A DNA stretch of 64,000 bases from an uncultured Eubacteriales bacterium (lineage in GTDB: Bacteria; Bacillota; Clostridia; Christensenellales; CAG-138): positions 2,739 through 66,738 of the forward strand of contig ONNZ01000001.1 of the NCBI GenBank assembly GCA_900319345.1, in the 5' to 3' direction. Below, one piece after another: positions 1 through 64,000 of this stretch. Under the pieces are notes generated by a model that ran no database searches, had not been told where the DNA came from, and saw only the letters and a list, made by a program, of their open reading frames with translations. A program made the position numbers and the translations under genes. How positions within the stretch are numbered: the stretch's first letter is position 1; the number at the start of each line of letters is the position of its first letter.

Positions 1-425
1 ACGTGGACCGTGGCGTCCAGCTTCGCTTCCTCATTTATATAGGCCAGCATGGAGGTGATGGTGGTTTTCCCGTGGCAGCCGGAGATGGCGGCCACATGGG
101 GATACCGGGCCGAGATCTGCCCCAGGGCCACGCTCCGCTCCATCTCGGGGATGCCGTGCTCCCGGGCGTAGGCCCGCTCCGGGTTATCAGGCTTGATGGC
201 GGCGGAATAGATGACCAGCTCCGCCCCCTCCACCTGTTCCCCCTTCTGGGGGATGGACACGGGGATGCCCAGCTCCTCCAACCGATCCGTGAACTGGGAC
301 CGCTCCCGATCCGAGCCCGTGACCACGTGCCCCTGCTTTTGTAAAATCTGCGCGATACCGCTCATGCTGCATCCGCCCACACCGATGAGGTGGATGCGCT
401 TCACATCGTCCAAACCCACTGCCAC
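1..425 (-). CDS. murC: UDP-N-acetylmuramate--L-alanine ligase MurC, N-terminal part (gene runs off the left edge)
   Basis: Absent from the ORF track because it leaves the window. Reverse-strand translation from GTG 425-423 (GGAGG about 9 nt upstream) reads VAVGLDDVKRIHLIGVGGCSMSGIAQILQKQGHVVTGSDRE...AISGCHGKTTITSMLAYI. This is the Mur-ligase N-terminal dinucleotide fold followed by the GKTT P-loop, the MurC pattern. Confidence 0.85.
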   Translation of the reverse strand, partial: MAVGLDDVKRIHLIGVGGCSMSGIAQILQKQGHVVTGSDRERSQFTDRLEELGIPVSIPQKGEQVEGAELVIYSAAIKPDNPERAYAREHGIPEMERSVALGQISARYPHVAAISGCHGKTTITSMLAYINEEAKLDATVH

Positions 426-484
426 TTGTTTATGCCTCCAACCAGGTTTCCTTATAGTATACGCTCTTGCGACAAAATTAGCAA

Positions 485-1687
485 CTATTCCCCCGCCTTC
501 GCCTGCTGCCTGGCCTTGAGCTCGTCCAGGTCATCGAGCTGGGTGACCCTGGGCGGCTCGCTGCCGTCCAGCATGCGGATGAAGCAGCGGCGGCGCTTGT
601 GCTGCTCCGTGTCGAAGAGCCGCCACATAGACAGCACGTCCTTGTTCATTTCGAGCTGGGGCCCGGTCTCGGCAAACTTGACGCCGTTTTGGATACCCTT
701 CCTGAGCAGGTCCTCCAAAATGACCAGGTTGAGGCCCGCTCCCTTCATGTCCGGCCGCACGGCGATGAGGAGCATGTCGAGCCTTTCGTTCTTCCCCTTG
801 AGGGCCCGGAGGGTGGTGATCCAACCGAAGGGGAATAGCCTTCCCCGGGTCTTCTGGTTGGCCTTCGACAGGGACGGGGCGGCCACGCCGAAGCCCAGCA
901 GCTCGTCCTTGTCGTTGTAGACGAAGCAGGAGGTCTTGTTGCTCACCAGGGGCAGGAACTCCTTGGTGTACTTCTCGATCTGCTTGGGCGTCAGGGGCAC
1001 CATGCCAAAGATGACCTGATACGCCTCGTTGTAGAGGGCGAACACGTCCCTGAGGTACTTGGGCAGGTTCTTTTTATCGGACAGGTCCACCAGCTTCAGG
1101 GCCATGTGCTTCTTGGTGTATTCAACGATCCTCTCCATCCGGGGCGGTACCGCGTCGGGCACGTGGATGAGATACTCCACCCAGTCCACCTCCTTCACGA
1201 AGCCCAGCCGGGCCATGTGATCGAGATAGTAGGGGTAGTTGTAGTACACGAAGAACTGGCTGAGCCGGTCGAAGCCCTCCACCAGCATGCCCTCCCGGTC
1301 CATGTCGGAGAAGCCCTGGGGGCCGTGGATGGCCACGCAGCCCAGCTCCCTGGCGTAGTCGGCGAGGGCCGCGTAGAGGGCGTCCGTGACCTCGGCGTCG
1401 TCGATGAAGTCGAAGAAGGCGAAGCGGAGGTAGTTCACGTCGTTCTTCTCGTTGGCCCTTTTATTCAGGATGCCGGCCACCCGGCCCACGATCTTCCCGT
1501 CCCGATAGGCGAGGAAGCATCGGGCCTCGCAGTATTCGAAGGCCGGATTCTTGTCGGGCATCAAATCGTTGATCTGATCCCCCACCATGTCGGGCACGTA
1601 GTAGGGATCGTTTTTGTAAAGCTTGGTGGGAAAGATGACGAAATCCCGGATCTCCCGCCTGGTTTTTGCAACCTTGATCGTGACCAT
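485..1687 (-). CDS. GNAT-fold N-acyltransferase-like protein (family not resolved)
   Basis: Track ORF 485..1708 starts at GTG. I prefer ATG 1687 (MVTIKVAK..., GAGG upstream, 8 nt after the HIT stop). About 400 aa. AVRPDMKGAGLNLVIL resembles GNAT motif A. The functional assignment is tentative. Confidence 0.5.
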   Translation of the reverse strand: MVTIKVAKTRREIRDFVIFPTKLYKNDPYYVPDMVGDQINDLMPDKNPAFEYCEARCFLAYRDGKIVGRVAGILNKRANEKNDVNYLRFAFFDFIDDAEVTDALYAALADYARELGCVAIHGPQGFSDMDREGMLVEGFDRLSQFFVYYNYPYYLDHMARLGFVKEVDWVEYLIHVPDAVPPRMERIVEYTKKHMALKLVDLSDKKNLPKYLRDVFALYNEAYQVIFGMVPLTPKQIEKYTKEFLPLVSNKTSCFVYNDKDELLGFGVAAPSLSKANQKTRGRLFPFGWITTLRALKGKNERLDMLLIAVRPDMKGAGLNLVILEDLLRKGIQNGVKFAETGPQLEMNKDVLSMWRLFDTEQHKRRRCFIRMLDGSEPPRVTQLDDLDELKARQQAKAGE

Positions 1688-1695
1688 ATCCTGCC

Positions 1696-2034
1696 TCAGT
1701 TGTCCCACTTCAGCGTCTTGCCGCCGATCAGATGCAGATGGAGATGGTGGACGCTCTGGCCCGCGTCGTCCCCCACGTTGGTGATGAGCCGATAGCCGGA
1801 GGCGGCCACGCCCTCGCTCTCGGCGACCTTCCGGGCGCAGGCGAACATATGGCAGAGCAAAGCGTCGTCCTCCGCCGTCAGAGCCTGGGCGCTCTCGATG
1901 TGCTTCTTGGGGATGATGAGCACGTGGACCGGGGCCTGGGGCGCGATGTCCCGAAAGGCGTAGACCAGCTCGTCCTCATAGACTTTGGTGGAGGGGATGT
2001 TCCCCTTGGCGATCTCACAGAATAAACAACTCAT
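1696..2034 (-). CDS. HIT-family (histidine triad) nucleotide hydrolase/transferase
   Basis: These are the last 112 codons of track ORF 1696..2640: MSCLFCEIAKGNIP...GQSVHHLHLHLIGG, carrying the HxHxHxx triad. ATG 2034 overlaps the mtaB stop (ATGA). Confidence 0.9.
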   Translation of the reverse strand: MSCLFCEIAKGNIPSTKVYEDELVYAFRDIAPQAPVHVLIIPKKHIESAQALTAEDDALLCHMFACARKVAESEGVAASGYRLITNVGDDAGQSVHHLHLHLIGGKTLKWDN

Positions 2035-3296
2035 ATCGATTCTCCTTCCGCAATGGTATCCTTTCGTCCCACGATGCGCACGGCGACCAGCTCTCCCGCC
2101 GGTCCCGGGCAGCGCACCCGGACGTAATTTCCCGTATAGCCCGTGCCGTCCTCCTCCATGAGGGCCTGCTGCAGGGTGCCGATCTGGCGGTCGATGAAAA
2201 CCTTCTCCAGCTCGTCCCCCAGGGCGATGAGCTCCCGCGCCCGCCGGGCCTTCTCCTGCCGGGTCAGCTGGCCGGGCATGGACGCCGCCTTGGTGCCGGG
2301 TCGCCTCGAATAGGGGAACACGTGGATGCGGGCAAAGCCCACCTGCCGCAGAAAAGCGGCGGTCTCCTGATGCTCCGCCTCGGTTTCCCCGGGGAAGCCC
2401 GCGATCACGTCCGTGGTAATGGCCGCGTCGGGCATGTAGGCCCGGAGCCGGTCGGCGTTCCTCAAATACTCTGCCGCGGTGTACCGCCGGTTCATGCGCG
2501 CCAAGACCGTGTCCGACCCGGATTGGAGGGACAGGTGGAACTGGTGGCACAGGCTCCGGCTTTGGGCGCAGGTCTGGGCGAAGGCTTCGTCCGCGAACCG
2601 GGGGTCCAGGGAGCCCAGCCTTAGGCGCTCCACCCCGCACTCGTCGCTGAGGCGGATAAGGTCGTTCAGGGTAGGCCTGTCCGCCAAATCCTTGCCGTAC
2701 TCCGTGAGCTCGATGCCCGTCAGCACAATCTCCCGGTACCCCTTCTCCGTCAATGTCGTCAGCTCCCGGCGGCAGCTCTCCATGGACCGGGACCGGAGCG
2801 CCCCTCGGGCGAAGGGGATGGCGCAGTAGGTGCAGAAGCTGACGCAGCCGTCCTGGACCTTCAGGGTGGCCCGGGTGCGGCTGTCGGCCACGGCGGACAG
2901 ATCCTCGAATTGCCGCCGGGAAAAGGGCGGCACGGCGGCCGGGTCCGGCTTCTCCCCCAGCAGGGCTTGCTCCACCAGGGGCACGATGTCCTTCCGGCCT
3001 CCGGTGCCCAGCACCAAATCCACCCCGGGGAGGCTCGCCACCTTCTCCTTGGCCACCTCGCTGTAGCAGCCCACGGCCACGATGAGGGCATCGGGGCTCT
3101 GGGCGTGGGCCCGGGAGAGCATCTGCCGGGACTTCTGGTCCGCCACCGCCGTCACCGTGCAGGTGTTGACGATGTAGGCGTCCGCTTTCTCCGAAAAGTC
3201 CACCACCTGATGGCCCGCCGCCGTGAACAGTTCCGCCATGGCCGCGGTCTCGTAGTGGTTCACCTTGCAGCCCAGGGTGTAGAATGCAACTCTCAC
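2031..3296 (-). CDS. mtaB: tRNA t6A37 methylthiotransferase MtaB (radical SAM MTTase)
   Basis: 421 aa. It has the MTTase N-terminus MRVAFYTLGCKVNHYE, the radical-SAM cluster motif CVSFCTYCAIP and a C-terminal TRAM-like region. It sits in the usual prmA-rsmE-mtaB context. Confidence 0.85.
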   Translation of the reverse strand: MRVAFYTLGCKVNHYETAAMAELFTAAGHQVVDFSEKADAYIVNTCTVTAVADQKSRQMLSRAHAQSPDALIVAVGCYSEVAKEKVASLPGVDLVLGTGGRKDIVPLVEQALLGEKPDPAAVPPFSRRQFEDLSAVADSRTRATLKVQDGCVSFCTYCAIPFARGALRSRSMESCRRELTTLTEKGYREIVLTGIELTEYGKDLADRPTLNDLIRLSDECGVERLRLGSLDPRFADEAFAQTCAQSRSLCHQFHLSLQSGSDTVLARMNRRYTAAEYLRNADRLRAYMPDAAITTDVIAGFPGETEAEHQETAAFLRQVGFARIHVFPYSRRPGTKAASMPGQLTRQEKARRARELIALGDELEKVFIDRQIGTLQQALMEEDGTGYTGNYVRVRCPGPAGELVAVRIVGRKDTIAEGESI

Positions 3297-3299
3297 GCC

Positions 3300-4016
3300 C
3301 TACTCTCCCAATTCAAACAGTATCTCGGCGCACATGGCCATACCCGCGGTCTCGGTGCGAAGGATCCGGGGGCCCAGGGAGACGACCTTCGCCCCCTTCG
3401 CCACCAGGCTATCCACCTCGTCCGATTCGAACCCGCCCTCGGGCCCCACGAACAGGGCGATGCGGCGGCCGGGCCGATCGGCCATGACATTCTTCAAACT
3501 CTGCTCCTTCTCCCCCTCGTAGGCCACGTAGACCGTGTCGAAGATGGACAGGTCCGCCTTCTTCAGCTCCACCAGGGGCAGCACCTCGGGGATCAGGCCC
3601 CGATGGCTCTGCATGGCGGCCTCCCGGGCCACCTTCCGATACCGCTGGAGCTTCTTGTCGAAATCCCGGCCGGGCTGGACCACGCACCGGGCGCTGAGGG
3701 TGGGCACCAGGGCGTTCATGCCCAGCTCCGTGCACTTCTGGAGGATCACCTCCATCTTCCCCGCTTTGGGCAGGCACTGGAACAGGGTCAGCTTGTGGTG
3801 GGGCTCAGAGACGCAGGGCCGCCAGGGGCCGGTCTTCACCCGGGCGCGGACGGGCTCCACCCGGTCGATCTCCCCCTCGCACTCGCTGCCCCTGCCGTCG
3901 GAGAGCATCACGTGGTCCCCCTTCTTGAGGCGCAGCACCGAGGAGAGGTGCTTTAGATCCTCCCCAGCGATGACGGCCCCATCGGGGCCTATGTCGTTGA
4001 CGAAGAAGCGGTTCAT
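3300..4016 (-). CDS. rsmE: 16S rRNA (uracil1498-N3)-methyltransferase RsmE
   Basis: MNRFFV... to ...FVGPEGGFESDEV...LGPRILRTETA is the RsmE signature. Start is taken at ATG 4016, which overlaps the prmA stop (ATGA), rather than the GTG 4031 of the track ORF. Confidence 0.85.
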   Translation of the reverse strand: MNRFFVNDIGPDGAVIAGEDLKHLSSVLRLKKGDHVMLSDGRGSECEGEIDRVEPVRARVKTGPWRPCVSEPHHKLTLFQCLPKAGKMEVILQKCTELGMNALVPTLSARCVVQPGRDFDKKLQRYRKVAREAAMQSHRGLIPEVLPLVELKKADLSIFDTVYVAYEGEKEQSLKNVMADRPGRRIALFVGPEGGFESDEVDSLVAKGAKVVSLGPRILRTETAGMAMCAEILFELGE

Positions 4017-4978
4017 GCGGGGTTCCTGCACAGCATGGCGTACCAGCAGTCGGAGGAGACGACCTCCGTGACCTCGAAGCCCGCCTGCTTCAGCTTCTCT
4101 TCCGTTTCCGCCGCCCGATCGTCGATAATGCCGGAGACGATGAACCAGCCGCCGGGCGATACCACGGTCTTGGCGTAGGGCGCGAGACCGATGATCACAT
4201 CCGCTACGATGTTGGCCGCCACCACGGGATAGGGGCCGCCGATCCTCTGGCGCAGCCCTTCGTCGGCCAGCAGGTTCCCGATATATATCTCGTACCCATC
4301 CTGAGAAAGGCCGTTCATGTCGGCGTTATCCCGGGCCACGGTCTCGGCGATGGGATCGATGTCCACGGCCACGGCCCGCTTGGCCCCCAAAAGCCGGGCG
4401 GCGATGGACAGGATGCCACTGCCGCAGCCCATGTCCAGCATGTCGAGGCCGGGCTCCATGACCCGCTCCAAAAACTCCAGGCACATGCGGGTGGTGTGGT
4501 GGGCGCCGGTGCCGAAGGCCATGCCGGGGTCCAGCTTCAGGACCACCCGGTCCGTCTCGGGCTGCTGCTCCCAGCAGGGGAGCACCAGCAGCCGCTTCCC
4601 GATCAGGAGGGGCTTATAGTACTGCTTCCAGTTGTTGGCCCAATCCTCCTCGTCCACGGTGCGGACGGTGACGGCCAAGGAACCCAAATCCACGCCCAAA
4701 TCCAGCGTGCGGAGCCGTTCGACAGCCGCCTTGGCCGCCTCCACCTTCTCGTAGTTCTCCAGGCAGTCGGCCACGTACCCCTTCACGCAGGGCCGGTCCG
4801 TGCCGATCTTGTCCATGTCGGCAAAGTCCCAGTAGAGCACGCTCTCCCGCAGGAAGGCCGCCGCGGCGGTCCGGCTCTCCTCGATGCTCTGGCCCGTGAT
4901 GCCGGCCCCGTCCAGGGCGGCGCACACATAGTCCAGGCCCTCGTCGGTGGTATAGACGCTGATCTCCAGCCATTTCAT
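4013..4978 (-). CDS. prmA: ribosomal protein L11 methyltransferase PrmA
   Basis: MKWLEISVYT..., DPGMAFGTGAHHTTRMCLE and the SAM-binding DMGCGSGILSIAA match PrmA. Start at ATG 4978; the track ORF extends 22 codons further upstream. Confidence 0.9.
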   Translation of the reverse strand: MKWLEISVYTTDEGLDYVCAALDGAGITGQSIEESRTAAAAFLRESVLYWDFADMDKIGTDRPCVKGYVADCLENYEKVEAAKAAVERLRTLDLGVDLGSLAVTVRTVDEEDWANNWKQYYKPLLIGKRLLVLPCWEQQPETDRVVLKLDPGMAFGTGAHHTTRMCLEFLERVMEPGLDMLDMGCGSGILSIAARLLGAKRAVAVDIDPIAETVARDNADMNGLSQDGYEIYIGNLLADEGLRQRIGGPYPVVAANIVADVIIGLAPYAKTVVSPGGWFIVSGIIDDRAAETEEKLKQAGFEVTEVVSSDCWYAMLCRNPA

Positions 4979-5017
4979 GGACGAATTCTCCCGTTTTCTC
5001 TGTTTTCGTAACAAATT

Positions 5018-5046
5018 ATTATACTCTATTTTCCCGCCGGTCACAA
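5018..5046 (-). promoter_or_regulatory. sigma-A type promoter upstream of prmA
   Basis: On the minus strand: TTGTGA (5046-5041), 17 nt spacer, TATAAT (5023-5018), about 39 nt before the prmA ATG, with a GGGAG RBS in between. Confidence 0.5.
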
Positions 5047-5050
5047 GCCC

Positions 5051-5722
5051 TTATTCCATGGCCAGCTGCAGGTTTTCGCCGGTGATGCCGATAAAGGCAC
5101 CTTTCTTGGCCTGGGGGGAATCCTTGTGGCACAGGAGCCACTTGTTCCTCATCCACAGGAGCCCCGCCTCCCCGGGGGCGGAGGCGTCCACATGAGGCAA
5201 GGGGCCGTTGGTGCCCTCCGTCAGGGCCACCAGGCAGTTGAACCCCTCGGGACGAACCCGGCAGGGGGCGAAGTGGAGGACGAGGGGATGGATCTCCACC
5301 ATGACCTCCGGGGGCAGGTAGAAGCCCACCACGGCGGAGGCGTCGAGATGCCGGTCATGGATATCCCCGGGCAGGGCCAGCAGCAGCACCAGGCCCGTGG
5401 TGGAGTAGTTCACCTCCGAGCACTTGTGGTACTCCTCCGCGTTCAGGGTGAAGCCGTGGCCGTTGCAGCAGCCGGCCTGGACGGCCATACCTCCGTAGAC
5501 CGTCTTCGCCAGGTGCCGGACGTCCGGCGTGGCCTCCAGGACGGGGTCCGAGGCGGTGTAGCAATTCCCCGTCTCCGGTATCCTCGTCTGGACCAGGGCC
5601 GCCCGCAGGGAAGCGGGGTCCAGGACCGGCAGCACCCGCCCGTAGGGGGCGAAAGCAGGGTCGAGGACCGAGAAAAGGGGCAGGTGGGGATTCTTCTTGC
5701 GCAGTTTTTCCAGCATATCCAT
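5051..5722 (-). CDS. DUF4867-family cupin-like protein (candidate sugar isomerase)
   Basis: These are the last 223 codons of track ORF 5051..5980. ATG 5722 has GGAGG 8 nt upstream. MDMLEKLRKKNPHL...CCNGHGFTLNAEEYHKCSEVN...LHFAPCRV matches my memory of DUF4867 proteins. It begins 3 nt after the EamA gene ends. Confidence 0.65.
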   Translation of the reverse strand: MDMLEKLRKKNPHLPLFSVLDPAFAPYGRVLPVLDPASLRAALVQTRIPETGNCYTASDPVLEATPDVRHLAKTVYGGMAVQAGCCNGHGFTLNAEEYHKCSEVNYSTTGLVLLLALPGDIHDRHLDASAVVGFYLPPEVMVEIHPLVLHFAPCRVRPEGFNCLVALTEGTNGPLPHVDASAPGEAGLLWMRNKWLLCHKDSPQAKKGAFIGITGENLQLAME

Positions 5723-5724
5723 GG

Positions 5725-6633
5725 TTACGCCTCCGCTTTCTTTTGGTTCAGCTTCCCCCGAAGGAGGATGACGGCGGCCCCCAGGAGCACCACCCCGATG
5801 CCCAGGACCTTCTTCGCCGTCAGCACCTCGTGGAGAAACAGCACGCCGATGAGGCAGCTGACCACGGGCATGAGCAGGAGCCACAGCTTCACCACCCACA
5901 CCTCGTGGCGCTTCAGATTCCGATAATAGAAGAAATAGATACAGGTTTGGGCCAGGCCCCCCAAAGCCACCAGCCCCCAAAAGTGAGGGATCGCGGACGG
6001 GGTCAGGGCCTGCAGGTCCCCCCGCATGAGGGCGAAGGCGGCGAAGAGGACCAGGACCGTGAAGTTATTGTAGTAGGAGATGCTGTCGGTGTTCCGGCCG
6101 TGCCTCTCCTGAGCCGCCTTGATGAGGAAGGCGTTCACCGTGACGCACAGGGCGCTCAAGAGGAAGAACAGGTCCGCAGGCCGGAAGGCGAAGGAACGGA
6201 AGTCCAGCCCCAGCACCAGCAGCACGCCCAGGAGCATCACGAGGCTCCCCAGCCAGTCGGAAGCATACAGCTTCTTATGGTACACCGCCACGGTGATGAG
6301 GTTCACCATGAGCACGTCGGTCTTGAGGAGGGCCGTGCCGGTGCTCAGGGTGCCGCCCGCGTAACCGAGATTGGCGAACAGGTCCAGCAAAAACCCGAAC
6401 ACGCCGATGACCACCAGGAGGAGCGCCGCCCTGCCCTGGTGAAAGAGGGCTTTGAACTGGCCGTCGGCCACCAGCTGGACGGTCAGAAACACCAGGGCCC
6501 CCAGGCGCAGCAGGAACCCAGCCGCGAAGGGGGAGCCCGTGGCGTCCACCATGTGCTTGCTGACGGCGTAGAAGACGGACCAAGCCACCACCATGCCGGC
6601 GATCATGGCCTCGTCCCGGAGTTTGCCGTTCAT
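5725..6633 (-). CDS. EamA/DMT-superfamily transporter (putative metabolite exporter)
   Basis: 302 aa, about ten hydrophobic helices arranged as two EamA-type repeats. It is operonic between the rpiB-like gene and the DUF4867 gene. Confidence 0.8.
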   Translation of the reverse strand: MNGKLRDEAMIAGMVVAWSVFYAVSKHMVDATGSPFAAGFLLRLGALVFLTVQLVADGQFKALFHQGRAALLLVVIGVFGFLLDLFANLGYAGGTLSTGTALLKTDVLMVNLITVAVYHKKLYASDWLGSLVMLLGVLLVLGLDFRSFAFRPADLFFLLSALCVTVNAFLIKAAQERHGRNTDSISYYNNFTVLVLFAAFALMRGDLQALTPSAIPHFWGLVALGGLAQTCIYFFYYRNLKRHEVWVVKLWLLLMPVVSCLIGVLFLHEVLTAKKVLGIGVVLLGAAVILLRGKLNQKKAEA

Positions 6634-6648
6634 GGGCGCTCCCTGCGC

Positions 6649-7125
6649 TCAGCCGCCGTAGACGCCGTCCTCGATGGCGCTGACCTTGGCGGCGAACTTG
6701 TGCATATTCACGGCCCGCCAGTCCTCCAGATCCTGGCACCAGGCGGTAGTGAGGAAGGTCTTCACCATCTCCACGGCCATCTCGGGCCCCACGATCCAGC
6801 CGCCCATACAGAGGACGTTGGCGTTGTTGATGGCCCGGGCCATCTTGGCGGAATAAACGCCTTCACAGGCTACGGCGTAGACGCCCTTATACTTATTCGA
6901 TACCACGCTCATGCCTGCGCCGGTGCCGCAGATCAAAACGGCCTTCTCATAGGTGCCGTTTTGGACCAGGGGGGCCACCTCGCTGGCCACCTGGTAGTAG
7001 GGGTGGACATCGCCCAGATCGGTGGTGCCCAGGTCGTCGAACTCCACGCCTGCCTCCACCAGATATGCCTTCACGGCCTCCTTGGCCGCAAACCCGGACT
7101 TGTCGCTGCCGATGGCGATCTTCAT
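6649..7125 (-). CDS. RpiB/LacA/LacB-family sugar(-phosphate) isomerase, divergent C-terminus
   Basis: 158 aa. MKIAIGSDKSGF...LICGTGAGMSVVSNK...ANVLCMG is the RpiB fold, with the catalytic Cys in CGTG. AGGAGG RBS upstream. Confidence 0.8.
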   Translation of the reverse strand: MKIAIGSDKSGFAAKEAVKAYLVEAGVEFDDLGTTDLGDVHPYYQVASEVAPLVQNGTYEKAVLICGTGAGMSVVSNKYKGVYAVACEGVYSAKMARAINNANVLCMGGWIVGPEMAVEMVKTFLTTAWCQDLEDWRAVNMHKFAAKVSAIEDGVYGG

Positions 7126-7164
7126 AGCGTATTTCCTCCTAAATGTTTTTCCTTTGTTTTTTTC

Positions 7165-9024
7165 TTACCAGTCGCTGCCCCAGTCGGTGTCGCCGGAATC
7201 CCAGCTGTCGTAGCTGCCGGAGTCCCAGCTGCTGCCGGAATCCCAGCTGCTGCCCGAATCCCAGCTGCTGCCCGAATCCCAGCTGCTGCCGGAGCTGTAG
7301 CTGCTGCCGGAGCCGGAATAGGACGGGTGCAGATCGTCCCAGACGCTGGAATCGGTGAAGCTCTCCGAGCCCCAGCCGCTGTCCCAGTCCTCCCCCTGAT
7401 AGGAGGTGTCGTAGGAGCCATCCGGGGCGTCCGCCTCCGACCAGTCCGTCCCGTCGAAGCTGTACCAGTTGTCCGCCGGGTCGTAGTATTTCCCGTAATA
7501 GTAGAACAGGTCTTCGCCGAAGCGGTAATAGCCGTCCCGGCTGTGCCGGTCGCTTTGGGTGGCGATGACGAAGGAATTCGCCGCGTCGGGCACGCCCCAG
7601 GCGGGGTCGTTTTCCGGGCCCAGATAGGCCTGGTTGCGGTCGCCCTTGGGCGCGTCCGCGTGCTGCCAGCCGTTCTCCCCGTAGGTGTACCAGTTCTCGT
7701 CCCGGTCGTAGGATTCGCCGAAATAGTAATAGAGCACATCGGCGAAGCGATAGTAGCCGTCCCGGCTGTGGTAGCTCTTCAGGGTGGCGATATAGAAATC
7801 CTCGTCCACGTCGGGCACGTCCCAGCCCGGATCGTGGCTCCAGCCCCGATAGGCGCCCTCCTGCGCGAACCCGGCAGGGCATTGGGGCAGCTCATACTCC
7901 CTCTGCCAGGACGACGCCTCGTCGTATCGGAACCAGTCGTTGCTGTAGTGGTAATACCAGCCGTCGCTCAGGCGATAGTAGCCCGAGCTGGGGTAGCCGG
8001 CCCGGTCCGCCCGGAAGGGCTTGAACCCGAAGCTTTCCGCGTACTCCTCCCCCAGATACGCTTCCTCCCTGCCCCAGCTGGGCAGGGACAACACGGGGAT
8101 CCACCAATCCTCCGCCGCATCGTCATAGTAATAGCTGCGCCCGTCCTTATAATAGACCGTCTGATCCTCGTAGCGATAGTATCCGTCGTCCTTGTGGACG
8201 TTCCGCTGCTCGACGAAGGCCGCCGGGAAGCCGATAAGGAGCGTCCAGTGCACGATGGTCAGGGAAAAGGAAAAGAGCGCGCCGATAATGATGAGGAATG
8301 AAGCCAGGCATCCCCATTTCTTTCCGCGGCTGTTGGAAACGATCCTGGACATGAGCGCCATGGGCCAGAACAAGAAGGTGATGAACCCCTTCAGAATCTT
8401 TTGCCAGAGGGACAGGCTGCCCCGAGAGGACCGCCCCGACAAAGACCGGCCCAGGGTCGATCTGTCCGCCGCGGGCCGGTTGGGCGTGAACGCCGGCCGC
8501 CCGTCGGGATAGATGCCCCGGTTGTGGCACTCTGTAAGGAGCTTTTGGAAGATCTCGTTGACGGCGTAGGCTTCGTCCGGCCCGTCGTAGCGGACGGCCC
8601 GGTTACCGTTGTCCTTGTTCTTGTAGACCACGAACCGGTCCCCGTTTTGATAGATGCCGAAGGCCCGGGGCTCCTGGCGGTCCTCGCCGATGAAGAAGCG
8701 CATCCGAAGCAGGGGCATGCCCCGCTCGGCGCAGTACTCCTTCAGCTCCCCGATGGTCCTGGGATGCTGGATGCGCCGGGGGGTGTCCTTTACGAAGTGG
8801 GGGTTCTCCGCCCCGCAGTTGGTGCAGAACTTCTGATCGGAGCGCAGCGTGCCCCCGCAATAGGGGCAGGTGCCCGTGGACGCAGGCTGTTCCGCCCCAC
8901 CGTCCGAAGCCGTCCCGCGGACCGGCACCACGTACAGGGGGTTGTCGGCTCCGCACTGGGGACACTTCCGGCTGGAGGAGGAGATCGGCGCGCCGCAGTA
9001 GGCGCAGATGCCGGTGGACGCCAT
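7165..9024 (-). CDS. double zinc-ribbon membrane protein with Tyr/Trp/Asp-rich extracytoplasmic repeats (function unknown)
   Basis: 619 aa. The N-terminus has two CxxC...CxxC ribbons (CAYCGAPISSSSRKCPQCG; CPYCGGTLRSDQKFCTNCG). Hydrophobic segments follow (ITFLFWPMALM; CLASFLIIIGALFSFSLTIVHWTLLIGFPAAF). Then come four copies of a GYYR[FYL]xD..YYY..(x)n W..W module and a (SGSSWD)n tail. A strong RBS (AAAGGAGAG) overlaps the tktC stop. Confidence 0.85.
   Translation of the reverse strand: MASTGICAYCGAPISSSSRKCPQCGADNPLYVVPVRGTASDGGAEQPASTGTCPYCGGTLRSDQKFCTNCGAENPHFVKDTPRRIQHPRTIGELKEYCAERGMPLLRMRFFIGEDRQEPRAFGIYQNGDRFVVYKNKDNGNRAVRYDGPDEAYAVNEIFQKLLTECHNRGIYPDGRPAFTPNRPAADRSTLGRSLSGRSSRGSLSLWQKILKGFITFLFWPMALMSRIVSNSRGKKWGCLASFLIIIGALFSFSLTIVHWTLLIGFPAAFVEQRNVHKDDGYYRYEDQTVYYKDGRSYYYDDAAEDWWIPVLSLPSWGREEAYLGEEYAESFGFKPFRADRAGYPSSGYYRLSDGWYYHYSNDWFRYDEASSWQREYELPQCPAGFAQEGAYRGWSHDPGWDVPDVDEDFYIATLKSYHSRDGYYRFADVLYYYFGESYDRDENWYTYGENGWQHADAPKGDRNQAYLGPENDPAWGVPDAANSFVIATQSDRHSRDGYYRFGEDLFYYYGKYYDPADNWYSFDGTDWSEADAPDGSYDTSYQGEDWDSGWGSESFTDSSVWDDLHPSYSGSGSSYSSGSSWDSGSSWDSGSSWDSGSSWDSGSYDSWDSGDTDWGSDW
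7219..7308. repeat. 18-bp tandem repeat (4 good copies plus 1 degenerate) inside the 3' end of the zinc-ribbon gene
   Basis: ggaRtcccagctgctgcc repeated head to tail. On the coding strand it encodes GSSWDS units. Confidence 0.9.
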
Positions 9025-9036
9025 AGCTTCTCTCCT

Positions 9037-9960
9037 TTACCTATGCTGTACCGCTTCCCGCACGACGGCGGCCAAGTGGGCGGCGTTGAGGCCCAGGGCT
9101 TCCTTGAGATAGGGGAGCTTCCCCACCTCGCCGAACCGGTCCTCCGCCCCTACGGCCCACACGGGCACAGGGTCGTGGGCCAGGGCCTCCAGCACGGCGG
9201 AACGGAGGCCGCCGATCACGTTGTGGTTCTCCGCCGTGACGATCACGCCAGTCTTCTTTGCGGAAGCAAGGATGGTCTCCCGGTCGATGGGCTTGATAGT
9301 ATGGACGTTGATGACCTCGCAGGAAATGCCCTCCGCGGCCAAGGTTTCCGCCGCCTGCAGGGATTCGCTGACCATGAGGCCCGCAGCGAGGATGGTCACG
9401 TCTGTCCCCGCCCGCAGCAGGTCCGCCTTGAAGAGGTCGAAACGGTAGCCCTCCGGGAACACGGTGGGGAACTCCTTCCGGTTCATGCGCATGTAGACGG
9501 GGCCTTCATAGGCGTGTAAGACCGGCATGGCGGCCTGAAGCTGCACCGTGTCCGTGGGCTCGAAGATGACCAAGCCCGGGATGGACCGGACCACGCCCAT
9601 GTCCTCCAAACTCATATGGGTGCCCCCGTTCAGCTCCGCGGCGATGCCCGGGTCCGTGCCCACGATCTTCACGTTCCGCTTCGCGTAGCACACGGAGATG
9701 GCGATCTGGTCGCAGACCCGCCGGGTGGCGAAGGGGGCGAAGCTCTCCGCCCAAGGCTTATAGCCGTAGCTCGCGAGACCTGCGGCGATGGAGATCATGT
9801 TCTGCTCCGCCACGCCGCAGTCGTAGATACGGTCCGGGAACCGCTTTCTCAGGGGGAAGGTGCCGCAGGCCTTACTGAGGTCCGCGTCCAGCAGGATCAG
9901 CTTTTCGTCCCGCTCCATCAGCTCGCCCAGGCACTGGGCGTACATGGCTCTCATCTCCAT
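9037..9960 (-). CDS. transketolase, C-terminal (pyrimidine-binding) subunit
   Basis: 307 aa. RIYDCGVAEQNMISIAAGLASYG and ILAAGLMVSESLQAAETLAAEGISCEVINVHTIKPID are typical of the small split-transketolase B subunit. Confidence 0.9.
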   Translation of the reverse strand: MEMRAMYAQCLGELMERDEKLILLDADLSKACGTFPLRKRFPDRIYDCGVAEQNMISIAAGLASYGYKPWAESFAPFATRRVCDQIAISVCYAKRNVKIVGTDPGIAAELNGGTHMSLEDMGVVRSIPGLVIFEPTDTVQLQAAMPVLHAYEGPVYMRMNRKEFPTVFPEGYRFDLFKADLLRAGTDVTILAAGLMVSESLQAAETLAAEGISCEVINVHTIKPIDRETILASAKKTGVIVTAENHNVIGGLRSAVLEALAHDPVPVWAVGAEDRFGEVGKLPYLKEALGLNAAHLAAVVREAVQHR

Positions 9961-9963
9961 AGC

Positions 9964-10818
9964 TCACGCCTCCCCGCGAAGGGCCGCCACGGCTGCCTTC
10001 GCCTGTTCCTCGGTGATGTTGGCGTTGTGGTTCCCCGCGCCCAGGTCCACGATCCAGGGGACGCCGCAGCCCTTCACCGTGTTCAATATGACCATGGTGG
10101 GCTTGCCGGTGCCCAGGCCCAGCTTGGCGTGAGCTACCGCGGCGGAGACCTGCTCTACGTCGTTGCCGTCCTCCACCTCGATCACGTGCCAGCCGAAGGC
10201 CGTCCACTTCTCGGCCAGGGGCGCGATATCGTTGATCTCGGCCACGGTACCGCCGATCTGAAGCTTGTTGTAGTCCGTGAAGGCGATCAGGTTGTCGAGA
10301 TGCTTGGCCGCGGCGAACATGGCCGCCTCCCAGATCTGGCCTTCCTGGCTCTCGCCGTCGCCGATGAGGGTGTAGACGATGGCCCCGTCCCTGGCGAGCT
10401 TAGCGCCCAGGGCCGCGCCCACGGCGCAGGAGAACCCCTGGCCAAGGCTCCCGGTGGTCATGTCGATGCCGGTGGTCCGCAGCATGTCGCAGTGGCTGGG
10501 CAGGTCGGTGCCGCCCTGGTTCAATGTCAGCAGCTCCGCCCGGTCGAAGTAGCCCCGGTTGGCCAATGTTGCGTACACCGCCGGGCCCGCGTGGCCCTTG
10601 GAGCAGATGAACCGATCCCGGCCCGCCTTTTGGGGGTCCTTGGGGTCGATGCGCATGGCCTCGAAATAGAGGACGCCCAGCAGCTCCACCACGGACAGGC
10701 ACCCGCCGATGTGGCCCACGCCCAGGTGGCCGATGCTCAGGATGGTGTCGCACCGGATGTCCCGGCAGATCTCCTTCAAATCCTTGTTCAACGTCTCTTT
10801 CTCCTTTTGCCGATTCAT
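9964..10818 (-). CDS. transketolase, N-terminal (thiamine-diphosphate-binding) subunit
   Basis: 284 aa. Motifs: GHIGGCLSVVELL, GSLGQGFSCAVGAALG, GDGESQEGQIWEA. The track start ATG 10818 lies only 3 nt from the predicted -10 box. TTG 10791 with AAGGAG 9 nt upstream is a plausible real start. Confidence 0.88.
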   Translation of the reverse strand: MNRQKEKETLNKDLKEICRDIRCDTILSIGHLGVGHIGGCLSVVELLGVLYFEAMRIDPKDPQKAGRDRFICSKGHAGPAVYATLANRGYFDRAELLTLNQGGTDLPSHCDMLRTTGIDMTTGSLGQGFSCAVGAALGAKLARDGAIVYTLIGDGESQEGQIWEAAMFAAAKHLDNLIAFTDYNKLQIGGTVAEINDIAPLAEKWTAFGWHVIEVEDGNDVEQVSAAVAHAKLGLGTGKPTMVILNTVKGCGVPWIVDLGAGNHNANITEEQAKAAVAALRGEA

Positions 10819-10821
10819 TTG

Positions 10822-10850
10822 ATTTTATGCGACTTTCACAGACATGTCAA
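10822..10850 (-). promoter_or_regulatory. near-consensus promoter of the transketolase operon
   Basis: On the minus strand: TTGACA (10850-10845), 17 nt spacer, TAAAAT (10827-10822). Confidence 0.55.
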
Positions 10851-10861
10851 GGGAAAAGCCA

Positions 10862-10890
10862 TTGACGAAAGGAGCCAGGGAAGGTATATT
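10862..10890 (+). promoter_or_regulatory. near-consensus promoter of the FucI-like gene (back to back with the transketolase promoter)
   Basis: TTGACG (10862-10867), 17 nt spacer, TATATT (10885-10890). A GGAGG RBS precedes ATG 10921. Confidence 0.55.
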
Positions 10891-10920
10891 GTTCAGCAGA
10901 GTATTTGCAGGAGGAAAGTC

Positions 10921-12261
10921 ATGAAACCCTTCGTCCCCGTGTACGTACCGGTGGGGGTCCCCACCTTCCATATGGAGAGCGCCCAGGACGCCTTCGAGCG
11001 CTCCGCGGCCGCCCTGAAGGCCATGGACGGCGATTTCGTCTGCCCCGAGGACAAGCTCCTGTCCCTGGACGCCCTGCGGGGGTATCTCGATCCCCTTGCC
11101 CCGGACCTCATCGTGTTCCAGAACCTGACCTTCGCCAACGCCGCCTACATGGCCGAGGTGCTTCGGCGGACCAGCTGCCCTGTGGTGCTCTGGACCCTCC
11201 GGGAGCCGGTGATCGACGGGGGGCGGCTGCGGCTCAACTCCCTTACCGGGTCCTACTCCGCCGCCAACACCCTGCGGGCCTTCTCGGATCGCCCCTTCGT
11301 CTACATCTTCGGCGCGCCGGAGGAGGAGCGGGTCCAGGAGGCGCTGAAGGCCGCCGTGGCCGCCGCTAAGGTGAAACACCACATGCGTGCCCTGAAGCTG
11401 GCCGCCGTGGGGCACACGCCCCAGGGGTTCAGCTTCGGCCGAGCTCTGGACGGGGAGCTGATGGACGCCTTCGGCGTGGAGCTGGAGGCTATCGAGGCCC
11501 GGGAGCTCATGGACCGGGCCCGCGGGTACACCGACGAGGCGTGCCGCCCCTATCTCGAGCGGACCGCCGCGCTGACCTGCGGCTTTGAGCAGACGCCCGA
11601 GCGGAACCGGCTGGACCATGCCAGGCTCTATAAGGCCTACAGCGACTATGTGCAGGCCAGCGGCGTGGGCGCCCTGGCCTCCCGGTGCTGGCCCGACTTT
11701 TTCACCGCCTACGGCACCCCCGTGTGCGCGGTGCTGTCCCTCCTGAACGACGACGGCGTGGCCGCCGCCTGCGAGGCGGACGTGTACGGGGCCCTGTCCA
11801 TGTGGGTAGGCCGGGAGCTCTCCGACAGCCCCGTGTTCTTTGGGGACCCGGTGTCCCTGGACGAGGGCGAGAACACGATCACCTATTGGCACTGCGGGGC
11901 CGCCGCCTGCGCCCTGGCCCGGAAGGACACCGGCGCCGCCGTGGGCGTGCACCCCAACCGAAAGATCGGCCCGGCCATGGACTTCGGCTGCGAAGCCATC
12001 CCCGGCGTCACCGTGTTCCGCATCGGCCGGGAGCCGGACGGCTCCTTCCGCTTCTTCATCGCCGAAGGCGAAGCTCTCGACAAGCCCAAGCAGTTCATCG
12101 GCACCAGCATCGTGGTCCGCACCGACGCCCCCAGCCGCGACCTGGTGGAGGACAGCGTCCAGGCCGGCTTCGAGCCCCATTTCGCCGTGATCCCCGGCCG
12201 CCACGGGGCGGCGCTGGAAGCGCTGGCCACCTTTATGGGGTTTGAGATTTATAGGTATTGA
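10921..12261 (+). CDS. L-fucose/L-arabinose-isomerase-family protein
   Basis: These are the last 446 codons of the artefactual 881-aa track ORF 9616..12261. It starts MKPFVPVYVPVGVPTFHMES. The pattern ...LASRCWPDF...PVCAVLSLLNDDGVAAACEADVYGALSMW...ITYWHCG resembles the FucI-like fold family. Confidence 0.6.
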   Translation: MKPFVPVYVPVGVPTFHMESAQDAFERSAAALKAMDGDFVCPEDKLLSLDALRGYLDPLAPDLIVFQNLTFANAAYMAEVLRRTSCPVVLWTLREPVIDGGRLRLNSLTGSYSAANTLRAFSDRPFVYIFGAPEEERVQEALKAAVAAAKVKHHMRALKLAAVGHTPQGFSFGRALDGELMDAFGVELEAIEARELMDRARGYTDEACRPYLERTAALTCGFEQTPERNRLDHARLYKAYSDYVQASGVGALASRCWPDFFTAYGTPVCAVLSLLNDDGVAAACEADVYGALSMWVGRELSDSPVFFGDPVSLDEGENTITYWHCGAAACALARKDTGAAVGVHPNRKIGPAMDFGCEAIPGVTVFRIGREPDGSFRFFIAEGEALDKPKQFIGTSIVVRTDAPSRDLVEDSVQAGFEPHFAVIPGRHGAALEALATFMGFEIYRY

Positions 12262-12270
12262 TTGAAACAT

Positions 12271-12298
12271 GTGCCTTTTCTTTGTAAAGAAAAGGCAC
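12271..12298 (+). terminator. stem-loop after the FucI-like gene
   Basis: gtgccttttcttt / aaagaaaaggcac form 13-bp arms beginning 10 nt after the stop. The trailing T-run is weak. Confidence 0.45.
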
Positions 12299-12300
12299 CC

Positions 12301-12342
12301 AAAAGAAACACAAATGGGAAGTATGGCATAGCTGTACTTCCC
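12301..12342 (-). terminator. intrinsic terminator of the GH31-symporter operon
   Basis: On the minus strand: GGGAAGTA, 11 nt loop, TACTTCCC, followed by ATTTGTGTTTCTTTT. Confidence 0.55.
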
Positions 12343-12378
12343 ATTATTCTTCTTGAGTTTCGCTTTTTTCGCCGCGTA

Positions 12379-13791
12379 TTACGCTTCCGCCTGAGCTTTG
12401 AACATCTCTTCCTTCTGTTTCTGCAGCTCCTCCACCCGCTTCTTGCTGAGGGGATAGACAAAGCGGAGGATCAGGAACACCAGCAGGAACAGGACCGCCG
12501 GGATCATGACGGAAAAGTTGTACATGGTGTGGAGGCGCTCCGGCGTCAGGCCCTCGGTCTTAAGTTCGCTCCCGTTATAGCCGATGACCAGCAGGGGCAC
12601 GTTGATGAGGATGGTGGCCACAGTCTGGCCGAGCTTCCGCATGAAGGAATAGAAGGCGTAGCTGGTGGCCTCGTCGTTGAGGCCGTAGGTGACCTTGTTG
12701 TAGTCGATGGCGTCGGTGGCCAGCACCCACACCAGGAGGAAGATGAAGGCCGTGCCGATGCCGGACATGAGGCATGCCAGCAGGTACAGCCACACGTTGG
12801 TGATGCTGAAGATCGCGAGGACGAACAGCACCAGGTAGAAGACGGCGGCCAGCAGCACCCCGTAGGAGCAGACCTCCCGGCGGCCGAACCTGTTCCCCAG
12901 CTTGGTGGCGAAGAACATGACCACGGCCACGGGCAGGTACTGGAACACCGTGGGCAGCATGGTGAGCCCCGGCTGCTTGAAGAAGTGGTGGAACAGGTAC
13001 GCGTTATACCCCTGGCCGAACATCTGGGCCGCCAGGAACAGCATGCTGGCAAGGCTCACCGCCATGAACGCCCGGCTCTTCAAAAGGGTCTTCACCACCT
13101 TCATGGTCTGGCCCTTCGCCTTGGGGGCGGGCTTCGACTCCACCCTCTCCTTGCTCCAGCCGTAGCAGAGGAAGTAGAAGAGGACGGAAAGGGCCGCGAT
13201 GGCCACGACGCCGATGAGCACCCGTTTGGCGTCCATCTGCTTCACCCCGTCCACGGTCACGTAGCACACGGAGGCCAGCACCATGGCGGGCATGGCCCCG
13301 AAGGTGGAGCCGATGGACCTAAACACCGAAAGGCTGGACCGTTCCTTGTCGTCGGAAGTGATGACCTGGGCCAACGACCCGTAGGGGATGTTGATGCAGG
13401 TGTAGAGCATGCCGAAGAGGATGTAGGTCACGTAGATCCAGGCGATGCGGCCGCCCATGGAAAAGCCCCGCACGTCCAGGAACATGAGCACCGCCGCGAG
13501 AGCCACCGGCAGGGCGAAGATCCTGATCCAATGCCGATACCGGCCGTCGCCGTGGAGCTTGGCCCCGTCGATGAGCCGGCCCCAGATGGGGTCGTTCACC
13601 GCGTCCCAGATCCGGGCGATGATGGTCATGATCATGACGTTCAGCACGCTGATCTCCAAAACGTCCGTGTAATACTTGTTGAGGACGCTCTGGGTCAGGC
13701 CGAAGACCAGGCAGGAGGCGAGATCACCGAAGGCGTAGCCGATCTTGTCCCGGGCTTTGATGCCGCTGGTACGGGAGATGTAGGATTCCAT
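12379..13791 (-). CDS. glycoside-pentoside-hexuronide (GPH) family sugar:cation symporter (MelB/YihO-like)
   Basis: 470 aa, 12-TM type. The N-terminal KIGYAFGDLASCLVFG...YYTDVLEISV...ARIWDAVNDPIWGRLID is the GPH signature. Confidence 0.85.
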   Translation of the reverse strand: MESYISRTSGIKARDKIGYAFGDLASCLVFGLTQSVLNKYYTDVLEISVLNVMIMTIIARIWDAVNDPIWGRLIDGAKLHGDGRYRHWIRIFALPVALAAVLMFLDVRGFSMGGRIAWIYVTYILFGMLYTCINIPYGSLAQVITSDDKERSSLSVFRSIGSTFGAMPAMVLASVCYVTVDGVKQMDAKRVLIGVVAIAALSVLFYFLCYGWSKERVESKPAPKAKGQTMKVVKTLLKSRAFMAVSLASMLFLAAQMFGQGYNAYLFHHFFKQPGLTMLPTVFQYLPVAVVMFFATKLGNRFGRREVCSYGVLLAAVFYLVLFVLAIFSITNVWLYLLACLMSGIGTAFIFLLVWVLATDAIDYNKVTYGLNDEATSYAFYSFMRKLGQTVATILINVPLLVIGYNGSELKTEGLTPERLHTMYNFSVMIPAVLFLLVFLILRFVYPLSKKRVEELQKQKEEMFKAQAEA

Positions 13792-13808
13792 TTTATTTCC
13801 TCCGCTGT

Positions 13809-15785
13809 TTATTTGTTGTCCGCTACGGCGCGGAACAGGTCTGCATAGGCGCTTTCCTTTTTATAGAACACGGGCAGTTGACCGAGGGGCGCGTCCACCG
13901 TATAGCTTTGGCCCCCCGCGTAGGGCTGGCCGGTCCAGAAGTGGACCCATTCCCCCGCCGGTAGGTGCACCCGCCGCTTTTTCGCGTGGCGCTCGATGAC
14001 CGGGCAAATATAGAGGTCCGGCCCCAGGAAGTAGCTGTACATATCGTGGCTGGCGCCGTAGTCCATGGCCTCGTAGAAGTCGGGCCGCAGGGCGGGGACG
14101 CCCCGCTGGGCGTCGGCGATGCAGGCGTCTATATAGGGCTTGAGGGCCACGTGGATGTTGGTGAGCCGCACCGTGTGGGGTGTCACCGCCGGGGCGTCGA
14201 ACTGGCTGTTGGCCCAGGGGCGGATGGACTCGTGGCTCCGCATGAGCAGGGAGAAGGCGCACATCTCCATCCAGCGGACGAACAGCTCGTCGTCCCGCTT
14301 CAGCTTCCCGAAGGAGAAGAAGCCGCCGATGTCGCAGTGGATCATGGGCGCCCCGGAGAAGCCCAGGGAGAAGCTGGCGGGCATGACGCAGGGCATGCCG
14401 TAGTCGTGGGTGGTGTCCGTGTGCTGGTCCCCGTTCCAGAGGATAGGGGCGTAGGTCTGGATGCCCAGATACCCGCTGCGCATGAAGAACAGGATATCCT
14501 TGGCCCCGTACTCCTCCACGGCCTCCCGGTTCACCTTCGCCCAGAGGACGGGCCACAGGTTGTGGAGCTTCTTGGGGTCCCCGTCGTGCAAGACAGCGTC
14601 CACGGGCAGGTATTCGCCGAAGTCCGCCATCCAGCCGGACATACCCAGATCCAGCATGTTTCGCTTGATCAGCACGTCCTTCACGAACCGGATCGCCGCC
14701 GGGTCCGTGAGATCCAGCATGCCCGCGTCGAAGGTGGTGGACTTGATATGATAGATCGAGCCGTCAGCTTTGGTGATGAGGAGCTTTTTCTCTCGGCACT
14801 CGTTGTAGAGGCGGCTGTCCTTCACGAGATAGGGGTTGATATAGCCCAGGAACCGGACGCCCCGGGCGTTGAGCTTTTGTATGGCGCCCTTGAGATCGGG
14901 GTAGAGCTTCTCGTCCGCCTCCCAGTTCCACCAGACCTGCTTGCCCATAATGGTCCGATTCTCCCCGGACCAATCCTGGCTCCACACGCCCGAGATCTTG
15001 GCCCCCGCGTCCAGCATGGCGAAGGTCTTGGTGAGGATGGCCTCGGTGCCCCCCTGGATGGAGAGGATCATGCCCTCCCGGCACCAGTTGGGGATGTACT
15101 GCCGGTTGGGGATGCGGTCAGCTAGCAGCAGCGCCAGGGCTTCATAGCTCTCCCCCGTGAGCAGCGTCAGCTTCCGGGGGCAGCTGTCGAAGGTGAAGGA
15201 GTACCCCTCGTCCAGGAACCGGGAGACCCCGTCGGCCTCCGTATCGAAGAGGAACAGCCGACCCTTGTCCGTGACGAACACGGGCATGGGGGCGTAGCTG
15301 CCGATGGCGCTGTGGGGCTTTTCCTTGTACAGGCACCGGGGCAGCAGGGCCTTCTCCAGGATGGTGGTGGCCTTGATGTGCTCGGAGACGAAGTTCACCA
15401 CGTGCTCGCCCCTGAGGTTGGTCTGCCGGTACTGCTCCCCGCCGCCGAAGACGGCCTCTCCCTCGAGCGCCGCCAGGGCGAAGCTGTAGGCCCAGCCATC
15501 CTCGCCGGAGAACAGCAGATCCGCGCCGCCGTCGCAGGGGACCACCTTGACCTGCAGGGCGTGGCCGCCACCGGAGAGCACCACGCCCTCCGCGGTCTCC
15601 GCCACGTCGGTGAGGGGCACCCGCTCCGCCTCCACCACGGTCTCCTTTACGGTGCCCCGGTCGCTCTCGTAGGTCTTCTCCCGGCGCAGGGCGACGGCGA
15701 AGGGGGTCTCGGGCCTGTGGGCGACGAAAGGAGCTCCGTCCAAAGACAGGGTCCATGTGTTTTCCAAAACCTGGGAGAGGAGCAT
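13809..15785 (-). CDS. GH31 alpha-glycosidase of the YihQ (sulfoquinovosidase) clade, with non-canonical substrate-pocket residues
   Basis: These are the last 658 codons of the artefactual 1185-aa track ORF. ATG 15785 has GGAG upstream. Motif blocks: SIQGGTEA, GVWSQDWSG, GWMADFGEYLP, ILWNGDQH, HCDIGGF, MRSHES, PVFYKK. They are collinear with my recollection of E. coli YihQ. Confidence 0.85.
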   Translation of the reverse strand: MLLSQVLENTWTLSLDGAPFVAHRPETPFAVALRREKTYESDRGTVKETVVEAERVPLTDVAETAEGVVLSGGGHALQVKVVPCDGGADLLFSGEDGWAYSFALAALEGEAVFGGGEQYRQTNLRGEHVVNFVSEHIKATTILEKALLPRCLYKEKPHSAIGSYAPMPVFVTDKGRLFLFDTEADGVSRFLDEGYSFTFDSCPRKLTLLTGESYEALALLLADRIPNRQYIPNWCREGMILSIQGGTEAILTKTFAMLDAGAKISGVWSQDWSGENRTIMGKQVWWNWEADEKLYPDLKGAIQKLNARGVRFLGYINPYLVKDSRLYNECREKKLLITKADGSIYHIKSTTFDAGMLDLTDPAAIRFVKDVLIKRNMLDLGMSGWMADFGEYLPVDAVLHDGDPKKLHNLWPVLWAKVNREAVEEYGAKDILFFMRSGYLGIQTYAPILWNGDQHTDTTHDYGMPCVMPASFSLGFSGAPMIHCDIGGFFSFGKLKRDDELFVRWMEMCAFSLLMRSHESIRPWANSQFDAPAVTPHTVRLTNIHVALKPYIDACIADAQRGVPALRPDFYEAMDYGASHDMYSYFLGPDLYICPVIERHAKKRRVHLPAGEWVHFWTGQPYAGGQSYTVDAPLGQLPVFYKKESAYADLFRAVADNK

Positions 15786-15819
15786 GCGGTATCTCCTTTC
15801 TGGATATGTTCTATGGGAT

Positions 15820-15848
15820 ATCATACCGGGAAAACCGCCGTTCGTCAA
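15820..15848 (-). promoter_or_regulatory. promoter of the GH31-symporter operon
   Basis: On the minus strand: TTGACG (15848-15843), 17 nt spacer, TATGAT (15825-15820), about 35 nt before the ATG. Confidence 0.5.
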
Positions 15849-15889
15849 CCGAAAGGGACCTTTTTTAGACAAAGCGTCTGAAGCCGATG

Positions 15890-15918
15890 TTGCAATTATT
15901 TCACAAGTGAAGTTGCAA
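15890..15918. promoter_or_regulatory. candidate operator: 12-bp palindrome flanked by direct TTGCAA repeats
   Basis: TTGCAA-TTAT-TTCACAAGTGAA-G-TTGCAA. It lies between the divergent GH31 and ftsA promoters, about 40 bp upstream of the GH31 -35 box. Confidence 0.3.
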
Positions 15919-15956
15919 AATCTGCCTCGAAACCCCATTTTGCCCCCTGTTTTTTG

Positions 15957-15986
15957 TTGCACATCGGGGCATGGTTGTGCTATAAT
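15957..15986 (+). promoter_or_regulatory. promoter upstream of ftsA (extended -10)
   Basis: TTGCAC (15957-15962), 18 nt spacer, TGcTATAAT (-10 at 15981-15986). Confidence 0.5.
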
Positions 15987-16064
15987 CCCATCTGTATAGA
16001 TATAGATGGGGAATCCCGTGTTGTTTCGTGTGCGCGGAATCCCGGTGAGAAGCGTGGAGGAAGC

Positions 16065-17261
16065 ATGAAACCCGCAGCGATACTGGATGTGGGCAGTTCC
16101 AAAGTGGTGTGCCTGTGCGGAAGCATGGTCGATAAGGACGGCATCGTCGTCCACGGGGCCGGCATCAGCGCATACGCCGGCTTTCGGGACGGGGCGTTCC
16201 TCGACAAGCAGAGCCTGCACAACGCCGTGGTGGACTGCGTCCACAAGACCGAGCAGGAGAGCCGTCTGCGCATCCGGGACGTAGCGTTGACCGTGCCCGC
16301 GTCCTTCGCCCGGCTGGAGCTCTGCGACGCCACCATCGCCCTTGGTTCCTCCCGGCTGGTGGAAAGCGGGGACGTGGATAGGCTCATCCACCTGTCGCTC
16401 CAGAAGGCGAAGAAGGAGGAGGGCTGGACGCTGATGCACTCCACCCCCGTCTTCTTCATGGTGGACGGCGTCTCCTCCACCGAGATGCCCGACGGGGTCA
16501 CCGCCGAGGAGGTCTCCGCCCTGGTGAGCCACATGTTCGTCCGGGACGAGTTCATCCGCACCATCCAGGACGCGCTGGACGATCTGGGCGTGGAGATCAG
16601 CATGTGCGTCAGCGCGCAGCTGGGCGAGGCGGTCATGCTGATCCCCGACAACGAGCGGGTCCGGCCGGCGGTGCTCATCGACATCGGGTACATGCAGACG
16701 GACATCGCCGTGGTGGAGAACGCGGCCCTCACCGGCCTTTCCACCCTGCCCGTGGGCGGTTACCAGTTCGCCTCGGACCTGTCCTTCGGGCTGGACGTGC
16801 CCATGGACGCCGCGGAGCAGGCCAAGCGCCGCTTCGTCTTCTCCCTGGACTATCGGGACAAGACGGAGGTGCTGCGCACGGCCGCCGGTTCCAAGAAGGT
16901 TTCCCACCAGGCCATCTCCTACATCATCGAGGCCCGAGCCGGAGAGCTCGCGTCCATGATCCGCCGGGAGATGGAACAGCTGGGCGTCAACCTGGACGCT
17001 CGACCCGCCGTGTACGTGTCCGGCGGAGGGCTTTTGATGATGCGGGGCGGGCTGGACTTCCTTCGGGGAGCCCTGAACCTGCCGCTGAAGCGGGACATGC
17101 CTTGGACGCCTCGGCTGTCCTCGCCCAACTACTGCAGCGCCTTCGGCGCATTGGACTTCGTATTGAAGGCCAACAGCTCGCCGGAGGAATCCATGGCCAA
17201 GCAGAAGGACGATCGCGTCGCCGGTCTGCTTGAGAAGATAAAAAACTTTTTCATGAAATAA
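16065..17261 (+). CDS. ftsA: cell division protein FtsA (actin-like ATPase)
   Basis: 398 aa from ATG 16065 (GGAGG upstream): [17 protein letters not shown]..., [27 protein letters not shown]. It lies immediately upstream of ftsZ. Confidence 0.85.
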
Positions 17262-17277
17262 CGAAGGGGGACACAAG

Positions 17278-18504
17278 ATGTTTGAACAGGATTTCGAGGG
17301 CGCATCCTTCGCCCAGATCAAGGTCATCGGCGTGGGCGGCGCCGGCTGTAACGCGGTGAACCGCATGGTCCAGTACGGGCTTCAGGGCGTGGAATTCATC
17401 GCCGTGAACACGGATAAGCAGGCCCTGTCCATGAACAAGGGCGACAACAAGATCCAGATCGGCGAAAAGCTGACCAAGGGCCTGGGCGCAGGCGCCGATC
17501 CCGAGATCGGCCGCAAGGCCGCCGACGAGAGCCGGGACCTGATCCAGGAAGCCCTGCGCGGCGCGGACATGGTGTTCATCACCGCCGGTATGGGCGGCGG
17601 CACCGGCACGGGCGCGGCGCCCATCGTGGCCCAGTGCGCCAAGGAGATGGGCATCCTCACCGTGGGCGTGGTCACCAAGCCCTTCACCTTCGAGGGCCGG
17701 GTCCGCATGCGCAACGCGGAAGCGGGCATCGAGAATTTGAAGCCCGCCGTGGACACCCTCATCACCATTCCCAACGACAAGCTGATCGCTCTCGTGGGCA
17801 AGGCCTCCCTGCCCGACGCCCTGCGGGTAGCTGACGACGTGCTTCGTCAGGGCATCCAGGGCATCTCCGATCTCATCGCCGTGCCCTCCATGATCAACCT
17901 GGACTTCGCCGACGTGAAGACCATCATGAAGGAAAAGGGCATGGCCCACATGGGCATCGGCACCGCCTGCGGCGAGAAGCGGGCCAGCGAAGCGGCCAAG
18001 CAGGCCGTGGAGAGCCCCCTGCTGGAGACCAGCATCGACGGCGCCAAGGGCATCCTCATCAACATCACCGGCGGTCCCGATCTGAGCCTCCTGGAGGTCA
18101 ACGAGGCTGCGGAGCTCATCCAGCAGTCCGCCGATCCCGACGCCAACATCATCTTCGGCGCGGACATCGACGAGAGCATGGGCGACGCCCTTCGGATCAC
18201 CGTCATCGCCACCGGCTTCGACAAGGCTGAGGTGGGCAAGCAGAGCGCCCAGCAGCCCCTGGTGTTCGGCAGCCGTCCCGCCCCCGCGCCCCGGGCCTAC
18301 AGCGCGCCTCAGTCCGTGCCCGCCTCCGCGGAGAATGCCTTCTCCGCCCGACCCTACGCCCAGCTGAAGGAGGAGGACGCCCCCGCTGCTGAGCCGGAGG
18401 CCCCCCAGAAGAAGGAGAGCACCTTCACCGAGCAGGACATTCGCCGGGAGTACACCAACCGTCCCGCCAACAAACTGGACATCCCCGCCTTCCTGCGCAA
18501 GTAA
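17278..18504 (+). CDS. ftsZ: cell division GTPase FtsZ
   Basis: [17 protein letters not shown], the tubulin signature [17 protein letters not shown], and a C-terminal DIPAFLRK tail. Confidence 0.97.
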
Positions 18505-18516
18505 GCTGAACATGAA

Positions 18517-18548
18517 AGCACCGGACGATCTTCGTCCGGTGCTTTTTT
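18517..18548 (+). terminator. intrinsic terminator after ftsZ
   Basis: agcaccggacg / cgtccggtgct form an 11-bp stem with a 5-nt loop, followed by TTTTTT. Confidence 0.8.
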
Positions 18549-18554
18549 GCCGCC

Positions 18555-18583
18555 TTGACAGGGTTTTTGCCGCATAGTATAGT
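18555..18583 (+). promoter_or_regulatory. near-consensus promoter of the secreted-protein gene
   Basis: TTGACA (18555-18560), 17 nt spacer, TATAGT (18578-18583). Confidence 0.55.
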
Positions 18584-18636
18584 TAAAATAGAGTAATGTC
18601 CCTGTCCAAGGGCAGGCGGCAAAAAGGAGGAGCCTC

Positions 18637-19761
18637 ATGAAACGTCTCTTGTCTTTGATCCTGGCCCTGCTGATGACGGTGGCGCTGTTCGGCGTGAGCG
18701 GCGCTATGAAGTACGCCTACGCGGAGGGGGACGGCGAGGAGCCCTCCGAGCCCGCGGAACCGGTCAACCCCTATGTGGGCCTCTGGGAGATCACCGGCCG
18801 GAAGGAGGGGGAGGTCTATACGCCCTATGGGGACGGGGAGGAAAAGATCTACATGGACTTTCTGCCCAACGGCGTCATCTATGCCATCCTGTACGATGGG
18901 GAGGACGCGGACGAGGACTATGCCGCCTATAAGGTGACCGGTGAGAACGCCCTGACCCTGTTCGAAGGAGACGACCCCATCCTCGGGGTCTACGACCCAG
19001 AGACGGGCATCATCACCGTCACGGCCGAAGCCGTCAACGGTCCCTACATCACCTACCTCCAGCGGGTCACGACGGACCCCCTGCCCGACGTATGGGCCAT
19101 GGTGGACCATTCTGAGGAGGAGCAGCAGTATTACGGATATGAGATGCGGGACGAGGAACAGGTCATGGACCTGGTGGAGTTCCTGGCCATCGTCGACGAA
19201 GATCCCGACGAGTACTACTGCCTGACCATGCAGCCCGACGGCACCGGCTACGTGCAGTTCGGCAGCGAGGAGTTGGGCGGCGACATCCTCTGGGACGAGA
19301 CCCAGATCATCGCCGTGGGCAACGAGGATGAACCCGCGCCCTATACCCGGAAATACGGCCATGTCATCATGGATATCAAGGGCACGATCATGGATTTTGC
19401 CCCGGTGGGTGAGATCGAGATCCTGACGGCGGTCAAGGGATGGGAGCTGAAGAACCTTCCCGCCCAGATCCCGGAGGACATGGAGGGCACCTGGGAGCTA
19501 TTCAATTGCAAGGCGTACGGCGTCGAGCGCACCCCCGAGCAGATGAACATCTCCATGACCTTCGTCCTGAACCTCAACGGCACGGCGGTCCTGTACACCA
19601 ACGACCTGGCCCCCGCCGGGTATCGGCTGTCCCAGAAGGAGGAGGGTACCTGGATCCTCTCCTCCGGCGGTGTGGAGCTCTATGAGCTGCAATACGACGG
19701 CACGGTCCTGACGCTGAACTATATGGGCGTGGATATGCTCTTTGAAAAGGCCGAAGGCTGA
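18637..19761 (+). CDS. secreted acidic protein of unknown function (signal peptide, repeated lipocalin-like GxW modules)
   Basis: MKRLLSLILALLMTVALFGVSGA is a signal peptide. VGLWEITG, EGTWELFNC and EGTWILSS recur. AAGGAGGAG RBS upstream. Confidence 0.75.
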   Translation: MKRLLSLILALLMTVALFGVSGAMKYAYAEGDGEEPSEPAEPVNPYVGLWEITGRKEGEVYTPYGDGEEKIYMDFLPNGVIYAILYDGEDADEDYAAYKVTGENALTLFEGDDPILGVYDPETGIITVTAEAVNGPYITYLQRVTTDPLPDVWAMVDHSEEEQQYYGYEMRDEEQVMDLVEFLAIVDEDPDEYYCLTMQPDGTGYVQFGSEELGGDILWDETQIIAVGNEDEPAPYTRKYGHVIMDIKGTIMDFAPVGEIEILTAVKGWELKNLPAQIPEDMEGTWELFNCKAYGVERTPEQMNISMTFVLNLNGTAVLYTNDLAPAGYRLSQKEEGTWILSSGGVELYELQYDGTVLTLNYMGVDMLFEKAEG

Positions 19762-19777
19762 TCTGAATACAACGCAA

Positions 19778-19812
19778 AAGGAAGCCGCCCTCGAGGGCGG
19801 CTTCCTTATTTA
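19778..19812. terminator. bidirectional terminator between convergent genes
   Basis: aaggaagccgccc-tcga-gggcggcttcctt form a 13-bp stem. It is flanked by A-rich sequence upstream and T-rich sequence downstream. Confidence 0.75.
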
Positions 19813-19819
19813 TTATTTC

Positions 19820-20776
19820 TCACAGCAGCCCTTCGGCTATCAATCGCTCCAGGACCATGGCTTCTCGAAGGAGCATGGTGTGGTACTTGCGCTTGTAGAT
19901 GCTGGTCAGGGCTTTGTTCTCCTGGATGGCCGCCTTGGGGTCCACCCAGCAGAGGGTATACCCCTCCTCTGCCTCGTAGCCGTCCAGCTCCTGGGGGACC
20001 ACAGCGGTGGCCGAGGCCAGGTAATAGAAGTTGTCTTGGATGAACAGAGGCTCCCGGTCGCCCCGCTCGATCCGATGGACGAAGCCGTAGGGCCGGACGC
20101 TCTTGAGGTCCAGGACCAGCCCCGCCTCCTCCCGGGCCTCCCGCAGGAGGGCCGTCTCCCGGGTCTCCCCCGGCTCGATGCCGCCGCCGGGGAACTTGTA
20201 ATGCTGAAACTTTCGGCTGTAGACCATGGCCACCCGGCCGTTTCGGATGACGACGGCTCGGGCCGAGGGCCGGGAAAAAGCTTTGCCGCCCTCTTCGTAG
20301 TTTCGGGCGTCCATGGTGAACAGCAGCCGCATGCGGCTCTCCTCCAGGGTGAGGAGCCGCCGTTTGATATCCATGCCCCCCGCAAAGCCCGTCAAACTCC
20401 CGTCCGCACCGATCACCCGATGGCAGGGGATCATAATAGCGATCGGGTTGTTGTGGACCGCCTGACCCACGGCCCGGGGGGAGCCGCAGCCCGCCGCCTT
20501 GGCCAGCGCCCCGTAGCTCACGGTCTCGCCGAAGGGCACCCGGACCAGCTCATGCCACACCCTTTGCTGGAAGGCCGTGCCCGCCGGGGATAGGGGCGGC
20601 GTGGGGCCCGGGTCCCGGCCCAAAAAGTATTCGTCCAGCCAGGCGAAGGCCGCCCGGAACAGGGGCAGGGCCGTGATCGGCTCCGACGAGGGGCCGAAGC
20701 TGAGCTCCGTCAGGGAAGTCCCGTCGGAAGCGAGGGCCAGGGGCCCCACGGGGCTGTCGTATCGGAAATAAAACAC
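19820..20776 (-). CDS. in-frame fusion: O6-alkylguanine-DNA alkyltransferase (MGMT/Ogt) domain + NUDIX hydrolase domain
   Basis: 318 codons from GTG 20776 (AAGGAGG 6 nt upstream). Residues 1-147 carry the MGMT motifs ...VSYGALA...NPIAIMIPCHRVIGADGSLTGFAGG. Residues 149-318 carry the NUDIX box GGGIEPGETRETALLREAREEAGL. There is no stop codon between the two halves. Confidence 0.8.
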   Translation of the reverse strand: MFYFRYDSPVGPLALASDGTSLTELSFGPSSEPITALPLFRAAFAWLDEYFLGRDPGPTPPLSPAGTAFQQRVWHELVRVPFGETVSYGALAKAAGCGSPRAVGQAVHNNPIAIMIPCHRVIGADGSLTGFAGGMDIKRRLLTLEESRMRLLFTMDARNYEEGGKAFSRPSARAVVIRNGRVAMVYSRKFQHYKFPGGGIEPGETRETALLREAREEAGLVLDLKSVRPYGFVHRIERGDREPLFIQDNFYYLASATAVVPQELDGYEAEEGYTLCWVDPKAAIQENKALTSIYKRKYHTMLLREAMVLERLIAEGLL

Positions 20777-20787
20777 GGGAGACCTCC

Positions 20788-22254
20788 TTACACTAAGAAC
20801 CATACCATCGCGCCTGCGGCCATGAGCCCCCAGCCCAGGAAAGCGGGCTTTGTCCGGTTGGGCAGGAAATAGTCCGAAACGAACAGCATCCCCGTGAACC
20901 ACAGGAGCAGGGCTATTCCGTTGCAGGGCGGCAGGATCAGGCCCGCCACGGGCGCCAACTCTGCCAGGGAGAAGAGATAGTACAGCACGCCATTGGGGAG
21001 CAGGGCCAGGATCTGGGCTGCCGTCGGCAGCAGCGGATAGAGGAGCACCGCGATCCAGCCGGGGATCAGGAACAGGGGCGCCGCCGGCAACGCCAGGAGC
21101 GACAGGAACACGCCCACCCAGGACACCTCTCCGCCCGTCACGGAGAGCAGGGGCAGCGTGCCCAGGAACGCGCCCACGACCCCTGCCAGCAGACCGCCCA
21201 GCCCCGCCCGCTGGCCATGCAGCAGGTCCGTCATGGGCACGCTCAGGCAGCTGAGGCCCCAGACGGCCCCGAAGGACAGGCGAAAGCCCGAGGCCATGAG
21301 GAAGGACGGGTTGATCAACAGCAGCAGCGTCATGGCGCAGCCGATCTCGCTGATGGGGTCGTCCTGCCGATCCAGCAGATGGGAGAATCGGACGATGAGC
21401 AGCATGATGGCCGCCCGCAGGGAGGAGGGCGAAAGGCCCGTCAGCAGGCAGAAGAGGAACAGCAGCAGGACGGACAGCAGGAACCGGAGCCACTTGCGCC
21501 GTCCCCGGATGAGCCGCAGGGCCGCCCCGCAGACCACGCCCACGTGGAGGCCGGACACGGTCAACAGGTGCAGCAGCCCGCTGCGGCGAAAGGCCAGGAA
21601 GGTGAGATAGTGGACGTCGTCCCGATCCCCGAACAGCATGCCCCGGGCGACGCCGGCGTTCTCCCCGAAGAGAGCGTCCGCCGCCTCGCCCAGCTTCTCC
21701 CGCCATCGGAGGGCCAGCCCGTAGAGGGGGTCCCCCCGGCCCTGCCGGACGGTGATCTCCCCCGCCCCCTGGGCCCCGTACAGCACGGTCTTCAAGCCCC
21801 GGACCGCACCCCGATCGTCGGGCGTCACCCGGGCCTGCAGGGACAGGGCGTCTCCATAGGCAAGATCGGCGCGGAAGGGCACGGTGAGGGTCAGGGCTCC
21901 CGGCACCCGCCGCCCGTCCAAGGTCACCCGGTCCAATATCACGGTGGTCTCGCCTCGCTTCTGTTCCGGCGCGTCCATCACGGTGCCCGTCACCTCGTAG
22001 AGGCCGGGGACCACATTCACCTGGGGCAGCGCCGCCCCGCGCAGGAGCAGCAGGCCCAGGAGCAGGGGCAGGGCGTAGACAGCCCTCCCCCGCCGCAGCA
22101 GGATCACGCCCAGGGCCAGGGCGACCAGGCCCAGCACCAGCAGCAGCCACCCGCCCAGGCGCAGGGCCAGCAGGGCCCCTGTCAGGGCCCCCGGGATGCC
22201 CCAGAGCATAGGCCGCTCGTTGAAATATCGACGTTGTCTCAGCCAGTCCTCCAT
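20788..22254 (-). CDS. comEC: ComEC/Rec2-family competence channel protein (no beta-lactamase-like domain)
   Basis: These are the last 488 codons of track ORF 20788..23013, starting MEDWLRQRRY. It is polytopic, with SGLLHLLTVSGLHVGVV, the Competence-domain motif. Confidence 0.75.
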   Translation of the reverse strand: MEDWLRQRRYFNERPMLWGIPGALTGALLALRLGGWLLLVLGLVALALGVILLRRGRAVYALPLLLGLLLLRGAALPQVNVVPGLYEVTGTVMDAPEQKRGETTVILDRVTLDGRRVPGALTLTVPFRADLAYGDALSLQARVTPDDRGAVRGLKTVLYGAQGAGEITVRQGRGDPLYGLALRWREKLGEAADALFGENAGVARGMLFGDRDDVHYLTFLAFRRSGLLHLLTVSGLHVGVVCGAALRLIRGRRKWLRFLLSVLLLFLFCLLTGLSPSSLRAAIMLLIVRFSHLLDRQDDPISEIGCAMTLLLLINPSFLMASGFRLSFGAVWGLSCLSVPMTDLLHGQRAGLGGLLAGVVGAFLGTLPLLSVTGGEVSWVGVFLSLLALPAAPLFLIPGWIAVLLYPLLPTAAQILALLPNGVLYYLFSLAELAPVAGLILPPCNGIALLLWFTGMLFVSDYFLPNRTKPAFLGWGLMAAGAMVWFLV

Positions 22255-22297
22255 ATGGAACGAGTATACCGCATATCCGCCTTTCGGTAAAGAGCCG

Positions 22298-22326
22298 TTG
22301 ACCCATCCGGACGAATATGGTATACT
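22298..22326 (+). promoter_or_regulatory. promoter of cobB placed for a leaderless transcript
   Basis: TTGACC (22298-22303), 17 nt spacer, TGgTATACT (-10 at 22321-22326). The cobB ATG is at 22333, only 6 nt after the -10 box, and no Shine-Dalgarno sequence intervenes. Confidence 0.5.
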
Positions 22327-22332
22327 GCCCCT

Positions 22333-23055
22333 ATGAACGAGAAATTGAGACAAGTCATCGAAAACAGCCGCCGCATCGCCTTTTTGGGCGGGGCGGGCCT
22401 GTCCACGGAAAGCGGCATCCCCGACTTTCGCAGCGCGGACGGCATCTACAAGGCTCAGACTGCCTACGGCCATTCCCCGGAGGTGCTGTTGAGTCACGAC
22501 TTCTTCTGGCGGCACACGGAGGTCTTCTACGACTACTATCGCAAGTTCCTCCTGTACCCGGACGCTAAGCCCAACAAGGCCCACAGGGCCCTGGCGAAAC
22601 TGGAGCAGGACGGCAAGCTCACCGCCGTCATCACCCAGAATATCGACGGGCTCCATCAGGCCGCGGGAAGCCGGAACGTGCTGGAGCTCCACGGCAGCGT
22701 CCACAGGAACTACTGCACCAAGTGCCGGAAGTTCTACCCCATGGAGTACATCCTGGAGAGCGAAGGCGTGCCCACCTGCAGCTGCGGCGGCGTCATCAAG
22801 CCCGACGTGGTCCTCTACGGGGAGGGGCTGGATACCAAAACGTTGGTCTCCGCCGTGACCCACATCCAACGGGCGGACACCCTGATCGTGGGCGGCACGT
22901 CCCTGGTGGTGTACCCGGCCGCCGGGCTCATCGACTACTTCTCCGGCAAGGAGCTGGTGCTCATCAATTTGAGCCGCACGGATCGGGATTCCGACGCCAC
23001 CCTCTGCGTCCACGAGAAGATCGGCGAAGCATTGTCCTTCCTTTTGGAAGAATGA
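22333..23055 (+). CDS. cobB: NAD-dependent protein deacylase (Sir2 family)
   Basis: GAGLSTESGIPDFRS, QNIDGLH, the catalytic HG, and Zn-binding CTKC...CSCG. Confidence 0.9.
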   Translation: MNEKLRQVIENSRRIAFLGGAGLSTESGIPDFRSADGIYKAQTAYGHSPEVLLSHDFFWRHTEVFYDYYRKFLLYPDAKPNKAHRALAKLEQDGKLTAVITQNIDGLHQAAGSRNVLELHGSVHRNYCTKCRKFYPMEYILESEGVPTCSCGGVIKPDVVLYGEGLDTKTLVSAVTHIQRADTLIVGGTSLVVYPAAGLIDYFSGKELVLINLSRTDRDSDATLCVHEKIGEALSFLLEE

Positions 23056-23921
23056 TAGAACGCAACAAGGAAAACGAAAGGGAACTAATAATGGAAGAAT
23101 GCAATCATGATTGCTCCAACTGCTCCGCGAACTGCGACAGCCGGGACCCCAAGAGCTTTATCGAGCAGCCCCATCCCCTGTCCAAGGTGAAGAAGGTGGT
23201 GGCCGTGCTGAGCGGCAAGGGCGGCGTGGGCAAGTCCCTGGTGACCTCCCTGCTGGCGGTGAACACCCAGCGGGCGGGCTACCGGGCCGCCATCCTGGAC
23301 GCGGACGTGACCGGCCCCTCCATCCCCCAAGCCTTCGGCATCCATGAGAAGGCCACGGGCACCGAGGACGCCCTGTTCGCCTCCGAATCCAAGACCGGCA
23401 TCCAGATGATGAGCATCAACCTGCTCCTGCCGGACGAGACCTCCCCCGTGGTGTGGCGGGGCCCCGTCATCGCCGGCGCGGTGAAGCAATTCTGGACCGA
23501 CGTGGTCTGGAAGGACGTGGACGTGCTGTACGTGGATATGCCTCCGGGCACCGGCGACGTGCCCCTGACCGTCATGCAGTCCATCCCCGTGGACGGGATC
23601 GTGGTGGTCACCTCCCCCCAGGAGCTGGTGGGCATGATCGTGGAGAAGGCCGTAAAGATGGCCGGGCTCCTGAACGTCCCCATCGTGGGCATCGTGGAGA
23701 ACCTCTCCTACTTCGAGTGCCCCGACTGCGGCAAGAAGCACTACCTGTTCGGCGAGAGCCATCTCGAGGAGATCGCGAAGAAGAACGATATCCCTGAGAC
23801 CGCCCGCATCCCCATTCAGCCCAAGCTGTCCGCCGCCGTGGACGCGGGTCTGGTGGAGCTCTACGAGGGGCCCTGGCTGGACAAGCTGACGGCCTCGCTC
23901 CTGAAGGACGTGGAGGACTGA
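23052..23921 (+). CDS. Mrp/NBP35/ApbC-family Fe-S cluster carrier ATPase
   Basis: Cys-rich N-terminus CNHDCSNCSANC, the deviant Walker A LSGKGGVGKS, and CPDCGKKH. ATG 23052 overlaps the cobB stop (ATGA). ATG 23091 (MEECNH) is the alternative start. Confidence 0.85.
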   Translation: MIERNKENERELIMEECNHDCSNCSANCDSRDPKSFIEQPHPLSKVKKVVAVLSGKGGVGKSLVTSLLAVNTQRAGYRAAILDADVTGPSIPQAFGIHEKATGTEDALFASESKTGIQMMSINLLLPDETSPVVWRGPVIAGAVKQFWTDVVWKDVDVLYVDMPPGTGDVPLTVMQSIPVDGIVVVTSPQELVGMIVEKAVKMAGLLNVPIVGIVENLSYFECPDCGKKHYLFGESHLEEIAKKNDIPETARIPIQPKLSAAVDAGLVELYEGPWLDKLTASLLKDVED

Positions 23922-23936
23922 CGGAACAATACTATC

Positions 23937-23966
23937 GGAAATGGCGCTTCGGCGCCATTTCCTTTC
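23937..23966 (+). terminator. intrinsic terminator after mrp
   Basis: ggaaatggcgc-ttcg-gcgccatttcc form an 11-bp stem, followed by TTTC. Confidence 0.7.
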
Positions 23967-23981
23967 AAGAGGGGAAAACGC

Positions 23982-25109
23982 ATGAACCAAAGGCCCTTGC
24001 CCACCGGCCCATATGCCGTTGGCACCACCACATACACGGTCTATACCGGCCGGGAGGAGCTTCGCGCCCCCGGCACCAAACGGAGCGTCCCGGTCCGGGT
24101 CTACTACCCGGCCAGCAAGGAAGCCGTCGCTGGCTTGAACAAGGCTCGCTACATGTCCCGAAACGTGGCGGAGGGACTCAAGAAGGCCATCCACGTGCCC
24201 ATCCCCTACGACAAGCGGGAGGCGGCCGGGGACAACCTGTCCGAGTGCTACCCGGACGCGCCCTGGATGGAGGGCGGCCGGTTCCCGCTGGTGTTGTTCA
24301 ACCACGGCCTGTCCTCCTACCGGGAGAGCAATTCCTTCCTGTGCCTGGAGCTGGTCTCCCAGGGCTACCTGGTCCTGGCCGTGGGCCATCCCTACGACGC
24401 CTGCTGCGCGGAGCTGGACGACGGCACCTGCATCTTTTTCGACGGGGAGCTTTCCAAGAAGCAGTACGATCCCCTGTGGGGCGGCATGCTGAAGGCCCTT
24501 CAGCTGACCCATTCCAAGGGCACCGACCGGGAGCTGGCCCAGCAGTTCGACGCGCTGCAGCAGCGATACTGCAAGCTCATCCTGAGCCGGGTGGCCGAAT
24601 GGGAGCAGGACACCCTGGACGCCGTCGAATACGCCCAGCAGGCCTTCGGCGACCATATCGACGGGAGCGCCGGCATAGGAGCCACCGGCCATTCCCTGGG
24701 CGGGGCCGTGGCTTATATGCTATGCCTCGATCATCCCGATTTCGTCTGTGGCGTCAATCTGGACGGCGCTCTCTTCGGCGACACCGCGGGCAAGGTGCTG
24801 ACCCGACCCTTCCTGCAGGTCAGCTGCCAGGGAAACGTCAAGGCGGAGACCAGGGCGTTCGTGGACCACACCAGGCCGGTCTACGGCGCCGTTTTCAAAA
24901 ACATGCAGCATCTTGGGTTCACCGACATGAAGCATATGATGGGCCTGAAGCTCATGACGGGAAAGCTGGATGCGGACGTGATGCACGAGAACGTGTGCAA
25001 GCTCCATTTGGAGATGTTCGACACCTATATGAAAAAGGCGAAGGACCGGCCCGCCTTCGTGAGCAGCGAGGCGGTCACGATCACGGAACACGCCCCGGAC
25101 GTGACCTGA
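23982..25109 (+). CDS. alpha/beta hydrolase, PAF-acetylhydrolase/lipase-like
   Basis: 375 aa. FPLVLFNHGLSS, the nucleophile elbow GHSLGG and a late LGFTDM region give a platelet-activating-factor acetylhydrolase-like pattern. Confidence 0.65.
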   Translation: MNQRPLPTGPYAVGTTTYTVYTGREELRAPGTKRSVPVRVYYPASKEAVAGLNKARYMSRNVAEGLKKAIHVPIPYDKREAAGDNLSECYPDAPWMEGGRFPLVLFNHGLSSYRESNSFLCLELVSQGYLVLAVGHPYDACCAELDDGTCIFFDGELSKKQYDPLWGGMLKALQLTHSKGTDRELAQQFDALQQRYCKLILSRVAEWEQDTLDAVEYAQQAFGDHIDGSAGIGATGHSLGGAVAYMLCLDHPDFVCGVNLDGALFGDTAGKVLTRPFLQVSCQGNVKAETRAFVDHTRPVYGAVFKNMQHLGFTDMKHMMGLKLMTGKLDADVMHENVCKLHLEMFDTYMKKAKDRPAFVSSEAVTITEHAPDVT

Positions 25110-25122
25110 TCCGGCACCCTCA

Positions 25123-25149
25123 GGGAGGCGGGCGCCTCCCTTGCTTTTT
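25123..25149 (+). terminator. intrinsic terminator after the hydrolase gene
   Basis: gggaggc-gggc-gcctccc followed by TTGCTTTTT. Confidence 0.65.
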
Positions 25150-25187
25150 CCCTCCAAAGGGACTATACTCTATGGGAACACAAGGAG

Positions 25188-25823
25188 GTGATCGGCTTGG
25201 ATGCGGTGGCCGTTTTGCAGGAAAAGTTCGCTGTGAAGGAGATCACGCCCGAAAAGTATCGGACCATGGGGAGCCTGATGATGCGGTTCCACTTGGAACA
25301 GTATGCAGTGGAGGGCCTCGGCAACCTGTGCGTGCTGAAGACTCGCGCTATGCTGGGGCTCATGAACCTGTTGACCGTGGTGGTGACGCCCAGCTCCGGG
25401 AAGAGCGTGCCCTTCCTGCTCATCGACACCATGGACATGGGCAAGAAGCACCTGTGCTACGTGGAATACTACGACTGCACCGCCGGCGGCGCCGACAAGG
25501 ACAAGCTCCTGGCCGCCAGCGCCCCCTACGGGGACGTAGCCGACTACGCCGAAAAGCCCGCCTGGTATGTGCAGGAGCGCATGGCGGGCTCCCTCATCAA
25601 GACCGGGGAAAAGGCGCGCCTTGAACAGATGGCCCTGGACGCCCTGAAGGCCTATACCCAGCAGGCGGCGGCCGCCCCCGTGAAGCCGGAAAACGTGGCG
25701 GGCCTCAAAGCCTTCCAGCAGCGGATGATCCGGGAGGGGAACCCCTCCACCGCTGCCCTCACCAAGACCTTGGGCCAGGAGGGGGCCGAGACCTTCTTTA
25801 GGACCGTGGTCATGCCCGTGTAG
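25188..25823 (+). CDS. hypothetical cytoplasmic protein (about 210 aa)
   Basis: The ORF has AAGGAGG immediately upstream. The real start is probably TTG 25197 (8 nt after the SD) rather than GTG 25188. There is a TTGCTT-17-TATACT promoter at 25141-25169. I recognise no family with confidence. Confidence 0.6.
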   Translation: MIGLDAVAVLQEKFAVKEITPEKYRTMGSLMMRFHLEQYAVEGLGNLCVLKTRAMLGLMNLLTVVVTPSSGKSVPFLLIDTMDMGKKHLCYVEYYDCTAGGADKDKLLAASAPYGDVADYAEKPAWYVQERMAGSLIKTGEKARLEQMALDALKAYTQQAAAAPVKPENVAGLKAFQQRMIREGNPSTAALTKTLGQEGAETFFRTVVMPV

Positions 25824-25953
25824 GGCAGCCCACGAAAACGTGAGCGAATCGGGACGGCGCAGGTCGTCCCGCTTTTTCGGACAATCCGTTGCATTTTTGT
25901 GAACTATTCCCTACGGGATGGCCGGTCAGGCTGGAACGTGCTATGATGGTAAC

Positions 25954-28017
25954 ATGGAAATAGGCGCCCGCCAACCGAATCAAGAGGAAACCGCCGCCCC
26001 CAAGCAACGGGGGCGGACGATCCTGCTGGGCTTCCTGGGCTTTTTGCTGGCCCTGGGGGTGCTGTTGCTGTGGGCATATCACGGCGTATCCCCCTTCGTG
26101 CAGGCGGAATATGGGGAGGGCGTGCCTCCGGTGACCGCCTTCTGCCAGGCGGAGGACGCCTTTCTTTTGGCCGATGAAAGCTGCACCGCCCTGGGAAGGC
26201 ACATGGTGCAGGTGATCACCCGGTTCCGGGTGGTGCCCTGCTGGCTGACCGTCCAGGATACCGTGGCCCCTGTGGCCGCGCCGGTGACGATGACCTTTCC
26301 CTCAGGCTATGTGCCCACCCCGGACCAGTTCATCTCCGATTTGAAGGACGCGGACCGGGTGGGCGTCAGCTTCGTTCAGGAATACGACTTCTCCCCCGCC
26401 GGGGAGCAGGCCGTCGTTATCCGGCTGGAGGACGGCAGCGGCAACGTGAACGAGGTGCAATCGACCGCCGTGGTCCGCTCTACGGTGGACCGGGTCACCA
26501 TGGAGGCGGGCTCCCCCATCCCCGCCGCCGATCCCTTCCTGACCGAGGGCTTCCACGGGGAGCTGCTGGATACGATCACGGACGAGATGATGCGGACACC
26601 GGGGGAATATGTCCTGCGGGTCCAGTGCCCGGAGAACAAACGCATTTTCACCACCGTCCTGGCGATCCAGGACACGGTGGCCCCTGCCGCCACGGGGCAG
26701 CTTTTGGTCCTGGCGCCCGGGGAAGCCGCCGCGCCGGAAGCCTTTCTGACGGACGCGGCCGATGAAACGGCCCTCCAGTATGCCTTCCTTCAGGCTCCGG
26801 ACCCGGACAGCCGAGAGATCCAGGACATCCTGATCCGGATGACGGACGCCGGCGGCAACACAGCCGACGTGCCCGCCCAAATCCTCTACTCCTCCCTGGG
26901 CCGCATGACCATTGAGGCGAAGAATGGCCTGCTCACCGGCGCGGACCTGGGCCGTCCCGAGGCCGAGCCGGAAGCGTTTATGGCCAACACTTTGGGGACC
27001 TATCCCGTTCGGGTCCAGCTGACGGACGGCGTCGAGATCGCCCTGGTGACCGTCGTGGACACCGTCGCCCCCGTCTTGACCCTCCAGGAGGGGCCCTTCT
27101 ACACCCGGCACGCGTATACGCCGGAGGAACTGGTGAACGCTGAGGACGTGACCGGCGCGATCCTGTCCTTCACCCAAGCCCCCGATCAGGACAGCGACCA
27201 GCCTCAGACCTTCTCTGTGCAGGCCGTAGACGCCGCCGGGAACGAAACCATCGCCGCCTTCCCCCTGACCTTGGCTGTGGACGATACGCCCCCCGTCCTC
27301 TACGGCGTGGTGAACCGGAGCGGCTACGTGAACGAGCCCATCGCCTATCTTGCGGAAGCCTACGCCGAGGACGATGTGGACGGGCGGGTGGACATGACCG
27401 TGGAGAGCGGCGTGATCCTGTCCCGAAAGGGCAAGTACACCGTCACCTACACCGCCACGGACAAGAGCGGCAACACCGTCTCCAAGAGCTGCATCTATAC
27501 CCTGGTGGAGCCCTCCGTTACCGACGAACAGGTGCGCCAGATGGCCCAGACCATCCTTTCCGAGATCATCACCCCGGACATGGTCACCGCCGAAAAGCTC
27601 AAAGCCGTCTTCGATTACGTACGGGGCCGGGTCCATTATACCGGGTCCTCCAACAAAAACGATTGGCGTCAGGAGGCCGTCCGAGGCTATGAGGCCCGCC
27701 GGGGAGATTGCTTCACCGTGTACTCCCTGACCCGAGCCTTGCTGGACGAGCTGCAGGTGCCCTACATGAGCGTGACCCGCAAGAGCACCACCAGCCGCCA
27801 TTACTGGGTGATCGTCAACATCGGCACAGGCTGGTACCACTTCGACCCCCTGGTCACCAGCATCCACAAGCATCGCTGCTTCATGTGGACCAACCAGCAG
27901 TGCAAGGTGAAATCCTATTTCTGGCGGTTCCATGAAGAGAACTTCCCCGCCATCGCCACGGAGCCTTTCGACTACAACGCCGTGGTACAGATGGAGCGCG
28001 AAGGCCTGCTGCCCTGA
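25954..28017 (+). CDS. membrane-anchored surface protein with Ig-like repeats and a C-terminal transglutaminase-like cysteine-protease core
   Basis: Track ORF 25918..28017; I prefer ATG 25954 (MEIGARQ). The TM anchor is ILLGFLGFLLALGVLLLWAY. The DTVAPV.. module recurs. The C-terminal RRGDCFTVYSL...SRHYWVIVNIGTGWYHFDP provides the Cys-His-Asp transglutaminase core. Confidence 0.75.
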   Translation: MEIGARQPNQEETAAPKQRGRTILLGFLGFLLALGVLLLWAYHGVSPFVQAEYGEGVPPVTAFCQAEDAFLLADESCTALGRHMVQVITRFRVVPCWLTVQDTVAPVAAPVTMTFPSGYVPTPDQFISDLKDADRVGVSFVQEYDFSPAGEQAVVIRLEDGSGNVNEVQSTAVVRSTVDRVTMEAGSPIPAADPFLTEGFHGELLDTITDEMMRTPGEYVLRVQCPENKRIFTTVLAIQDTVAPAATGQLLVLAPGEAAAPEAFLTDAADETALQYAFLQAPDPDSREIQDILIRMTDAGGNTADVPAQILYSSLGRMTIEAKNGLLTGADLGRPEAEPEAFMANTLGTYPVRVQLTDGVEIALVTVVDTVAPVLTLQEGPFYTRHAYTPEELVNAEDVTGAILSFTQAPDQDSDQPQTFSVQAVDAAGNETIAAFPLTLAVDDTPPVLYGVVNRSGYVNEPIAYLAEAYAEDDVDGRVDMTVESGVILSRKGKYTVTYTATDKSGNTVSKSCIYTLVEPSVTDEQVRQMAQTILSEIITPDMVTAEKLKAVFDYVRGRVHYTGSSNKNDWRQEAVRGYEARRGDCFTVYSLTRALLDELQVPYMSVTRKSTTSRHYWVIVNIGTGWYHFDPLVTSIHKHRCFMWTNQQCKVKSYFWRFHEENFPAIATEPFDYNAVVQMEREGLLP

Positions 28018-28107
28018 GGCACAGCCCGACCCGCAGGGCTGGCCCGCTGACAGGTACAGGCTGGACTGGAAAAGCCTGTTAAGTCTGTGAATATACTTTG
28101 AAATCCG

Positions 28108-28136
28108 TTGCCTTTTCCCCCATAGGGTGGTATACT
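28108..28136 (+). promoter_or_regulatory. possible promoter of the LCP gene (extended -10)
   Basis: TTGCCT (28108-28113), 17 nt spacer, TGgTATACT (-10 at 28131-28136). Confidence 0.35.
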
Positions 28137-28182
28137 GCCGCCACCGAACGGAAAACTGTTTAGGGAGAGATGGATCGATCAA

Positions 28183-29829
28183 ATGAACGACACCGATATG
28201 AACGCGACCGCCCGGGAAGACCTTTCCCGATCTCAAAAAAAGAAGACCCGCAGGATCGTGCTGTGGACGGTGCTGGGCCTGCTGCTGGTGGGCCTGACCC
28301 TAGGCGGCTGGCATGCATATCGGATTTTTAAGAACTCGGCTTCCCTGTTTGCCCACACCCCGGCTGCCACCCCCCTCCCGGAAGCGGCCCTCCTGGTCCC
28401 CGCCTTCCCCTTGAACTCCGCGGTCCCTGACCCTGAACGAGAAGCGGCAGCGATCGCCCCTTCCTCGACGCCAGAGACGACAGATATCCCCGTTGCAGCC
28501 ACCCCAGAGCCCACGGCCACGCCCAAGCCCATAAATCGGTTGAACGTCCTGCTCATGGGCATCGACGCCTATGAGTCTGGCGAAACCAGCAGCGGCACCA
28601 TGCCCCATACGGACGTGATCATGCTCATCGCCATCAACTTCGATGAGAACAAGGTGGACCTGATCTCCCTGCCGCGCGATATCATGACCACAGCTCCGGG
28701 CCACTATGGCATCTACAAACTCAACTGCGTATTCAACGTAGGGCTGGGGGGCTGGAAAGCCCCTGCCGGTCAATCCGACGAGCTGGCGGACGGCTTTCTG
28801 CTGACCTGTCGAGCGGCAGAGGAATGGATGGGCGGCATCTCCATCCCCTACTACTACGGCCTGGACTTCCAGGCGGTCGTCGACATCGTAAACGCCATCG
28901 GCGGCATCGACTACGATGTGGACCAGCCGTTCATTGCTCACGGCGGACAATGGAGCTACAACAAGGGTATGCACCATTTGGATGGAAACGGGGTCTTAGG
29001 CTACCTTCGCATCCGGCAACAAGCCGACGGGCTGGACAGCTCCCGCACGGCCCGACAGCGACGAATGATGGTGGCCATCTTCGAAAAGCTGAAAAGCGAA
29101 GGCAAGCTCAGCCAGATCCCTGCCCTGATCAACACCGCCAGTAGCGGCATCTATACCAACACCACCCTGAGCCAGACCACAGCTTTGGTCAGTTTTGCCG
29201 CGAATCTTGAGGAAGGTAGTATCCAGCCCCGGGCCATGTTCGGAGAACTGGGCGAGATCGAATACGAATGGCGATACGCTTACGTGGATCAGCAGAACCG
29301 GATGGACATCATCCGGGAGGTGTTCGGCATTGAGGCGGAGCCTGTGGGCACCTGCACCCGGCAGTATGAGCGTTGGCTCCACACCGTGGGCTTCTCTGCC
29401 ATGAAGTATATGCGCCAGGCCGAGAAGGTGCTGCACCGGGTCCAGGAGCTGAAGGATGCCGGCCAAACTTTCACGGAGGAGCAGATCGCCCTCTACCGCG
29501 AATGCTACCAGGCGTATGTCGCCCTGAAGGACGGCTTCGACAGCGCCACGGACACCCTTTCGAGCCAATATGCTGTCACCCCTTGGCGGGAAAAGAAGAA
29601 CAGCCAGAAAAACTGGACGGAGGAAAACAAGGCAGTCGACCAGAAGCTCACAAGTCTGGAGACTGACATCCTGCAAAACATGAACGACCTCAAGGCGTCC
29701 TCCAAGAACACCACTATCCGCTTGGGCGACGCAATTGGCTTCAACACTGCCACCTATCTAACCTGGAACGTCCCCATGGGTTGGTTCAACGATCCTGATA
29801 TCAACGAGGTCATTGTCAACTTCGGCTGA
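28183..29829 (+). CDS. LytR-CpsA-Psr (LCP) family glycopolymer-to-peptidoglycan ligase, long C-terminal extension
   Basis: N-terminal TM, a Pro/Thr linker, the LCP core NVLLMGIDAY...HTDVIMLIAINFDENKVDLISLPRDIM...R.RQ, and then a roughly 200-aa helical C-terminal region. Confidence 0.85.
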   Translation: MNDTDMNATAREDLSRSQKKKTRRIVLWTVLGLLLVGLTLGGWHAYRIFKNSASLFAHTPAATPLPEAALLVPAFPLNSAVPDPEREAAAIAPSSTPETTDIPVAATPEPTATPKPINRLNVLLMGIDAYESGETSSGTMPHTDVIMLIAINFDENKVDLISLPRDIMTTAPGHYGIYKLNCVFNVGLGGWKAPAGQSDELADGFLLTCRAAEEWMGGISIPYYYGLDFQAVVDIVNAIGGIDYDVDQPFIAHGGQWSYNKGMHHLDGNGVLGYLRIRQQADGLDSSRTARQRRMMVAIFEKLKSEGKLSQIPALINTASSGIYTNTTLSQTTALVSFAANLEEGSIQPRAMFGELGEIEYEWRYAYVDQQNRMDIIREVFGIEAEPVGTCTRQYERWLHTVGFSAMKYMRQAEKVLHRVQELKDAGQTFTEEQIALYRECYQAYVALKDGFDSATDTLSSQYAVTPWREKKNSQKNWTEENKAVDQKLTSLETDILQNMNDLKASSKNTTIRLGDAIGFNTATYLTWNVPMGWFNDPDINEVIVNFG

Positions 29830-30347
29830 TGGTATCCCGTCGCGGAGCCGCAGCATTGTTCAATCACGGGGATCATGTCGTGCCGTCATCAAAGGCGGCC
29901 GTTTTCGGTCATGATCCCTGACCATCCCCCTTCCTGTGGGGATCTGTTGCATTGCGATCCTTCCGATTGCCGATCCACCATGCCTGCAACCCAGCAGCAG
30001 CAATATAGCACGAACGTAATCAACAGTGCGCACCCGATAATCCAATATGCCATTTTCGATAAAGCCCCTTTCTCGATCCTCTCTTCATAGTATTCCGAAT
30101 CGAGCGGTCTTCCATACTGTACTGTCCTTTGATATCTGTGGGAATATTATTAATGAGTCCTGTTTCCATGTGCAGAATCGAAATGTGCAGACGATTTGCG
30201 CCGATCACGGAAGGACAAAAGAAAATCCGGTCAATTCAAGCTCATATGCCCGTGATACTACCGAAGGAGCAAATCCGGGAATGGATATACTTTATCAAGA
30301 AAAAACCGTGAAAAATGCCGTTCAGTAGATATGTTCGAAAAAGATAA
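29830..30347. other. compositional break / junction between GC-rich core and AT-richer glycan island; no intact gene of 60 aa or more that I can support
   Basis: Sequence lines left of about 29.83 kb are visibly G+C rich. Lines from about 30.1 kb on are A+T rich. The interval holds only short ORFs and a gene remnant. Confidence 0.6.
30183..30311 (+). pseudogene. remnant of an SOS-response-associated peptidase (SRAP/YedK-like) gene with an internal deletion
   Basis: MCRRFAP (compare the invariant SRAP N-terminus MCGRF) runs directly into HMPVILPKEQIREWI (compare the C-terminal RMPVIL...W motif). The roughly 150 residues normally between them are missing. Confidence 0.4.
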
Positions 30348-31925
30348 TCATACAAATTTTCTCTTGGCAATAAACACAGCGTATTTCATAACTACGTTGA
30401 CAACGAGAATCGTTAAACTAACAAACGCTGCACACTCCAGCTGCATCTGTCCCTCAAACTGCGTGATCATCAAAGCGATTGGTTTGTTTCCAACATTAGC
30501 CAAGAAGGATACCGCTGAAATGGTCATCATACAGTTGACGAAGAAATAACTCATCATTTCAAGGATCGTGCTAGTGGACTGTGGAAGCAACACATCCTTT
30601 AATACTCCCCAGCGGCTTATCCCCATCGTGGCGCCAACATCTTCCAGGTTTTCATTGATCTTTCCAAAAGTGTTGTAAGCCATCAGATACGGAGAAGCAA
30701 AAAAGTGCATGGAATTTACGAGGAACAGCATAGCAAAGGTCCCATAAATCGGCGTTGTTTTGAAAAACATCACATAGGAAAGGCCTAAAACAATACCTGG
30801 GATGGCAAGCGATGTAATGGACATTAGATGCAAAACGTAGCTGAGCTTTGTCTTGTTCCGCGCTGTCAAATACGCATTGAACAATGCTAAAGCAGTCCCC
30901 AGAAAGGATACGGTAAACGCTATGATCAAGGAGTTCTTCAGATATCGCAGCGCTCCCATATTGACGGCTTGAGCTGCATTTGTTAAGGAAAACGACATGT
31001 CAATCGGGTATTTTTTCATGAATCCCAGTACGGAGAAGGAACCGATGGGCAGAAAAACCAGTATCACAGTCAAAATGACAATGATCCTTGCGATTCTGTC
31101 GCGTCTTTTGTTTTCCTTTATTCTATACGGCTTCCCAACGAATGCCCCGTTCCCTTTATCTCGATTGGCCATATCAAGGATGCAAGCGATCAGGGCGGGA
31201 ATGAGCAAGATCATGCCTATGACTGACCCTTTTCCGAAATCGAGCATTCCGATCACATCCTGATACATCATAATCGGCAAGGTCATGTATTTCCCGCCGA
31301 CCATAAGTGGGACGCCATAATCGGTTATTATCATGGTGAAAGTAGCGAAGATAACGGAAATAAGCGGTTTTCTCAAATAGGGCAATGTGATCGAGAAGAA
31401 TTTATCTCGTGTCGTAAAGCCCATGACCTCAGCTGCCTCATACGGTGTACCATCCTCATACCTCAACACATCGTACAACATCAGGTATGCAACTGGAAAA
31501 GAGTACATGACCGACCCGATAACGATCCCCAAAAAGCCATAAATGCCGCTTGTAAGGCCTAACGCTCTTGATAGCCAACCATTCGCTCCCAGTAGGATAA
31601 TAAGACCCATGCCATGAGAAATGGAGGGGATCAACATCGGTATGGTGATAAGTGTATTCAATGCTGTCTTATGGTGTATGTTCGTCCTGGCTACTGCCCA
31701 CGACAAAAGCCCTGCCAGCGAAACGGAGATCACCGTGGCCGTGAACGACACCAGTAAAGACTGCCTAAGCGCTTTTGAAAACTTCTTGGCGGTAATGACC
31801 GCTCCAACATCTACCGACGCCATGGTGGACAACATACGGATAAGGGGCAAGACAATTGCGAACAGCCAAAAAACGCAAAGCAGTATCTTCAACGTAGTGG
31901 ACATCGTCCATTTTCTGCCGTTCAT
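30348..31925 (-). CDS. ABC importer permease, fused double transmembrane domain (Fe3+/thiamine/2-aminoethylphosphonate-type architecture)
   Basis: 525 aa with two tandem BPD-transporter inner-membrane domains. Its start overlaps the ATPase stop (ATGA). Confidence 0.85.
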   Translation of the reverse strand: MNGRKWTMSTTLKILLCVFWLFAIVLPLIRMLSTMASVDVGAVITAKKFSKALRQSLLVSFTATVISVSLAGLLSWAVARTNIHHKTALNTLITIPMLIPSISHGMGLIILLGANGWLSRALGLTSGIYGFLGIVIGSVMYSFPVAYLMLYDVLRYEDGTPYEAAEVMGFTTRDKFFSITLPYLRKPLISVIFATFTMIITDYGVPLMVGGKYMTLPIMMYQDVIGMLDFGKGSVIGMILLIPALIACILDMANRDKGNGAFVGKPYRIKENKRRDRIARIIVILTVILVFLPIGSFSVLGFMKKYPIDMSFSLTNAAQAVNMGALRYLKNSLIIAFTVSFLGTALALFNAYLTARNKTKLSYVLHLMSITSLAIPGIVLGLSYVMFFKTTPIYGTFAMLFLVNSMHFFASPYLMAYNTFGKINENLEDVGATMGISRWGVLKDVLLPQSTSTILEMMSYFFVNCMMTISAVSFLANVGNKPIALMITQFEGQMQLECAAFVSLTILVVNVVMKYAVFIAKRKFV

Positions 31926-32707
31926 GCTTGATTCTCCTCTGATCTAGCAAATTGAATCAGGCTGTTGATCTTGATATCGATGTTCTTGATCACAAATCGT
32001 TTCACATACTCATCTGCAGGATGGTTGATGATATTGTGCGGCGTGTCAAGTTGATGGATCACTCCCGCATCCATGACCATGATGCGGTCAGACAGGGCAA
32101 ATGCCTCTTCCTGATCGTGGGTTATATAGATCATCGTTGTACCAAAACGCTTTTGGAGTTCCTTAAGCTCAGCCCTGAGACTCAGCCTGGTATCTACATC
32201 CAGGGCTGACATGGGCTCATCAAAGAGGATTACATCGGGATTTAGGGCAAGCGTTCTTGCAATGGCAACACGCTGCTGTTGTCCTCCAGATAACTGACGA
32301 GGTTTTTTATCAAGATGGTCACTCAGGCCAACCAATTCTAGCATTTCTTTTGCTTTTATTCGCGCCGACTCACGGGTAAAAGATTCTTTCATCCCTTTAC
32401 TCTTCAACAATGCGTACTCAACGTTCCGTAGAACCGACATGTTTTCAAAGAGAGCATAGTTTTGAAAGACGATACCCATCTTCCTCTGTGCAGCCGGAAT
32501 GTTGGTGATATTGATGCCGTCCTTCAGGATTTCCCCGCTATCCGCTGTTTCAAGGCCGATCAAAATGCGCAGGATAGTGGTCTTTCCGCATCCAGAGGGG
32601 CCAAGAATGGATAAGAATTCTCCATCTTGTACGCTAAAGGTGACGCTATGAAGAACACCTGCTTGTCCAAAGGCTTTTGAAAGATTATTGACTACCAGTT
32701 TTTCCAT
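31922..32707 (-). CDS. ABC transporter ATP-binding protein
   Basis: 261 aa from ATG 32707 (MEKLVVNNLSKAF). Walker A GPSGCGKTT, signature LSGGQQQRVAIAR, Walker B ILFDEP. There is no TOBE-type C-terminal domain. Confidence 0.92.
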   Translation of the reverse strand: MEKLVVNNLSKAFGQAGVLHSVTFSVQDGEFLSILGPSGCGKTTILRILIGLETADSGEILKDGINITNIPAAQRKMGIVFQNYALFENMSVLRNVEYALLKSKGMKESFTRESARIKAKEMLELVGLSDHLDKKPRQLSGGQQQRVAIARTLALNPDVILFDEPMSALDVDTRLSLRAELKELQKRFGTTMIYITHDQEEAFALSDRIMVMDAGVIHQLDTPHNIINHPADEYVKRFVIKNIDIKINSLIQFARSEENQA

Positions 32708-32814
32708 TCTTGTCCCCCATTGATGAAAAATATCCTTCGCTGTTCCGCACTTCACATTCAGCCTTATATTTGGAAGCGATGCAGCGCTTGGATCGAAGCA
32801 ACTGATCCATGATC

Positions 32815-32854
32815 GTAAAAAGAAGAATAGGGAGGAAAGCCATCCCTTCCTCCC
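32815..32854 (-). terminator. intra-operon stem-loop/attenuator between the binding-protein and ATPase genes
   Basis: On the minus strand: GGGAGGAA...TTCCTCCC (8-bp arms), followed by TATTCTTCTTTTT. It sits in the 164-nt gap after the binding-protein stop. Confidence 0.5.
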
Positions 32855-32871
32855 CTTTGGCTCAGATAGGA

Positions 32872-33909
32872 CTAATACTCCCAATTCTCCAACAGACGGA
32901 TTTTCTCTTCTGTCGTGTTGTTGGACATATCGGCATAATGGATATTGGTCGGATAATTCTGGATCTCAAAGGTTTTGTACTTGTATATCTGCTCTGGATA
33001 AAAGAGTTCCTTATCTTCAGGAACAAGGGTCGTGTAAAAGAAATCAAACACTTCTCTCACCGCCTTGCGATTCTGCTTCCCCTCTGGCATTGCAATACCA
33101 TATAGAGAGAACGGGGAACCTTCCTCAAAGAAAACGATCTTCAGATTTGCCCCGTCGTTAATCGCCGTAACAGCCTGAGCAGTCATGCCAAGGCCAATAG
33201 CCGCTTCACCCTGTACAAGGGCGTTGACCGGGCCAGAGCCGGAAGACGTAAACTGAAGAACATTCTCTGCAAGCGCACCAAAGTATTCAAACGCCTTATC
33301 CTCGCCCCAAGCGTTTACAAGGCTTTTGACGAACATATAACCAGTACCAGAAGACTTAGGGCTCGGCATGGAGACCAGACCTTTGTATTCCGGCTTGATC
33401 AAATCGGCATAGCAGGTAGGCTCAGCCAGTCCTTTAGCTGCCAATACATCGGGATTGAGGATGATCGCTCCACCGTTGCGGGTTTCGCAAAGATACTTAT
33501 TGCTCACCACTCGGCAGTCGTCCATATAGATGGATTGATCATAGTCGGACACATCAGCAAGATATTGTTCCACAAGACCAGCATAGCTGTAATCCAAATC
33601 ATAAAACAGATCCATATCCGTATCGGTGCCTTCGGCAGCCAGTTTTGCCGCAAGATTGCCAGTAGGCATATACTCGATAGAGATATCGTACTCAGGGAAC
33701 TGTTCCTTTAGACGCTTCATAAAATACTCATTGCGATACTCTTCCGCACCGGAGTAGATAACAACTCGGTTACTGCTGTCATCCAATTTTGAAGCGTTCT
33801 CTGGAGCAGTCGATTTTGCTTCCGCCGATGTCTTGTTGTCCGCAGGAGTGCAGACGACAAGGCTGAAAAGAGACAGTACGATGATCAATACTGCGATCGC
33901 TTTTTTCAT
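32872..33909 (-). CDS. ABC transporter substrate-binding lipoprotein (PotD/ThiB/PhnS-like family 1 SBP)
   Basis: 345 aa. The lipobox is in MKKAIAVLIIVLSLFSLVVC. The body is a typical type-II periplasmic-binding fold. GGAAGG RBS upstream. Confidence 0.85.
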   Translation of the reverse strand: MKKAIAVLIIVLSLFSLVVCTPADNKTSAEAKSTAPENASKLDDSSNRVVIYSGAEEYRNEYFMKRLKEQFPEYDISIEYMPTGNLAAKLAAEGTDTDMDLFYDLDYSYAGLVEQYLADVSDYDQSIYMDDCRVVSNKYLCETRNGGAIILNPDVLAAKGLAEPTCYADLIKPEYKGLVSMPSPKSSGTGYMFVKSLVNAWGEDKAFEYFGALAENVLQFTSSGSGPVNALVQGEAAIGLGMTAQAVTAINDGANLKIVFFEEGSPFSLYGIAMPEGKQNRKAVREVFDFFYTTLVPEDKELFYPEQIYKYKTFEIQNYPTNIHYADMSNNTTEEKIRLLENWEY

Positions 33910-33935
33910 AATGATTATTCCTTCCCATTCGTTGT

Positions 33936-33980
33936 GTTCAATAACAAAAATAATATACGCAATTATTGAACGATTGTCAA
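33936..33980 (-). promoter_or_regulatory. consensus promoter of the ABC operon with an overlapping 9-bp inverted repeat (candidate operator)
   Basis: On the minus strand: TTGACA (33980-33975), 17 nt spacer, TATATT (33957-33952). The inverted-repeat arms GTTCAATAA / TTATTGAAC (33971-33963 and 33944-33936) lie in the spacer and just downstream of the -10 box. Confidence 0.6.
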
Positions 33981-34004
33981 GGGAAATTCAGAATATATGT
34001 GATA

Positions 34005-34041
34005 GCGTCAAAGCAATAATACACAATCATTGCTTTGACGC
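34005..34041 (-). terminator. stem-loop downstream of the LicC-like gene
   Basis: gcgtcaaagcaat / attgctttgacgc form 13-bp arms with an 11-nt loop. The T-tract is weak. Confidence 0.45.
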
Positions 34042-34198
34042 CTGTTATTAGCTCATGTCATGCTTGGCAAATCTGTCGACCCAACCTTTACATAAAAGCA
34101 CTGTGGGCTGTTTTGAATACGAAGCGCCCTGCATGTTCAACGCGACACTATTTGATTTACTATTATGAACACATGGTTATGTTTTGTGAAACGACTGG

Positions 34199-35098
34199 TT
34201 ATACATCATATGTCTTGTCAACGGCTTTCAATTCGTTGAATGTATCAATTTCAATGATGTCTTCAGCAAAACATTCCCGAATCTCAACTTGATAATGTTC
34301 TTTCTTATATACGAGTGGAACCTGCTCCCAGTACCTTTCTCTTCCTCCCGGGCTTTGGAACACGTCCTGTATATCCTGACTCAATCGCTGACCATCCGCC
34401 GTATTCCAATAGCTGATACCGATCAGCTGCCAAATATCGTTTCCTTCGCCTCCAACCTTTTCCTCCACAATAGTGCCATCTTTCACGCGCACGCACCAAT
34501 CATCTGTTCTTTGTTTCTTTATTCCGAGAAAATTTGAAGAATAATGATATTTCTTTATGATCGTCGGGTTGGAAATCAATAGATCAGCTTCAAATACATA
34601 TGCGTTTGAAAGCATATACCTGGTTACCAACGCCGAACTGATGTTGTTGGCTTCATTGTAGATTGGATTCTCTAGAAACTTGATCATAGGGTACTTATAA
34701 AGAAGCTGATCAAACAGTTCTCCCAAGTAGCCACGGACAATGTATATTTCATCGATCCCCGCCTGTAAACAAGCATCTATAAGACGGTCGATAATGCGAA
34801 TGCCATGTACGCGAACAAGCGGCTTTGGTGTATTGAATGTGATCGGCACAAGACGTGTACCAAAACCAGCTGCAACAAAGATAGCTCGCTTTACACGATA
34901 CGGTTCTAGAGCATTTAGTCCGGCATGAGTGATGGCTCCATCCACTACAAAACCGGCTTCCGTTAATTCCTTCATGACACGGTTGATCGTGCCGAGACTA
35001 TGTCCCGTCTGTTTTTCCAAATCTCGCTGTGTCAATGCTTTTGGATTGCTTGCCATGATTTGTAGCACATCGAATTGTTTTCTGGTTAGATTCATCAT
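34199..35098 (-). CDS. winged-helix DNA-binding domain fused to a LicC-like nucleotidyl(cytidylyl)transferase
   Basis: 299 aa. Residues 1-65 (LTRKQFDVLQIMASNPKALTQRDLEKQTGHSLGTINRVMKELTEAGFV) form a MarR/wHTH-like domain. The remainder (AIFVAAGFGTRLVPITFNTPKPLVRV...IIEIDTFNELKAVD) is collinear with pneumococcal LicC as I remember it. Confidence 0.8.
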   Translation of the reverse strand: MMNLTRKQFDVLQIMASNPKALTQRDLEKQTGHSLGTINRVMKELTEAGFVVDGAITHAGLNALEPYRVKRAIFVAAGFGTRLVPITFNTPKPLVRVHGIRIIDRLIDACLQAGIDEIYIVRGYLGELFDQLLYKYPMIKFLENPIYNEANNISSALVTRYMLSNAYVFEADLLISNPTIIKKYHYSSNFLGIKKQRTDDWCVRVKDGTIVEEKVGGEGNDIWQLIGISYWNTADGQRLSQDIQDVFQSPGGRERYWEQVPLVYKKEHYQVEIRECFAEDIIEIDTFNELKAVDKTYDV

Positions 35099-35222
35099 TT
35101 TCCCTCAATGGTTTTATCTATGGACAATTAGCTTTCTCGAATTCGTTTTATCTCAACAATAGTCAGAAAAGCAAAAACACCTTTGCGTCCCTTAACTATT
35201 TAAGCTTGCCCCCCGCTGGAGC

Positions 35223-36104
35223 TTAGCATTCAGTTTGCAGTTGTAAATACCGCCTCCAGGGCATCTTTGCGTCAAAAGCTACGATCTCATGCTCCGAAGC
35301 CCCTTTTATGGGGGTTCGCCAATCGCCGTAAACCCTTGTCAGCACTTCGTCGTATGCAGCAGGGCAATTGATGGTCGTATTCTCAAAAGGCATCTCAACA
35401 CAATTCTCAAACCATTCCGTGTCCCACATAGCATTTGCACCATGGCACTTTACCGATGATTCTCCAACCACATTTGTCCTGGTATCTCCCCAGGCACAAG
35501 CATGAAGGTACTCTTCTTTAAGCTTTACGATGTCGAAATCTTCCCCCATCGTCTCATAATACTTCAGGAAAGAAGGTATATATTTACTATATGCGGCGTT
35601 TCTTTTGCCGGTTCTCCTCTCATACTGATATGCATCATGGCCTCGGATCACTTCCCACAGCCACAATACCTTCTCTTTCTGTTTTTGCCTCTCCTCAATT
35701 GACTCAGGCACATAGAAAAGAGGGAAAATATCGATAAATACCCCACGATCATACTCAGGGCCAATATTCTCCTGTTCCCACCTTGTAAATCCGGTCGTAT
35801 CGCTCCTTCTCAACCTACATGTGCCTGGCAATGCTTCCGCATCAGTATAAATGCATTGAAAAAAATAAGGATATTCGCATTCTCTCGGTGCAACTTCCAT
35901 CAGCTTTTGATAGTCAGGCCATAATAAAGCAAGATCAATATCATCGTCCCAGGGAATAAACCCTTTGTGTCGAACCGCTCCTAACAGTGTGCCTGCATCA
36001 GCATAGTACATTATATTATACTTTTTACAAACAGATATGAATTTTTCAAGAAGATCAAGCTCTACTTTCTGTATTTCTTGAAGATACGCCTCGCTCATAT
36101 TCAC
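35223..36104 (-). CDS. LicD-family phosphotransferase (paralog 1)
   Basis: 293 aa. LLGAVRHKGFIPWDDDIDLAL is the LicD signature. Confidence 0.88.
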   Translation of the reverse strand: MNMSEAYLQEIQKVELDLLEKFISVCKKYNIMYYADAGTLLGAVRHKGFIPWDDDIDLALLWPDYQKLMEVAPRECEYPYFFQCIYTDAEALPGTCRLRRSDTTGFTRWEQENIGPEYDRGVFIDIFPLFYVPESIEERQKQKEKVLWLWEVIRGHDAYQYERRTGKRNAAYSKYIPSFLKYYETMGEDFDIVKLKEEYLHACAWGDTRTNVVGESSVKCHGANAMWDTEWFENCVEMPFENTTINCPAAYDEVLTRVYGDWRTPIKGASEHEIVAFDAKMPWRRYLQLQTEC

Positions 36105-36350
36105 ACCTCATGATAATAGTTCAGCTGCAGACATTAACGAATTCAGCCGTACTCCTGATTTGCCATACCAAAACCCGATTTCCTGTCAAATGCCTTTTAC
36201 CTTAGCAAACCAGGGTATATTTGTATGGATATGATACCACAAGGTAAAGAATCTGTAAAGGATCTCTTGCGTCACCGATACGATACTTCACCTTCTTCGC
36301 TGTATTCGGATGCTTTGCTTGAATATCTTGTCACATGTCGTCTTGTTATT

Positions 36351-36665
36351 TCATCGCGAGAGAATATACGGATCTGACTGATATTTCAGCTGCATATCCT
36401 TAAAGCAGTTTTGCTCCGGCTTATGAAGATACTCGTATACGTCAGCGGCATCCGATACGGTAAACCGGCGAAGGCGTAAGCGTTCCGTTTCAATAGCAGC
36501 TTGTTCTCTGACTATCTTTTCAAAACGCTGATATGTCTTTCCGTCTCTGACCACTTCTTCAAGCCACATCGAAGCAGGCCTGCACCACAACCCGCCATCA
36601 CCGTAAAGGGCCTTATATACAACCATCGGTTCCTCAGTTTCCGAATGCTTAGAGATGCCGATCAC
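36351..36665 (-). pseudogene. gene fragment: 5'-truncated DUF1653 domain joined to the first ~30 residues of a RimJ/GNAT-type acetyltransferase
   Basis: SKHSETEEPMVVYKALYGDGGLWCRPASMW is the DUF1653 core lacking its N-terminus. ETERLRLRRFTVSDAADVYEY is a GNAT N-terminal motif, and then the frame ends. Confidence 0.55.
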
Positions 36666-37553
36666 TTCATACTCATTCCCCTTGAAATGACGATACCTAC
36701 CGGGAAGGATAGTTCTGATTGCTTCTTCGTAAGGATCATGTCCCCGGCATACCGTTCATTTTTCAGGATGCCCTGCACCGTGGTTTCCGTCCATTTGCAA
36801 TTTCTGGGGGAAGGGATATCCAGCGCGTTCAGTTTAACCACAATCGCCGGAAGCGGAGTGCCTTCCCGGTAAAGGTTGAAGATCGACCGGACGATTTCGC
36901 CTTCATTGGGCTCGATCACTGCCTCGCCCTGCTCGTTAAGCCGGTAGCCGTAAAGAGCTGACCAGCGGCTCTGGCCCATCTCATATCGTTTGCGGATACC
37001 CCATTTCAGGTTCTCCGAAATGTTCCGGCTTTCTTCCTGCGCAAAAGCCGAAAGGATGGTCAGTAGCATTTCACCTGAAGCCGTTGCCGTGTCGATCTGC
37101 TCTTTCTCGAAGTAAACATTGACTCCGATCTTCTTCAAATCATCTACGCACTTCAGGCAGTCAAGTGTATTCCGGGCGAACCGGCTGATGCTCTTTGTGA
37201 TGATTGTATCGAGTTTTCCATCCTGGGCGTCCTGAAGCATACGCCGGAACTCTTTTCTCTTTTTCATCGAAGTTCCCGTGATACCCTCGTCCGCGTAGAT
37301 ACCCGCCAGCTTCCAGCCGGGTGTTCTTTCAATTTTCTGCCTGAAGCCTATCATCTGAGGTTCGTCAGTTCTGTCCCAATTATCGACGGTCTGCGGTGAT
37401 GGTACCGGCATAGACGACATAGAATTTATCTCTATTTAATCCAAATACATCAAACAGTGTGTTCTTCTCTCTCTCAACTGGCACAGTCTTCTCAGTATCA
37501 ATCCAATTCCTGACTACATGGACCTTTGCCTTAATGACTGTAACCTTTGGCAT
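36662..37553 (-). mobile_element. degenerate large serine recombinase gene (frameshifted near the catalytic-Ser motif, C-terminal ~half deleted): remnant of an integrative element
   Basis: Track ORF 36662..37420 carries the resolvase-domain blocks GIYADEGITGTSMKKRKEFRRML, ITKSISRFARNT, MLLTILSAFAQEESRNISEN and the start of the recombinase domain. A separate frame from ATG 37553 (MPKVTVIKAK...KFYVVYAGTITADRR*) looks like the original N-terminus. No intact R-V-S motif is present. Confidence 0.7.
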
Positions 37554-38029
37554 GTGCATATAACTCCTTCGTCAACGTATTTCTGTTTTGGAGAACAAAT
37601 CTCCATATGAAAATACCACTTGTTAGCTAAAAAAGCCCACAGGACAGCCAGTATGGTCTGACCAATTATTGCCAACATACCCGGCCATATGGGTTCTAAT
37701 CTCTTGCACAAGAAGCAAATGAGGATATAAATGAGCCCATCAGCCATGCATGCTGCTAGCATCTGACTGTAAGCTAATTCAGATATGCGAGAATATGATA
37801 CTAAAAACGCATCGAATGTCCTTCCGAAGAAAATATATAATAGCACATATAGAACGAACACATACAGCCGCGCGTTGCGAGCGAACAAAGCTGCTGTGTG
37901 GTTTGCATAATAAAGGTTCCAACACAATGCAAACGGTAATGTTATCAAGCATACAGCCAGCAGTTCGACGATCCGCAAGCTGACATCATGTTTTAAGCTC
38001 CGCATCAGTCTTCTCTCTCCAATTCCCAA
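37514..38029 (-). pseudogene. N-terminal membrane portion of a polyprenyl-phosphate glycosyl-1-phosphate transferase (priming PGT), truncated before the catalytic domain
   Basis: About 150 aa with four TM helices, including FGRTFDAFLVSYSRISELAYSQMLAACMADGLIY. This is typical of the N-terminus of large EPS/CPS sugar transferases. The frame then runs into the recombinase 5' end and stops. No Bac_transf catalytic domain follows. Confidence 0.5.
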
Positions 38030-38188
38030 CTGGAATCACGCACATAACAGATTCCATGATTTTGTCACGCCTTCGGCATTCAAAACGAAGCATTCGCTTT
38101 GATTGGCCGTTTTCTTTCTGTCAGCCGAGTGGTTTCGGGGCGGCTATGGCCGCGCACCGTCCGTTGCGGCGTCCTGTCCTGCGACCGG

Positions 38189-38869
38189 TCATACAAGTCC
38201 CTTCAACCAGTCGTTTGTCCGTTTCATGATGGCTTCCCAATCGTCGGCGTATCGCGCCCGACAGGTGATCCAATCTTCATAACCCGTTTCGGTACCGTGG
38301 ATATCGCTGCCTACAGCCACGATGAGGTCTTCTCGGATCCATCTGTGAAGATGACCCATTCCAAAGATTCTCTTCAGGTGATCTGCGTTGACCTGTCCAA
38401 AGACTCGATCCATATGGAACAGGTTCTCCACATCTTTGCGATCATAGCGATCCACATGGGCCAGCACGATGTGGAAGTCGTCGTCCTCTGAGAGGGCTTC
38501 CACCGAATCCAGCAATCCCTCCGACCAATGATGGAAAGGCATTTCCAGCAGTAGCACTTTTGTACCCTGAAGCCGAAGTTCTTTCAGATCCGGAAGGCGT
38601 TCGATGCCCTCAAAAGCCAGCACCTCCGCGCCCAAAAGGACCTGAGGGCTGTTTTGCGGTGCATGGGACATGAGCTCTTGATAACAGCGCTGTCGCTTCT
38701 CTACAAAGCTCTCCACGCTTATCTGGTGCCCATAGAAATGGGACGTGGCGCATACGATCCTCACCCCAGCTGCCCGAGCCAGCCTCAGCTGCCGCCGGGA
38801 GGTCTCCCATTCATCGCTGCCGTGATCGCAGCCGGGCAGGATATGGGCATGAAAATCAATCTCCATCAT
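38189..38869 (-). CDS. cpsB: CpsB/CapC-type PHP-domain protein-tyrosine phosphatase
   Basis: 226 aa. MMEIDFHAHILPGCDHGS, ATSHF, LAHVDRY and VGSDIHG are the PHP metal-ligand motifs. Confidence 0.85.
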   Translation of the reverse strand: MMEIDFHAHILPGCDHGSDEWETSRRQLRLARAAGVRIVCATSHFYGHQISVESFVEKRQRCYQELMSHAPQNSPQVLLGAEVLAFEGIERLPDLKELRLQGTKVLLLEMPFHHWSEGLLDSVEALSEDDDFHIVLAHVDRYDRKDVENLFHMDRVFGQVNADHLKRIFGMGHLHRWIREDLIVAVGSDIHGTETGYEDWITCRARYADDWEAIMKRTNDWLKGLV

Positions 38870-38885
38870 CTTTTATATCCGTCCC

Positions 38886-39701
38886 TTACTTGCCTCTCTC
38901 GTATCCATATTTATAGCCGTACTTATAGCCATATTTATAGCCGTACTTGTATCCGTACTTGCCGCCTTGCTTCAGGCTGATATCGTTGATGACCACGCCG
39001 CAGATCCGAGCCCCGGCGCTGACCAATGCTCCCTCCGCATCTGCCAGCTCCCGCTGTTTCGTATGCCCCGAACGTACCACCAGCACCATGCCGTCCACCA
39101 GCCGGGATACGATCTGTGCATCAGCTACCTCGTTGATGGGGGGCAAGTCGATGATGATATAGGCATACTGCTTGCGGAATCTGTCGATCTCAGTTTGAAA
39201 CGCAGCTGAAGCCAGCATCTCCGATGGGTTGGGCGGGATCTTGCCCACGGGAAGGATGGATAGAGGGATCCCCTCCACACCGAAGACATTGCACACATCC
39301 ATGTTGGCCAGCAGGTCGCTGAGGCCGTTCTTGGTGTGGATGCGCCAAAGCCGGGCCACATTGGGCTTGCGCATGTCGCAGTCGATGAGGAGCGTGGGCT
39401 TGCCCAGCATGGCGAAGGCGATGGCGATGTTGCTGGCGGTCAGGCTCTTGCCCTCGGCGGGGTTGGGGCTGGTCACACCGAAGACGCGGCACTCGGATTC
39501 GCCCTGGGAGGCCACGCTGTACATCAAGTTGGTCCTGAGCTGGATATAGGACTCCCGGATGGCGAAGGCGCTTTTCCGGGTCAGCAGTTTTTTCCGGTTC
39601 TCCCGGATCGCTTCCCGATCGCTCTCCACCCGCTTGGCGGGCTTTTTCCGGTTCGTTACGGCGGGGACCGCCTCCGTGGGTCTCTTTTCTTTAGTTTCCA
39701 T
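38886..39701 (-). CDS. cpsD: CpsD/CapB-type bacterial tyrosine kinase (BY-kinase)
   Basis: 271 aa. Walker A SPNPAEGKS, Walker A' LIDCDMRKP, Walker B IIIDLPP, and a C-terminal Tyr cluster KYGYKYGYKYGYKYGYKYGYERGK. Confidence 0.9.
   Translation of the reverse strand: METKEKRPTEAVPAVTNRKKPAKRVESDREAIRENRKKLLTRKSAFAIRESYIQLRTNLMYSVASQGESECRVFGVTSPNPAEGKSLTASNIAIAFAMLGKPTLLIDCDMRKPNVARLWRIHTKNGLSDLLANMDVCNVFGVEGIPLSILPVGKIPPNPSEMLASAAFQTEIDRFRKQYAYIIIDLPPINEVADAQIVSRLVDGMVLVVRSGHTKQRELADAEGALVSAGARICGVVINDISLKQGGKYGYKYGYKYGYKYGYKYGYERGK
38901..38960. repeat. 5 x 12-bp imperfect tandem repeat encoding the (KYGY)n tyrosine cluster of the kinase
   Basis: gtatccatattt atagccgtactt atagccatattt atagccgtactt gtatccgtactt. 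Confidence 0.9.
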
Positions 39702-40536
39702 GAGTGATCTCCTCCTTTACGGACACGTTCCAGGGCTCCGGAGCTTCGCCGGCCACCTCCACATGGGGGATGTTTCCAATGACGGGACAGCTGGTCACCT
39801 TGGCGATCTCCTCTGCGGAATAGATGGTGGTGTCCAACAGGGCCCTGAGCACGAAGAAGGCCGCGGAAGCCACCAAGCCCGCCAGCAAGCCGATGGCCAC
39901 ATTTTTGGTCAAGCTGGGGCTGGAATGGGTCCTGGGTACGGTCGCGTAGTCCACGACTTCCACACCGCCTGCCTTGGTGATGCGCGTGATCTCGTCGGGG
40001 ACATACCGGGCGAAGGTGTTGGCGATATCGGCGGACAGCTGAGGGTTCACGGTCACCACCTTGATCTCCAGCAGCTTGGTGCCGGTGGGCACGTTCACAG
40101 AGGTAGCCCTGCTGATCATGGAGGCTGTAACGTTGAAGTTCACATATTCCGGGTGCTCCTGGTTCATGCGCTCCGCCACCACTGCAAGGGCCGTGTTGCT
40201 CTTGACGATGGTCTGGTATGTTTTGATCAGATTGTCTGCCGCAGAAAGCTCAGCGCTGGTGATGGCCCCGGACTCGGAGCTCTTGGGGTTCGTATATACA
40301 TATAGGGAAGCGGTGGCCAAATACTTCTTGGTGATAAAGAAGGCGGTCACCACGCCCGTCAAAATGGCAGCCACCAGGCCAACGACGACGATGGGTATCC
40401 ATTTGCTGAGGATCACCTGAAGGATCTCCATCAGGTCGATCTCGGTATCATCATAGGTACGCTTTGCTGTTTCCAATGTTGCTTCTTCCTTTCCGAAAAA
40501 CTTCTCTGCTGCGGCATACACATACCTTCTGCCCAC
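39691..40536 (-). CDS. cpsC: Wzz/CpsC-type chain-length determinant (kinase transmembrane activator)
   Basis: TEIDLMEILQVILSKWIPIVVVGLVAAIL..., a periplasmic-type loop, and a second TM IGLLAGLVASAAFFVL. It overlaps cpsD by 11 nt. The track start is GTG 40536; TTG 40476 behind GGAAAGGAAG is an alternative. Confidence 0.85.
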   Translation of the reverse strand: MGRRYVYAAAEKFFGKEEATLETAKRTYDDTEIDLMEILQVILSKWIPIVVVGLVAAILTGVVTAFFITKKYLATASLYVYTNPKSSESGAITSAELSAADNLIKTYQTIVKSNTALAVVAERMNQEHPEYVNFNVTASMISRATSVNVPTGTKLLEIKVVTVNPQLSADIANTFARYVPDEITRITKAGGVEVVDYATVPRTHSSPSLTKNVAIGLLAGLVASAAFFVLRALLDTTIYSAEEIAKVTSCPVIGNIPHVEVAGEAPEPWNVSVKEEITHGN

Positions 40537-40712
40537 ACGGACATAAATATAGAGTTTATAATTTTCTACATAGAATCGTACGATAAGTCAACACATGGGC
40601 GTCATTCAAAATAAATATACAGAATAAGATATATTTGTAATCAAAACATTTGTCCCGTTCTTCTTAGATACTCGGCATCTACGATGCATTTCTTTCTTTT
40701 TCTCCCCCTTCC

Positions 40713-40741
40713 TTGACTACGGACGAAGAATTGACTATAAT
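40713..40741 (+). promoter_or_regulatory. consensus promoter of the divergent glycosidase-LCP-PCP unit
   Basis: TTGACT (40713-40718), 17 nt spacer, TATAAT (40736-40741), followed by a leader of about 120 nt. Confidence 0.55.
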
Positions 40742-40867
40742 ACATAAAAGTAGGTATAGTATGATTTTTATCACGGAAGGTCGGATCGTTGCGGATCACC
40801 ATCTGGCTGCAATGGAGGATGGATCGCGATCCCCGTTCATGACCGAAATATGTAATCGGAGGTATCC

Positions 40868-41986
40868 TTGATTATGCAAAAACGGGCCCTTTGCCTGCTG
40901 CTTTGTCTGCTGTTCGTTTTCAGCGCGGCAGCATGTGGGAAAGACACGAACGGTGAAGTCGCAACGGCTGCACAGCCGATCGAACATACAGCAACAGCTA
41001 TCGAGACGGCAGTAACGACCACAGAGCCTACGACCATGGCGATCGTAGTGGGTACGCCCGCGCCTACGCCCACGCCCTCGCCCACGCCCACGCCTTCGCC
41101 GACCCCTACCCCTTCCCCCACGCCAGAAGCGACCCGGGAGCCGATCCCTGGGGATGTGACCACAATATTCCCCACTTATGACACCGGGACCGATGCAGAG
41201 TACAGCTATCAGTCCGAGGAGCTGCGCATCGCCATCGACAAGATCGAGGACGAGGATCTGCACCAGGTCTACTATGTGGCGGATATCTGGATCCGAAACA
41301 TCAGCGCCTTCCGCACCGGATTTGGCAACGGAGCGTATGACCACCGCACAGAGGATGCGGAGGACTTTGCGACGCGGGAGCATGCCGTACTGGGCGTCAA
41401 TGGGTCCTACAACAACGGCGTTCTGTTCCACAACGGCGAACTGGTACGCAAGACCGTGGATTCCAGTTTGGGAACAATGGTTCTATATAATGATGGCACC
41501 ATGAAAACTTTTAACACTGTTAAGGATGGATTCAATCTCAACAAAGAAATGAAAAAGGGAATCCGTCACATTTGGCAATTCGGCCCAGTATTGGTACAAA
41601 ATGGAAAAAACGTTTTGAAGGCCAGGAATATGATTCGTCATCCCCGCATCATGTTGGGATACTATGAGCCGGGTCATTACGTGGTGGTGACGGTGGACGG
41701 CCGGACTAAAAAGGCCATCGGCATGACGGAAGATGAACAGGCGGAGCTCATGCTCTCCCTGGGCTGCCAGGAGGCCATGAACCTGGACGGCGGCACCAGT
41801 GCCGTGATGGTCTTCATGGGTCAAATCATCAGCTCTCCCTCCAACATGGGCACCGGCCGAGCTGAAGGCGGGCGGGAGCTTTTGGATATGGTGCTTTTCG
41901 GCGAATATGACGCTGACGGCAATGCACCGGACCTGTCGGATATCCCTGCTGAAAAGTACTTCATGATGGATAAGGACGCCAACTGA
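40868..41986 (+). CDS. lipoprotein with phosphodiester glycosidase (NAGPA-like, DUF2233) domain
   Basis: Lipobox LFVFSAAAC, a Pro/Thr linker, then HAVLGVNGSY...WQFGPVLVQNG...RIMLGYYEPGHYVVVTVDGR...EAMNLDGGTSAVM. Confidence 0.75.
   Translation: MIMQKRALCLLLCLLFVFSAAACGKDTNGEVATAAQPIEHTATAIETAVTTTEPTTMAIVVGTPAPTPTPSPTPTPSPTPTPSPTPEATREPIPGDVTTIFPTYDTGTDAEYSYQSEELRIAIDKIEDEDLHQVYYVADIWIRNISAFRTGFGNGAYDHRTEDAEDFATREHAVLGVNGSYNNGVLFHNGELVRKTVDSSLGTMVLYNDGTMKTFNTVKDGFNLNKEMKKGIRHIWQFGPVLVQNGKNVLKARNMIRHPRIMLGYYEPGHYVVVTVDGRTKKAIGMTEDEQAELMLSLGCQEAMNLDGGTSAVMVFMGQIISSPSNMGTGRAEGGRELLDMVLFGEYDADGNAPDLSDIPAEKYFMMDKDAN
41054..41125. repeat. low-complexity PT(S) linker-coding repeat
   Basis: Encodes TPAPTPTPSPTPTPSPTPTPSPTP. 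Confidence 0.85.
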
Positions 41987-42063
41987 CACGATCACCGTGC
42001 GGATCGAAGCGACGTCCTGCTGGATCGTCCTCACGCCCCTAACAACTACCAAGAAGGAGCCCT

Positions 42064-43110
42064 ATGGAAACCCAAAACACCCCTAAAAAAAGACACGGTC
42101 TGAAGATCGCTTTGATCATCCTGGCTATCGTCCTGGTACTGGTGCTGGCCGCCGTCATCTATGGCGCCAGCCTGTGGAGCAACCTCCGCCAGAACCTGAT
42201 ACCGACCGTGCAAAAACCTGACCGAGACTCTGCCGCCGCGCTGGCGACGCCCTCTGCCGAACTTTTTGCCGAAGCCCTTCGGACCGATATCGACTACTAT
42301 GAGACCGGCGAGATCCAGGAAGTTCCCATCTATGAACAGGCCAAGATCGACAAGTATACCATCACTATGGCGGTTGTGGTCCAGCAGGGCAAGATCGATT
42401 CAGAGCCCCGGCAGACGGATATGATCTTCCTGGTATCGTACAACCAGCTGCAGCAAAAGCTCTCCATCGTCGCTCTGCCTCGAGATATGCTCCTGCCCAC
42501 TCATGAGTATGGATGGAAGCGTTTAGGTTCCATCTATGCCACCGGCGGCATCGGCATGCTGATCAATACGCTCAACGATTGCTTCGAGCTGGGCATTCAG
42601 AACTACGTCTACACCGGCACAGAGGAGTTGTCTCAGCTGGCGGATACCGTGAAGGGCGTCCCTGCCACTTTGACCGAAGCAGAAGCAGCTTATATCAACG
42701 AGAAGACCAGCTCAAATCTGTCCGCCGGCAGCCATCGGCTGAGCGGCAGCCAGGCCATCTGCTATCTATCGGACCGTGTCTCCGACGGCAAAGGGGATAT
42801 CGGCCGTGCAGAGAAGCAACTGGCTCTCATCAACGATACGTTTTGGTATCTCACGGATAACTTCGATCGAGAGTATTTATTCCCACTCTTCGCCACGATC
42901 TTTGACTGTATTCGTACCAATTTGGATTGGGACACGCTTTCCGGCATCGTCTATGAGATCGCTGTTTCCAACGATCTCATAGTCACCACGGTCCGTCTCC
43001 CCTTTGATGATTCTTACAGTGAAATAATGTATGATGACGCATACTCCATCCTGCCGGAGATAGAGAAGAACAGAATTTTAATTCAACAAGTTTTATTTGG
43101 AAAGGAATGA
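42064..43110 (+). CDS. LytR-CpsA-Psr (LCP) family protein, second copy
   Basis: 348 aa. N-terminal TM, and the LCP core DMIFLVSYNQLQQKLSIVALPRDMLLP...LSDRVSDGKGDIGRAEKQ. Confidence 0.85.
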   Translation: METQNTPKKRHGLKIALIILAIVLVLVLAAVIYGASLWSNLRQNLIPTVQKPDRDSAAALATPSAELFAEALRTDIDYYETGEIQEVPIYEQAKIDKYTITMAVVVQQGKIDSEPRQTDMIFLVSYNQLQQKLSIVALPRDMLLPTHEYGWKRLGSIYATGGIGMLINTLNDCFELGIQNYVYTGTEELSQLADTVKGVPATLTEAEAAYINEKTSSNLSAGSHRLSGSQAICYLSDRVSDGKGDIGRAEKQLALINDTFWYLTDNFDREYLFPLFATIFDCIRTNLDWDTLSGIVYEIAVSNDLIVTTVRLPFDDSYSEIMYDDAYSILPEIEKNRILIQQVLFGKE

Positions 43111-43164
43111 TCCGTTTTATTCTATGTTTGTTTTGTCGATTACTTCGCTGGAGAGGGTTGAATA

Positions 43165-44625
43165 ATGAATAATAAGCAAATCGATGTGCGCATTACTGAC
43201 CTGTTGGCAATGCTGTTGAAGAGGTTGAAAGCGATCTTATGTTTTGCCTTGATCCTTGGGCTATTGGGAAGCATTTACGGAGCCGTCTCCTTCGTGAAAG
43301 CGCAGCCCCAGGCGAAGCAAGTCGATGCAGTAGACGCTGAGAAAAAGGTTAAGATAGCCGAGTTGCGTTTGGCCAGGGCTGAAAACGCACTGTCTTTTCG
43401 GGACCGTGTGGAAATCCCTAACGCTGAGCAAGATATAGAGCATCTTGAACATACGATCCAGCAGCTACGAGAATACATGAAGGACAGCATCTACTATGGC
43501 ATGAACCCATATCACCGTGGAGCCGCTCATCTCCGCTTTTCCGTAGAGGTCGACAATACCGGAGACCAAGCTGCAGCGAACGCAGTCGAGGATACACGAG
43601 CCGGGATCATTGTGGCCTATACTCAAATGTTTCCCTGTGATTCAACGACCCTCTCACAGATCCAAGAGATCATGGGCATTGAAAAGCAAGAGTATATCAA
43701 AGAGCTGATTACTGTCAGCGATGACGATGATCACCATGTCGTTGATATCTGTGTTCGGTATGATGACCTGCAAATAGCGGACCAGACCCTAACCTATCTA
43801 TATCAGACCATGACGGCACGAGCAAAGGAGAGCTTACCGAAGCATCAAGTCCAAGTGCTTTCCTCTTTTTCTGGCTATGAAGTGGATCACTCCATGATCA
43901 TAAGCCATGAGGCCAATGAAAAAGCGCTGCAAAACGCCGAATCTGCTTTGCAAAATGCTGAAAAAAAGTTTAAGTCCCTGACGAGCGAAGCTAATGATGA
44001 AAAGGCGGTGATATTGGAAGCTTCCCAAGCACTGCACTCTGCGCAGGAAGAGCTGCAGGATGCTCAAAACGATCACGTCAGTCATCGTATAAGCCGCCGT
44101 GCTATGTTGAAACGCGCCGTCAAGTTTAGTTTGTTCGGCGGGCTCGTTGGCCTTATGCTCGGCTGCTGCATCGTTTTGTTGAAAGGGCTGTTCAGCGGCG
44201 TCATTCAAAATCAAAGTGATATCACCAATCGCTATCCCTTCCCTCTGATAGGCGTCATGCCGTTTACTAAGAAAAGATGGTTCGATAAGCTGATTCGCAG
44301 ATTGGAAGGTGAATCGACCGTCGACAACGCTTCCATCATACAGGCCACCGTCCAAAGCCTGATTTCTCGTGTGGATGATCGTTCCGTCTGTCTGATTTCC
44401 TCCGGCAGCCGCAACTCCGCCGATTTGATCGCATCTTATACAGAAAACAGGGTCCAAACCATTGGCAGTATCCTTGATAATGCGGAAGCCATCAGGAAAC
44501 TATCTGAGTTCACAGGCGTAGTACTTGTGGAAGAGCGTGGCAAATCTCGAATAGACTCCATCGACGCCGAGATACTGCGTGCAAAATCACTTGGAAAAGA
44601 TATCATCGGCATAGTATTGATATAG
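43165..44625 (+). CDS. Wzz-like polysaccharide co-polymerase fused to a degenerate (P-loop-less) BY-kinase-like C-terminal domain
   Basis: 486 aa. TM1 is AILCFALILGLLGSIYGAV. A long coiled-coil ectodomain follows, then TM2 FSLFGGLVGLMLGCCIVLL. The cytoplasmic tail FPLIGVMPF...VCLISSGSRNSADLIASY...GVVLVEERGKSRIDSIDAE...IIGIVLI follows the kinase layout. It lacks the GK[ST] Walker A, the DxD motif, Walker B and a Tyr cluster. Confidence 0.7.
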   Translation: MNNKQIDVRITDLLAMLLKRLKAILCFALILGLLGSIYGAVSFVKAQPQAKQVDAVDAEKKVKIAELRLARAENALSFRDRVEIPNAEQDIEHLEHTIQQLREYMKDSIYYGMNPYHRGAAHLRFSVEVDNTGDQAAANAVEDTRAGIIVAYTQMFPCDSTTLSQIQEIMGIEKQEYIKELITVSDDDDHHVVDICVRYDDLQIADQTLTYLYQTMTARAKESLPKHQVQVLSSFSGYEVDHSMIISHEANEKALQNAESALQNAEKKFKSLTSEANDEKAVILEASQALHSAQEELQDAQNDHVSHRISRRAMLKRAVKFSLFGGLVGLMLGCCIVLLKGLFSGVIQNQSDITNRYPFPLIGVMPFTKKRWFDKLIRRLEGESTVDNASIIQATVQSLISRVDDRSVCLISSGSRNSADLIASYTENRVQTIGSILDNAEAIRKLSEFTGVVLVEERGKSRIDSIDAEILRAKSLGKDIIGIVLI

Positions 44626-44656
44626 TCCCTGTCCCCCTTGCTGTTTAAATGAAAAA

Positions 44657-44706
44657 GGGCATTTCAAGACCATATACCGGTCATGAAATGCCCTGTTCTT
44701 TTTTCA
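44657..44706. terminator. bidirectional terminator between convergent units
   Basis: A long hairpin gggcatttcaagacc...ggtcatgaaatgccc, preceded by AAAAA and followed by TGTTCTTTTTTC. Confidence 0.75.
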
Positions 44707-44720
44707 GTTTTTTTGTGCGA

Positions 44721-45884
44721 TCAGGAACCGCTCTTGTACCTATCGCGTATAGCCTGTCGAATCTGCGTGCTGCTGGTGCTAAGCGTGTAGGGCAGGTAGA
44801 TGATGCGCACTTGCTTGTCTGCGAAAAAAGCTTCATACCGTTTGAATCTGTCTGTACCCTGATAGTCGGAGCCCACAAACAGGCGATCAAAATGAAGCTT
44901 CTCCCACGCCGTACTGTCTTCCACCTCTGCATCGACAACTTTATCCACATATTTGCAGGCGGCAACAATCTGCTTCCTTTCTGCAAGTGGAATAAACGTT
45001 TCCTTCCCCTTCCATTCCCCGCTGTCATGGACGCCTACAATCAGATAATCGCATTGCTTTTTTGCCCTTTGAAGCAGGTTCAAATGTCCCACATGAAATA
45101 GGTCAAATGTCCCGGAAAGATATCCGATAACAACTCTCTTCTCATTCATCGCCCTGCCGGATGCTTTTTTATACTGATAACTGTAGAGTCCATACTCGTG
45201 AGGATCGTGATTATATCGTTCAATTACCCCTTTAAATATCTCCTCGTACTGTGGTATGAACAGGCAATCCGAAGCCAGGATGTGCTCGACGATATCTTCC
45301 GCCAGGCCTTTTAGTAGATCCAGCTGATTGTGTCCACCATAAAAACTTGACCCTTTGAAAGAAGCTGGTGAAACATTCAAAATACGATTCTTTGTCCCGG
45401 AAGCTTCCAATTCAATGTTTACACTCTCAATGCATCTGCATACAGCAGCCTTCGAAGCGGCATATACAGCTGCCATTGGAGAGGATATGAAACCGGAGAT
45501 GGATCCCATGACGCCGCATAAAAAAATATCGTTGCTTTTGATCCTATCATAGAATAGCCGCAGGATACGCAACGTGGAAGTCGCGTTCACCGTCATCATG
45601 TTCTTGATCTCAGCCGTATGAAAGAATTCAAAGTCTGCTACCCTGCCAAATCCAGCCGTGATCATCAGCAGCTTTATTTCATCGTCCGCGGCAAAAGCCG
45701 TTATCAATTCTTCGTCCAGATCCAGTAAATCGCAATATTGGTAATTGAATTTGTCCTCCGGAAGAATGCCCACTTCAGGATGGCGAATGTCCAATATTTC
45801 CACTAAAAAACCGCGGTTTATAAGATTGTCTACAATAGCGAGTCCAACGCCGTTGCTGCCGCCAATAACAAGCGCCTTTTCCAT
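44721..45884 (-). CDS. bifunctional short-chain dehydrogenase/reductase (N) + TagD-type cytidylyltransferase (C)
   Basis: 387 aa. The N-domain has ALVIGGSNGVGLAI and YAASKAAV (SDR YxxxK). The C-domain has GTFDLFHVGHLNLLQRAK (HxGH) and YTLSTSSTQIR (RTxGISTT-like). Confidence 0.8.
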   Translation of the reverse strand: MEKALVIGGSNGVGLAIVDNLINRGFLVEILDIRHPEVGILPEDKFNYQYCDLLDLDEELITAFAADDEIKLLMITAGFGRVADFEFFHTAEIKNMMTVNATSTLRILRLFYDRIKSNDIFLCGVMGSISGFISSPMAAVYAASKAAVCRCIESVNIELEASGTKNRILNVSPASFKGSSFYGGHNQLDLLKGLAEDIVEHILASDCLFIPQYEEIFKGVIERYNHDPHEYGLYSYQYKKASGRAMNEKRVVIGYLSGTFDLFHVGHLNLLQRAKKQCDYLIVGVHDSGEWKGKETFIPLAERKQIVAACKYVDKVVDAEVEDSTAWEKLHFDRLFVGSDYQGTDRFKRYEAFFADKQVRIIYLPYTLSTSSTQIRQAIRDRYKSGS

Positions 45885-45925
45885 ATCGATCCCTCCAAAA
45901 ACCGTGTTTTGTTCTGATATGTATC

Positions 45926-46741
45926 TTAATCTGGGAATTTGATGGTCCTGATCGATAAATGTTTGATATCCTTTGCAGGAGGAGGCGTCATATAATCCCC
46001 GTATTTCAGCGTGAGGTACGTGTCATAATCCTTGACCACTCTTAGTTTCTTGCCCTCGAAATCAACATCGATATACTCATCGAAACAGCTGCTGGGCAGG
46101 CCGAAGATACATTCCTTTCTAAAATAAGGGAAAGTATAGTGGCGCATCAGCTTTGTTTTCTTCCGGTTTGTCCTTTTCGTCAATTTATCCTGCCACGTGA
46201 ACACCCACTCTTTTGGAATCTTATCAAGCAATGTATACCACGCGCGAAGAGCCGGCGACTTAGCATTCTTCTTTCCTGAAATCGAGTATTGACATTTTCG
46301 AATGCAATAAATAGCGGCATAATGTAGCCTGCGAGCAAGAAAGCCGTCCGGAACATTGTCGTATACAAAGATGTCAGTAAAGATGCCATCCTGCAATTTC
46401 AAATGTTCCTGACCTACCTGTATAAAACTCGTTCCCTTCATTTTGATCTTAGAATACCCCCAGGGATACTCTGGATCTGTTCTGTGTTCCTGCAGGAAGA
46501 ATCTATCATGATCAAGGTCTTTTTTGCAGGCCTCGAAAAATTTCTCATACTCGACTCGCGACATGGAGATATCAGCATCATCATCCCAAGGGATGAAACC
46601 GTGCTCTCGCACAGCACCGATCATGGTGCCGCCCTCCAGCGTATACTCGATCCCATTTTTCCGGCATACCCTATCGACTTCACAAACAAGCTCAAGGCAT
46701 ACCCCCTGCAGCTTTTTCAGTTCTTCCGGACTCAAGACCAT
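45926..46741 (-). CDS. LicD-family phosphotransferase (paralog 2)
   Basis: 271 aa from ATG 46741 (AAGGAGAG RBS). MIGAVREHGFIPWDDDADISM. Confidence 0.88.
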   Translation of the reverse strand: MVLSPEELKKLQGVCLELVCEVDRVCRKNGIEYTLEGGTMIGAVREHGFIPWDDDADISMSRVEYEKFFEACKKDLDHDRFFLQEHRTDPEYPWGYSKIKMKGTSFIQVGQEHLKLQDGIFTDIFVYDNVPDGFLARRLHYAAIYCIRKCQYSISGKKNAKSPALRAWYTLLDKIPKEWVFTWQDKLTKRTNRKKTKLMRHYTFPYFRKECIFGLPSSCFDEYIDVDFEGKKLRVVKDYDTYLTLKYGDYMTPPPAKDIKHLSIRTIKFPD

Positions 46742-46784
46742 CGTCAATCTCTCCTTGATATTTGTTTTTTGTTCTATACACGCA

Positions 46785-48062
46785 TCAGCTGATTTCCAGA
46801 TAGTTTCTATGATAATGCTCCTCAATCACCTTTACGATAGCCCTTGAGGTCTCTGTGCTGATATAATAATTTCCTTTTCCGCTTTCTACAGCCTTCGCAA
46901 AGGCTACGATCTCATATCGTATCCCTTCTCCATCCAGCTGGTAAAAATATCTTTTGTTCTCTGCCGGGTTCTCAAAGCGTACCTCAAAATAATCGGTCTT
47001 CCACCATGGGGCTGGGACATAGATATATCCTTTGGTCCCCGTTATGACCAGCTCGCCTTCCGCTTTGGCGACCTTTGCTATCTTCACGGAAGCTACGGCT
47101 TTGTCATAGAGAAAATCTACTTTTGTAAATCCGTCGTAGTTCAAATCCTTGTTGATCAGTTTGGTAACAATTGTTTTCGACTTATACCCTGACCCCAACA
47201 GTTGAAACACCGGCAGCATGGCAGTGGGGCCCCATGCACAGATGCTGTTCTGCTTTTTACTTAAGTCTGCCCCTTCTTCTCCTGCTCCGTCCACAAGGCT
47301 TGTACATACGGTATCCACGGAAACGATGTCTCCAATACGCCCGCTTTTGGCAACAACGAGCAGGCGCGAATAAGCTGTCGAATACGCGGTCTTGATACCG
47401 TCCTCTAAAATGAGGCCGTTTTTCTTTGCCAAGCCCGACAGTTCCTCAAATTGAGAGACTGTTTTTGCAATCGGTGATTCACAGATAACGTGTTTTCCCG
47501 CTTCCAGCGCTCGTTTCACATCCTCGTAATGTCTGTCAGGATGCGTCGCAATATACACTGCGTCCACATTCTCCATGATTTCATCGCATTCAACATACTC
47601 GACACCGTTCACATACTGTGTTTCTCGAATAAACTTGTTGCAAACGCTTCCATTGCCGACTGTCCCAATGCGCAGCTTCCGGTTTTTCGCTCTGATATCC
47701 GAGCTGGATATGCCCAACGTCCTTGGAAGATAAATGACCTTACAATACTCATTCAGATAATCGAATTTCCCCTCCCAGTCGGAGCCGATGGCAAAGATGT
47801 CCACATTATAGCGACGGATATCGTCGATTTTCTGTCCCTCATATTCTTCGACGATGATTTCGTCCGCCAATCCCGTCTCCTTAATGGCAGCGATACGTTC
47901 CATAAGGGATTGCTGATTGTTGATCTTCCCGCGAGTTTTATCGTAGTCGTCACTGGTTACTCCAACGATCAAATAGTCTCCAAGCGCTTTTGCTCGTTCC
48001 AGTAGTCTGATATGCCCATAGTGAAGCAAATCGTATGTCCCGTAGGTAATTACTTTTATCAT
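46785..48062 (-). CDS. bifunctional TagD-type glycerol-3-phosphate cytidylyltransferase (N) + Gfo/Idh/MocA oxidoreductase (C)
   Basis: 425 aa. The N-terminal 130 aa (MIKVITYGTYDLLHYGHIRLLERAKALGDYLIVGV...GSDWEGKFDYL...VIYLPRTLGISSSDIR) are collinear with B. subtilis TagD as I remember it. The C-domain LRIGTVGNGSV...AVYIATHPDRHYEDVKRALEAGKHVICESP is the Gfo/Idh/MocA Rossmann fold. Confidence 0.85.
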   Translation of the reverse strand: MIKVITYGTYDLLHYGHIRLLERAKALGDYLIVGVTSDDYDKTRGKINNQQSLMERIAAIKETGLADEIIVEEYEGQKIDDIRRYNVDIFAIGSDWEGKFDYLNEYCKVIYLPRTLGISSSDIRAKNRKLRIGTVGNGSVCNKFIRETQYVNGVEYVECDEIMENVDAVYIATHPDRHYEDVKRALEAGKHVICESPIAKTVSQFEELSGLAKKNGLILEDGIKTAYSTAYSRLLVVAKSGRIGDIVSVDTVCTSLVDGAGEEGADLSKKQNSICAWGPTAMLPVFQLLGSGYKSKTIVTKLINKDLNYDGFTKVDFLYDKAVASVKIAKVAKAEGELVITGTKGYIYVPAPWWKTDYFEVRFENPAENKRYFYQLDGEGIRYEIVAFAKAVESGKGNYYISTETSRAIVKVIEEHYHRNYLEIS

Positions 48063-48109
48063 GTTTTTCCTTCCTGAGCCTCTTATCTGCCCACAGACAA
48101 ATCTTCGTA

Positions 48110-49183
48110 CTATATTTTCCCTTTCACCTGCATGTCTTTTAATGCATTGATAAGAATGGTATTATCTTCTGGACACAAATGGCCGATATGCCCGACCCGA
48201 AAAACCTTGCTCTTCAAATCTCCGCCGTTTGGGCAAATCCAAATGCCATAATGATCCTTTAGTTCCGTAAAGATTTCAAAAGCATCTGCGTGCAAAGGAT
48301 GAACTGAGGTTACACCGTTTGCCGGAGATTCAGAGACGAATTCAAACGGAAATCCTTTAATTTTCTCTCTAAAATCCTTTGCCTGACTGGCAACGCGAGC
48401 GACCTCTCGATCTGCTCCACCTCCAGCGTCAATCTCGTTCAGCCGCGTGTTGATCTGCCGCAGGATACCGACCGCAGGCGTAAACGGTGTTTGTCCTCGT
48501 TCCATATTCTTTAAGGCGTCGGCCAAATTGAAATACATGGACTTAACTTTTTTACAATTCACTCGGTCTACAGCGCGTGGTGAAAGGATGATGATTGAAA
48601 TCCCAGGGGGGCACGCAAGTGCTTTCTGAGAGCCAGTAATCATGACATCCGCCCCGCAATGCGCCATATCAAATGGATCTGCAAGAAATGCTGAAACGCA
48701 GTCGCACACATAGAAGGCATGATTTTTGCGACAGAATTCCCCAATCATCTCTGAATCATAAAGAACGCCTGTAGAAGTCTCATCGATATTGACCAGTACC
48801 CCCGTGAATCCTCGTCCGTCATATTGATATAGGGCTTCTTTGGTGAGCTTTTGCCCCGGATTTAGACGAATCGCTTCATGGGGGATCTCATGTATTTCAC
48901 AAAGCTCGACAAAACGATGTCCGAAACTTCCTCCGTCCACGACCAATACCAAATCCTTCTCGGAGAAGCAATTCATGACGACTGCTTCCATAGAACCTGT
49001 GGAGGAATTCGTCATGAAGACTGCTTTTGATCCCTCTGGTGCTTTTGCAAACCGAAGTATGAGCTGTTCGTTCTCTTTCATGACCGCCGAGAACTCCGGC
49101 GTTCTGAAATAAGGCACCTGCTCCGCACCCACAGCGCATACTTCTTCGCTACACATGACAGGACCGACCGTGAAATTTAGCAT
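48110..49183 (-). CDS. class-V (AGT/SPT/PhnW-like) pyridoxal-phosphate aminotransferase
   Basis: 357 aa. FTVGPV...YFRTPEF..., and the PLP-lysine context [13 protein letters not shown]. Confidence 0.8.
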
Positions 49184-49250
49184 TTTATTCTCCTTCTATG
49201 CTATAAATGATCAAAAACATGAATGAATGAGACACATGGGATGAGAGTGC

Positions 49251-50486
49251 TCACACGCCCTCAAAGAATGTATCCGGATGCCGGGGATCGAAGATTTCAT
49301 TTGCCCACATTACGGTGACCAGGTTTTCCGTGTCGGAGAGATTGATGATATTGTGGGTGTATCCCGGCAGCATATGGACAGCCTGGATACGGTCGCCAGA
49401 GACCTCAAACTCGATGACTTCGTCCGTACCGATCTTGCGCTCCTGGATGAGGCCGTGACCGGCGACAACGATGAAGAACTCCCACTTGCTGTTGTGCCAG
49501 TGCTGTCCCTTCGTGATCCCAGGCTTAGAGATATTTACACTGAACTGACCGTGATCTGTGGTTTTCAGCAATTCCGTAAAGCTGCCGCGGGCGTCGCAGT
49601 TCATCTTTAGATCGAAGGCCACCTTGTCCTTGGGGAGATACGAAAGATACATGGAATATAGCTTCTTTTCAAAGCTGCCGTCAGGGATCGCGGGCATGAC
49701 CAGCGTCTGCGGCTGATCGTGGAACGTATGCAGCAGCTCTACGATGCGCCCGAGCGTGGCCTTGTGCGTGATCGGTGCATAGCAATAGCGTCCGTCCTCA
49801 CAGGGGCGCGGCGTCAGGCCGTCGTAGGGTATGCCGTCGACGACCTCCCCGGCCTTCGGATACTCCGCTCGATGGGGATGCCCCTCCATGGCGTCGTACA
49901 TCTCCTCGATCAGATCCTCCACGAACAGCATTTCAAGCTCCACGCTCGGATCGTTGACCGTGATGGGCAGATCGTTGGCGATGTTGTTGCAGAAGGTGCC
50001 GACCGCCGAATTGTAGTTCGGCCGTACCCACTTGCCCACAAGATTCGGAAAGCGATAGACGTACACCGTGGTGCCGGTCTCCTGGGCATAGCGGAAGAAC
50101 AGCTCCTCGCCATCCCGTTTAGAAAGACCGTATTCAGAGGTTCCGAACCGCCCCGCCAGCGTCGCCTGCAGACTGCTGCTGAGCATCACGGGGCAATTGT
50201 TGTTATGTTTTTTCAACGTATCCAGCAAAGTCGAAGCAAAGCCAAAGTTGCCCTCTTTGAATTCCTTCGGATCCTTGGGGCGATTGACACCGGCGAGGTT
50301 GAATACGAAATCGCAAACGGAGCAATAGGTGTCCAGCTCCTCCAGCGTGTTGTTCAGATCATACTCGTAGATAGTGTCGATATGTAAACTAGGCCGCGTC
50401 CGGTTCTTCCCGTCCCGGATGCACTTGAGATTCTCCACAAGGTTCCGACCGACGAAGCCTTTAGCGCCAGTAACGAGGATCTTCAT
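49251..50486 (-). CDS. capF: CapF/FnlB-type UDP-2-acetamido-2,6-dideoxy-hexulose epimerase/reductase (SDR domain + cupin domain)
   Basis: 411 aa from ATG 50486 (ATGA overlap with the capG stop). MKILVTGAKGFVGRNL...; C-terminal cupin GSFTELLK...KGQHWHNSKWEFFIVV. The track ORF carries a spurious N-terminal extension. Confidence 0.8.
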   Translation of the reverse strand: MKILVTGAKGFVGRNLVENLKCIRDGKNRTRPSLHIDTIYEYDLNNTLEELDTYCSVCDFVFNLAGVNRPKDPKEFKEGNFGFASTLLDTLKKHNNNCPVMLSSSLQATLAGRFGTSEYGLSKRDGEELFFRYAQETGTTVYVYRFPNLVGKWVRPNYNSAVGTFCNNIANDLPITVNDPSVELEMLFVEDLIEEMYDAMEGHPHRAEYPKAGEVVDGIPYDGLTPRPCEDGRYCYAPITHKATLGRIVELLHTFHDQPQTLVMPAIPDGSFEKKLYSMYLSYLPKDKVAFDLKMNCDARGSFTELLKTTDHGQFSVNISKPGITKGQHWHNSKWEFFIVVAGHGLIQERKIGTDEVIEFEVSGDRIQAVHMLPGYTHNIINLSDTENLVTVMWANEIFDPRHPDTFFEGV

Positions 50487-51658
50487 GCGTCTTTTCTCCA
50501 TACCATCTTGTTGACCACGCCAACATAACTCTGGATGATTTTCACGACCTTGTTGGATACGTTGACGTCCGTATAGTCCGGCACCGGGATCGCGCCGCCG
50601 TTCTTCTCGTTCCTGACCATCTCCACGGCAGTATCGACCGCCTGCAAAAGTCCCTTCGTGTCGATGCCGGACAGAATGAAGCAGCCCTTGTCCAGCGCCT
50701 CCGGGCGCTCCGTAGAGGTGCGGATGCACACCGCCGGGATCGGATGCCCGATCGACGTGAAGAAGCTGCTTTCCTCCGGCAGCGTGCCGCTGTCAGACAC
50801 CACACAGAATGCGTTCATCTGCAGACAGTTGTAGTCATGGAAGCCGAGGGGCTCATGTTGAATCACACGCTTGTCCAGTTGGAAGCCGGACGCTTCGAGC
50901 CGCTTGCGCGAGCGCGGATGGCAGGAATAGAGGATCGGCATATCATACTTCTCCGCCATCCTATTAATCGCCGTGAAGAGACTGGTGAAATTCTTCTCCG
51001 TGTCGATGTTTTCCTCCCGATGGGCGGAGAGCAGGATATACTTGCCCTTTTCCAGACCGAGACGTTGATGGATATCGGAGGCTTCGATCGCCGCCAAATT
51101 CTCCGTCAGCACCTCCGCCATGGGGCTCCCCGTCACATACGTCCTTTCCTTCGGCAGGCCGCAGTCAGCCAGATACCGCCGCGCATGCTCGGAATAGGCG
51201 AGATTGACGTCGCTGATGATATCCACGATCCGCCGGTTGGTCTCCTCCGGCAGGCACTCGTCCTTGCAGCGGTTTCCAGCTTCCATATGGAAGATAGGGA
51301 TGTGAAGACGCTTTGCACCGATAACGGACAGGCAGGAGTTGGTATCGCCCAGCACCAATACCGCATCCGGCTTCAGTTCGACCATAGCCTTGTAGCTGGC
51401 CGCGATGATGTTGCCCATGGTCTCCCCAAGATCCGCACCCACAGCATCCAGATACAGCTCCGGATCATCGAGGCCCAAATCCCGGAAAAAGATCCCATTC
51501 AAGGTAAAGTCGTAATTCTGACCGGTATGCACCAAGATCGTATCAAAGTATTTCCTGCATTTTTTTATTACAGCGGCAAGTCTAATGATTTCCGGGCGGG
51601 TACCGACGATGATCATCAGCTTGATCTTGCCGTTGTTTTTCCAGTTGCAATGCTCCAT
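50483..51658 (-). CDS. capG: non-hydrolysing UDP-N-acetylhexosamine 2-epimerase (CapG/FnlC type)
   Basis: 391 aa. LMIIVGTRPEIIRLAAVI, VLGDTNS, and the LVVSDSGTLPEES-like block VVSDSGTLPEES. Confidence 0.85.
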   Translation of the reverse strand: MEHCNWKNNGKIKLMIIVGTRPEIIRLAAVIKKCRKYFDTILVHTGQNYDFTLNGIFFRDLGLDDPELYLDAVGADLGETMGNIIAASYKAMVELKPDAVLVLGDTNSCLSVIGAKRLHIPIFHMEAGNRCKDECLPEETNRRIVDIISDVNLAYSEHARRYLADCGLPKERTYVTGSPMAEVLTENLAAIEASDIHQRLGLEKGKYILLSAHREENIDTEKNFTSLFTAINRMAEKYDMPILYSCHPRSRKRLEASGFQLDKRVIQHEPLGFHDYNCLQMNAFCVVSDSGTLPEESSFFTSIGHPIPAVCIRTSTERPEALDKGCFILSGIDTKGLLQAVDTAVEMVRNEKNGGAIPVPDYTDVNVSNKVVKIIQSYVGVVNKMVWRKDA

Positions 51659-51705
51659 ATCCGTTCTCCTACCCTGTTCTCGTGTAAAGGAACTGACTGT
51701 TTAGA

Positions 51706-52764
51706 TCACTCGTGACGAATGCCTTTGAGTTCTTCCTGTACATATTCCGTGGTAAGAATCTTCCTCACCACCCCATCGACATCCAGCTGCATAGTGTTAT
51801 GACTCGTGTATGCCTCATCCGCTTGTGTTTTAACTTGGCCCTGAACAAAGAATTTATCATAGTTTAAATCTCTGTTGTCGGCAACCACACGGAAATAGTT
51901 GCCCATGTCCTCTGCGCGTAACCGCTCTTCACAGGTCATTAACGTTTCATATAGTTTTTCTCCATGACGAGTGCCGATTATTTTGGTGCCCGTATTTCCA
52001 AATAGCCTTTGCACGCCTTTGGCCAAGTCGCCAATGGTGGAAGCGTCCGCTTTCTGGATAAACAGATCGCCAGGATTCGCATGCTCGAATGCAAAACGCA
52101 CCAATTCCACTGCCTCATCAAGGTTCATAAGGAACCGTGTCATGGCTGGGTTGGTGATGGTTATGGGGTTGCCTGCCTTGATCTGATCGATGAACAATGG
52201 GATGACCGAACCGCGGCTGCACATAACATTGCCATACCGAGTACCGCATATCACTGTGCCGCCACGATCTGCTGCCACACGAGCATTGGCATAGATAACG
52301 TGTTCCATCATAGCTTTACTGATGCCCATGGCATTGATCGGATAGGCAGCTTTATCAGTAGACAGGCACACGACTCTCTTTACACCTGCATCGATGGCCG
52401 CATGCAAAACGTTGTCCGTGCCTTCCACATTGGTTTTCACCGCCTGCATTGGGAAAAACTCGCAGGAGGGGACCTGTTTCAAGGCCGCAGCATGGAAGAT
52501 GTAGTCCACTCCGGGCATGGCGTCGGCCACAGACCTCGGATCACGCACATCTCCAATGTAAAACTTCACTTTTTTAGCATGGTCAGGATACCTGGCTTGT
52601 AAAGCATGACGCATATCATCCTGCTTTTTCTCATCCCGAGAAAAAATGCGAATCTCGCCGATGTCCGTCTGTAGAAACTGCTTGAGTACAGTCGAGCCGA
52701 AGGAGCCTGTACCTCCGGTGATCATCAGTACTTTTCCCTTCATCTGTTCATGGATGTTCTGCAT
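51706..52764 (-). CDS. capE: UDP-GlcNAc 4,6-dehydratase/5-epimerase (CapE/FnlA type)
   Basis: 352 aa. VLMITGGTGSFGSTV, FSRDEKKQ, GDVRD, STDKAAYPINAMGISKAMME. Confidence 0.88.
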   Translation of the reverse strand: MQNIHEQMKGKVLMITGGTGSFGSTVLKQFLQTDIGEIRIFSRDEKKQDDMRHALQARYPDHAKKVKFYIGDVRDPRSVADAMPGVDYIFHAAALKQVPSCEFFPMQAVKTNVEGTDNVLHAAIDAGVKRVVCLSTDKAAYPINAMGISKAMMEHVIYANARVAADRGGTVICGTRYGNVMCSRGSVIPLFIDQIKAGNPITITNPAMTRFLMNLDEAVELVRFAFEHANPGDLFIQKADASTIGDLAKGVQRLFGNTGTKIIGTRHGEKLYETLMTCEERLRAEDMGNYFRVVADNRDLNYDKFFVQGQVKTQADEAYTSHNTMQLDVDGVVRKILTTEYVQEELKGIRHE

Positions 52765-52811
52765 GGTTTTCCTCTTTTCTATATTGAGAAATATTAATAT
52801 TTGATCCTAAA

Positions 52812-54290
52812 TCAGGCAAGCCTTTGCTTCACAGTTCCTATGACTTGCCTGTAGTAGTACAGGGTTATCTCCTCCTTCAACAGCAGGAGCATGCCAAAAT
52901 AGACCGCAATGGCACCTATAACCTGAAGAGCCAAAACAGTCCAAGGAGAAAGCGGTAACTGAGCGCAGAGGAGCAAATAGCCCGCCATGACCGTCACTGC
53001 CAATACAACTTTTACAGCACTTCTCCCTACGCCAATCAGCTGATAATACTTTTTTCCAAACTGAACATATACGACCATGACAGCAATCTCGCTGATAATA
53101 GAGGCGATGGCTGCGCCGAACTCCTGATACCGGGGGATCAACAGAGAATTACCCATCAGATTGATCACTGCTCCGATACCCACGCAAATGATCATCCTGT
53201 TTTCATGATCTGTCACCAACAGCATCCTGGAACCAAGCAAGTACCCTATGGGCGAAATCAGCAGCAGTACGGACAGCATCTTCAGAATCGTCGCGGAATG
53301 CTGGTACTGGACGCCGTATAATTCCTGGATAAGGAAGGAGGAGGTAAAGAAAATGCCCACGATCATGGGCACGGAGAGCATGACGATGAGGATCAAACCT
53401 TTGGACACCAGCGCGTTGAATTCTTCCTTTCTGTTCTCCTTGAAAAAGAACGTGATCCTGGGAACGAGGACCATTGTGAACGTGTTGACCACCTGCAAGA
53501 GTATCTTCTGTATGCTGTTCCCATACTTATAGTAGGCGATGTTTTCCTTTCCGCACATAAAGTTCATCATGGTCACATCCATCAACGCATACAGCTCAAT
53601 AGCCAAATTCACAGCGACCAAAAAGAAGATGGACCTCATGTGTCGTTTCAGGTTCAACCCTTGAGTGGTGAATCTCACAAACTTAGGCGCATACGCCATA
53701 TTGATCAAGTAATTTCCGGCTGTACCGAACACCGTGATCCCCGCGTATCTTAAATAATCCTTGGGGCCTTTGACAAAGACCACCAACACCACGAAGCAAA
53801 GAGCCTTAAAGAAAAGATTGCGCACTGAGGCAAACTTAAATTCCTCCATGCCCTCGTACAACCAGGAAATATTGAAGGCGTTCAGCGCGACGGAAAGCCC
53901 TGCTATGATATAGATGGGCAATTCCCTTCTATACTTACCGACCGACAGAATGACGATCACATAGGCGATCAAGAAAACGACGGTCGATATGAAATTGATA
54001 ATGAACAGCTCTGAAAAAACCTTGTTCCGCTCCTCGGGATCATTCCTGACCTTTGCGATCTCGCGCAACCCATAGGTAGGGATCCCCAAAAAAGCGAGGA
54101 TAACAAAATATTCCGCAACATTCTGAGCCGCGGCGACTGCGCCGATATTCTCCGGAAGCAGTTTTCGCGCCACATATATCCCCGTGATAAAGGGAAATGC
54201 GATATTTAATACATTGTAGATTAAATAGTATATGCCGCCTTTCGACAGGGACTTTTCGTTTGGCAGCTTTTCTTTTCCTCTTTCGTTCAT
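52812..54290 (-). CDS. wzx: MOP-superfamily polysaccharide flippase (Wzx type)
   Basis: 492 aa, polytopic (about 14 TM), with the typical N-terminal YYLIYNVLNIAFPFITGIYVARKL. Confidence 0.8.
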   Translation of the reverse strand: MNERGKEKLPNEKSLSKGGIYYLIYNVLNIAFPFITGIYVARKLLPENIGAVAAAQNVAEYFVILAFLGIPTYGLREIAKVRNDPEERNKVFSELFIINFISTVVFLIAYVIVILSVGKYRRELPIYIIAGLSVALNAFNISWLYEGMEEFKFASVRNLFFKALCFVVLVVFVKGPKDYLRYAGITVFGTAGNYLINMAYAPKFVRFTTQGLNLKRHMRSIFFLVAVNLAIELYALMDVTMMNFMCGKENIAYYKYGNSIQKILLQVVNTFTMVLVPRITFFFKENRKEEFNALVSKGLILIVMLSVPMIVGIFFTSSFLIQELYGVQYQHSATILKMLSVLLLISPIGYLLGSRMLLVTDHENRMIICVGIGAVINLMGNSLLIPRYQEFGAAIASIISEIAVMVVYVQFGKKYYQLIGVGRSAVKVVLAVTVMAGYLLLCAQLPLSPWTVLALQVIGAIAVYFGMLLLLKEEITLYYYRQVIGTVKQRLA

Positions 54291-54303
54291 GCTTTGCTAT
54301 ACA

Positions 54304-54912
54304 TCAATGATCCCCAAACATATTCTCGATCCCCTGCCACTTCTGGTCTTTATCAGAAAGCTTCAGTGGGATTCCATCCACCGAGTATCCTTCCGCCGAC
54401 GCTGATCCTGGATATGCTCCTTGCAGCTTCGGCCAAACGATTCCGATATCCAGGTCGTTCCAGGCCAGGCCGCCCTCGTCGTTGGGATGATAGAAGTCAT
54501 CGCACTTGTAGCAGAATTCAACCACGTCGGAAAGGACGAGGAAACCGTGGGCAAAGCCGCGAGGAACAAGGAACTGCTTCTTGTTTTCTTCACTTAGTAT
54601 TTCCCCATGCCATTTGCCAAAGGTCTTGCTGCCTGGCCGTATATCCACCGCCACGTCGAAGACCTCGCCTCGGATCACCCGCACCAGCTTCGTCTGAGGG
54701 TACTGCTTCTGAAAATGGAGCCCGCGAAGGACGCCCTTGGTGCTCATGCTTTGGTTGTCCTGCACGAAGGTGATGTCCAGGCCAGCCTCCGCCATATCGC
54801 GCTGACTGTAGGTCTCCATGAAGTATCCCCGGCTGTCTCCGTGGACAGCAGGCGTAATCAGGCACAGGCCTTCGATCCCTTCCAGGTTTTTCTCGACCGT
54901 GATCTGCCCCAT
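54304..54912 (-). CDS. rmlC: dTDP-4-dehydrorhamnose 3,5-epimerase
   Basis: 202 aa. HGDSRGYFMETY, VLRGLHFQ, VFDVAVDIR, PRGFAHGF. Confidence 0.93.
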   Translation of the reverse strand: MGQITVEKNLEGIEGLCLITPAVHGDSRGYFMETYSQRDMAEAGLDITFVQDNQSMSTKGVLRGLHFQKQYPQTKLVRVIRGEVFDVAVDIRPGSKTFGKWHGEILSEENKKQFLVPRGFAHGFLVLSDVVEFCYKCDDFYHPNDEGGLAWNDLDIGIVWPKLQGAYPGSASAEGYSVDGIPLKLSDKDQKWQGIENMFGDH

Positions 54913-54913
54913 A

Positions 54914-55828
54914 TTACAGCTTTGCCTCCTTTAGATATCTGCTGACCGCGTACTGCCAAATCGGGAGGGGTTTGAACCCGGCTTCGATCAGCTTGCCCTT
55001 GTCCAGGCGGGAGTTTTCCGGCCGCCTCGCTTTGGAGAGCCCATATTCTGCCGTGGTGACCGGAACCACCTTCGTTTGCAGGCCGTACTGCTTGTAGATC
55101 TCGCAGCAGAAGTCGTACCAGCTGATATAGCCGCCGTCGTTGGTGGCATGGTAGTAGCCGTACTTCTCCGTTTCGATCATATCCGCCAGCAACCGGGCAA
55201 GATCGAAGGTGTAGGTGGGCGTGCCGATCTGATCGTTCACCACCCGCACCGTATCATGGGTCTTGCCCACGTTGATCATGGTTTTAATGAAATTCTTCCC
55301 ATTCAGACCGAACACCCAGGCGATGCGCACGATAAAGTATTTTTCCAGGATGTCGCTGACCGCCTGCTCCCCTTCCAGTTTCGTTTGACCGTAGAAATTC
55401 AAGGGAGCATAGTTCCTGTCGTCCGGCTGCCAGGGACGCTGGCCCTTGCCGTCGAACACGTAATCGGTGGAGAGGTAGAGCATCTTGGCGTCCACCGCTC
55501 TCGCCGCTTCTGCCACATAGCGCGTCCCCAAATGGTTGATGGCCTCGACCTTCGGTTGATTCGCCTCGTCTTCAGCGGCATCCACCGCCGTCCAAGCGGC
55601 ACAGTGGATGATGGCGTCCGGCCGGATCTCAGCGATCGCTTTATGGACCGACGCTTGATCCGTGATATCCAGCTGGATATAGGGAGCTGTGGTCACAGCG
55701 GAACCGTCGGCCACGCCGCTGTAGGAAGGCTGGATATCGCTTCCGATCGCCTCATGTCCTCTGGCCGCCAGCTCGTTTACGCAGTCATGTCCCAGCTGGC
55801 CACCGACGCCCGTTACCAAGACCTTCAT
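54914..55828 (-). CDS. rmlD: dTDP-4-dehydrorhamnose reductase
   Basis: 304 aa. MKVLVTGVGGQLG, STDYVFDG, YGQTKLEGE. Confidence 0.9.
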   Translation of the reverse strand: MKVLVTGVGGQLGHDCVNELAARGHEAIGSDIQPSYSGVADGSAVTTAPYIQLDITDQASVHKAIAEIRPDAIIHCAAWTAVDAAEDEANQPKVEAINHLGTRYVAEAARAVDAKMLYLSTDYVFDGKGQRPWQPDDRNYAPLNFYGQTKLEGEQAVSDILEKYFIVRIAWVFGLNGKNFIKTMINVGKTHDTVRVVNDQIGTPTYTFDLARLLADMIETEKYGYYHATNDGGYISWYDFCCEIYKQYGLQTKVVPVTTAEYGLSKARRPENSRLDKGKLIEAGFKPLPIWQYAVSRYLKEAKL

Positions 55829-55834
55829 TATCTG

Positions 55835-56899
55835 TCACCTGTTCTTATACATCTCATCGTAGTAATGCTGATACGCTCCGGACGTGACCTGATCCATCCA
55901 CGCCTCATTCTCCAGATACCAGTCGATGGTCTTCACGATGCCCACCTCGAAGGGCGTTTCCGGGTACCAGCCCAGATCCGCCTTGATCTTGCTGGGATCG
56001 ATGCCGTAGCGGCGATCGTGGCCCAGTCGGTCCTCCACGTGCTTGATGAGGGCTTCGGAGATGCCCTCGTCCTGGAGTCTGTCGTGGAGCTGCTGGATGA
56101 TGGTCTTCACGATAAAGATGTTGGGGTGCTCGTTGTGGCCGCCCACGTTGTACACCTCGCCGCTCTTCCCGTTGCTCGCCACCATGTCGATGGCCTTGCA
56201 GTGATCCTCCACGTACAACCAATCGCGGATCTGCATGCCGTCGCCGTAGACAGGCAGCGGCTTGTGATGCTTCACGTTGTTGATCATCAGCGGGATCAGC
56301 TTCTCCGGGAACTGGTAGGGACCGTAGTTGTTGCTGCAGCGGGTGATGTTGATGGGCATCCCGTAGGTGTCGTGGAACGCCTGAACGAAGTGGTCCGCCG
56401 AAGCCTTGGAGGAGCTGTAGGGGCTGTGCGGGTCGATGGGCGTGGTCTCCATAAAGAATCCCTCCGGTCCAAGAGCGCCATAGACCTCGTCCGTGCTGAC
56501 CTGCAGATACTTCTTGCCTTCCTTCCAGGTCTTCTTCTGGGGGTCATACCATGCTTCCTTCGCCCGCTGAAGCAGGTTCACCGTGCCCATGACGTTGGTC
56601 TGGACAAAAATCTCCGGATTGGCGATGGACCGGTCCACATGGCTTTCCGCCGCGAAGTTGATCACATAGTCGAAGTCATACTTCTCGAACAGGCCGGTGA
56701 CCAGCGCTTTGTCGCAGATATCCCCCTGGACGAATACATGGCGCGAATCGCCCTCCACGCCCTTCAGATTCTCCAGGTTGCCCGCGTAGGTCAGCTTGTC
56801 CAGATTGACCAGCAGGATATCGTCGTACTTCTTCAGCATGTAGTAGACGAAGTTGGAACCGATGAATCCGGCACAGCCGGTGATCAAATACTTCTTCAT
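55835..56899 (-). CDS. rmlB: dTDP-glucose 4,6-dehydratase
   Basis: 354 aa. ITGCAGFIGSNF, VSTDEVYG, PYSSSKASAD. Confidence 0.93.
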   Translation of the reverse strand: MKKYLITGCAGFIGSNFVYYMLKKYDDILLVNLDKLTYAGNLENLKGVEGDSRHVFVQGDICDKALVTGLFEKYDFDYVINFAAESHVDRSIANPEIFVQTNVMGTVNLLQRAKEAWYDPQKKTWKEGKKYLQVSTDEVYGALGPEGFFMETTPIDPHSPYSSSKASADHFVQAFHDTYGMPINITRCSNNYGPYQFPEKLIPLMINNVKHHKPLPVYGDGMQIRDWLYVEDHCKAIDMVASNGKSGEVYNVGGHNEHPNIFIVKTIIQQLHDRLQDEGISEALIKHVEDRLGHDRRYGIDPSKIKADLGWYPETPFEVGIVKTIDWYLENEAWMDQVTSGAYQHYYDEMYKNR

Positions 56900-56902
56900 G
56901 GA

Positions 56903-57790
56903 TCAATACCTGACCTTTCCTTCCGCTACTGCTTTGAGGTGTGCGCCATAGGGGCTCTTGCCGTATCTTTCTGCGGACCGCAGCAGTTCCGCTTTATCGA
57001 TCCATCCATTGATAAAACCGATCTCCTCCGGAGCCGAGATGGTGATGCCTTGGCGCTTAGAGATCATCTGCACGAACTCCGCCGCATCCACCAGGCTGTC
57101 CATGGTGCCCGTGTCCAGCCAGGCGAAGCCCCGTCCGAGAAGCTGGACGTCCAGTAGATCGTCCTTTAGATACATTTCGTTGAGAGTAGTGATCTCCAAC
57201 TCCCCGCGAGCAGAGGGCTTGACCTGGTTCGCTCTGTCACTGACGCCCGCTGGGTAGAAGTACAGCCCGGTCACCGCATAGTTGCTCTTGGGCACCTTGG
57301 GCTTCTCCTCGATGCTGGTAGCTTTCCCGTTCTCATCGAAAGCCACTACGCCGAAACGCTCCGGATCGTTGACATAGTACCCGAACACGGTAGCCCGCTT
57401 ATTCACCTCCGCGTCCTCCACGGCAGCGCGAAGGATCTTCCTGAACCCGCTCCCGTAGAAGATGTTGTCGCCAAGCACCATGGCCCCCGCTTCTCCGCCC
57501 AGGAACTCCTCCCCTAGGATGAAGGCCTGGGCAAGGCCGTCGGGACTTGGCTGCACCTTGTAGCTCAGCTTCACGCCGAACTGGGAGCCGTCTCCCAGCA
57601 GCGCCTCGAACCGCGGCGTGTCGTCCGGCGTACTGATGATCAAGATCTCATGTATACCCGCCAGCATCAGAGTGGACAAGGGATAATAGATCATGGGCTT
57701 GTCGTACACCGGCAACAGCTGCTTGCTGGTCACCATGGTGAGTGGATACAAACGGGTCCCCGCCCCGCCGGCCAGGATGATACCTTTCAT
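56903..57790 (-). CDS. rmlA: glucose-1-phosphate thymidylyltransferase
   Basis: 295 aa from ATG 57790 (AAGGAGG RBS). [18 protein letters not shown]...[17 protein letters not shown]. Confidence 0.93.
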
Positions 57791-57838
57791 GCTTGCCTCC
57801 TTTTCAATCTTCACGATTAGTATGTTTCAAATCCTCTT

Positions 57839-58696
57839 CTATTCAGTTCTTCCGAACGAGTTATTCTCGATCGACCCATCCCGAACGTACATGCTGTAGT
57901 GATGTGTCGCCTTCCGCTCTTCCTCCGGCGGCAAAGCCATATAATCTCCATACAGTTTGGACAGAACCGCATCATACTCCTTTGGAACGGACAACAAATG
58001 ACCTTCGAACGGAAGTTCGGTGTTTTCGTCGAACAGCTCTCGATCATACTGGGTCAACCCATAGGTCCATGCCGGGACGCCAACGTATGTATCTTGATCG
58101 GATGTATTAGCCAGCAAAAATCTGTCTATCCGTCCATTGATTCTTTCAGGGAGCTTTTTTCCTTCCGCCAAATGTAGCAGAATGCTTGCAACAAAGGAAG
58201 CTGCTCTGACAAGACCATTTTTGCCAATCGCGCCCTTATTATACAGCATATATGTCGCATTCATCCTTCGAATACGGCGCACAAGCTTGCGTCCATGTTC
58301 CATATCGCTGCAATAGTTATCCAACGGATAGATATCTACGAACGCACCGATGTCAAAAATTGGTTCCTTCTGCTCCGTTTCATATCGATATCTCATATTG
58401 CAAAACCTTGGGATATAATACGGATAATGCTTCGTGTTCGCCCTGGTGCACAGCTTGAACCCATTCACGATCCCATCTCCCAGAATCATGTGGAGCGCAT
58501 CATAATCCTTGCGCGGCATGAAAATATCAACATCGTCATCCCAGGGAATGAACCCGTGATGTCGTACTGCACCGATCAATGTCCCATAAGCGAGAAAATA
58601 CCGCAGCCGGTTCTCCCTGCATATCCTGTCTATTTCCACAAGAGCAGACAAGTTCGCCTGCTGTATTTCCTGTAAAGAGAGTGGATCGGAAGTCAT
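57839..58696 (-). CDS. LicD-family phosphotransferase (paralog 3)
   Basis: LIGAVRHHGFIPWDDDVDIFM. I prefer ATG 58696 (MTSDPL), 4 nt after the upstream stop, over the track start 58726. Confidence 0.85.
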   Translation of the reverse strand: MTSDPLSLQEIQQANLSALVEIDRICRENRLRYFLAYGTLIGAVRHHGFIPWDDDVDIFMPRKDYDALHMILGDGIVNGFKLCTRANTKHYPYYIPRFCNMRYRYETEQKEPIFDIGAFVDIYPLDNYCSDMEHGRKLVRRIRRMNATYMLYNKGAIGKNGLVRAASFVASILLHLAEGKKLPERINGRIDRFLLANTSDQDTYVGVPAWTYGLTQYDRELFDENTELPFEGHLLSVPKEYDAVLSKLYGDYMALPPEEERKATHHYSMYVRDGSIENNSFGRTE

Positions 58697-58700
58697 ATGG

Positions 58701-60023
58701 TCATATCCCTTTCTGCTGTTTTTCAATATATGCCTGTCGTACGGGAATAGCCCCTTGCAGCGGCCGTGCTCCCTCGAATACGGTTTCGTTTCGTATGCTG
58801 TTTTCCCTCCCCTGGACCAACTCCGCCAGCATGAACGGCAGAAAGAGAAAGATCATAAAATCGAAAGAAGATGAGTAGTATGGATTCGTGCCGTTAGCGC
58901 CAAGAACACAAACATAGGCTACCAAAATAGCTGAACCAACCAGTCTATCGACCTGAGCTGCTTGTATGGATTCGACGAAGATGACGGCTAAAGAGAGGAA
59001 ATAGAAGAAAGCGCCGATCAATCCGCTTTGGAAAAGCATTTCATGATAGGACAATTCAAAGTTCCATGGTTCTTTCGTGCTTCTCGCAAAACCTGGGATC
59101 ACCGCACCAGCTCCGTTCCCAAAGAAGGGTTCCTTTTTGAACCATTCGATCAAGTACTTTGCCTGTACCAGACGCTCATTCTCCGTACCGTTTTGGTCGA
59201 TCGATGCAAAGGCATCTTTAAAGCGAGCTATCAGCCCGCTAATGGACAGCATGCCTGTTTTTTCAGCGAAGAGAATACCTGCCACCAGGACCAGGACGCC
59301 TATCACCAGAAGCTTCATCTGGTCTTCGATCCTTCTTGTATTGATAAAAAAGAGGGCGAATACGCCAAGGACCAGGCAAAGCCACAGTATCCTTCTTCCG
59401 CTCAGGACCATAGCAGCGGCACAGAGGACCGTCGTCCCGATAAGCGCCCTTTTGCTTACGATTGCATGGGTGCCTGATTCATTGATGAGCATGACCAGCA
59501 GTGGGAACAATAGGATCGTCATGGAAAGGTTGGTGGTAACGACATGAGAATAACCTTCATGGAACTGGAGTCGAGCCGTTGCATCCAGCTTTTCCAGAAA
59601 AGGAATGCTCGTTCCTAAAAATCCGCATGCGATAAAGGTCAAGTTATAGACCGCAATGAATAAGGTCGCGCAGAGTATCGCTTTGAACGTAGCTTCATAG
59701 GCCTCCTCTCTGCAGATGGACACCATCAATGCGAAAAAAAGAAGCACGTTAACCACATTGACCCGAAAGAAAGCATATATCCCGGCAGCCGGATTTCCAT
59801 ACAGGATGCCGAAAGCTATCGCCAGTGCTGAATACACCATCCACAATACGGTAAAGCATACCACCGGTTTCCAAAGGGTGATCCCCCTTCTCGTCACCAG
59901 ATTCGCAGCGATCAAAAGGAGGCAGAGAAATATTTTCACAAATTGGAAGATCCTTGGGAAAGCCAAAATTGAGAACAATAGGATCCCCCATATGACATTC
60001 ACTGTCTTATTGCTGATCTTCAT
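58701..60023 (-). CDS. O-antigen-ligase/Wzy-like polytopic membrane protein (probable repeat-unit polymerase)
   Basis: 440 aa, at least 10 TM helices with one large loop. It occupies the position typical of wzy in Wzx/Wzy loci. Confidence 0.65.
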   Translation of the reverse strand: MKISNKTVNVIWGILLFSILAFPRIFQFVKIFLCLLLIAANLVTRRGITLWKPVVCFTVLWMVYSALAIAFGILYGNPAAGIYAFFRVNVVNVLLFFALMVSICREEAYEATFKAILCATLFIAVYNLTFIACGFLGTSIPFLEKLDATARLQFHEGYSHVVTTNLSMTILLFPLLVMLINESGTHAIVSKRALIGTTVLCAAAMVLSGRRILWLCLVLGVFALFFINTRRIEDQMKLLVIGVLVLVAGILFAEKTGMLSISGLIARFKDAFASIDQNGTENERLVQAKYLIEWFKKEPFFGNGAGAVIPGFARSTKEPWNFELSYHEMLFQSGLIGAFFYFLSLAVIFVESIQAAQVDRLVGSAILVAYVCVLGANGTNPYYSSSFDFMIFLFLPFMLAELVQGRENSIRNETVFEGARPLQGAIPVRQAYIEKQQKGI

Positions 60024-60024
60024 C

Positions 60025-60861
60025 CTAGATCCCCTTTACCCCTCGTCTCTCCGGATATGTCGCCTTGAAGTCTCTATACCCCTGTAGAAGCGCCTTGTAT
60101 TTACTGGTTCTTTCCCTGTCGAACAACGTGAGCAGGACGATCTCTCGGGCGAAGGCTATCCGTTTTTTTATGCAAAACCAACGATGGCTCTTTTCAAACT
60201 TATGGAGGATATAGAAATGGTTACGGGAAATATAGTAGTATCTGAACGCAGAATGGGTCCGAAACCATCGGGAGCCTGTTTTTTCCCCCAAATTATGCTT
60301 TGCGCCTGCATCGGCGACCTTGACGATGGTAAAGCCCTTGTCCTGCAGCCGCAAGCAAAAATCGAAATCCACCGAATCGATAAACAGCGCCTCGTCGAAA
60401 CCGCCGATGCTCTTAGCCGCTTCTACAGTCACCAGGTTCCCGCTGGTGATCAAGTATTCGACGCACTTGGTTTCAGAGATGGACTGATCCCAGTTGATGC
60501 CTGCGGAGACTGCTCCCTCTTTGAGCATGGCTTTCAACAGGCACTCTACCGCGTTCGTAAAGAGAACCGTATCCTGATCCATGGTCAGAACCAGCGGATA
60601 CCCCTTTTGCGCGCAGTATTCCAGTCCCACGTTCAGCGCAAAGGCGATCCCTTTGTTCTCTCCCAGCTCGATTACGTCGATCCCATATTTTCGCTTTGCC
60701 TCCTGGAGCACCGTTTGTTCCGTGGAGCCATTGTCCACCACCAGACACCGATGGATTTGAGGAAGCAGCGCTTCGATATTCTCCAGCAACAGCGGTTCCG
60801 GATTATAGGAAACGATCACCGCGCAGATGTCGCGCCTTGCATCCTTTTCAAAAAAGTCCAT
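60025..60861 (-). CDS. GT2-family glycosyltransferase (rhamnosyltransferase-like)
   Basis: 278 aa. AVIVSYNPEP...VVDNGS... and a DxD-like region (LTMDQD) give the GT-A fold pattern. Confidence 0.75.
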   Translation of the reverse strand: MDFFEKDARRDICAVIVSYNPEPLLLENIEALLPQIHRCLVVDNGSTEQTVLQEAKRKYGIDVIELGENKGIAFALNVGLEYCAQKGYPLVLTMDQDTVLFTNAVECLLKAMLKEGAVSAGINWDQSISETKCVEYLITSGNLVTVEAAKSIGGFDEALFIDSVDFDFCLRLQDKGFTIVKVADAGAKHNLGEKTGSRWFRTHSAFRYYYISRNHFYILHKFEKSHRWFCIKKRIAFAREIVLLTLFDRERTSKYKALLQGYRDFKATYPERRGVKGI

Positions 60862-60873
60862 GCTTGTCTCCCG

Positions 60874-61680
60874 TCAATAAAACGCCTTGAGGATATACTC
60901 CAAGGATTCGCGCCATGCGGCAAATCGCTTCGCCTGGTTGATCTTCCCCGTTACAGAACTTTCCTGATGGATCACTGAGATCGTATCGTCGTAATAGCAC
61001 CGCATCTGGTTGTGCCGCAACAGTTCCCCCACGGCAGACTCCTCGCTGTACATTTTCACACCGTATTCATATCCGCGGATCCTTCGGATAAACTCTCTCG
61101 TGAAGATCATATAGCACCCATGGGGAGAGTACACATAGCAGGAAGGCTGCTTCCCGCTTTTCACACGAGCAGCTTTCCAGTCCGCCAGCCGCAAATAAAA
61201 CCCTGCCAACGCAGGATGTCGGAAAATGCGGATAAGACGTTTCAGCTTTTCCTTGGGTATCCGTTGGAGATAATGGGGATTCGAATAGCTGTCGCTTATG
61301 GATGCGTATACAGAAGGCGCGATACAACCCACGTCTGGAGCGTATTCTGCCGAGAGAAGCTTTTGAAAAAAATCCTTTGTGTCATAGTGGATGTCAGTAT
61401 TGGACAGGATATAGTAATCATATGCCCCCAGATCCACGCTTTGAACAGGCTTCAACAACGCATTCAGATATCCTACGTTGTCCCCGTAATCGATCACGTG
61501 AACACCAGCGATTCCCTCTGCCTTCCATTCCTCCGCCAGCTTCGGGACCTGCCTATCCCTATCGCTGTTGACGACGACGATAATGTCCAGCAGCCCGCTA
61601 AACAGGGAAGCTGCTTCTTTCACATAGGCCTTCACTTCGTCTCGGTTTTCATAGAACACGACGGTATTCAAGCACTTCAT
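60874..61680 (-). CDS. GT-A-fold glycosyltransferase-like protein
   Basis: 268 aa from ATG 61680 (ATGA overlap with the upstream stop). TVVFYENRDE...IIVVVNSD...ILSNTD. The assignment is weaker than for its neighbours. Confidence 0.55.
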   Translation of the reverse strand: MKCLNTVVFYENRDEVKAYVKEAASLFSGLLDIIVVVNSDRDRQVPKLAEEWKAEGIAGVHVIDYGDNVGYLNALLKPVQSVDLGAYDYYILSNTDIHYDTKDFFQKLLSAEYAPDVGCIAPSVYASISDSYSNPHYLQRIPKEKLKRLIRIFRHPALAGFYLRLADWKAARVKSGKQPSCYVYSPHGCYMIFTREFIRRIRGYEYGVKMYSEESAVGELLRHNQMRCYYDDTISVIHQESSVTGKINQAKRFAAWRESLEYILKAFY

Positions 61681-62897
61681 TGACTCACCTGTTGACAGCT
61701 TCTGCAAATGGTCCTATACGCTTCCCCGACGGAGTAATGCTGTACTAGAAAAGCCCAGGCGTTTGCTTTTGCTTGCGACAAGTCTTCTGCCGCTGCATGC
61801 CTGACTGTTTGATGCACCTTAGCGGCATCGTTGCTCTCACACCACCAGCCGAAGCCTCCGTCCACGATCACCTTCCCAACATCCGTATTGGGATCCGTGC
61901 AGGCCAGCACGGGGAGTTTGGCCTGCATGTAAGCCAGCAAGCGGCTCGGAAAGTTAGGAATGGTGAAACGATGGTCCAAAAATATGAGCCCCACGTCGCA
62001 GGCACCTAACAGCGTATCGTAATCCTCTTTGGGCAGGCTCTTCATCAGCTTCAAACGGCTCTGCCCGATCTTATTCGCGTACCGCTCCAGCAGGCCGTAC
62101 TCCGTTCCGCCGCCCACGATGAGGAAAAAAGCTTCCTGAACATCCCGGCATGCTTCCAAGCAGTCGATCAGAAAAGGGATCCCCTGGGGCCGACCCAGGT
62201 TCCCTCCGTAGACGAACACCTTCTTATCCAGGGGGATATCGTATCGCCGTCGGATCTCGTTTCGCTTATCGACATCCACACTTTTATCGATCACATCGAT
62301 GCTGTTGGGGCACACCTCCACGATGTCGGGATCCACTTCCGGGTTATGGGCGATCACATAGTCCACGTTAGCCTGGCTCATACAACCGATACGATCGGAA
62401 AGAGTGTAAAGGTGCTTCTCCTGCTGCCTGAAATGCCGAAAAATTAAACCCTTCAGCCCGTTGGTCTGCATCATGCCCATGTCCACGGCGTTCTGAGGGA
62501 AGATATCCTTGAGCAGCAGATATGTCCCGGCCCCATCCCGGTGCTTTACAAAGTCCACGGCCCCTACCAGCGTTATGGGCGGAGTGGAGTATAGAATGAG
62601 ATCAAACTTCACGTCCGAAAAATACCGGCGGATGGCTCGTTTGAATAGGGGCTCCATCAGTACAGTGGAGATGCCTTTTTCAAGAAGGTTCGTCTTCTGA
62701 ACATTCCCGGTCCGGAGACGGAGGATCGTGGCGTTTTTCTCCCGTATTAGATGAGTCTTTTGACGGTATCTTCGTTCCACCGGGGAAATCACATACACGG
62801 CGTGTCCGTTCTTAGTGAATTCCCGCAACAGATCCGTATAGATATCTCGCTCTTCCAAGCTGGAAATCGCGACCAGGGTCAAAAACAAAACGTTCAT
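61677..62897 (-). CDS. GT4-family glycosyltransferase, WbuB/L-fucosamine-transferase-like
   Basis: 406 aa. MNVLFLTLVAISSLEERDIYTDLL... and the C-terminal GT-B block FLIVGGGTEY...PSRLLAYMQAKLPVLA. This type usually accompanies capEFG/fnlABC. Confidence 0.75.
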   Translation of the reverse strand: MNVLFLTLVAISSLEERDIYTDLLREFTKNGHAVYVISPVERRYRQKTHLIREKNATILRLRTGNVQKTNLLEKGISTVLMEPLFKRAIRRYFSDVKFDLILYSTPPITLVGAVDFVKHRDGAGTYLLLKDIFPQNAVDMGMMQTNGLKGLIFRHFRQQEKHLYTLSDRIGCMSQANVDYVIAHNPEVDPDIVEVCPNSIDVIDKSVDVDKRNEIRRRYDIPLDKKVFVYGGNLGRPQGIPFLIDCLEACRDVQEAFFLIVGGGTEYGLLERYANKIGQSRLKLMKSLPKEDYDTLLGACDVGLIFLDHRFTIPNFPSRLLAYMQAKLPVLACTDPNTDVGKVIVDGGFGWWCESNDAAKVHQTVRHAAAEDLSQAKANAWAFLVQHYSVGEAYRTICRSCQQVSQ

Positions 62898-63895
62898 ACG
62901 TCCGTCAGAATCTCGTTCTCCCTAGTCTGACGCTTGATGACGACGCTGTCGTACATCATCATGACGATCCCCTCATCGTACTGGCCGATAATGCTCTCGT
63001 TGGCTTGGCCACGTAGGTTCCTGTCGATGAGCTTGATGAAGTCCACTCCAGCACCGTAGGCATGCAAATAGGCGCCTCCGAACCGGGGATTTACTTCGGA
63101 GAGATAGTATTCGCCGTTCTTGTAGAAAAAATCGACGTCGATAGGCCCGTTGAACTTAAAGTGGCTCAAGGCTTCCTCGGCAAAGGAAAACAGTCTTTCA
63201 TCCTTGAAGGATATAGTTTTGTTCGCCCCACCAATGGTGGTGCTGATCTTCCGTTTGGAGAAGATAGCCACTGGCTTATGGCTGATGGTATCCACATAGA
63301 TATCGGCATCCAAATCGAAGCAGCCGTCCCCCGTCATCAGCTCCTGGGCGATAAGGCTGGGGTCCTGTTCGAACGCGGCATGGAGCGTATCGAGATCGAA
63401 GACTTTCCGTGCACCTACGCTGCCGCTGCCGGTCCGGGGCTTCACGAACACCGGAAGGGAAACCTCGCCTCCGTCCAAAGCAGCTTTGACTTCCGCAAAC
63501 GTTCCCCAGGTCATGGGGGTGCGAACGCCGCAGGAACGCAGATACTTGAACATCTCATACTTGTCGAAGCAAAGCTTGGCCGTTTCTGTGTAAGGTGCCA
63601 AAACCTCTATCCCCAGCGCAGCAAACCGTTCCCGGTTCTCAGCCAGCACCATGATCTCCGGGTCAATGAAGGTGGTTACCGCGTTAATCTTTTCCTTTAC
63701 GCAGATATCCAGCAGCGTATTCATGTATTCCAGCGCGTCGATGCGCGGAACGATATACTGTTTATCCGCCAAATACAAGGCTGGGGCATAGGGGCTATTG
63801 TCTGTGGCGATGATGCGGGACCCTGCCTCCATAGAGGCGCGGAAATCCTTCATCAGCTCGCCGCGTCGTCCTACGCTGCACATCAAATAATTCAT
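62894..63895 (-). CDS. ATP-grasp domain ligase (carboxylate-amine ligase type)
   Basis: 333 aa. LPVFVKPRTGSGSVGARKV, AQELMTG, YLSEVNPRFGG. Its stop overlaps the GT4 start (ATGA). Confidence 0.75.
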   Translation of the reverse strand: MNYLMCSVGRRGELMKDFRASMEAGSRIIATDNSPYAPALYLADKQYIVPRIDALEYMNTLLDICVKEKINAVTTFIDPEIMVLAENRERFAALGIEVLAPYTETAKLCFDKYEMFKYLRSCGVRTPMTWGTFAEVKAALDGGEVSLPVFVKPRTGSGSVGARKVFDLDTLHAAFEQDPSLIAQELMTGDGCFDLDADIYVDTISHKPVAIFSKRKISTTIGGANKTISFKDERLFSFAEEALSHFKFNGPIDVDFFYKNGEYYLSEVNPRFGGAYLHAYGAGVDFIKLIDRNLRGQANESIIGQYDEGIVMMMYDSVVIKRQTRENEILTDV

Positions 63896-63896
63896 A

Positions 63897-64000
63897 TCAG
63901 CACGTCTCCAATCTATAATATTCGACCATATCCATGGGTTTTCGGATCATCACGATGCTTCCGTCCTTCTTTTTCGCATATACCGCGGGATAACCTTTGA
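63897..64000 (-). CDS. 3' end of an unidentified gene entering from the right edge
   Basis: Not in the ORF track. The reverse-strand frame reads ...KGYPAVYAKKKDGSIVMIRKPMDMVEYYRLETC*, with stop TGA at 63899-63897, 1 nt before the ATP-grasp ATG. The other frames contain stops. Confidence 0.5.
   Translation of the reverse strand, partial: KGYPAVYAKKKDGSIVMIRKPMDMVEYYRLETC

Follow-up and report, generated by a model that had tools for sequence, protein, structure and literature searches.

A rumen lineage of YihQ-like GH31 glycosidases with Gln and Phe at the sulfonate-binding Arg and Tyr positions as candidate sulfoquinovosidases

The GH31 glycosidase encoded in the stretch of DNA analyzed here (64 kb, referred to as the window) belongs to the family of the sulfoquinovosidase YihQ and carries Gln and Phe at the positions of two of the three residues with which YihQ grips the sulfonate of its substrate. 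The sulfonate pocket of YihQ is described as Arg301-Trp304-Tyr508(H2O) (PMC8006165; PMC12780224). With the authentic E. coli K-12 protein from NC_000913 as reference, phmmer against the PDB, BLASTP, and MAFFT give the same register, in which GKQVWWNW of the window protein aligns to GKRVMWNW of YihQ and HCDIGGFF to HSDIGGYT. Counted in the BLASTP alignment, the sulfonate-binding Arg (R301 in YihQ, R283 in AtSQase) is replaced by Q283, the Trp (W304 and W286, resp.) is kept as W286, and the Tyr acting via water (Y508 and Y491, resp.) is replaced by F489; the initial annotation had placed Q283, W286, and F489 at these sites, and proper alignment finds Gln and Phe there, not Arg and Tyr. The reading that is somewhat favored is that of an intracellular sulfoquinovosidase, which would recognize the sulfonate without either Arg or Tyr.

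The open reading frame is translated into a protein starting with MLLSQVLENTW, AGGAG is located directly upstream of the ATG, and no signal-peptide-like N-terminus is evident upon inspection by eye. A longer frame of 1185 amino acids over the same gene was rejected as a high-GC artefact, because homologues of the GH31 protein measure 657-660 amino acids. The four blocks GVWSQDWSG, GWMADFGEYLP (with D388), LWNGDQ (with D453), and MRSHES, from which a sulfoquinovosidase-like catalytic machinery had been proposed, are all found in the translation, and both catalytic Asp residues are intact: GWMAD388FGEY and WNGD453Q align to D405 and D472 of YihQ and are invariant in 146 related sequences sharing Gln, Trp, and Phe at the three pocket positions (Q-W-F lineage). 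Homologues carry the domains PF01055 and PF21365. Membership of the YihQ clade, also part of the initial annotation, is confirmed by a score of 580.9 bits against the NCBIfam YihQ equivalog NF007746 (cut-off 553), by 37% identity to E. coli YihQ over nearly the full length (BLASTP), and by the best PDB sequence matches, which are BmSQase 8r56, ErSftG 6pnr, YihQ, and AtSQase (phmmer, E 1e-124 to 1e-113). In the AF2 model (pTM 0.88), the top Foldseek matches are sulfoquinovosidases only (TM 0.88-0.91), the next class being YicI at about 0.7; the model cannot serve as a test of the pocket, because its confidence (pLDDT) drops below 50 exactly in the diverged active-site loops (residues 133-156, 453-465, and 486-496).

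Around the exchanged residues, much of the YihQ pocket is retained. The Q262/Q288 pair, W304, and H537 (YihQ numbering) are all kept, so that the first position of the Q/E-RWY motif and its partner (Q288-Q262 or E270-K245 in known enzymes) are represented by Q270 and Q244; the K/E version of this pair occurs in the distant Q-W-F protein P0123. The combination Q-W-F is shared without exception by the 120 closest database homologues (68-93% identity) and by the 146 clade sequences analyzed, originating mainly from rumen Oscillospiraceae, and is therefore due neither to chance nor to sequencing error. Specific to the lineage are the changes Y508 to F, T509 to F, L491 to F, and G175 to H (YihQ numbering) and T456, two residues of which, F489 and F490, are invariant; every other group compared has Tyr at position 508. 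Loss of both canonical sulfonate contacts, together with the presence of a canonical copy in some of the genomes, would also be seen in a decaying or non-catalytic paralogue that lost its recognition residues under relaxed selection. This is very improbable, considering that the 146 sequences, which span 61-93% identity, have all preserved Q-W-F, the catalytic Asp pair, and the subfamily residues described below, that well over a hundred further positions are invariant in a 50-sequence alignment, and that the reading frame is intact over its full length and closely tied to a transporter gene. The invariance of the replacement residues points to purifying selection that maintains a new state.

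The replacement of Arg by Gln, noticed in the initial annotation, turned out to be no peculiarity of the window protein. As judged from the sequences compared, Gln-301 is the mark of an entire clade that is sister to the validated sulfoquinovosidases, named HKH in this analysis (not a published family) after the invariant H136, K145, and H455, and defined by Gln at YihQ position 301, His-153, Lys-158, His-474, and a residue other than Gly at 175. The window protein has Q283, H136, K145, H455, and H158 at these positions. The combination is invariant in the 146 Q-W-F sequences as well as in 52 and 119 sequences that have retained the Tyr (Q-W-Y), and occurs in none of 43 R-W-Y and 52 other Q-W-Y sequences; H136 and K145 are found in all members of the subfamily and are missing from R-W-Y enzymes. 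Position 175 is Gly in R-W-Y enzymes and in Q-W-Y proteins that are not sulfoquinovosidases, and mostly Phe or Tyr in the HKH Q-W-Y enzymes. In a neighbor-joining tree, HKH is monophyletic in 85/100 bootstraps and Q-W-F is nested within it in 100/100; also in 100/100, HKH groups with the validated sulfoquinovosidases to the exclusion of the long Q-W-Y proteins and other YihQ-like proteins. The notion of a neutralized recognition triad is thus correct insofar as Arg and Tyr are both replaced, while only the exchange at Y508 is specific to the lineage, Gln-301 being common to a far larger group.

Apparently, HKH is a large, undescribed gut-bacterial branch of the sulfoquinovosidase family. Its Q-W-Y members are the GH31 genes of sulfo-transaldolase clusters in F. 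prausnitzii (L035), Alistipes onderdonkii (L071), and an Oscillospiraceae MAG (L072), with the whole cluster demonstrated for Faecalibacterium and Alistipes. Sulfoquinovose-pathway genes lie near the Q-W-Y GH31 gene in 41 of 47 loci, 34 of the 47 being transaldolase-linked and one transketolase-linked, and expression of the transaldolase pathway of F. prausnitzii is seen in metatranscriptomes of the human gut (PMC8397734). The structurally characterized sulfoquinovosidases YihQ, AtSQase, ErSftG, and BmSQase are all R-W-Y, and no assayed enzyme of the HKH type was identified in a comparison that did not include the motifs of the enzymes from Clostridium sp. MSTE9, C. symbiosum, and Alkalicoccus urumqiensis, which are validated according to Table S1 of PMC13219744. 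In that study, the amplicon of the sulfoquinovose-responsive yihQ of Ca. Limivicinus agrees in length with the R-W-Y type (97 amino acids, compared with 94 for the Q-W-F type); therefore, no in situ response to sulfoquinovose can be credited to the Q-W-F type, a point against the favored reading.

As to what might take over from the lost Arg, the arginine of the ENRT segment, suggested in the initial annotation, is a weak candidate. This residue, R277, precedes Q283 by six positions and is conserved in 139 of the 146 clade sequences but missing from seven. In R-W-Y and Q-W-Y enzymes, the neighboring upstream position is usually Arg (YihQ R294), so that an Arg in this segment does not depend on the presence of R301. 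The subfamily-invariant H136, K145, and H455 and the lineage's H158 would be better candidates for compensation.

The genes next to the GH31 gene are listed in Table 1. SqvD, SqwG, SqwH, SqwI, EamA, and DUF4867 genes adjoin the pair formed by the GH31 gene and the GPH symporter gene, matching the sulfo-transketolase gene families as listed in PMC9594981, which is also followed for the SqvD/SftI and SqwI assignments. The SqvD candidate shares 54-62% identity with the isomerase encoded in sulfo-transaldolase loci, and the EamA transporter is kept in sister loci at 56-88% identity. SqwF (Fe-ADH) is missing throughout the 64 kb of the window, where candidates for the other sulfo-transketolase components are present; it does occur in L007, a sister locus, and in 14/41 related loci. 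The GPH symporter scores 267 bits against TIGR00792, and its identity to the E. coli proteins YihO, YihP, and YicJ is 24-26%. This sulfo-transketolase context, not part of the initial annotation, is the strongest argument for sulfoquinovoside still being the substrate.

Table 1: Features of the GH31 locus in the window (positions refer to the window)
Feature	Position	Strand	Remarks
DUF4867 protein (SqvB/SftX)	5051..5722	-	PF16161, E = 2e-60; likely start ATG at 5722
EamA-family transporter, candidate sulfonate-product exporter	5725..6633	-	PF00892
SqwI-like (RpiB/LacAB family) 4-deoxy-4-sulfoerythrose isomerase candidate	6649..7125	-	PF02502, E = 2e-41
Double zinc-ribbon protein, 619 aa	7165..9024	-	operon insertion in closest relatives only
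SqwH-like transketolase C-terminal subunit	9037..9960	-	PF02779 + PF02780
SqwG-like transketolase N-terminal subunit	9964..10818	-	PF00456, E = 5e-48; syntenic in related loci
SqvD/SftI-type sulfoquinovose isomerase candidate (FucI-like), 446 aa	10921..12261	+	convergent with GPH gene
Terminator-like hairpin, 15-bp stem	12313..12345		between convergent SqvD and GPH genes; pattern match only
GPH-family (MFS_2) sugar:cation symporter, 470 aa	12379..13791	-	begins 17 bp past GH31 stop
GH31 glycosidase, 658 aa	13809..15785	-	YihQ-like, HKH subfamily, Q-W-F lineage
HCDIGGFF, residues 483-490	14316..14339	-	F489 (= YihQ Y508), F490 (= T509)
WNGDQHT	14418..14438	-	acid/base D453 (= YihQ D472), H455 (= N474), T456 (= V475)
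GWMADFGEY	14610..14636	-	nucleophile D388 (= YihQ D405); alignment
Loop QDWSGENRTIMGKQVWWNW, residues 270-288	14922..14978	-	Q270 (= YihQ Q288), R277, Q283 (= R301), W285 (= M303), W286 (= W304)
H158	15312..15314	-	= YihQ G175; His in 142/146 Q-W-F sequences
Remodelled N-domain loop SEHIKATTILEK	15351..15386	-	H136 (= YihQ Q153), K145 (= N158)
Sigma-70-like -35/-10 pair TTGACG-17-TATGAT	15820..15848	-	upstream of GH31 gene; pattern match only

Among the Q-W-F loci (n = 41, counts being approximate due to a few loci fetched twice from the same contig), a sulfoquinovose-pathway gene lies within the fetched flank in 28, a transketolase gene in 24, and a transaldolase gene in none. The GPH gene adjoins the GH31 gene in 30 loci, and in about a quarter of the loci the GH31-GPH module stands alone. 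Near-identical sulfo-transketolase backbones (L090, L093, L099, L100, and L102) have a canonical QQ-RWY GH31 gene upstream of SqvD, which there replaces the pair of Q-W-F GH31 and GPH genes. In the genome RUG674, both types are present, the R-W-Y YihQ beside sulfo-transketolase genes (L090) and the Q-W-F GH31 with its GPH partner elsewhere, beside a LysR gene (L017), which argues for non-redundant roles.

Such an arrangement would also be compatible with a lineage that has left the sulfoquinovosides and cleaves an α-gluco-configured glycoside with a smaller or uncharged group at C6, imported by the GPH symporter, for instance an α-quinovoside (6-deoxy), the α-glucosyl- or α-glucuronosyl-glycerol of membrane glycolipids, or an α-xyloside; the neighboring sulfo-transketolase genes would then reflect a joint occurrence of the substrates in digested plant lipid, or else a historical linkage. 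The two polar contacts to the sulfonate are gone, with the bulky hydrophobic residues F489, F490, F472, and W285 around them; the α-xylosidase YicI has Phe at the Y508 position, and its gene is also paired with a GPH gene; the best equivalog model of the window transporter is a glucuronide transporter, though far below the cut-off; and the GH31-GPH module, which seems to form a transcription unit apart from the pathway genes, is at times found without them. The exchanges of Tyr, Thr, and Leu for Phe and of Met for Trp make the pocket more hydrophobic, as expected for a smaller or neutral 6-substituent, and are points against the preferred reading, as are the coexistence in RUG674, the apparently separate transcription of the module and its standing alone in some loci, and the Phe in YicI, which is no sulfoquinovosidase. 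The distant Q-W-F proteins P0122 and P0123 are encoded directly beside the hexuronate genes UxaC, UxuA, SDR, KDPG aldolase, and PfkB; yet an SqvD-class isomerase and an EamA or Fe-ADH gene adjoin them too, so that their context looks like a sulfoquinovose cluster as well, and since hexuronate genes also flank the Q-W-Y sulfo-transaldolase cluster L072, this adjacency does not discriminate. Against a changed 6-substituent stand, further, the sulfoquinovose genes next to the module in most loci, the slot filled by an R-W-Y YihQ in sister clusters, the fully kept HKH signature of the cluster-embedded Q-W-Y enzymes, and an orthologue of the same transporter (80% identical to the window copy) paired with the Q-W-Y GH31 in L072. 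In addition, a similarity search (covering enzymes other than GH188 SqgA) found no other sulfoquinovose-supplying glycosidase in the window and in most cluster-linked loci. On this evidence, a changed 6-substituent is considered possible, albeit doubtful; together with another way of binding the sulfonate, it remains one of the two live hypotheses with which the initial annotation had started.

According to the preferred reading, that is, a sulfoquinovosidase without the Arg and Tyr, the window protein would be a cytoplasmic retaining α-glycosidase of the GH31 sulfoquinovosidase group. It would act on a sulfoquinovosyl glycoside, and most likely on the sulfoquinovosyl glycerol that plant sulfolipid releases in the rumen; the GPH symporter, apparently co-transcribed with the GH31 gene, is the probable importer of the glycoside. 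Cleavage would follow the usual double displacement with Asp388 as nucleophile and Asp453 as acid/base, and the freed sulfoquinovose would enter the adjacent sulfo-transketolase pathway via SqvD, SqwGH, SqwI, and the EamA exporter. In place of the Arg-Trp-Tyr(water) triad, the indole of Trp286 and the amide of Gln283 would hold the sulfonate, together with His136 and Lys145 of the remodelled N-domain loop, His455, and, in the Q-W-F lineage, His158, all of which changed along with the loss of the Arg; the step from Tyr to Phe, with T509F, L491F, and M303W, would make for a narrower and less polar pocket. Against this reading, substitutions of R301 in YihQ reportedly abolish activity. A precedent in its favor is sulfolactaldehyde reductase, which binds a sulfonate without direct contact to Arg (PMC8006165).

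The same basic residues may be looked at from the aglycone side. In other GH31 enzymes (structures of GAA and MGAM), the +1 subsite is lined by the N-domain loop and by the residue two positions past the acid/base, which presumably are the places taken by H136, K145, and H455. The enzyme might then still be a sulfoquinovosidase, with the HKH and Q-W-F changes adapting the +1 site, for example, to acylated sulfoquinovosyl glycerols or further sulfoquinovosyl conjugates, and the R-W-Y and Q-W-F enzymes complementing each other within one genome such as RUG674. Aglycone breadth is a known variable, since E. coli YihQ accepts the intact sulfolipid as well as sulfoquinovosyl glycerol (PMC13436972). 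However, R301 and Y508 contact the sulfonate in the -1 site (PMC8006165), so that a change of aglycone does not explain their loss, and import of an acylated lipid by a GPH symporter is not to be expected; an adaptation of this kind is held to be improbable.

Arg-Trp-Tyr is regarded as the signature of YihQ-type sulfoquinovosidases, and signature residues have served in genome and metagenome screens for sulfoquinovose degraders (PMC8397734; PMC12780224). What is new here is an entire Arg-less sister subfamily with another invariant set of basic residues, which includes the yihQ/sftG genes of Faecalibacterium, Roseburia, and Alistipes, all prominent in the human gut, and, within it, a widespread rumen lineage that lacks the Tyr as well. 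If these proteins are active sulfoquinovosidases, GH31 would hold at least one more structural solution to sulfonate recognition, and degraders would be under-counted by motif-based screens; otherwise, some of the "yihQ richness" described for rumen and gut microbiomes would have been assigned the wrong function. That the Q-W-F lineage comes from sulfoquinovosidase stock but is itself no sulfoquinovosidase, cleaving another 6-modified α-glucoside supplied by its dedicated GPH symporter, seems rather unlikely; it would amount to a new GH31 specificity genetically tied to rumen sulfolipid catabolism. Either outcome has a bearing on gut sulfur cycling and H2S production.

Comparing the window protein with known systems, the YihQ-type sulfoquinovosidases (CAZy GH31_13; YihQ, AtSQase, SftG 6PNR, and BmSQase 8R56) share its fold (TM 0.88-0.91), approximate length, nucleophile and acid/base motifs, and location in a sulfoquinovose catabolic cluster at 31-37% identity; kcat/KM values of roughly 1e5 M-1 s-1 are tabulated for YihQ, AtSQase, and SftG (PMC11968277). 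The window protein differs from them by R301 to Q, Y508 to F, G175 to H, T509 to F, L491 to F, G539 to S, and N540 to I, by the N-domain loop (SEHI....EK versus SE[QP]GVGR[ND]K), and by the His after the acid/base (GDQH). The Q-W-Y HKH proteins of gut Firmicutes and Bacteroidota (F. prausnitzii, Roseburia, and A. onderdonkii) belong to the same subfamily, are annotated as yihQ/sftG, share the invariant Q301, W304, H153, K158, and H474 (YihQ numbering) and a non-Gly residue at 175, and are likewise found in sulfoquinovose clusters, often with an adjacent GPH gene. In contrast to the window protein, to which they are only 34-45% identical, they keep Y508, T509, and L491, and they are linked to the transaldolase pathway, whereas the Q-W-F lineage is linked to transketolase.

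SqgH of Alteromonas macleodii, which represents a second clade of GH31 sulfoquinovosidases, is an active enzyme that hydrolyzes pNP-sulfoquinovoside and sulfoquinovosyl glycerol without the conserved Q/E-RWY (PMC12780224); RWY is therefore not obligatory for sulfoquinovosidase activity. As described in that paper, SqgH shares only about 28% identity with YihQ, stands outside GH31_13, does not have the connecting β-sheets of YihQ, has R302, T377, K412, and F513 as predicted binding residues, and serves the sulfoquinovose dioxygenase (sulfo-SDO) pathway of marine Gammaproteobacteria, which sets it apart from the window protein. Membership of the latter in the SqgH clade is unlikely, given its 37% identity to YihQ over nearly the full length. 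Finally, E. coli YicI-YicJ, an α-xylosidase with a xyloside transporter, has the same two-gene layout of GH31 and GPH, and YicI, like the window protein, has Phe at the position of Y508 (HDIGGF); YicI is, however, only 23% identical to the window protein, is wholly missing the R301/W304 loop, and gives a weaker fold match (TM about 0.7 for the Klebsiella and E. coli enzymes), with YicJ being 26% identical to the window symporter.

The GH31 open reading frame is intact and comprises 658 codons, with AGGAG directly 5' of its ATG at 15785 (the table lists this and other features). A frame of 1185 aa proposed by the ORF finder was dismissed as high-GC read-through; GH31 homologues have 657-660 aa. 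The four sequence blocks quoted in the initial annotation are all found, with D388 and D453 at the positions named there. For residue placement, phmmer against PDB chains, BLASTP against YihQ of E. coli K-12 (NC_000913), and MAFFT were used; all three pair GKQVWWNW of the query with GKRVMWNW of YihQ, and HCDIGGFF with HSDIGGYT. Counted in the BLASTP alignment, Q283, W286 and F489 correspond, as had been proposed, to YihQ R301, W304 and Y508. These sulfonate-binding residues had been named correctly, the pocket being described as Arg301-Trp304-Tyr508(H2O) (PMC8006165) and termed the 'Q/E-RWY motif' (PMC12780224). In the following, Q-W-F, Q-W-Y and R-W-Y denote the residues at these three positions. 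The query passes the NCBIfam YihQ equivalog cut-off. The Arg of ENRT, which had been suggested to compensate for the missing residue, is a weak candidate, because it is present in 139 of 146 Q-W-F sequences and thus not invariant, and because in the other groups an Arg mostly occupies the position just before it, with or without R301.

Of the 120 nearest proteins in the database (68-93% identity), all have Q-W-F bar one that is truncated before position 489. Scanning one genome per GTDB species yielded 31 loci (61-94% identity), almost exclusively from rumen or gut Oscillospiraceae/Clostridia MAGs, one of them named Ca. Limivicinus; beyond these, identity falls abruptly to ≤43%. In view of such conservation, a pseudogene or an artefact was rejected. 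Changes specific to the lineage are, in YihQ numbering, Y508F, T509F, L491F, G175H, V475T, S485C, G539S, N540I and A348C. The exchange of Tyr, Thr and Leu for three Phe, plus Trp at 303, resembles a closure of the pocket and would favor a changed 6-substituent specificity, with sulfoquinovosides no longer being hydrolyzed by the Q-W-F lineage; on balance, such a change is considered the less likely reading. The exchange of M303 for Trp is typical of Q-W-F but not unique, as Trp also occurs in part of the R-W-Y and in the majority of the long Q-W-Y proteins, and E. coli YicI has Phe at position 508.

Relatives of 36-43% identity (L032-L080) are nearly all Q-W-Y rather than R-W-Y. Among about 230 YihQ-like sequences surveyed, the residues at positions 288/301/304/508 were QQWY in 104, QQWF in 42, QRWY in 36 and ERWY in 7 cases; the structurally characterized YihQ, AtSQase, SftG and BmSQase are all R-W-Y. 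Sulfoquinovose-pathway genes lie near the Q-W-Y GH31 gene in 41 of 47 loci. Three Q-W-Y loci, those of F. prausnitzii (L035), Alistipes onderdonkii (L071) and an Oscillospiraceae member (L072), are sulfo-transaldolase clusters according to Pfam, each with GH31, transaldolase, a sulfolactaldehyde-reductase-like dehydrogenase and a FucI-like isomerase; DUF4867, TauE and a ROK regulator are also present in L035 and L071, and a GPH gene in L035 and L072. For F. prausnitzii, expression of the pathway has been reported from metatranscriptomes of the human gut (PMC8397734). The L072 GPH protein is 80% identical to that of the window and is paired with a Q-W-Y enzyme, which points to uptake of one kind of substrate by both transporters. 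An 821-aa ORF without Pfam match lies in the same locus. Two classes of FucI-like isomerase occur beside GH31 in L040, L044, L045, L062, L063, L070, L071, L081 and L083, one being 54-62% and the other only 22-28% identical to the SqvD of the window; the divergent class is also present in the complete sulfo-transaldolase cluster L071. Assayed enzymes of the Arg-less type were sought among those of C. symbiosum, A. urumqiensis and Clostridium sp. MSTE9, which are listed as validated (PMC13219744); none of the three surfaced in the cluster look-ups, the transketolase-seeded genome scan or the second homologue search.

A co-varying signature became evident upon comparison of 43 R-W-Y, 47 cluster-linked Q-W-Y and 146 Q-W-F sequences with 52 other, long Q-W-Y proteins from contexts unrelated to sulfoquinovose. 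In Q-W-F and cluster-linked Q-W-Y enzymes, H136 (YihQ Q153), K145 (N158) and H455 (N474), the last located two residues past the acid/base, are invariant; R-W-Y and the other Q-W-Y proteins mostly have Gln at the first position, mostly Pro, Asn or Asp at the second, and Leu, Met, Thr or Asn at the third. A fourth position, H158 (G175), is His in 142 of 146 Q-W-F sequences, mostly Phe or Tyr in cluster-linked Q-W-Y, and Gly in the remaining groups. The subfamily is designated HKH here; Q-W-Y sequences added by a further homologue search all possess H-K-H. In a neighbor-joining tree (100 bootstraps), 85% of the replicates recover the HKH group as monophyletic, and in 100% it joins the validated sulfoquinovosidases to the exclusion of the long Q-W-Y proteins. 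Q-W-F forms a monophyletic lineage nested in HKH (100%), taking in two distant homologues, P0122 (49% identity) and P0123 (43%; a K/E variant of the Q/Q pair). The long Q-W-Y proteins (700-770 aa; e.g., L134-L136) are numerous, lack H-K-H and occur in settings unrelated to sulfoquinovose. Since HKH Q-W-Y enzymes stand in sulfoquinovose clusters and non-HKH ones elsewhere, Q at 301 alone does not discriminate, and its use as a sign of a non-sulfoquinovose function was rejected; likewise, W304 and Y508 alone are not diagnostic of sulfoquinovosidases, as the long proteins have both.

The AlphaFold2 model of the query is globally good (pTM 0.88). Its best Foldseek matches (TM 0.88-0.91) are E. rectale SftG (6PNR), B. 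megaterium BmSQase (8R56), YihQ (5OHT/5AED) and the A. tumefaciens enzyme (5OHS), followed by YicI at a TM of about 0.7; the predicted fold is that of sulfoquinovosidases. Three stretches, residues 133-156, 453-465 and 486-496, have a pLDDT below 50; these are the diverged loops at issue, so the model cannot decide between a sulfonate and an aglycone role of H-K-H. In other GH31 structures, two elements generally form the wall of the +1 site, namely the N-domain loop and the residue two past the acid/base. By analogy, H-K-H might instead shape aglycone binding.

Positions of the features discussed, in the window and in related loci
Feature	Sequence	Coordinates	Strand	Remark
GH31 (query)	window	13809..15785	-	
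GPH symporter	window		-	start 17 bp past GH31 stop
FucI-like gene (SqvD family)	window	10921..12261	+	convergent with GPH gene
Zinc-ribbon protein, 619 aa	window	7165..9024	-	between SqwH and SqwI
ftsA, ftsZ	window	15954..18504	+	immediately upstream of and divergent from GH31
Cell-envelope functions	window	30000..64000		GC drops from about 63% to 45-50%
Fe-ADH (SqwF), ROK/MarR regulator	L007	18161..19255, 20298..21512		
821-aa ORF	L072	7443..9905		between GPH gene and Q-W-Y GH31
Hexuronate genes	L072	15360..19113		
Hexuronate genes	L081	6020..9313		
Hexuronate genes	L083	13971..22013		

Downstream of GH31 and on its strand, beyond the GPH and FucI-like genes, the window encodes a split transketolase, the zinc-ribbon protein, an RpiB/LacAB isomerase, an EamA transporter and a DUF4867 protein. 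Together with the FucI-like gene, these families are known as SqvD, SqwG, SqwH, SqwI and SqvB of the sulfo-transketolase pathway (PMC9594981). SqwF, an Fe-ADH, is the sole family of the pathway that is missing; neither this gene nor the ROK/MarR regulator was found by tblastn of the entire 64-kb window, and both are carried by sister loci, such as L007. Either the gene for the sulfoacetaldehyde reductase must lie elsewhere, or the pathway ends in another product. Pattern scans, which revealed a long hairpin between the convergent SqvD and GPH genes, suggest three putative transcription units, namely GH31-GPH, SqvD, and SqwG through DUF4867. Orthology of the GPH protein to E. coli transporters was uninformative, with 24-26% identity to YihO, YihP and YicJ alike. 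Adjacency to ftsA and ftsZ indicates that the sulfoquinovose cluster is embedded in the core chromosome. The 619-aa protein has two N-terminal zinc ribbons and no further Pfam domain; its occurrence is confined to the closest relatives (L084-L086, L088, L130), and other sulfo-transketolase loci lack it. The low-GC part of the window specifies functions of the cell envelope, of the polysaccharide or teichoic-acid type (LicD, cytidylyltransferases, LytR-CpsA-Psr, an ABC transporter and a ParA-like ATPase).

In 41 loci (counts are approximate, a few loci having been fetched twice from one contig), a GPH gene adjoins the Q-W-F GH31 gene in 30, a transketolase lies nearby in 24 and a transaldolase in none; any sulfoquinovose-pathway gene is present in the fetched flank of 28. 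A scan seeded with the SqwH of the window retrieved the same cluster backbone from other rumen MAGs (identities: SqvD 72-74%, transketolase subunits 69-80%, SqwI 83-85%, EamA 66-69%, and DUF4867, where found, 60-61%). In L090, L093, L099, L100 and L102, a canonical QQ-RWY GH31 upstream of SqvD replaces the Q-W-F GH31 and GPH pair. Among the arguments from gene context, this exchange in one slot speaks most strongly for a Q-W-F enzyme that serves the same pathway, which is the preferred reading. Other settings cut the other way. The MAG RUG674 has retained both types, an R-W-Y YihQ beside sulfo-transketolase genes (L090, contig ONVI01000003) and, apart from it, a Q-W-F GH31 and GPH pair standing alone behind a LysR regulator gene (L017, contig ONVI01000015); this matches the remark that yihQ is present twice in some species of Ca. 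Limivicinus (PMC13219744). In L008, the pair is situated among housekeeping genes. Such frequent detachment from pathway genes would fit a changed specificity, as would the hexuronate genes beside distant Q-W-F proteins; the latter adjacency does not discriminate, however, since the Q-W-Y sulfo-transaldolase cluster L072 has hexuronate genes, too. UxaC, UxuA, SDR, KDPG aldolase and PfkB kinase genes are found directly beside HKH-type GH31 genes, both Q-W-Y and Q-W-F, in three independent contigs, which may reflect chance or a connection with glucuronosyl glycerolipids.

Free sulfoquinovose needs no glycosidase. It was the amendment used in a rumen study in which the yihQ of Ca. Limivicinus responded to sulfoquinovose (PMC13219744). 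The amplicon of the responding gene spans 97 aa, like L099 and L100, and that of the Q-W-F lineage 94 aa; by this length, the enriched yihQ is most likely of the R-W-Y type, and the study was not accepted as in-situ evidence for Q-W-F.

Summarizing, the most economical reading of the sequence comparisons is that the HKH subfamily would be a second version of the YihQ-type sulfoquinovosidase. The cationic partner of the sulfonate would have moved away from position 301, and the rumen Q-W-F enzymes would be a derived branch in which the water-mediated Tyr contact has been dropped as well; which residues touch the sulfonate we infer rather than observe. Neither an Arg-less YihQ subfamily nor the Q-W-F lineage was found described in the literature, including reviews to mid-2026, which recognize YihQ (GH31_13, RWY), SqgH and the GH188 enzyme SqgA (PMC13436972, PMC12890257). 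Screens based on HMMs or trees have evidently included such genes in their yihQ counts (PMC8397734, PMC13219744). An Arg-less YihQ branch is of genuine interest for research on sulfoglycolysis, because it questions a widely used signature. Support for a second version comes from two precedents: SqgH is an active GH31 sulfoquinovosidase devoid of the RWY motif (PMC12780224), and the sulfonate pocket of sulfolactaldehyde reductase involves no direct Arg contact (PMC8006165).

Follow-up and report, generated by a model that had tools for sequence, protein, structure and literature searches.

Can a bacterium decorate its surface with a phosphorus-bearing headgroup that it neither synthesizes nor phosphorylates? 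This question is raised by a gene module in the window (i.e., the entire 64-kb stretch of DNA that we analyzed), in which a LicC-like nucleotidyltransferase gene and a LicD gene lie beside an ABC importer. A sequence-only reading of the locus had proposed that a headgroup already carrying phosphorus is imported, directly cytidylylated, and transferred to a surface glycan. We consider it moderately probable that the module represents the phosphonyl-tailoring (Pnt) pathway in a salvage form, in which imported 2-aminoethylphosphonate (AEP) would be converted to CMP-AEP and used for capsule decoration.

Gene content of the module

The module comprises five intact ORFs, all on the minus strand, that encode a LicD protein, a winged-helix (wHTH) cytidylyltransferase, a binding protein, an ATPase, and a double permease (Table 1). 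The identities of the five genes were computed. All of the ORFs named in the sequence-only reading are present with matching Pfam domains, and the importer layout that it described is borne out, with a fused double permease of 525 aa, an ATPase that is short, and a binding protein that is a lipoprotein.

Table 1. Positions of the module genes and neighboring features in the window
Feature	Position	Strand	Details
Fused double permease, ABC importer, PhnU2-like	30348-31925	-	525 aa, complete, Pfam BPD_transp_1 x2
ABC ATPase	31922-32707	-	261 aa, ABC_tran 122 bits, PhnT2 312 bits
Terminator-like hairpin and T-run, between binding-protein and ATPase genes	32829-32855	-	consensus scan only
Lipoprotein solute-binding protein, PhnS2-like	32872-33909	-	345 aa, SBP_bac_6, predicted organophosphate/phosphonate pocket
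Promoter-like TTGACA-17-TATATT of importer operon, overlapped by GTTCA-N26-TGAACA	33935-33980	-
Second GTTCA-N26-TGAACA copy, overlapping weaker promoter-like site (34190-34162)	34134-34171	.
wHTH and LicC-fold cytidylyltransferase, PntC clade	34199-35098	-	299 aa, MarR_2/HTH_24 and NTP_transferase
LicD-family phosphotransferase, candidate headgroup transferase by adjacency only	35223-36098	-	PF04991, 143.7 bits
Low-GC 10.9-kb block: module, recombinase remnant, cpsCDB	29831-40697	.	not in closest relative

The ATPase lies in a long ORF (31922-32884), and its real start was placed at the ATG at 32707 by homologues, which are 251-267 aa long, and by a GGGGGA ribosome-binding site. It does not have the C-terminal regulatory domain typical of PotA/PhnT-type ATPases. 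The best NCBIfam models are PhnU2 for the permease (369 bits versus a cut-off of 593), PhnT2 for the ATPase (312 versus 458, with alignments that begin at residue 60 of the long ORF), and PhnS2 for the binding protein (159 versus 393). Although these models score highest, all three subunits fall below the curated cut-offs and outside the PhnS2T2U2 equivalog (TIGR03261/03265/03262). The equivalog is itself curated as a "putative" 2-AEP ABC importer. In addition, the permease is 38-40% identical to the permease portion of Clostridial permease-wHTH-cytidylyltransferase fusions (P0125 and P0126); the window permease has no fused enzyme domain.

Binding-protein pocket and class of the cytidylyltransferase

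The binding protein has a signal peptide and a lipobox cysteine (Cys20), with SBP_bac_6 as its best Pfam family. Among proteins of solved structure, it is closest in sequence to 8x1a and 4r72 (E 1e-25) and to 6wce. An AF2 model (pLDDT 91) gave AfuA, VcA0625, and P5PA as top Foldseek matches (E ~1e-21), whereas ferric binders scored ~1e-16. Both by sequence and by Foldseek, the protein clusters with organophosphate binders and not with iron or thiamine binders, a grouping on which the sequence-only reading had made its proposal depend. The phosphate contacts of the AfuA/P5PA group (cluster D) that we used, Ser/Thr37-Gly38, Ser148-Gly149-Thr150, and Ser184-Gly185, align to T83-G84, S187-G188-T189, and S223-G224 of the binding protein, and each of these residues is either invariant or conserved to at least 90% among 45 homologues. 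AfuA and VcA0625 (hexose-6-phosphate) and P5PA (pyridoxal-5-phosphate) (PMC4546632, PMC8427247) are the nearest relatives by sequence and fold and share these Ser/Thr-Gly contacts with the window protein. In contrast, their sugar- or pyridine-ring contacts His205, Asp206, and Glu229 are replaced by Ala, Gln, and Ser, and several invariant acidic residues stand in place of the ring contacts, which suits a small cationic headgroup. The importer, with its predicted phosphate pocket, fits an organophosphate.

The cytidylyltransferase carries its winged helix in residues 1-65 and matches pneumococcal LicC from end to end (1jyk, E 1.8e-23). At the LicC/PntC-type (PF00483/PF12804) signature GXG(T/S)RX8PK, it reads GFGTRLVPITFNTPKP. 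Glu170 (in VFEAD) occupies the LicC Asp105 position, and Glu258 that of Asp192. In the work of Rice et al. 2019 (PMC6697681), the four AEP-specific enzymes (Oul-PntC, Ari-PntC, Bfr-PntC, and Tde-PntC) carry Glu at the Asp105 position, and the two LicCs (Spn-LicC and Hin-LicC) carry Asp. This rule, based on six characterized enzymes, places the window enzyme with PntC; Glu258 at the second site matches Tde-PntC and Bfr-PntC. Neither the Asp105/Asp192 pair nor the LicA partnership that marks LicC was found: the pair is Glu/Glu, and PF01633 is absent from the genome search.

The closest genomic relatives of the enzyme (G218, G420, G240, and G397; 68-75% identical) occur in wHTH-enzyme/AEPT/CTP_transf-Ppm/Ppd operons, and those that are 73-75% identical lie in canonical AEP biosynthesis operons (wHTH-PntC/AEPT/Ppm/Ppd). 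The six pocket motifs that we read are identical between the window enzyme and its Ppm/AEPT-linked relatives. In a phylogenetic tree, which the sequence-only reading had suggested for separating LicC from PntC, the window enzyme and the four Ppm/AEPT-linked enzymes form one clade (support 95/90) that is separate from the clades of the choline-kinase-fused enzymes and of the Asp/Asp LicC-like enzymes. The association with Ppm, Ppd, and AEPT is present for the other clade members at 68-75% identity and absent from the window genome, and more distant homologues (52-61% identical) are solitary or adjoin a GHMP sugar kinase. By clade and pocket identity, the window enzyme is predicted to be a PntC-type (phosphonate-activating) cytidylyltransferase.

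The importer and the cytidylyltransferase show a conserved linkage, up to gene fusion: of 56 named genomes, 37 have no more than 1.5 kb between the enzyme gene and the importer, and 10 encode the enzyme and the permease as a fusion. Three loci (L054, L056, and L060) have the importer operon between the enzyme gene and Ppm...Ppd. Since a BLAST filter found no AEPT in these three loci, they may make a different phosphonate.

Could the imported headgroup be a phosphate ester? By the same mechanism, lipids of the host or the diet would supply phosphoethanolamine or phosphocholine, which would be converted to a CDP form and passed to LicD. The full-length LicC alignment, an aromatic box (Trp201, Tyr256, and Trp257) that is kept in the enzyme, and the fact that the nearest solved relatives of the binding protein bind phosphate esters and not phosphonates are in keeping with such a ligand. 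Phosphoethanolamine may also be a substrate since Glu/Glu enzymes are found beside choline/ethanolamine-kinase fusions (L042 and L043), a setting that fits a small primary-amine phosphate. However, the two Asp residues by which LicC accommodates trimethylammonium are replaced by Glu in the window enzyme, as they are in the AEP-specific Tde-PntC; the enzyme's own clade is tied to Ppm/AEPT and not to kinases, Asp/Asp LicC-like enzymes form a clade of their own, and three genomes embed the importer in Ppm clusters. We regard a phosphate ester as unlikely and find that, among AEP, phosphocholine, and phosphoethanolamine, the sequence evidence favors 2-AEP as the substrate.

LicD, the capsule island, and the insertion

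The module lies within a 10.9-kb strain-specific insertion and is an acquired gene set. A blastn comparison with the closest relative (L113) revealed 97.8% identity over window positions 25399-29830, no match beyond that segment until 40698, and 80-83% identity thereafter, and GC content drops from 63% to 44% near position 30000. The insertion includes a Resolvase/Recombinase fragment (a truncated serine recombinase) at 36662-37420, and the capsule operon upstream is broken by this remnant.

The LicD ORF (35223-36104) has its likely start at the ATG at 36098, and 124 bp lie between it and the cytidylyltransferase gene, which has the same orientation. The LicD domain of the protein covers profile positions 1-227, and the sequence contains WDDDID, an acidic DXD-type motif, as expected of the family. 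The sequence-only reading had assigned headgroup transfer to this protein. The gene is indeed present and adjacent, but its orthologues (57-62% identical) belong to another cassette (aminotransferase/CTP_transf-GFO) in 5 of 5 contexts examined. Transfer by LicD is the weakest link in the scheme and rests on adjacency; the adjacent LicD is possibly the enzyme involved.

The strain-specific block beside a truncated recombinase and the different cassette of the LicD orthologues would also suit a non- or partly functional mosaic that recombination assembled at a hypervariable capsule locus, in which the importer and the enzyme may work and their product is not transferred. We consider this improbable. 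None of the five ORFs is disrupted, each has a plausible start, and the locus shows a strong promoter-like site and a conserved operator-like motif; the island holds three LicD paralogues together with Wzx, Wzy, and glycosyltransferases. The motif, GTTCA-N26-TGAACA, has just two sites in the window (0.13 expected by chance), and 35 of 56 related loci have it upstream of the binding-protein gene at a distance of at most 400 bp, which suggests that the winged helix may regulate the importer through it. Moreover, the stretch is present in cattle and sheep gut metagenomes, with 93-100% of its sampled words found in metagenomes from at least seven studies. RNA libraries of three studies also gave contigs that match portions of each of the five genes at 99% identity or more, with DNA carry-over possible.

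Rumen ciliates make AEP, which is why it is abundant in the rumen. It was first isolated from rumen protozoa, according to reference 9 of PMC10590968. The genomes that carry the importer are almost all rumen or gut metagenome-assembled genomes.

A proposed salvage route for a phosphonate headgroup

The genome of the window (2.14 Mb, 90% complete) has no endogenous source of the headgroup. In a six-frame search of this assembly, the choline kinase family PF01633 was not found; kinase fusions of this class are within reach of the search and score 50-55 bits by Pfam on the ORFs. The best match to TIGR02320 (PEP mutase) reached 59 bits, below the cut-off of 320, so that the C-P bond source of the Pnt pathway is missing from the 90%-complete genome, as are Ppd and AEPT. 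Neither PhnX (or another catabolic phosphonatase) nor a true PhnW was found in it. The sequence-only reading, which saw no LicA-type kinase or PEP mutase in the module and called for a genome search for licA, ppm, and ppd, holds at the scale of this assembly. Among 50 other importer-carrying genomes, Ppm was found in 4 (missing in 46), a PF01633-type kinase above the cut-off in 7 (missing in 43), and neither in 40.

A classical choline route, in which the importer takes up choline and an unrecognized, non-orthologous kinase elsewhere phosphorylates it, is very improbable. The 10% of the genome beyond the assembly and one marginal, generic APH-family match on another contig (contig 33, 23.9 bits) leave it some room, but the phosphate-binding pocket of the binding protein is complete, the enzyme pocket residues are not LicC-like, and a search able to detect kinase fusions gave nothing in this genome or in most carriers. 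Even less credible is a purely nutritional importer unrelated to the glycan genes, whether for AEP as a phosphorus or nitrogen source, as with every characterized AEP importer (PhnSTUV, AepXVW, and AepSTU, all catabolic; PMC8316502), or for iron or thiamine, whose binders share the fold family, given the missing PhnX and true PhnW, the cytidylyltransferase that adjoins or is fused to the importer, and ferric binders that are structural matches five orders of magnitude weaker than organophosphate binders.

What the sequence-only reading proposed, import of a phosphorus-bearing headgroup and direct cytidylylation without a kinase or Ppm, agrees with the gene absences, the linkage across 56 genomes, and the organophosphate-type binding protein. 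We infer what the ligand and the acceptor are, that a LicD protein carries out the transfer, and that the winged helix is regulatory; on these terms, the salvage of AEP would proceed as follows. The lipoprotein would catch free AEP outside the cell, the ATPase and double permease would carry it in, and the LicC-fold enzyme would use CTP to form CMP-AEP. Since the imported substrate already carries phosphorus, neither a kinase nor PEP mutase would be needed. The phosphonate headgroup would then be moved onto the polysaccharide by one of the LicD-type transferases that the capsule island encodes, perhaps the one encoded next to the cytidylyltransferase, and the winged helix fused to the enzyme would bind GTTCA-N26-TGAACA over the importer promoter, so that uptake would be regulated.

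This scheme follows the logic of the Lic pathway of S. pneumoniae and H. influenzae (LicB, LicA, LicC, and LicD), in which a small cationic phospho-headgroup reaches a surface glycan by way of import and nucleotide activation, and the folds of the LicC and LicD steps are the same. Unlike that pathway, it has no LicA kinase, import would run through an ABC system rather than LicB, the Asp pair is Glu/Glu, and the true LicC-like and LicA-fused enzymes of related bacteria belong to other clades. The importer shares with known 2-AEP ABC importers (PMC8316502) a three-part layout with a fused double permease and, with PhnSTUV/PhnS2T2U2, AepXVW, and AepSTU, a binding protein in PF13343. Those importers feed PhnWX or PhnWAY catabolism, whereas the window importer, which scores below the equivalog cut-offs, is tied to an anabolic cytidylyltransferase in a genome without phosphonatase.

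The Pnt pathway (Rice et al. 2019, PMC6697681) is similar in its LicC-fold cytidylyltransferase with the PntC-type Glu, in the Ppm/Ppd/AEPT operons of the closest relatives, in its nearby LicD-family transferases and polysaccharide genes, and in CMP-AEP as the expected product. It differs in that a binding-protein-dependent ABC importer replaces Ppm, Ppd, and AEPT in the window genome and in that the window enzyme has an N-terminal winged helix and is permease-fused in some genomes. In the literature that we searched, no description of a salvage route of AEP for surface decoration was found. Genome mining guided by Ppm is blind to importer-type salvage loci such as the one proposed here.

Pocket, phylogeny and genomic context of the cytidylyltransferase

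An ORF check returned the five genes of the module on the minus strand at exactly the positions proposed by the sequence-only reading. Pfam assigned a double BPD_transp_1 domain to the permease, ABC_tran to the ATPase, SBP_bac_6 to the binding protein, a MarR-type winged helix (wHTH) joined to NTP_transferase to the enzyme, and LicD (143.7 bits) to the fifth product. The ATPase most likely starts at the ATG at 32707, yielding a 261-aa protein that matches homologue lengths, and LicD most likely starts at the ATG at 36098.

Positions of the features discussed, in the window unless a related locus (L number) is given
Feature	Position	Remark
Permease gene	30348-31925	minus strand
ATPase gene	31922-32707	minus strand
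Binding-protein gene	32872-33909	minus strand
wHTH-cytidylyltransferase gene	34199-35098	minus strand
LicD gene	35223-36098	minus strand
Strain-specific block	29831-40697	module, DUF1653 gene, truncated serine recombinase, cpsCDB
GTTCA-N26-TGAACA sites	33935-33971; 34134-34171	
Terminator-like hairpin and T-run	32829-32855	between binding-protein and ATPase genes
16-bp hairpin	34005-34041	
Second cassette	44721-49183	aminotransferase/CTP_transf_like-GFO/LicD kind
Permease-wHTH-cytidylyltransferase fusions	L003:5312-7903; L006:13859-16438; L091; L092; L094-L099; L104; L106	~860 aa
LicC-like-kinase fusions	L042:1703-3451; L043:8510-10294; L044:9557-11407; L045:9872-11707; L049:9384-11150; L050:10892-12784; L046:9274-12018	~600 aa (914 aa in L046)
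Ppm/Ppd clusters with four-gene set	L018:4092-9035; L054:11527-17021	
wHTH-cytidylyltransferase homologue beside GHMP kinase	L041:9606-11807	genome G366

Pneumococcal LicC (1jyk, E 1.8e-23) aligned with the entire enzyme, whereas the 2-aminoethylphosphonate (AEP) enzyme Tde-PntC (6pd1) aligned over the N-terminal half only. Since Ari-PntC is itself nearer to LicC than to Tde-PntC (Rice et al. 2019, PMC6697681), these alignments alone are not decisive. Specificity has been attributed to pocket size, with Asp105/Asp192 in LicC versus Glu104/Glu196 in Tde-PntC, and in the supplementary alignment the first site reads DAD in both LicCs and carries Glu in all four AEP-specific PntCs (PMC6697681). 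Our alignment places Glu at both sites of the window enzyme (VFEAD and YWEQV), which also has the NNISS and TDDW motifs in common with Oul-PntC and Ari-PntC. The nucleotidyltransferases fused to PEP mutase (Ppm) in related bacteria were discarded as PntC references; they are of the TagD type (PF01467) instead of the LicC fold and thus useless for a pocket comparison.

Genomic context was read in a sample of 399 genomes from the same class. The nearest relatives of the enzyme (G218, G420, and G240; enzyme domain 73-75% identical) each head an operon in which genes for a class-V aminotransferase, a CTP_transf_like-Ppm fusion, and a thiamine-diphosphate decarboxylase follow, which amounts to the canonical AEP route. 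A further homologue (G397, 68%) is adjacent to genes for the aminotransferase (AEPT) and decarboxylase (Ppd) of AEP biosynthesis, with Ppm 13 kb away. The six active-site motifs read were identical in Ppm-linked and importer-linked enzymes. The LicC-versus-PntC phylogeny suggested by the sequence-only reading grouped three importer-linked with four Ppm-linked enzymes in one maximum-likelihood clade (support 95/90), apart from the kinase-fused enzymes (100/98) and from the Asp/Asp LicC-like clade. Pocket residues, genomic context, motifs and tree place the window enzyme with the phosphonate enzymes.

Other members of the family have different neighbors. In L041, a homologue with a 57% identical enzyme domain directly adjoins a galactokinase-like GHMP kinase, an arrangement suggesting that, in part of the family, the activated substrate is a sugar-1-phosphate and not a phospho-amine. 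LicC-like enzymes also occur fused to choline/ethanolamine kinases, mostly with the winged helix in front. Most of these fusion genes adjoin a second, unfused LicC-like gene, whose product has an Asp/Asp or a Glu/Glu pocket depending on the genome.

The genome-wide search for licA and ppm agreed with the local absence of both from which the salvage idea had started. In the window's genome (2.14 Mb in 68 contigs, 90% complete), the choline kinase family had no match, one marginal generic APH protein being encoded on a different contig, and PEP mutase gave only weak superfamily matches (59 bits versus a cut-off of 320). The kinase result is informative because the same family was recognized in the wHTH-LicC-kinase fusions of related bacteria (50-55 bits) and passed the cut-off in 7 of 50 other genomes searched in six frames. 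Neither a phosphonatase nor a true PhnW was found in this genome, so its gene content lends no support to catabolic use of imported AEP. The class-V aminotransferase of the capsule island was rejected as an AEPT, being only 24% identical to AEPT and scoring 110 bits for PhnW (cut-off 401). Contig 34 of G000 (L001, L002) carries a tandem pair of PEP-mutase/isocitrate-lyase superfamily genes (320 and 313 aa) whose scores fall well short of the Ppm cut-off; comparable tandem arrangements are present in several genomes of the same genus.

Predicted ligand class of the importer and its linkage to the enzyme

The best NCBIfam models for the three importer proteins were PhnS2, PhnT2, and PhnU2, those of a putative AEP importer. 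All scored below curated cut-offs, and the window proteins are therefore relatives and not members of these families. The solved sequences nearest to the binding protein are AfuA, VcA0625, and P5PA, and these were also the top structural matches of its AlphaFold model (pLDDT 91; E ~1e-21). Affinity with iron or thiamine binders, which would have spoken against a phosphorus-bearing substrate, was not what the model indicated: the organophosphate binders came ahead of ferric-ion binders (~1e-16), and Salmonella STM0429 (4r6y) ranked lower still. AfuA binds hexose phosphates (PMC4546632) and P5PA binds pyridoxal phosphate (PMC8427247). Their published phosphate contacts align to T83-G84, S187-G188-T189, and S223-G224 of the binding protein, residues that are invariant or almost so across 45 homologues. 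The sugar-ring contacts His205, Asp206, and Glu229 are replaced by Ala, Gln, and Ser, and several acidic residues are conserved instead. Such a pocket would suit a small phosphorus-bearing cation. AEP importers known to date have been described in catabolic roles (PMC8316502).

The binding protein was found in the genomes of 56 named species, nearly all of them rumen or gut MAGs, including Lachnospiraceae, Oscillospiraceae, Ruminococcaceae, Acutalibacteraceae, Christensenellaceae, Erysipelotrichaceae, and Selenomonadales, as well as MAGs labelled Flexilinea, Synergistaceae, Coriobacteriales, and Bacteroides uniformis. In 37 of these 56 genomes, no more than 1.5 kb separates the importer from a gene for an enzyme homologue (at least 45% identical), and in 10 the homologue and the permease share one uninterrupted ORF, with the permease first, then the winged helix, then the enzyme. 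This fused ORF is an unusual kind of membrane-tethered enzyme-regulator. A second, stand-alone wHTH-cytidylyltransferase is usually encoded nearby. The window permease itself is not a truncated fusion; it ends at the same point as the permease part of the fusions, and tblastn detected no remnant of a second enzyme domain there.

In three genomes (L054, L056, and L060), the importer operon is flanked by the enzyme gene on one side and Ppm...Ppd on the other, which ties the importer directly to phosphonate metabolism and also contradicts a strict rule of either Ppm or importer, never both. Whole-genome searches of 50 carriers, MAGs that may be incomplete, found Ppm in 4, a choline/ethanolamine kinase in 7, and neither in 40. 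A search with one query sequence, which is not proof of absence, did not find the binding protein in five Ppm-type genomes. The Ppm/Ppd clusters of L018 and L054 contain a recurring four-gene set (metallophosphoesterase, epimerase-like SDR, DUF6564, and a saccharopine-dehydrogenase-like protein), and a BLAST filter revealed no AEPT in them. Clusters of this kind may make a phosphonate other than plain AEP.

Candidate operator, strain-specific block and LicD genes

A promoter scan revealed a near-consensus promoter preceding the binding-protein gene. In the whole 64-kb window, the motif GTTCA-N26-TGAACA has just two matches (0.13 expected by chance); both lie in the intergenic region ahead of the importer operon, and each overlaps a promoter-like site. 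Of 56 related loci (L051-L106), 35 have the motif no more than 400 bp upstream of their binding-protein gene, even where the proteins are only 35-40% identical, and it is also found before some wHTH-cytidylyltransferase or wHTH-LicC-kinase genes (L043, L044, L049, L096, L098, and L099). We consider the motif a candidate operator for the fused winged helix; as this domain is its common partner, the winged helix is probably a real DNA-binding regulator. The 16-bp hairpin in the same region was dismissed as an operator, since it is not conserved in related loci. The terminator-like hairpin behind the binding-protein gene might increase the amount of binding protein relative to transporter.

GC content drops from ~63% to 44% at position 30000. 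Up to 29830, where a conserved LCP gene has its stop codon, the contig of the closest relative (L113) and the window share 97.8% identity, and the left junction lies exactly there. Beyond 40697, the match resumes at 80-83% identity; the intervening stretch is missing from this relative, and the module therefore lies in a 10.9-kb strain-specific block. The block forms one edge of a larger capsule island, likewise low in GC, which contains rmlABCD, Wzx, Wzy, and glycosyltransferases along with two more LicD genes. The low identity of the right flank points to recombination, the capsule locus being hypervariable.

In relatives, Ppm clusters come with LicD-family genes, as was likewise noted by Rice et al. 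(PMC6697681). The adjacent LicD gene is on the same strand as the enzyme gene, 124 bp upstream, and its role as a conserved module partner is unsupported. Its closest relatives (57-62% identical) belong to a different cassette in all five contexts examined (including L114 and L115), in the order aminotransferase, CTP_transf_like-GFO, LicD, acetyltransferase, LicD, with the orthologue as the last gene; neither an importer nor PntC was found near the cassette in these contexts. The second cassette of the window is of this kind without the acetyltransferase and the second LicD. Given the position of the orthologue and the genes missing here, the adjacent LicD may be a displaced member of that cassette. 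The three LicDs of the island are 27-30% identical to each other, and any of them is a candidate user of the activated phosphonate.

Proposed phosphonate salvage in rumen and gut bacteria

The stretch was detected, at 93-100% of sampled words, in metagenomes that several studies obtained from cattle and sheep guts, the habitat being checked against run metadata. In RNA libraries of three studies, short contigs match part of each of the five genes at 99% or more, which is consistent with transcription, with DNA carry-over possible; their absence over 36037-36700 is not readable as silence. The first isolation of AEP was from rumen protozoa (Horiguchi and Kandatsu 1959, as cited in PMC10590968), and the use of AEP as a protozoal marker has been questioned because it occurs in bacteria and feed too (PMC4659874).

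Taken together, this computational evidence leads us to propose tentatively, at somewhat less than even confidence, that many rumen and gut bacteria of several phyla, unable to make C-P bonds, display surface phosphonate by salvaging ciliate- or diet-derived AEP through a dedicated importer coupled, and sometimes fused, to a headgroup-sensing bifunctional cytidylyltransferase-repressor, and that Ppm-based surveys underestimate the prevalence of phosphonoglycans. The ligand, the transferase, and the acceptor are those that we infer from these analyses. No description of bacterial AEP salvage for surface decoration was found in the literature searched, which covers few subscription journals.

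Surface phosphonate decoration in bacteria is now predicted from the presence of PEP mutase, and the main inventory of phosphonate clusters is Ppm-guided. If salvage is true, organisms without PEP mutase can bear phosphonates and are missed by such surveys. It would also offer a molecular explanation for AEP, a protozoal marker, turning up in rumen bacteria, and would add an anabolic role to AEP importers, so far known only from catabolism. The enzyme-regulator and permease-enzyme fusions represent an unusual coupling of uptake, sensing, and activation. The module is mobile; it is carried by several Bacillota families and by MAGs labelled Flexilinea, Synergistaceae, Coriobacteriales, and Bacteroides, and may therefore be a common means of changing surface chemistry in gut communities.

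Follow-up and report, generated by a model that had tools for sequence, protein, structure and literature searches.

Two predicted CDP-head-group modules, one of them probably aminating, closing a capsule operon of an uncultured Eubacteriales bacterium

In the 64,000-nt stretch analysed here (the window), a long Wzx/Wzy polysaccharide (capsule) operon on the minus strand ends, on its 3' side, with four genes. Their products probably furnish two CDP-activated head groups: one a three-carbon alcohol phosphate that bears an amino group, the other an ordinary polyol phosphate. The genes fall into two separate modules: a PLP aminotransferase with a fusion of a cytidylyltransferase (CT) and a Gfo/Idh/MocA-like domain (CT-Gfo), and an SDR-CT fusion. 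The aminated head group is most likely phosphoserinol, judging from enzyme families and gene context only. The complete scheme, in which the first module produces CDP-serinol by transamination and the second independently produces a CDP-polyol, stands in our view at about an even chance. If it is true, the polysaccharide would be decorated with two kinds of substituent, a zwitterionic phospho-amino-alcohol and an anionic phospho-polyol. Hundreds of bacterial species from gut and rumen encode the aminating module, yet it has never been characterised. The initial annotation could match the cassette to no described pathway, and a search of the accessible literature likewise found none.

All four minus-strand ORFs previously described between positions 44,721 and 49,183 are present, and Pfam confirms each of their domains. 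The aminotransferase (48,110-49,183; 357 residues) is a class-V, AGXT/PhnW-like enzyme (Aminotran_5 PF00266, E = 7e-18). The 425-residue CT-Gfo fusion (46,785-48,062) matches CTP_transf_like and GFO_IDH_MocA; it consists of a TagD-like HxGH cytidylyltransferase domain (residues 1-128; 47,679-48,062; PF01467) and a degenerate Gfo/Idh/MocA-like domain (residues 129-425; 46,785-47,678; partial PF01408). The LicD-family phosphotransferase (PF04991, E = 4e-39) contains a WDDDAD motif. It most likely starts at ATG 46,741, with the ribosome-binding site AAGGAGAG, rather than at TTG 46,825; the revised gene (45,926-46,741) encodes 271 residues, the same length as its homologues. The SDR-CT fusion (44,721-45,884; PF00106 and PF01467) completes the set. 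The genes are tightly spaced, with gaps of 40-47 nt and ribosome-binding sites. A strong bidirectional intrinsic terminator (44,652-44,694, minus strand), made of a hairpin at 44,694-44,656 and a U-run, lies between convergent genes at the close of the capsule operon; its hairpin has a folding energy of -26.8 kcal/mol (z = -7.7), and none of 200 shuffled sequences folded equally well. The same operon encodes a second LicD (57,839-58,726, minus strand; PF04991, E = 1e-38), and the capsule locus also encodes synthesis of L-FucNAc-type and rhamnose precursors.

Comparative genomics separated what had been proposed as a single four-gene cassette: the pair of aminotransferase and CT-Gfo recurs, but the four genes do not form one unit. 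The CT-Gfo fusion is encoded in at least 583 species genomes from Bacillota, Bacteroidota (including Segatella copri), Elusimicrobiota, Lentisphaerota, Synergistota and Negativicutes. Of 72 informative loci, spread over many phyla, 68 include an aminotransferase in the module and four have none nearby; in 48 a class-V enzyme sits immediately upstream of CT-Gfo. SDR-CT is missing from 78 of 80 CT-Gfo loci and occurs without either partner in L084-L087, adjoining LicD in L086 and L087. In L003 and L065, LicD orthologues (65-75% identity) are located between CT-Gfo and SDR-CT, and many related loci have a TagF-like transferase in place of LicD. We infer that the two LicD genes of the operon serve the two CDP donors.

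The slot of the aminotransferase has undergone non-orthologous displacement between two unrelated PLP folds. In ~19-20 loci the class-V enzyme is replaced by a HisC-like class I/II aminotransferase (228 bits against TIGR01141, under the cut-off), which in L051, L074 and L078 stands alongside truncated class-V remnants. The HisC/CobD family includes decarboxylases, and the HisC-type loci possibly make a different amine, such as ethanolamine-P. An aminotransferase stays with CT-Gfo in CPS, LPS and minimal loci across phyla. The minimal loci consist of nothing but GT4-LicD-AT-CT-Gfo(-LicD) and lack sugar-nucleotide genes on whose products the aminotransferase could act. In ~10 loci a GNAT gene adjoins the module, as would suit an amine product. 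The expectations that the aminotransferase belongs with CT-Gfo and that the donor is an aminated phospho-alcohol thus both gained from the comparison. The window enzyme has the PLP lysine motif GSQK and is near-identical to an orphan structural-genomics entry, PDB 3F0H (E = 6.5e-182). Its best NCBIfam matches, BhcA and PhnW/AepZ, are all far under their cut-offs.

The CT domain of CT-Gfo (CTP_transf_like, residues 5-125, E = 3.6e-21) is 50% identical to Bacillus subtilis TagD (1COZ, E = 8e-37). However, it scores 118 bits against a TIGR01518 equivalog cut-off of 165, which does not bear out its earlier description as a bona fide TagD. The CT-Gfo family shows no variation in the LHYGH and RTLGISSS motifs, and the head-group pocket reads EEYEGQK versus PEKNWEQK in TagD. 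CT domains of the CT-Gfo clade and of its sister clade are almost identical at conserved positions, suggesting that their substrates are the same or isosteric. The acidic pocket is no evidence for an amine substrate, because it is also found in the sister clade, which lacks the aminotransferase.

The second part of the fusion had been taken for an oxidoreductase. The domain itself is recognised (GFO_IDH_MocA, residues 150-219, E = 1.6e-15), but the PF01408 match covers only positions 47-116 of 120 and the domain is degenerate. The CEKP of structural homologues aligns to CESP in the window protein. The EKP lysine (K196) is present in none of the 80 clade members, which have Ser, Ala, Thr or Pro, versus all 121 members of the sister clade. 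G138 is kept in 7 of the 80 and the GxGRIA motif (RIA) is lost, whereas GxGRIA and EKP are both completely conserved in the sister clade. The segment 153-168 is 15 residues long in the window protein versus ~37 in most members; the β2-αB unit of the Rossmann fold is deleted in the window subclade and retained in the sister clade. An AF2 model of the domain (pLDDT 87.9) likewise lacks one Rossmann β-α unit, and its nearest folds are 3E9M, 3EVN, 2O48, 4HAD and KijD10. The domain is probably redox-dead. Around 60 residues are nevertheless invariant, including H178, H191, E195, K224, the PAPWWKTDYFE motif and R382, and the domain clearly retains some specific role, possibly catalysis of an unpredicted kind. 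The sister clade belongs to actinobacterial teichoic-acid loci; in L088-L093 a TagF-like polymerase is directly downstream and the aminotransferase is absent. Wider relatives of the Gfo-like domain have GDPD, metallophosphoesterase, TagD-like CT and LicD domains as fusion partners, which links the family to glycerophosphodiester and CDP-alcohol chemistry and favours a C3 substrate.

SDR-CT has a classical SDR (residues 1 to ~240; adh_short, residues 3-175) and an ECT/TagD-like CT (residues ~250-387; CTP_transf_like, residues 256-377). The latter had been called TagD-type; it is an HxGH, PF01467 domain, but matches ethanolamine-phosphate cytidylyltransferase (3ELB, 4e-22) better than TagD (1.6e-13). 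GGSxGxG, S...YxxxK, FHVGH and LPYTxxTSST are conserved among 120 homologues. It is an independent module, a self-contained pair of reductase and cytidylyltransferase that presumably makes a CDP-polyol.

Substrates, step order, product and acceptor can be predicted from these families and neighbourhoods. In the first module, the PLP aminotransferase would act on a small keto-phosphate at C2, turning its keto group into an amine. The substrate would most likely be dihydroxyacetone phosphate (DHAP), either free or cytidylylated as CDP-dihydroxyacetone. The HisC substrate has a 2-oxopropyl-phosphate scaffold, of which DHAP is the 3-hydroxy analogue. The TagD-like domain would supply the CMP moiety, giving CDP-serinol (CDP-2-amino-2-deoxyglycerol). 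Transamination of DHAP to (S)-serinol-P is an established reaction (Cj1437, PMC11800397), and in CDP-glucitol and CDP-mannitol synthesis the keto sugar phosphate is cytidylylated before the CDP-keto compound is modified (PMC10918830). Transamination of a keto-phosphate such as DHAP, followed by activation, was the second option of the initial annotation; with cytidylylation placed either after or before the transamination, it fits better than the first option. The same intermediate would be reduced by the sister-clade enzyme to supply teichoic-acid polymerases of the TagF type, whereas the window module would transaminate it instead. Its Gfo-like domain would be a ketoreductase relic with no redox chemistry left, which may still bind substrate or act as a scaffold. 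The two LicD enzymes would then attach both phospho-head groups to the repeat unit.

The initial annotation had favoured a route in which CDP-glycerol, made by the TagD-like domain, is oxidised at C2 by the Gfo domain to CDP-dihydroxyacetone, with NAD+ as the oxidant, before the aminotransferase turns it into CDP-serinol. A Gfo/Idh/MocA dehydrogenase paired with an aminotransferase is a known design (WbpB/WbpE, NtdC/NtdA), and this route accounts for the need of all three activities, for the fusion of CT and Gfo beside an aminotransferase, for the identity with TagD and for the nicotinamide-side residues E195, P197 and H178, which the clade has kept. It requires an active dehydrogenase, though, and with the catalytic motifs and β2-αB lost it is unlikely. 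Moreover, the sister clade, in which the dehydrogenase is intact, lacks an aminotransferase and supplies TagF polymerases; CDP-dihydroxyacetone would be implausible as an end product there. Rather unlikely, too, is transamination of a larger keto sugar phosphate (ribulose-5-P, xylulose-5-P, fructose-6-P or an erythrulose phosphate), which would give a CDP-aminopentitol or CDP-aminohexitol. Reduction of DHAP to glycerol-3-P by the ancestral enzyme would be redundant with central metabolism, so the keto substrate might be a pentulose or hexulose phosphate; alternatively, the stereochemistry may differ (sn-glycerol-1-P). A dedicated reductase also suits the ribitol-, arabinitol- or mannitol-type teichoic acids of the actinobacterial sister clade better, every characterised CDP-alditol route begins with a pentulose or hexulose phosphate, and the EEYEGQK pocket is unlike that of TagD. 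Against this, the CT is a small domain of TagD-like type, and relatives of the Gfo-like domain are fused to glycerophosphodiesterase domains. The carbonyl on which HisC-, PhnW- and SerC-like aminotransferases act lies one or two atoms away from the phosph(on)ate, an arrangement found in DHAP but not in ribulose-5-P or fructose-6-P.

We consider it quite improbable that the CT fusions make plain CDP-glycerol and/or CDP-ribitol and that the aminotransferase has an unconnected task, supplying an amino-sugar nucleotide for the repeat unit. CDP-glycerol is commonly used by TagF-like and LicD transferases, and the L-FucNAc-type and rhamnose pathways of the locus would fit such a role. However, sugar-nucleotide aminotransferases are DegT-type, not AGXT/PhnW-like or HisC-like, and both the retention of the enzyme in minimal loci and the displacement in its slot argue against it. 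A phosphonate route, with the class-V enzyme as an AEP transaminase and the CT making CMP-2-aminoethylphosphonate for LicD, as in PntC/AEPT, was suggested by the PhnW/AepZ models and by a PDB match to the PntC-AEPT fusion 6PD1; phosphonate clusters also contain PF01467-type CTs (PMC6697681). It is effectively refuted, since the Ppm motif EDKxxxxxNS occurs nowhere in the window. The motif is present in one of 83 related loci, the operon has no phosphonopyruvate decarboxylase, and the 146 bits against PhnW/AepZ are far under the PhnW cut-off of 360.8.

The proposed formation of CDP-serinol, by transamination of DHAP or its CDP derivative, shares features with several known systems. The AEP transaminase-PntC pair (Tde1415 fusion, PDB 6PD1/6PD2; Rice et al. 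2019, PMC6697681), which serves phosphonyl tailoring, also uses a class-V aminotransferase to make a small amino-phosph(on)ate that is cytidylylated and transferred to surface glycans by LicD-like transferases. Neither a PEP mutase nor a decarboxylase is present here, however, implying a C-O-P and not a C-P product, and the window CT is HxGH-type, not LicC-type. Campylobacter jejuni Cj1437, the sole characterised enzyme for the proposed first step, likewise serves capsule decoration (PMC11800397, PMC13276843); its parallel with the window aminotransferase lies in the reaction predicted for the latter. In C. jejuni, though, serinol-P is amide-linked to glucuronate by an ATP-grasp enzyme and later dephosphorylated, and is neither cytidylylated nor attached by a phosphodiester. 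LicD-family enzymes (LicD1/2, Mf1, WchX; PF04991) put phosphodiester head groups on glycans from CDP-choline, CDP-ethanolamine, CDP-glycerol or CDP-2-glycerol. Among characterised proteins, the Gfo-like domain is nearest in fold to two Gfo/Idh/MocA members, the NDP-sugar 3-ketoreductase KijD10 and dimeric dihydrodiol dehydrogenase (TM 0.75-0.8 on target). KijD10 acts on a nucleotide-linked keto substrate, but its essential K102 corresponds to Ser in the window protein, which also lacks the dinucleotide-binding β2-αB unit.

The CT of CT-Gfo shares with TagD/TarD the HxGH fold, 50% identity, the HxGH and RTxGISTT motifs, a basic pair at positions 44/46 and delivery of the product to LicD- or TagF-type phosphotransferases. 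It differs in its fusion to a Gfo-like domain, its score under the equivalog cut-off, its head-group region (EEYEGQK versus PEKxWxQK) and its pairing with an aminotransferase, which we regard as obligate (68/72 loci). The CDP-alditol synthases comprise TarI/TarJ and Bcs1 (CDP-ribitol), Mnp1/Mnp2 (CDP-mannitol), C. jejuni HS5.18/HS5.17 (CDP-6-D-glucitol) and AbpA/AbpB (CDP-arabinitol) (PMC10918830). SDR-CT and the sister-clade CT-Gfo fit their combination of reductase and cytidylyltransferase, and in several of them the cytidylyl transfer precedes modification of the CDP-keto compound (PMC10918830). They have IspD-type CTs (PF01128) and extended-SDR or MDR reductases, whereas both window CTs are PF01467 and are joined to a classical SDR and a Gfo/Idh/MocA domain; the contrast with IspD-type systems drawn in the initial annotation therefore stands on both sides. 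The first module differs further in having a transaminase in place of the reductase.

The four minus-strand genes reported at 44721-49183 in the initial annotation are present at exactly those coordinates, and Pfam supports each assigned domain: Aminotran_5 (48110-49183), CTP_transf_like with GFO_IDH_MocA (46785-48062, the CT-Gfo fusion), LicD (ORF as listed, 45926-46825) and adh_short with CTP_transf_like (44721-45884, the SDR-CT fusion). The LicD start was placed at ATG 46741, which is preceded by the ribosome-binding site AAGGAGAG; the protein scores 135 bits on PF04991 and its acidic DxD-type motif reads WDDDAD. The four genes stand last in a Wzx/Wzy polysaccharide operon, a long minus-strand unit closed by a strong hairpin terminator. 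In transcription order, the operon encodes a PylC-like ATP-grasp protein, GT4, an unknown protein, GT2, Wzy, a second LicD, RmlABDC, Wzx and FnlABC-like enzymes ahead of the four genes. A promoter and terminator consensus scan within the four-gene stretch gave background-level signals, and Rfam and tRNA scans of the window returned no matches. The ORF listed at 49251-50729 (minus strand, 492 aa, GTG start) runs into the epimerase gene upstream of it; the true FnlB/CapF-like protein most likely starts near MKILVTGAKGF, at about residue 82. Two sizeable ORFs have no Pfam match, 60874-61707 (minus strand, 277 aa) and 43165-44625 (plus strand, 486 aa). The latter is convergent with the four genes and has the appearance of a coiled-coil/Wzz-like protein whose C-terminal domain lacks a P-loop. 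The G+C content of the operon is 44-53%, against 61-68% in adjoining DNA. In 2-kb windows it is 61-68% over 1-28 kb, 58% at 28-30 kb and 43-57% from there to the window end. The drop lies at ~29800-30300, and the entire polysaccharide region looks horizontally acquired.

The window aminotransferase scores 65 bits on PF00266 and carries the PLP-lysine motif GSQK. Its structural matches include PDB 3F0H, 2DR1 and 6PK1, and it is near-identical to 3F0H, a structural-genomics entry named merely 'aminotransferase'. With one genome scanned per species, the CT-Gfo fusion is encoded in at least 583 species-level genomes from several phyla; carriers include Bacillota, Bacteroidota (Prevotella, Segatella copri, Muribaculaceae), Elusimicrobiaceae, Lentisphaeria, Fretibacterium and Anaerovibrio. 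Source annotations of the homologues are generic or contradictory ('choline-phosphate cytidylyltransferase', 'glycerol-3-phosphate cytidylyltransferase', 'Gfo/Idh/MocA family oxidoreductase'). Among the 72 loci with sufficient upstream sequence, a class-V aminotransferase gene lies immediately upstream of CT-Gfo in the same orientation in 48, and a HisC-like class I/II aminotransferase occupies the same slot in about 19. One further locus has a class-V gene 1.8 kb away, and four have no aminotransferase. On the hisC model, the HisC-like protein reaches 228 bits, under the cut-off and well over its CobD score, and every one of its best structural relatives is a histidinol-phosphate aminotransferase. 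At three loci, truncated class-V genes (258-324 aa) stand beside an intact HisC-like gene upstream of CT-Gfo (L051, 7004-7978; L074, 5807-6616; L078, 653-1429), and these shortened genes appear to be remnants of gene displacement. A GNAT acetyltransferase gene adjoins the pair in about 10 loci. Minimal loci consist of GT4, LicD, the aminotransferase and CT-Gfo, with or without a further LicD, and contain no sugar-nucleotide genes; therefore, the aminotransferase there cannot serve an amino sugar. As the transferase downstream of CT-Gfo, 46 of 80 loci encode a LicD and others a TagF-like enzyme. In Segatella copri N016-9 (locus L083, 2960-13484), the pair is found among MsbA-like, LpxL-like, TagF-like, DUF6056, GT2 and Kdo/WaaP-kinase-like genes, a setting whose gene content marks it as a predicted LPS core or lipid A locus, not a capsule locus.

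The cytidylyltransferase domain of CT-Gfo (CT1) resembles TagD, with 50% identity and a match to 1COZ at E 8e-37. Its LHYGH and RTLGISSS motifs, corresponding to HxGH and RTxGISTT of TagD/TarD, are invariant in the family. It had been called a bona fide TagD, a description that is too strong for a domain scoring 118.1 bits on TIGR01518, where the equivalog cut-off is 165.4. In the head-group region, where TagD reads PEKxWxQK and W74 is presumably the head-group residue, CT1 has an invariant EEYEGQK. We considered this acidic pocket (TagD W74 to E75) as a sign of an amine substrate and rejected it, since the same motif occurs in the aminotransferase-free sister clade of 121 actinobacterial CT-Gfo proteins. 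The two clades agree at essentially every conserved position of the CT domain, so the predicted CT substrate is the same or isosteric in both.

The Gfo-like domain of CT-Gfo has the two-domain Gfo/Idh/MocA fold, a Rossmann domain and an alpha/beta dimerisation domain. The AlphaFold model used here was built from an alignment of both clades (pLDDT 87.9); an earlier model from a shallow alignment (pLDDT 64.6) was set aside. Foldseek matched the domain to 3E9M, 2O48, 4HAD and KijD10 (E 1e-20, TM 0.75-0.81). The nearest folds are the uncharacterised oxidoreductases 3E9M, 3EVN and 4HAD, dimeric dihydrodiol dehydrogenase and KijD10. The last of these is a ketoreductase whose substrate is a keto sugar bound to an NDP, and its listed PDB entries include K102 mutants. 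The CEKP motif of 4HAD, 3EVN, 3F4L, 3E9M and 2GLX aligns to CESP in the window protein. The EKP lysine is found in none of the 80 members of the window's clade, which have Ser, Ala, Thr or Pro instead, compared with 121 of 121 in the sister clade. The third glycine of GxGRIA is kept in 7 of the 80, and RIA is lost. The window protein reads GTVGNGS at the glycine motif and lacks beta2-alphaB (15 aa versus 37 aa), which a deletion of about 22 residues has removed from the Rossmann fold throughout its subclade; in the AlphaFold model, one beta-alpha unit is missing accordingly. Loss of the D-x-x-x-Y/H dyad (P279/L283) was rejected as a clade-specific sign, since the sister clade is also without the dyad, and the evidence for degeneracy was restricted to the losses of the lysine and GxGRIA. 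By these signs, the dehydrogenase domain looks dead in the window's clade. It nonetheless retains the motif PAPWWKTDYFE and a large number of polar residues that do not vary, and it is not junk.

GxGRIA and EKP are present in 100% of the wider relatives and of the 121 actinobacterial proteins. In a full-library search, the relatives of the Gfo-like domain showed the architectures CT-Gfo, Gfo-GDPD, CT-Gfo-GDPD, metallophosphoesterase-CT-Gfo (with or without GDPD) and LicD-Gfo-GDPD. These fusions to GDPD, phosphoesterase, CT and LicD tie the family to glycerophosphodiester and CDP-alcohol chemistry. Representative proteins with intact EKP (P0328, P0335, P0340, P0350, P0376, P0377 and P0444) combine the domain with GDPD, calcineurin-like phosphoesterase, TagD-like CT and LicD in chains of up to 1240 aa; such multidomain relatives are a candidate undescribed family of head-group 'factories'. 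In all five sister-clade contexts examined, a large TagF-like polymerase gene follows CT-Gfo immediately and there is no aminotransferase; one of the five has a TagGH-like transporter. Beside a sister-clade CT-Gfo (locus L093, 1-5774) are genes for a TPP enzyme, a 917-aa fusion of NTP_transf_3, Fe-ADH and LicD, and Stealth-family proteins, which probably form a system for phosphonate or hydroxyalkyl-phosph(on)ate head groups.

SDR-CT belongs to a separate module. The four genes had been proposed to act as a single cassette; instead, SDR-CT occurs elsewhere without the aminotransferase or CT-Gfo (loci L084-L087), usually near a LicD, and of the 80 CT-Gfo loci retrieved from genomes just 2 contain it, with L003 as an additional case. 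CT-Gfo and SDR-CT each have thousands of close homologues. The SDR half carries the classical-SDR glycine motif and Ser...YxxxK as GGSNGVG, GSISG and YAASK, and GGSxGxG, Ser, YxxxK and the CT motifs are kept in 120 homologues. Its cytidylyltransferase domain (CT2) is nearer to ethanolamine-phosphate cytidylyltransferase than to TagD: it scores 70 bits on TIGR01518 (cut-off 165.4) and has DAEVED where the TagD head-group region reads PEKxWxQK. SDR-CT can be read as a self-contained reductase and cytidylyltransferase for a putative CDP-polyol.

Combining these observations, we propose that the ancestral fusion joined a ketoreductase to a cytidylyltransferase and supplied polymers of the teichoic-acid type with a CDP-polyol. 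A recruited aminotransferase would, in the window's clade, have taken over the keto intermediate, and the reductase domain would afterwards have lost its lysine and nucleotide site. The chemistry would thus be 'transaminate instead of reduce' rather than the 'oxidise then transaminate' proposed initially, in which the Gfo/Idh/MocA domain oxidises CDP-glycerol; that oxidation is improbable because the domain looks dead. An aminated CDP-activated head group, the core of the initial proposal, is still likely, although the four genes do not make one cassette and the oxidation step is unlikely. We regard the overall scheme, with its two modules, as evenly balanced between right and wrong. The product is probably some transamination-derived amino-alcohol phosphate. 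The keto substrate may be DHAP or CDP-dihydroxyacetone, and the product would then be CDP-serinol, an identification that we consider plausible but somewhat short of an even chance. These substrates are favoured because HisC acts on 2-oxopropyl phosphate, PhnW and SerC relatives act on carbonyls adjoining a phosph(on)ate, the CT has the size of TagD and relatives carry glycerophosphodiesterase fusions.

Transamination of DHAP to (S)-serinol phosphate has been proven for Cj1437 in C. jejuni capsule synthesis (PMC11800397). In C. jejuni, however, serinol phosphate goes to an ATP-grasp amidoligase (PMC11800397, PMC13276843), whereas a cytidylyltransferase is proposed to use it in the window pathway. 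An amide-linked use of the amine is conceivable here too; a PylC-like ATP-grasp ligase gene stands at the operon head (62894-63895, minus strand). PylC-like fragments or ATP-grasp genes also adjoin SDR-CT in unrelated loci (L084, 8912-9151; L085, 2810-3091; L087). A weak point of the scheme is that a reductase yielding plain glycerol-3-phosphate would duplicate central metabolism. The family could thus act on the phosphate of a pentulose or a hexulose instead, or its product could be a different stereoisomer. For transamination to a CDP-linked amino alcohol, either order of steps has a precedent: cytidylyl transfer to the keto phosphate comes first in CDP-glucitol and CDP-mannitol synthesis (PMC10918830), with KijD10-like chemistry as a further precedent, and the aminotransferase acts first in the AEPT/PntC system (PMC6697681).

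Other genes in the window also concern head groups. A third module (30348-36104, minus strand) comprises a LicD (35223-36104), an HTH plus LicC-like NTP_transferase protein (34199-35098) and an ABC importer (30348-33909) with a solute-binding protein, an ATPase and a permease that is fused. The module resembles a decoration system of the scavenging type, akin to a lic operon, and brings the window total to three LicD genes and three nucleotidyltransferases. A truncated serine recombinase gene (36662-37420) adjoins it. Between capsule regulators (Wzz/CpsD/CpsB-like) and an LCP gene, 40868-41986 (plus strand) encodes a secreted protein that combines a Pro/Thr-rich linker with a 'phosphodiester glycosidase' (NAGPA) domain. 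An enzyme of a type that cleaves phosphodiester-linked groups, beside a locus that installs them, may be noteworthy.

Our analysis defines a two-gene unit, an aminotransferase with a cytidylyltransferase fused to a fossil dehydrogenase, and reveals its broad spread in gut and rumen bacteria. Phosphodiester head groups, among them phosphocholine, phosphoethanolamine, AEP and glycerol phosphate, govern recognition by host lectins, antibodies, antimicrobial peptides and phages, and zwitterionic glycans of gut commensals are known immunomodulators. We tentatively suggest, and would rather expect to be wrong in some part, that CDP-serinol is an unrecognised donor; that hundreds of gut and rumen anaerobes, Segatella copri and Agathobacter (Eubacterium) rectalis among them, carry phosphoserinol, in some cases N-acetylated, as a widespread zwitterionic substituent of their capsules, LPS cores and wall polymers; and that the pathway evolved from a CDP-polyol synthase of teichoic-acid synthesis by recruitment of an aminotransferase of either PLP fold, with the ketoreductase domain decaying to a conserved non-redox domain. 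Phosphoserinol adds 153.02 Da and phosphoglycerol 154.00 Da, so analyses at low resolution may already have taken the former for glycerophosphate. Should the product prove to be CDP-serinol, the unit would add one activated donor and one surface modification to those known, provide a function for thousands of generically annotated proteins, and be a clean case of reduction exchanged for transamination with the dead reductase domain retained. The 3F0H crystal structure, so far without an assigned function, represents a member of the unit.

Several known systems invite comparison. In the pneumococcal CDP-2-glycerol pathway, Gtp1 is the reductase, Gtp2 the cytidylyltransferase and Gtp3 the glycerol-2-phosphotransferase. 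The gene order in S. pneumoniae is wchX-gtp1-gtp2-gtp3. In the literature searched for CDP-serinol, glycan phosphoserinol, LicD with Gfo/Idh/MocA and cytidylyltransferase, and PF01467 with PF01408, we found no account of this module, which agrees with the initial view that no described pathway matches. The phosphonate (AEP) route was rejected because the PEP mutase (Ppm) motif EDKxxxxxNS is absent from the window; the window aminotransferase scores 146 bits on the PhnW/AepZ equivalog, whose cut-off is 360.8. The initial annotation also held that known CDP-alditol systems use IspD-type transferases, and this is correct: all characterised routes pair an IspD-type transferase (PF01128) with an NAD(P)H reductase (PMC10918830). 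CT1 and CT2 both belong to PF01467, not to the IspD-type family of TarIJ, Bcs1, Mnp1/2 and HS5.17/18. SDR-CT shares the logic of TarIJ/Bcs1 and Mnp1/2 but is built from other protein families and is not a member of that group. The finding belongs among CDP-alcohol donors for LicD/TagF transferases.
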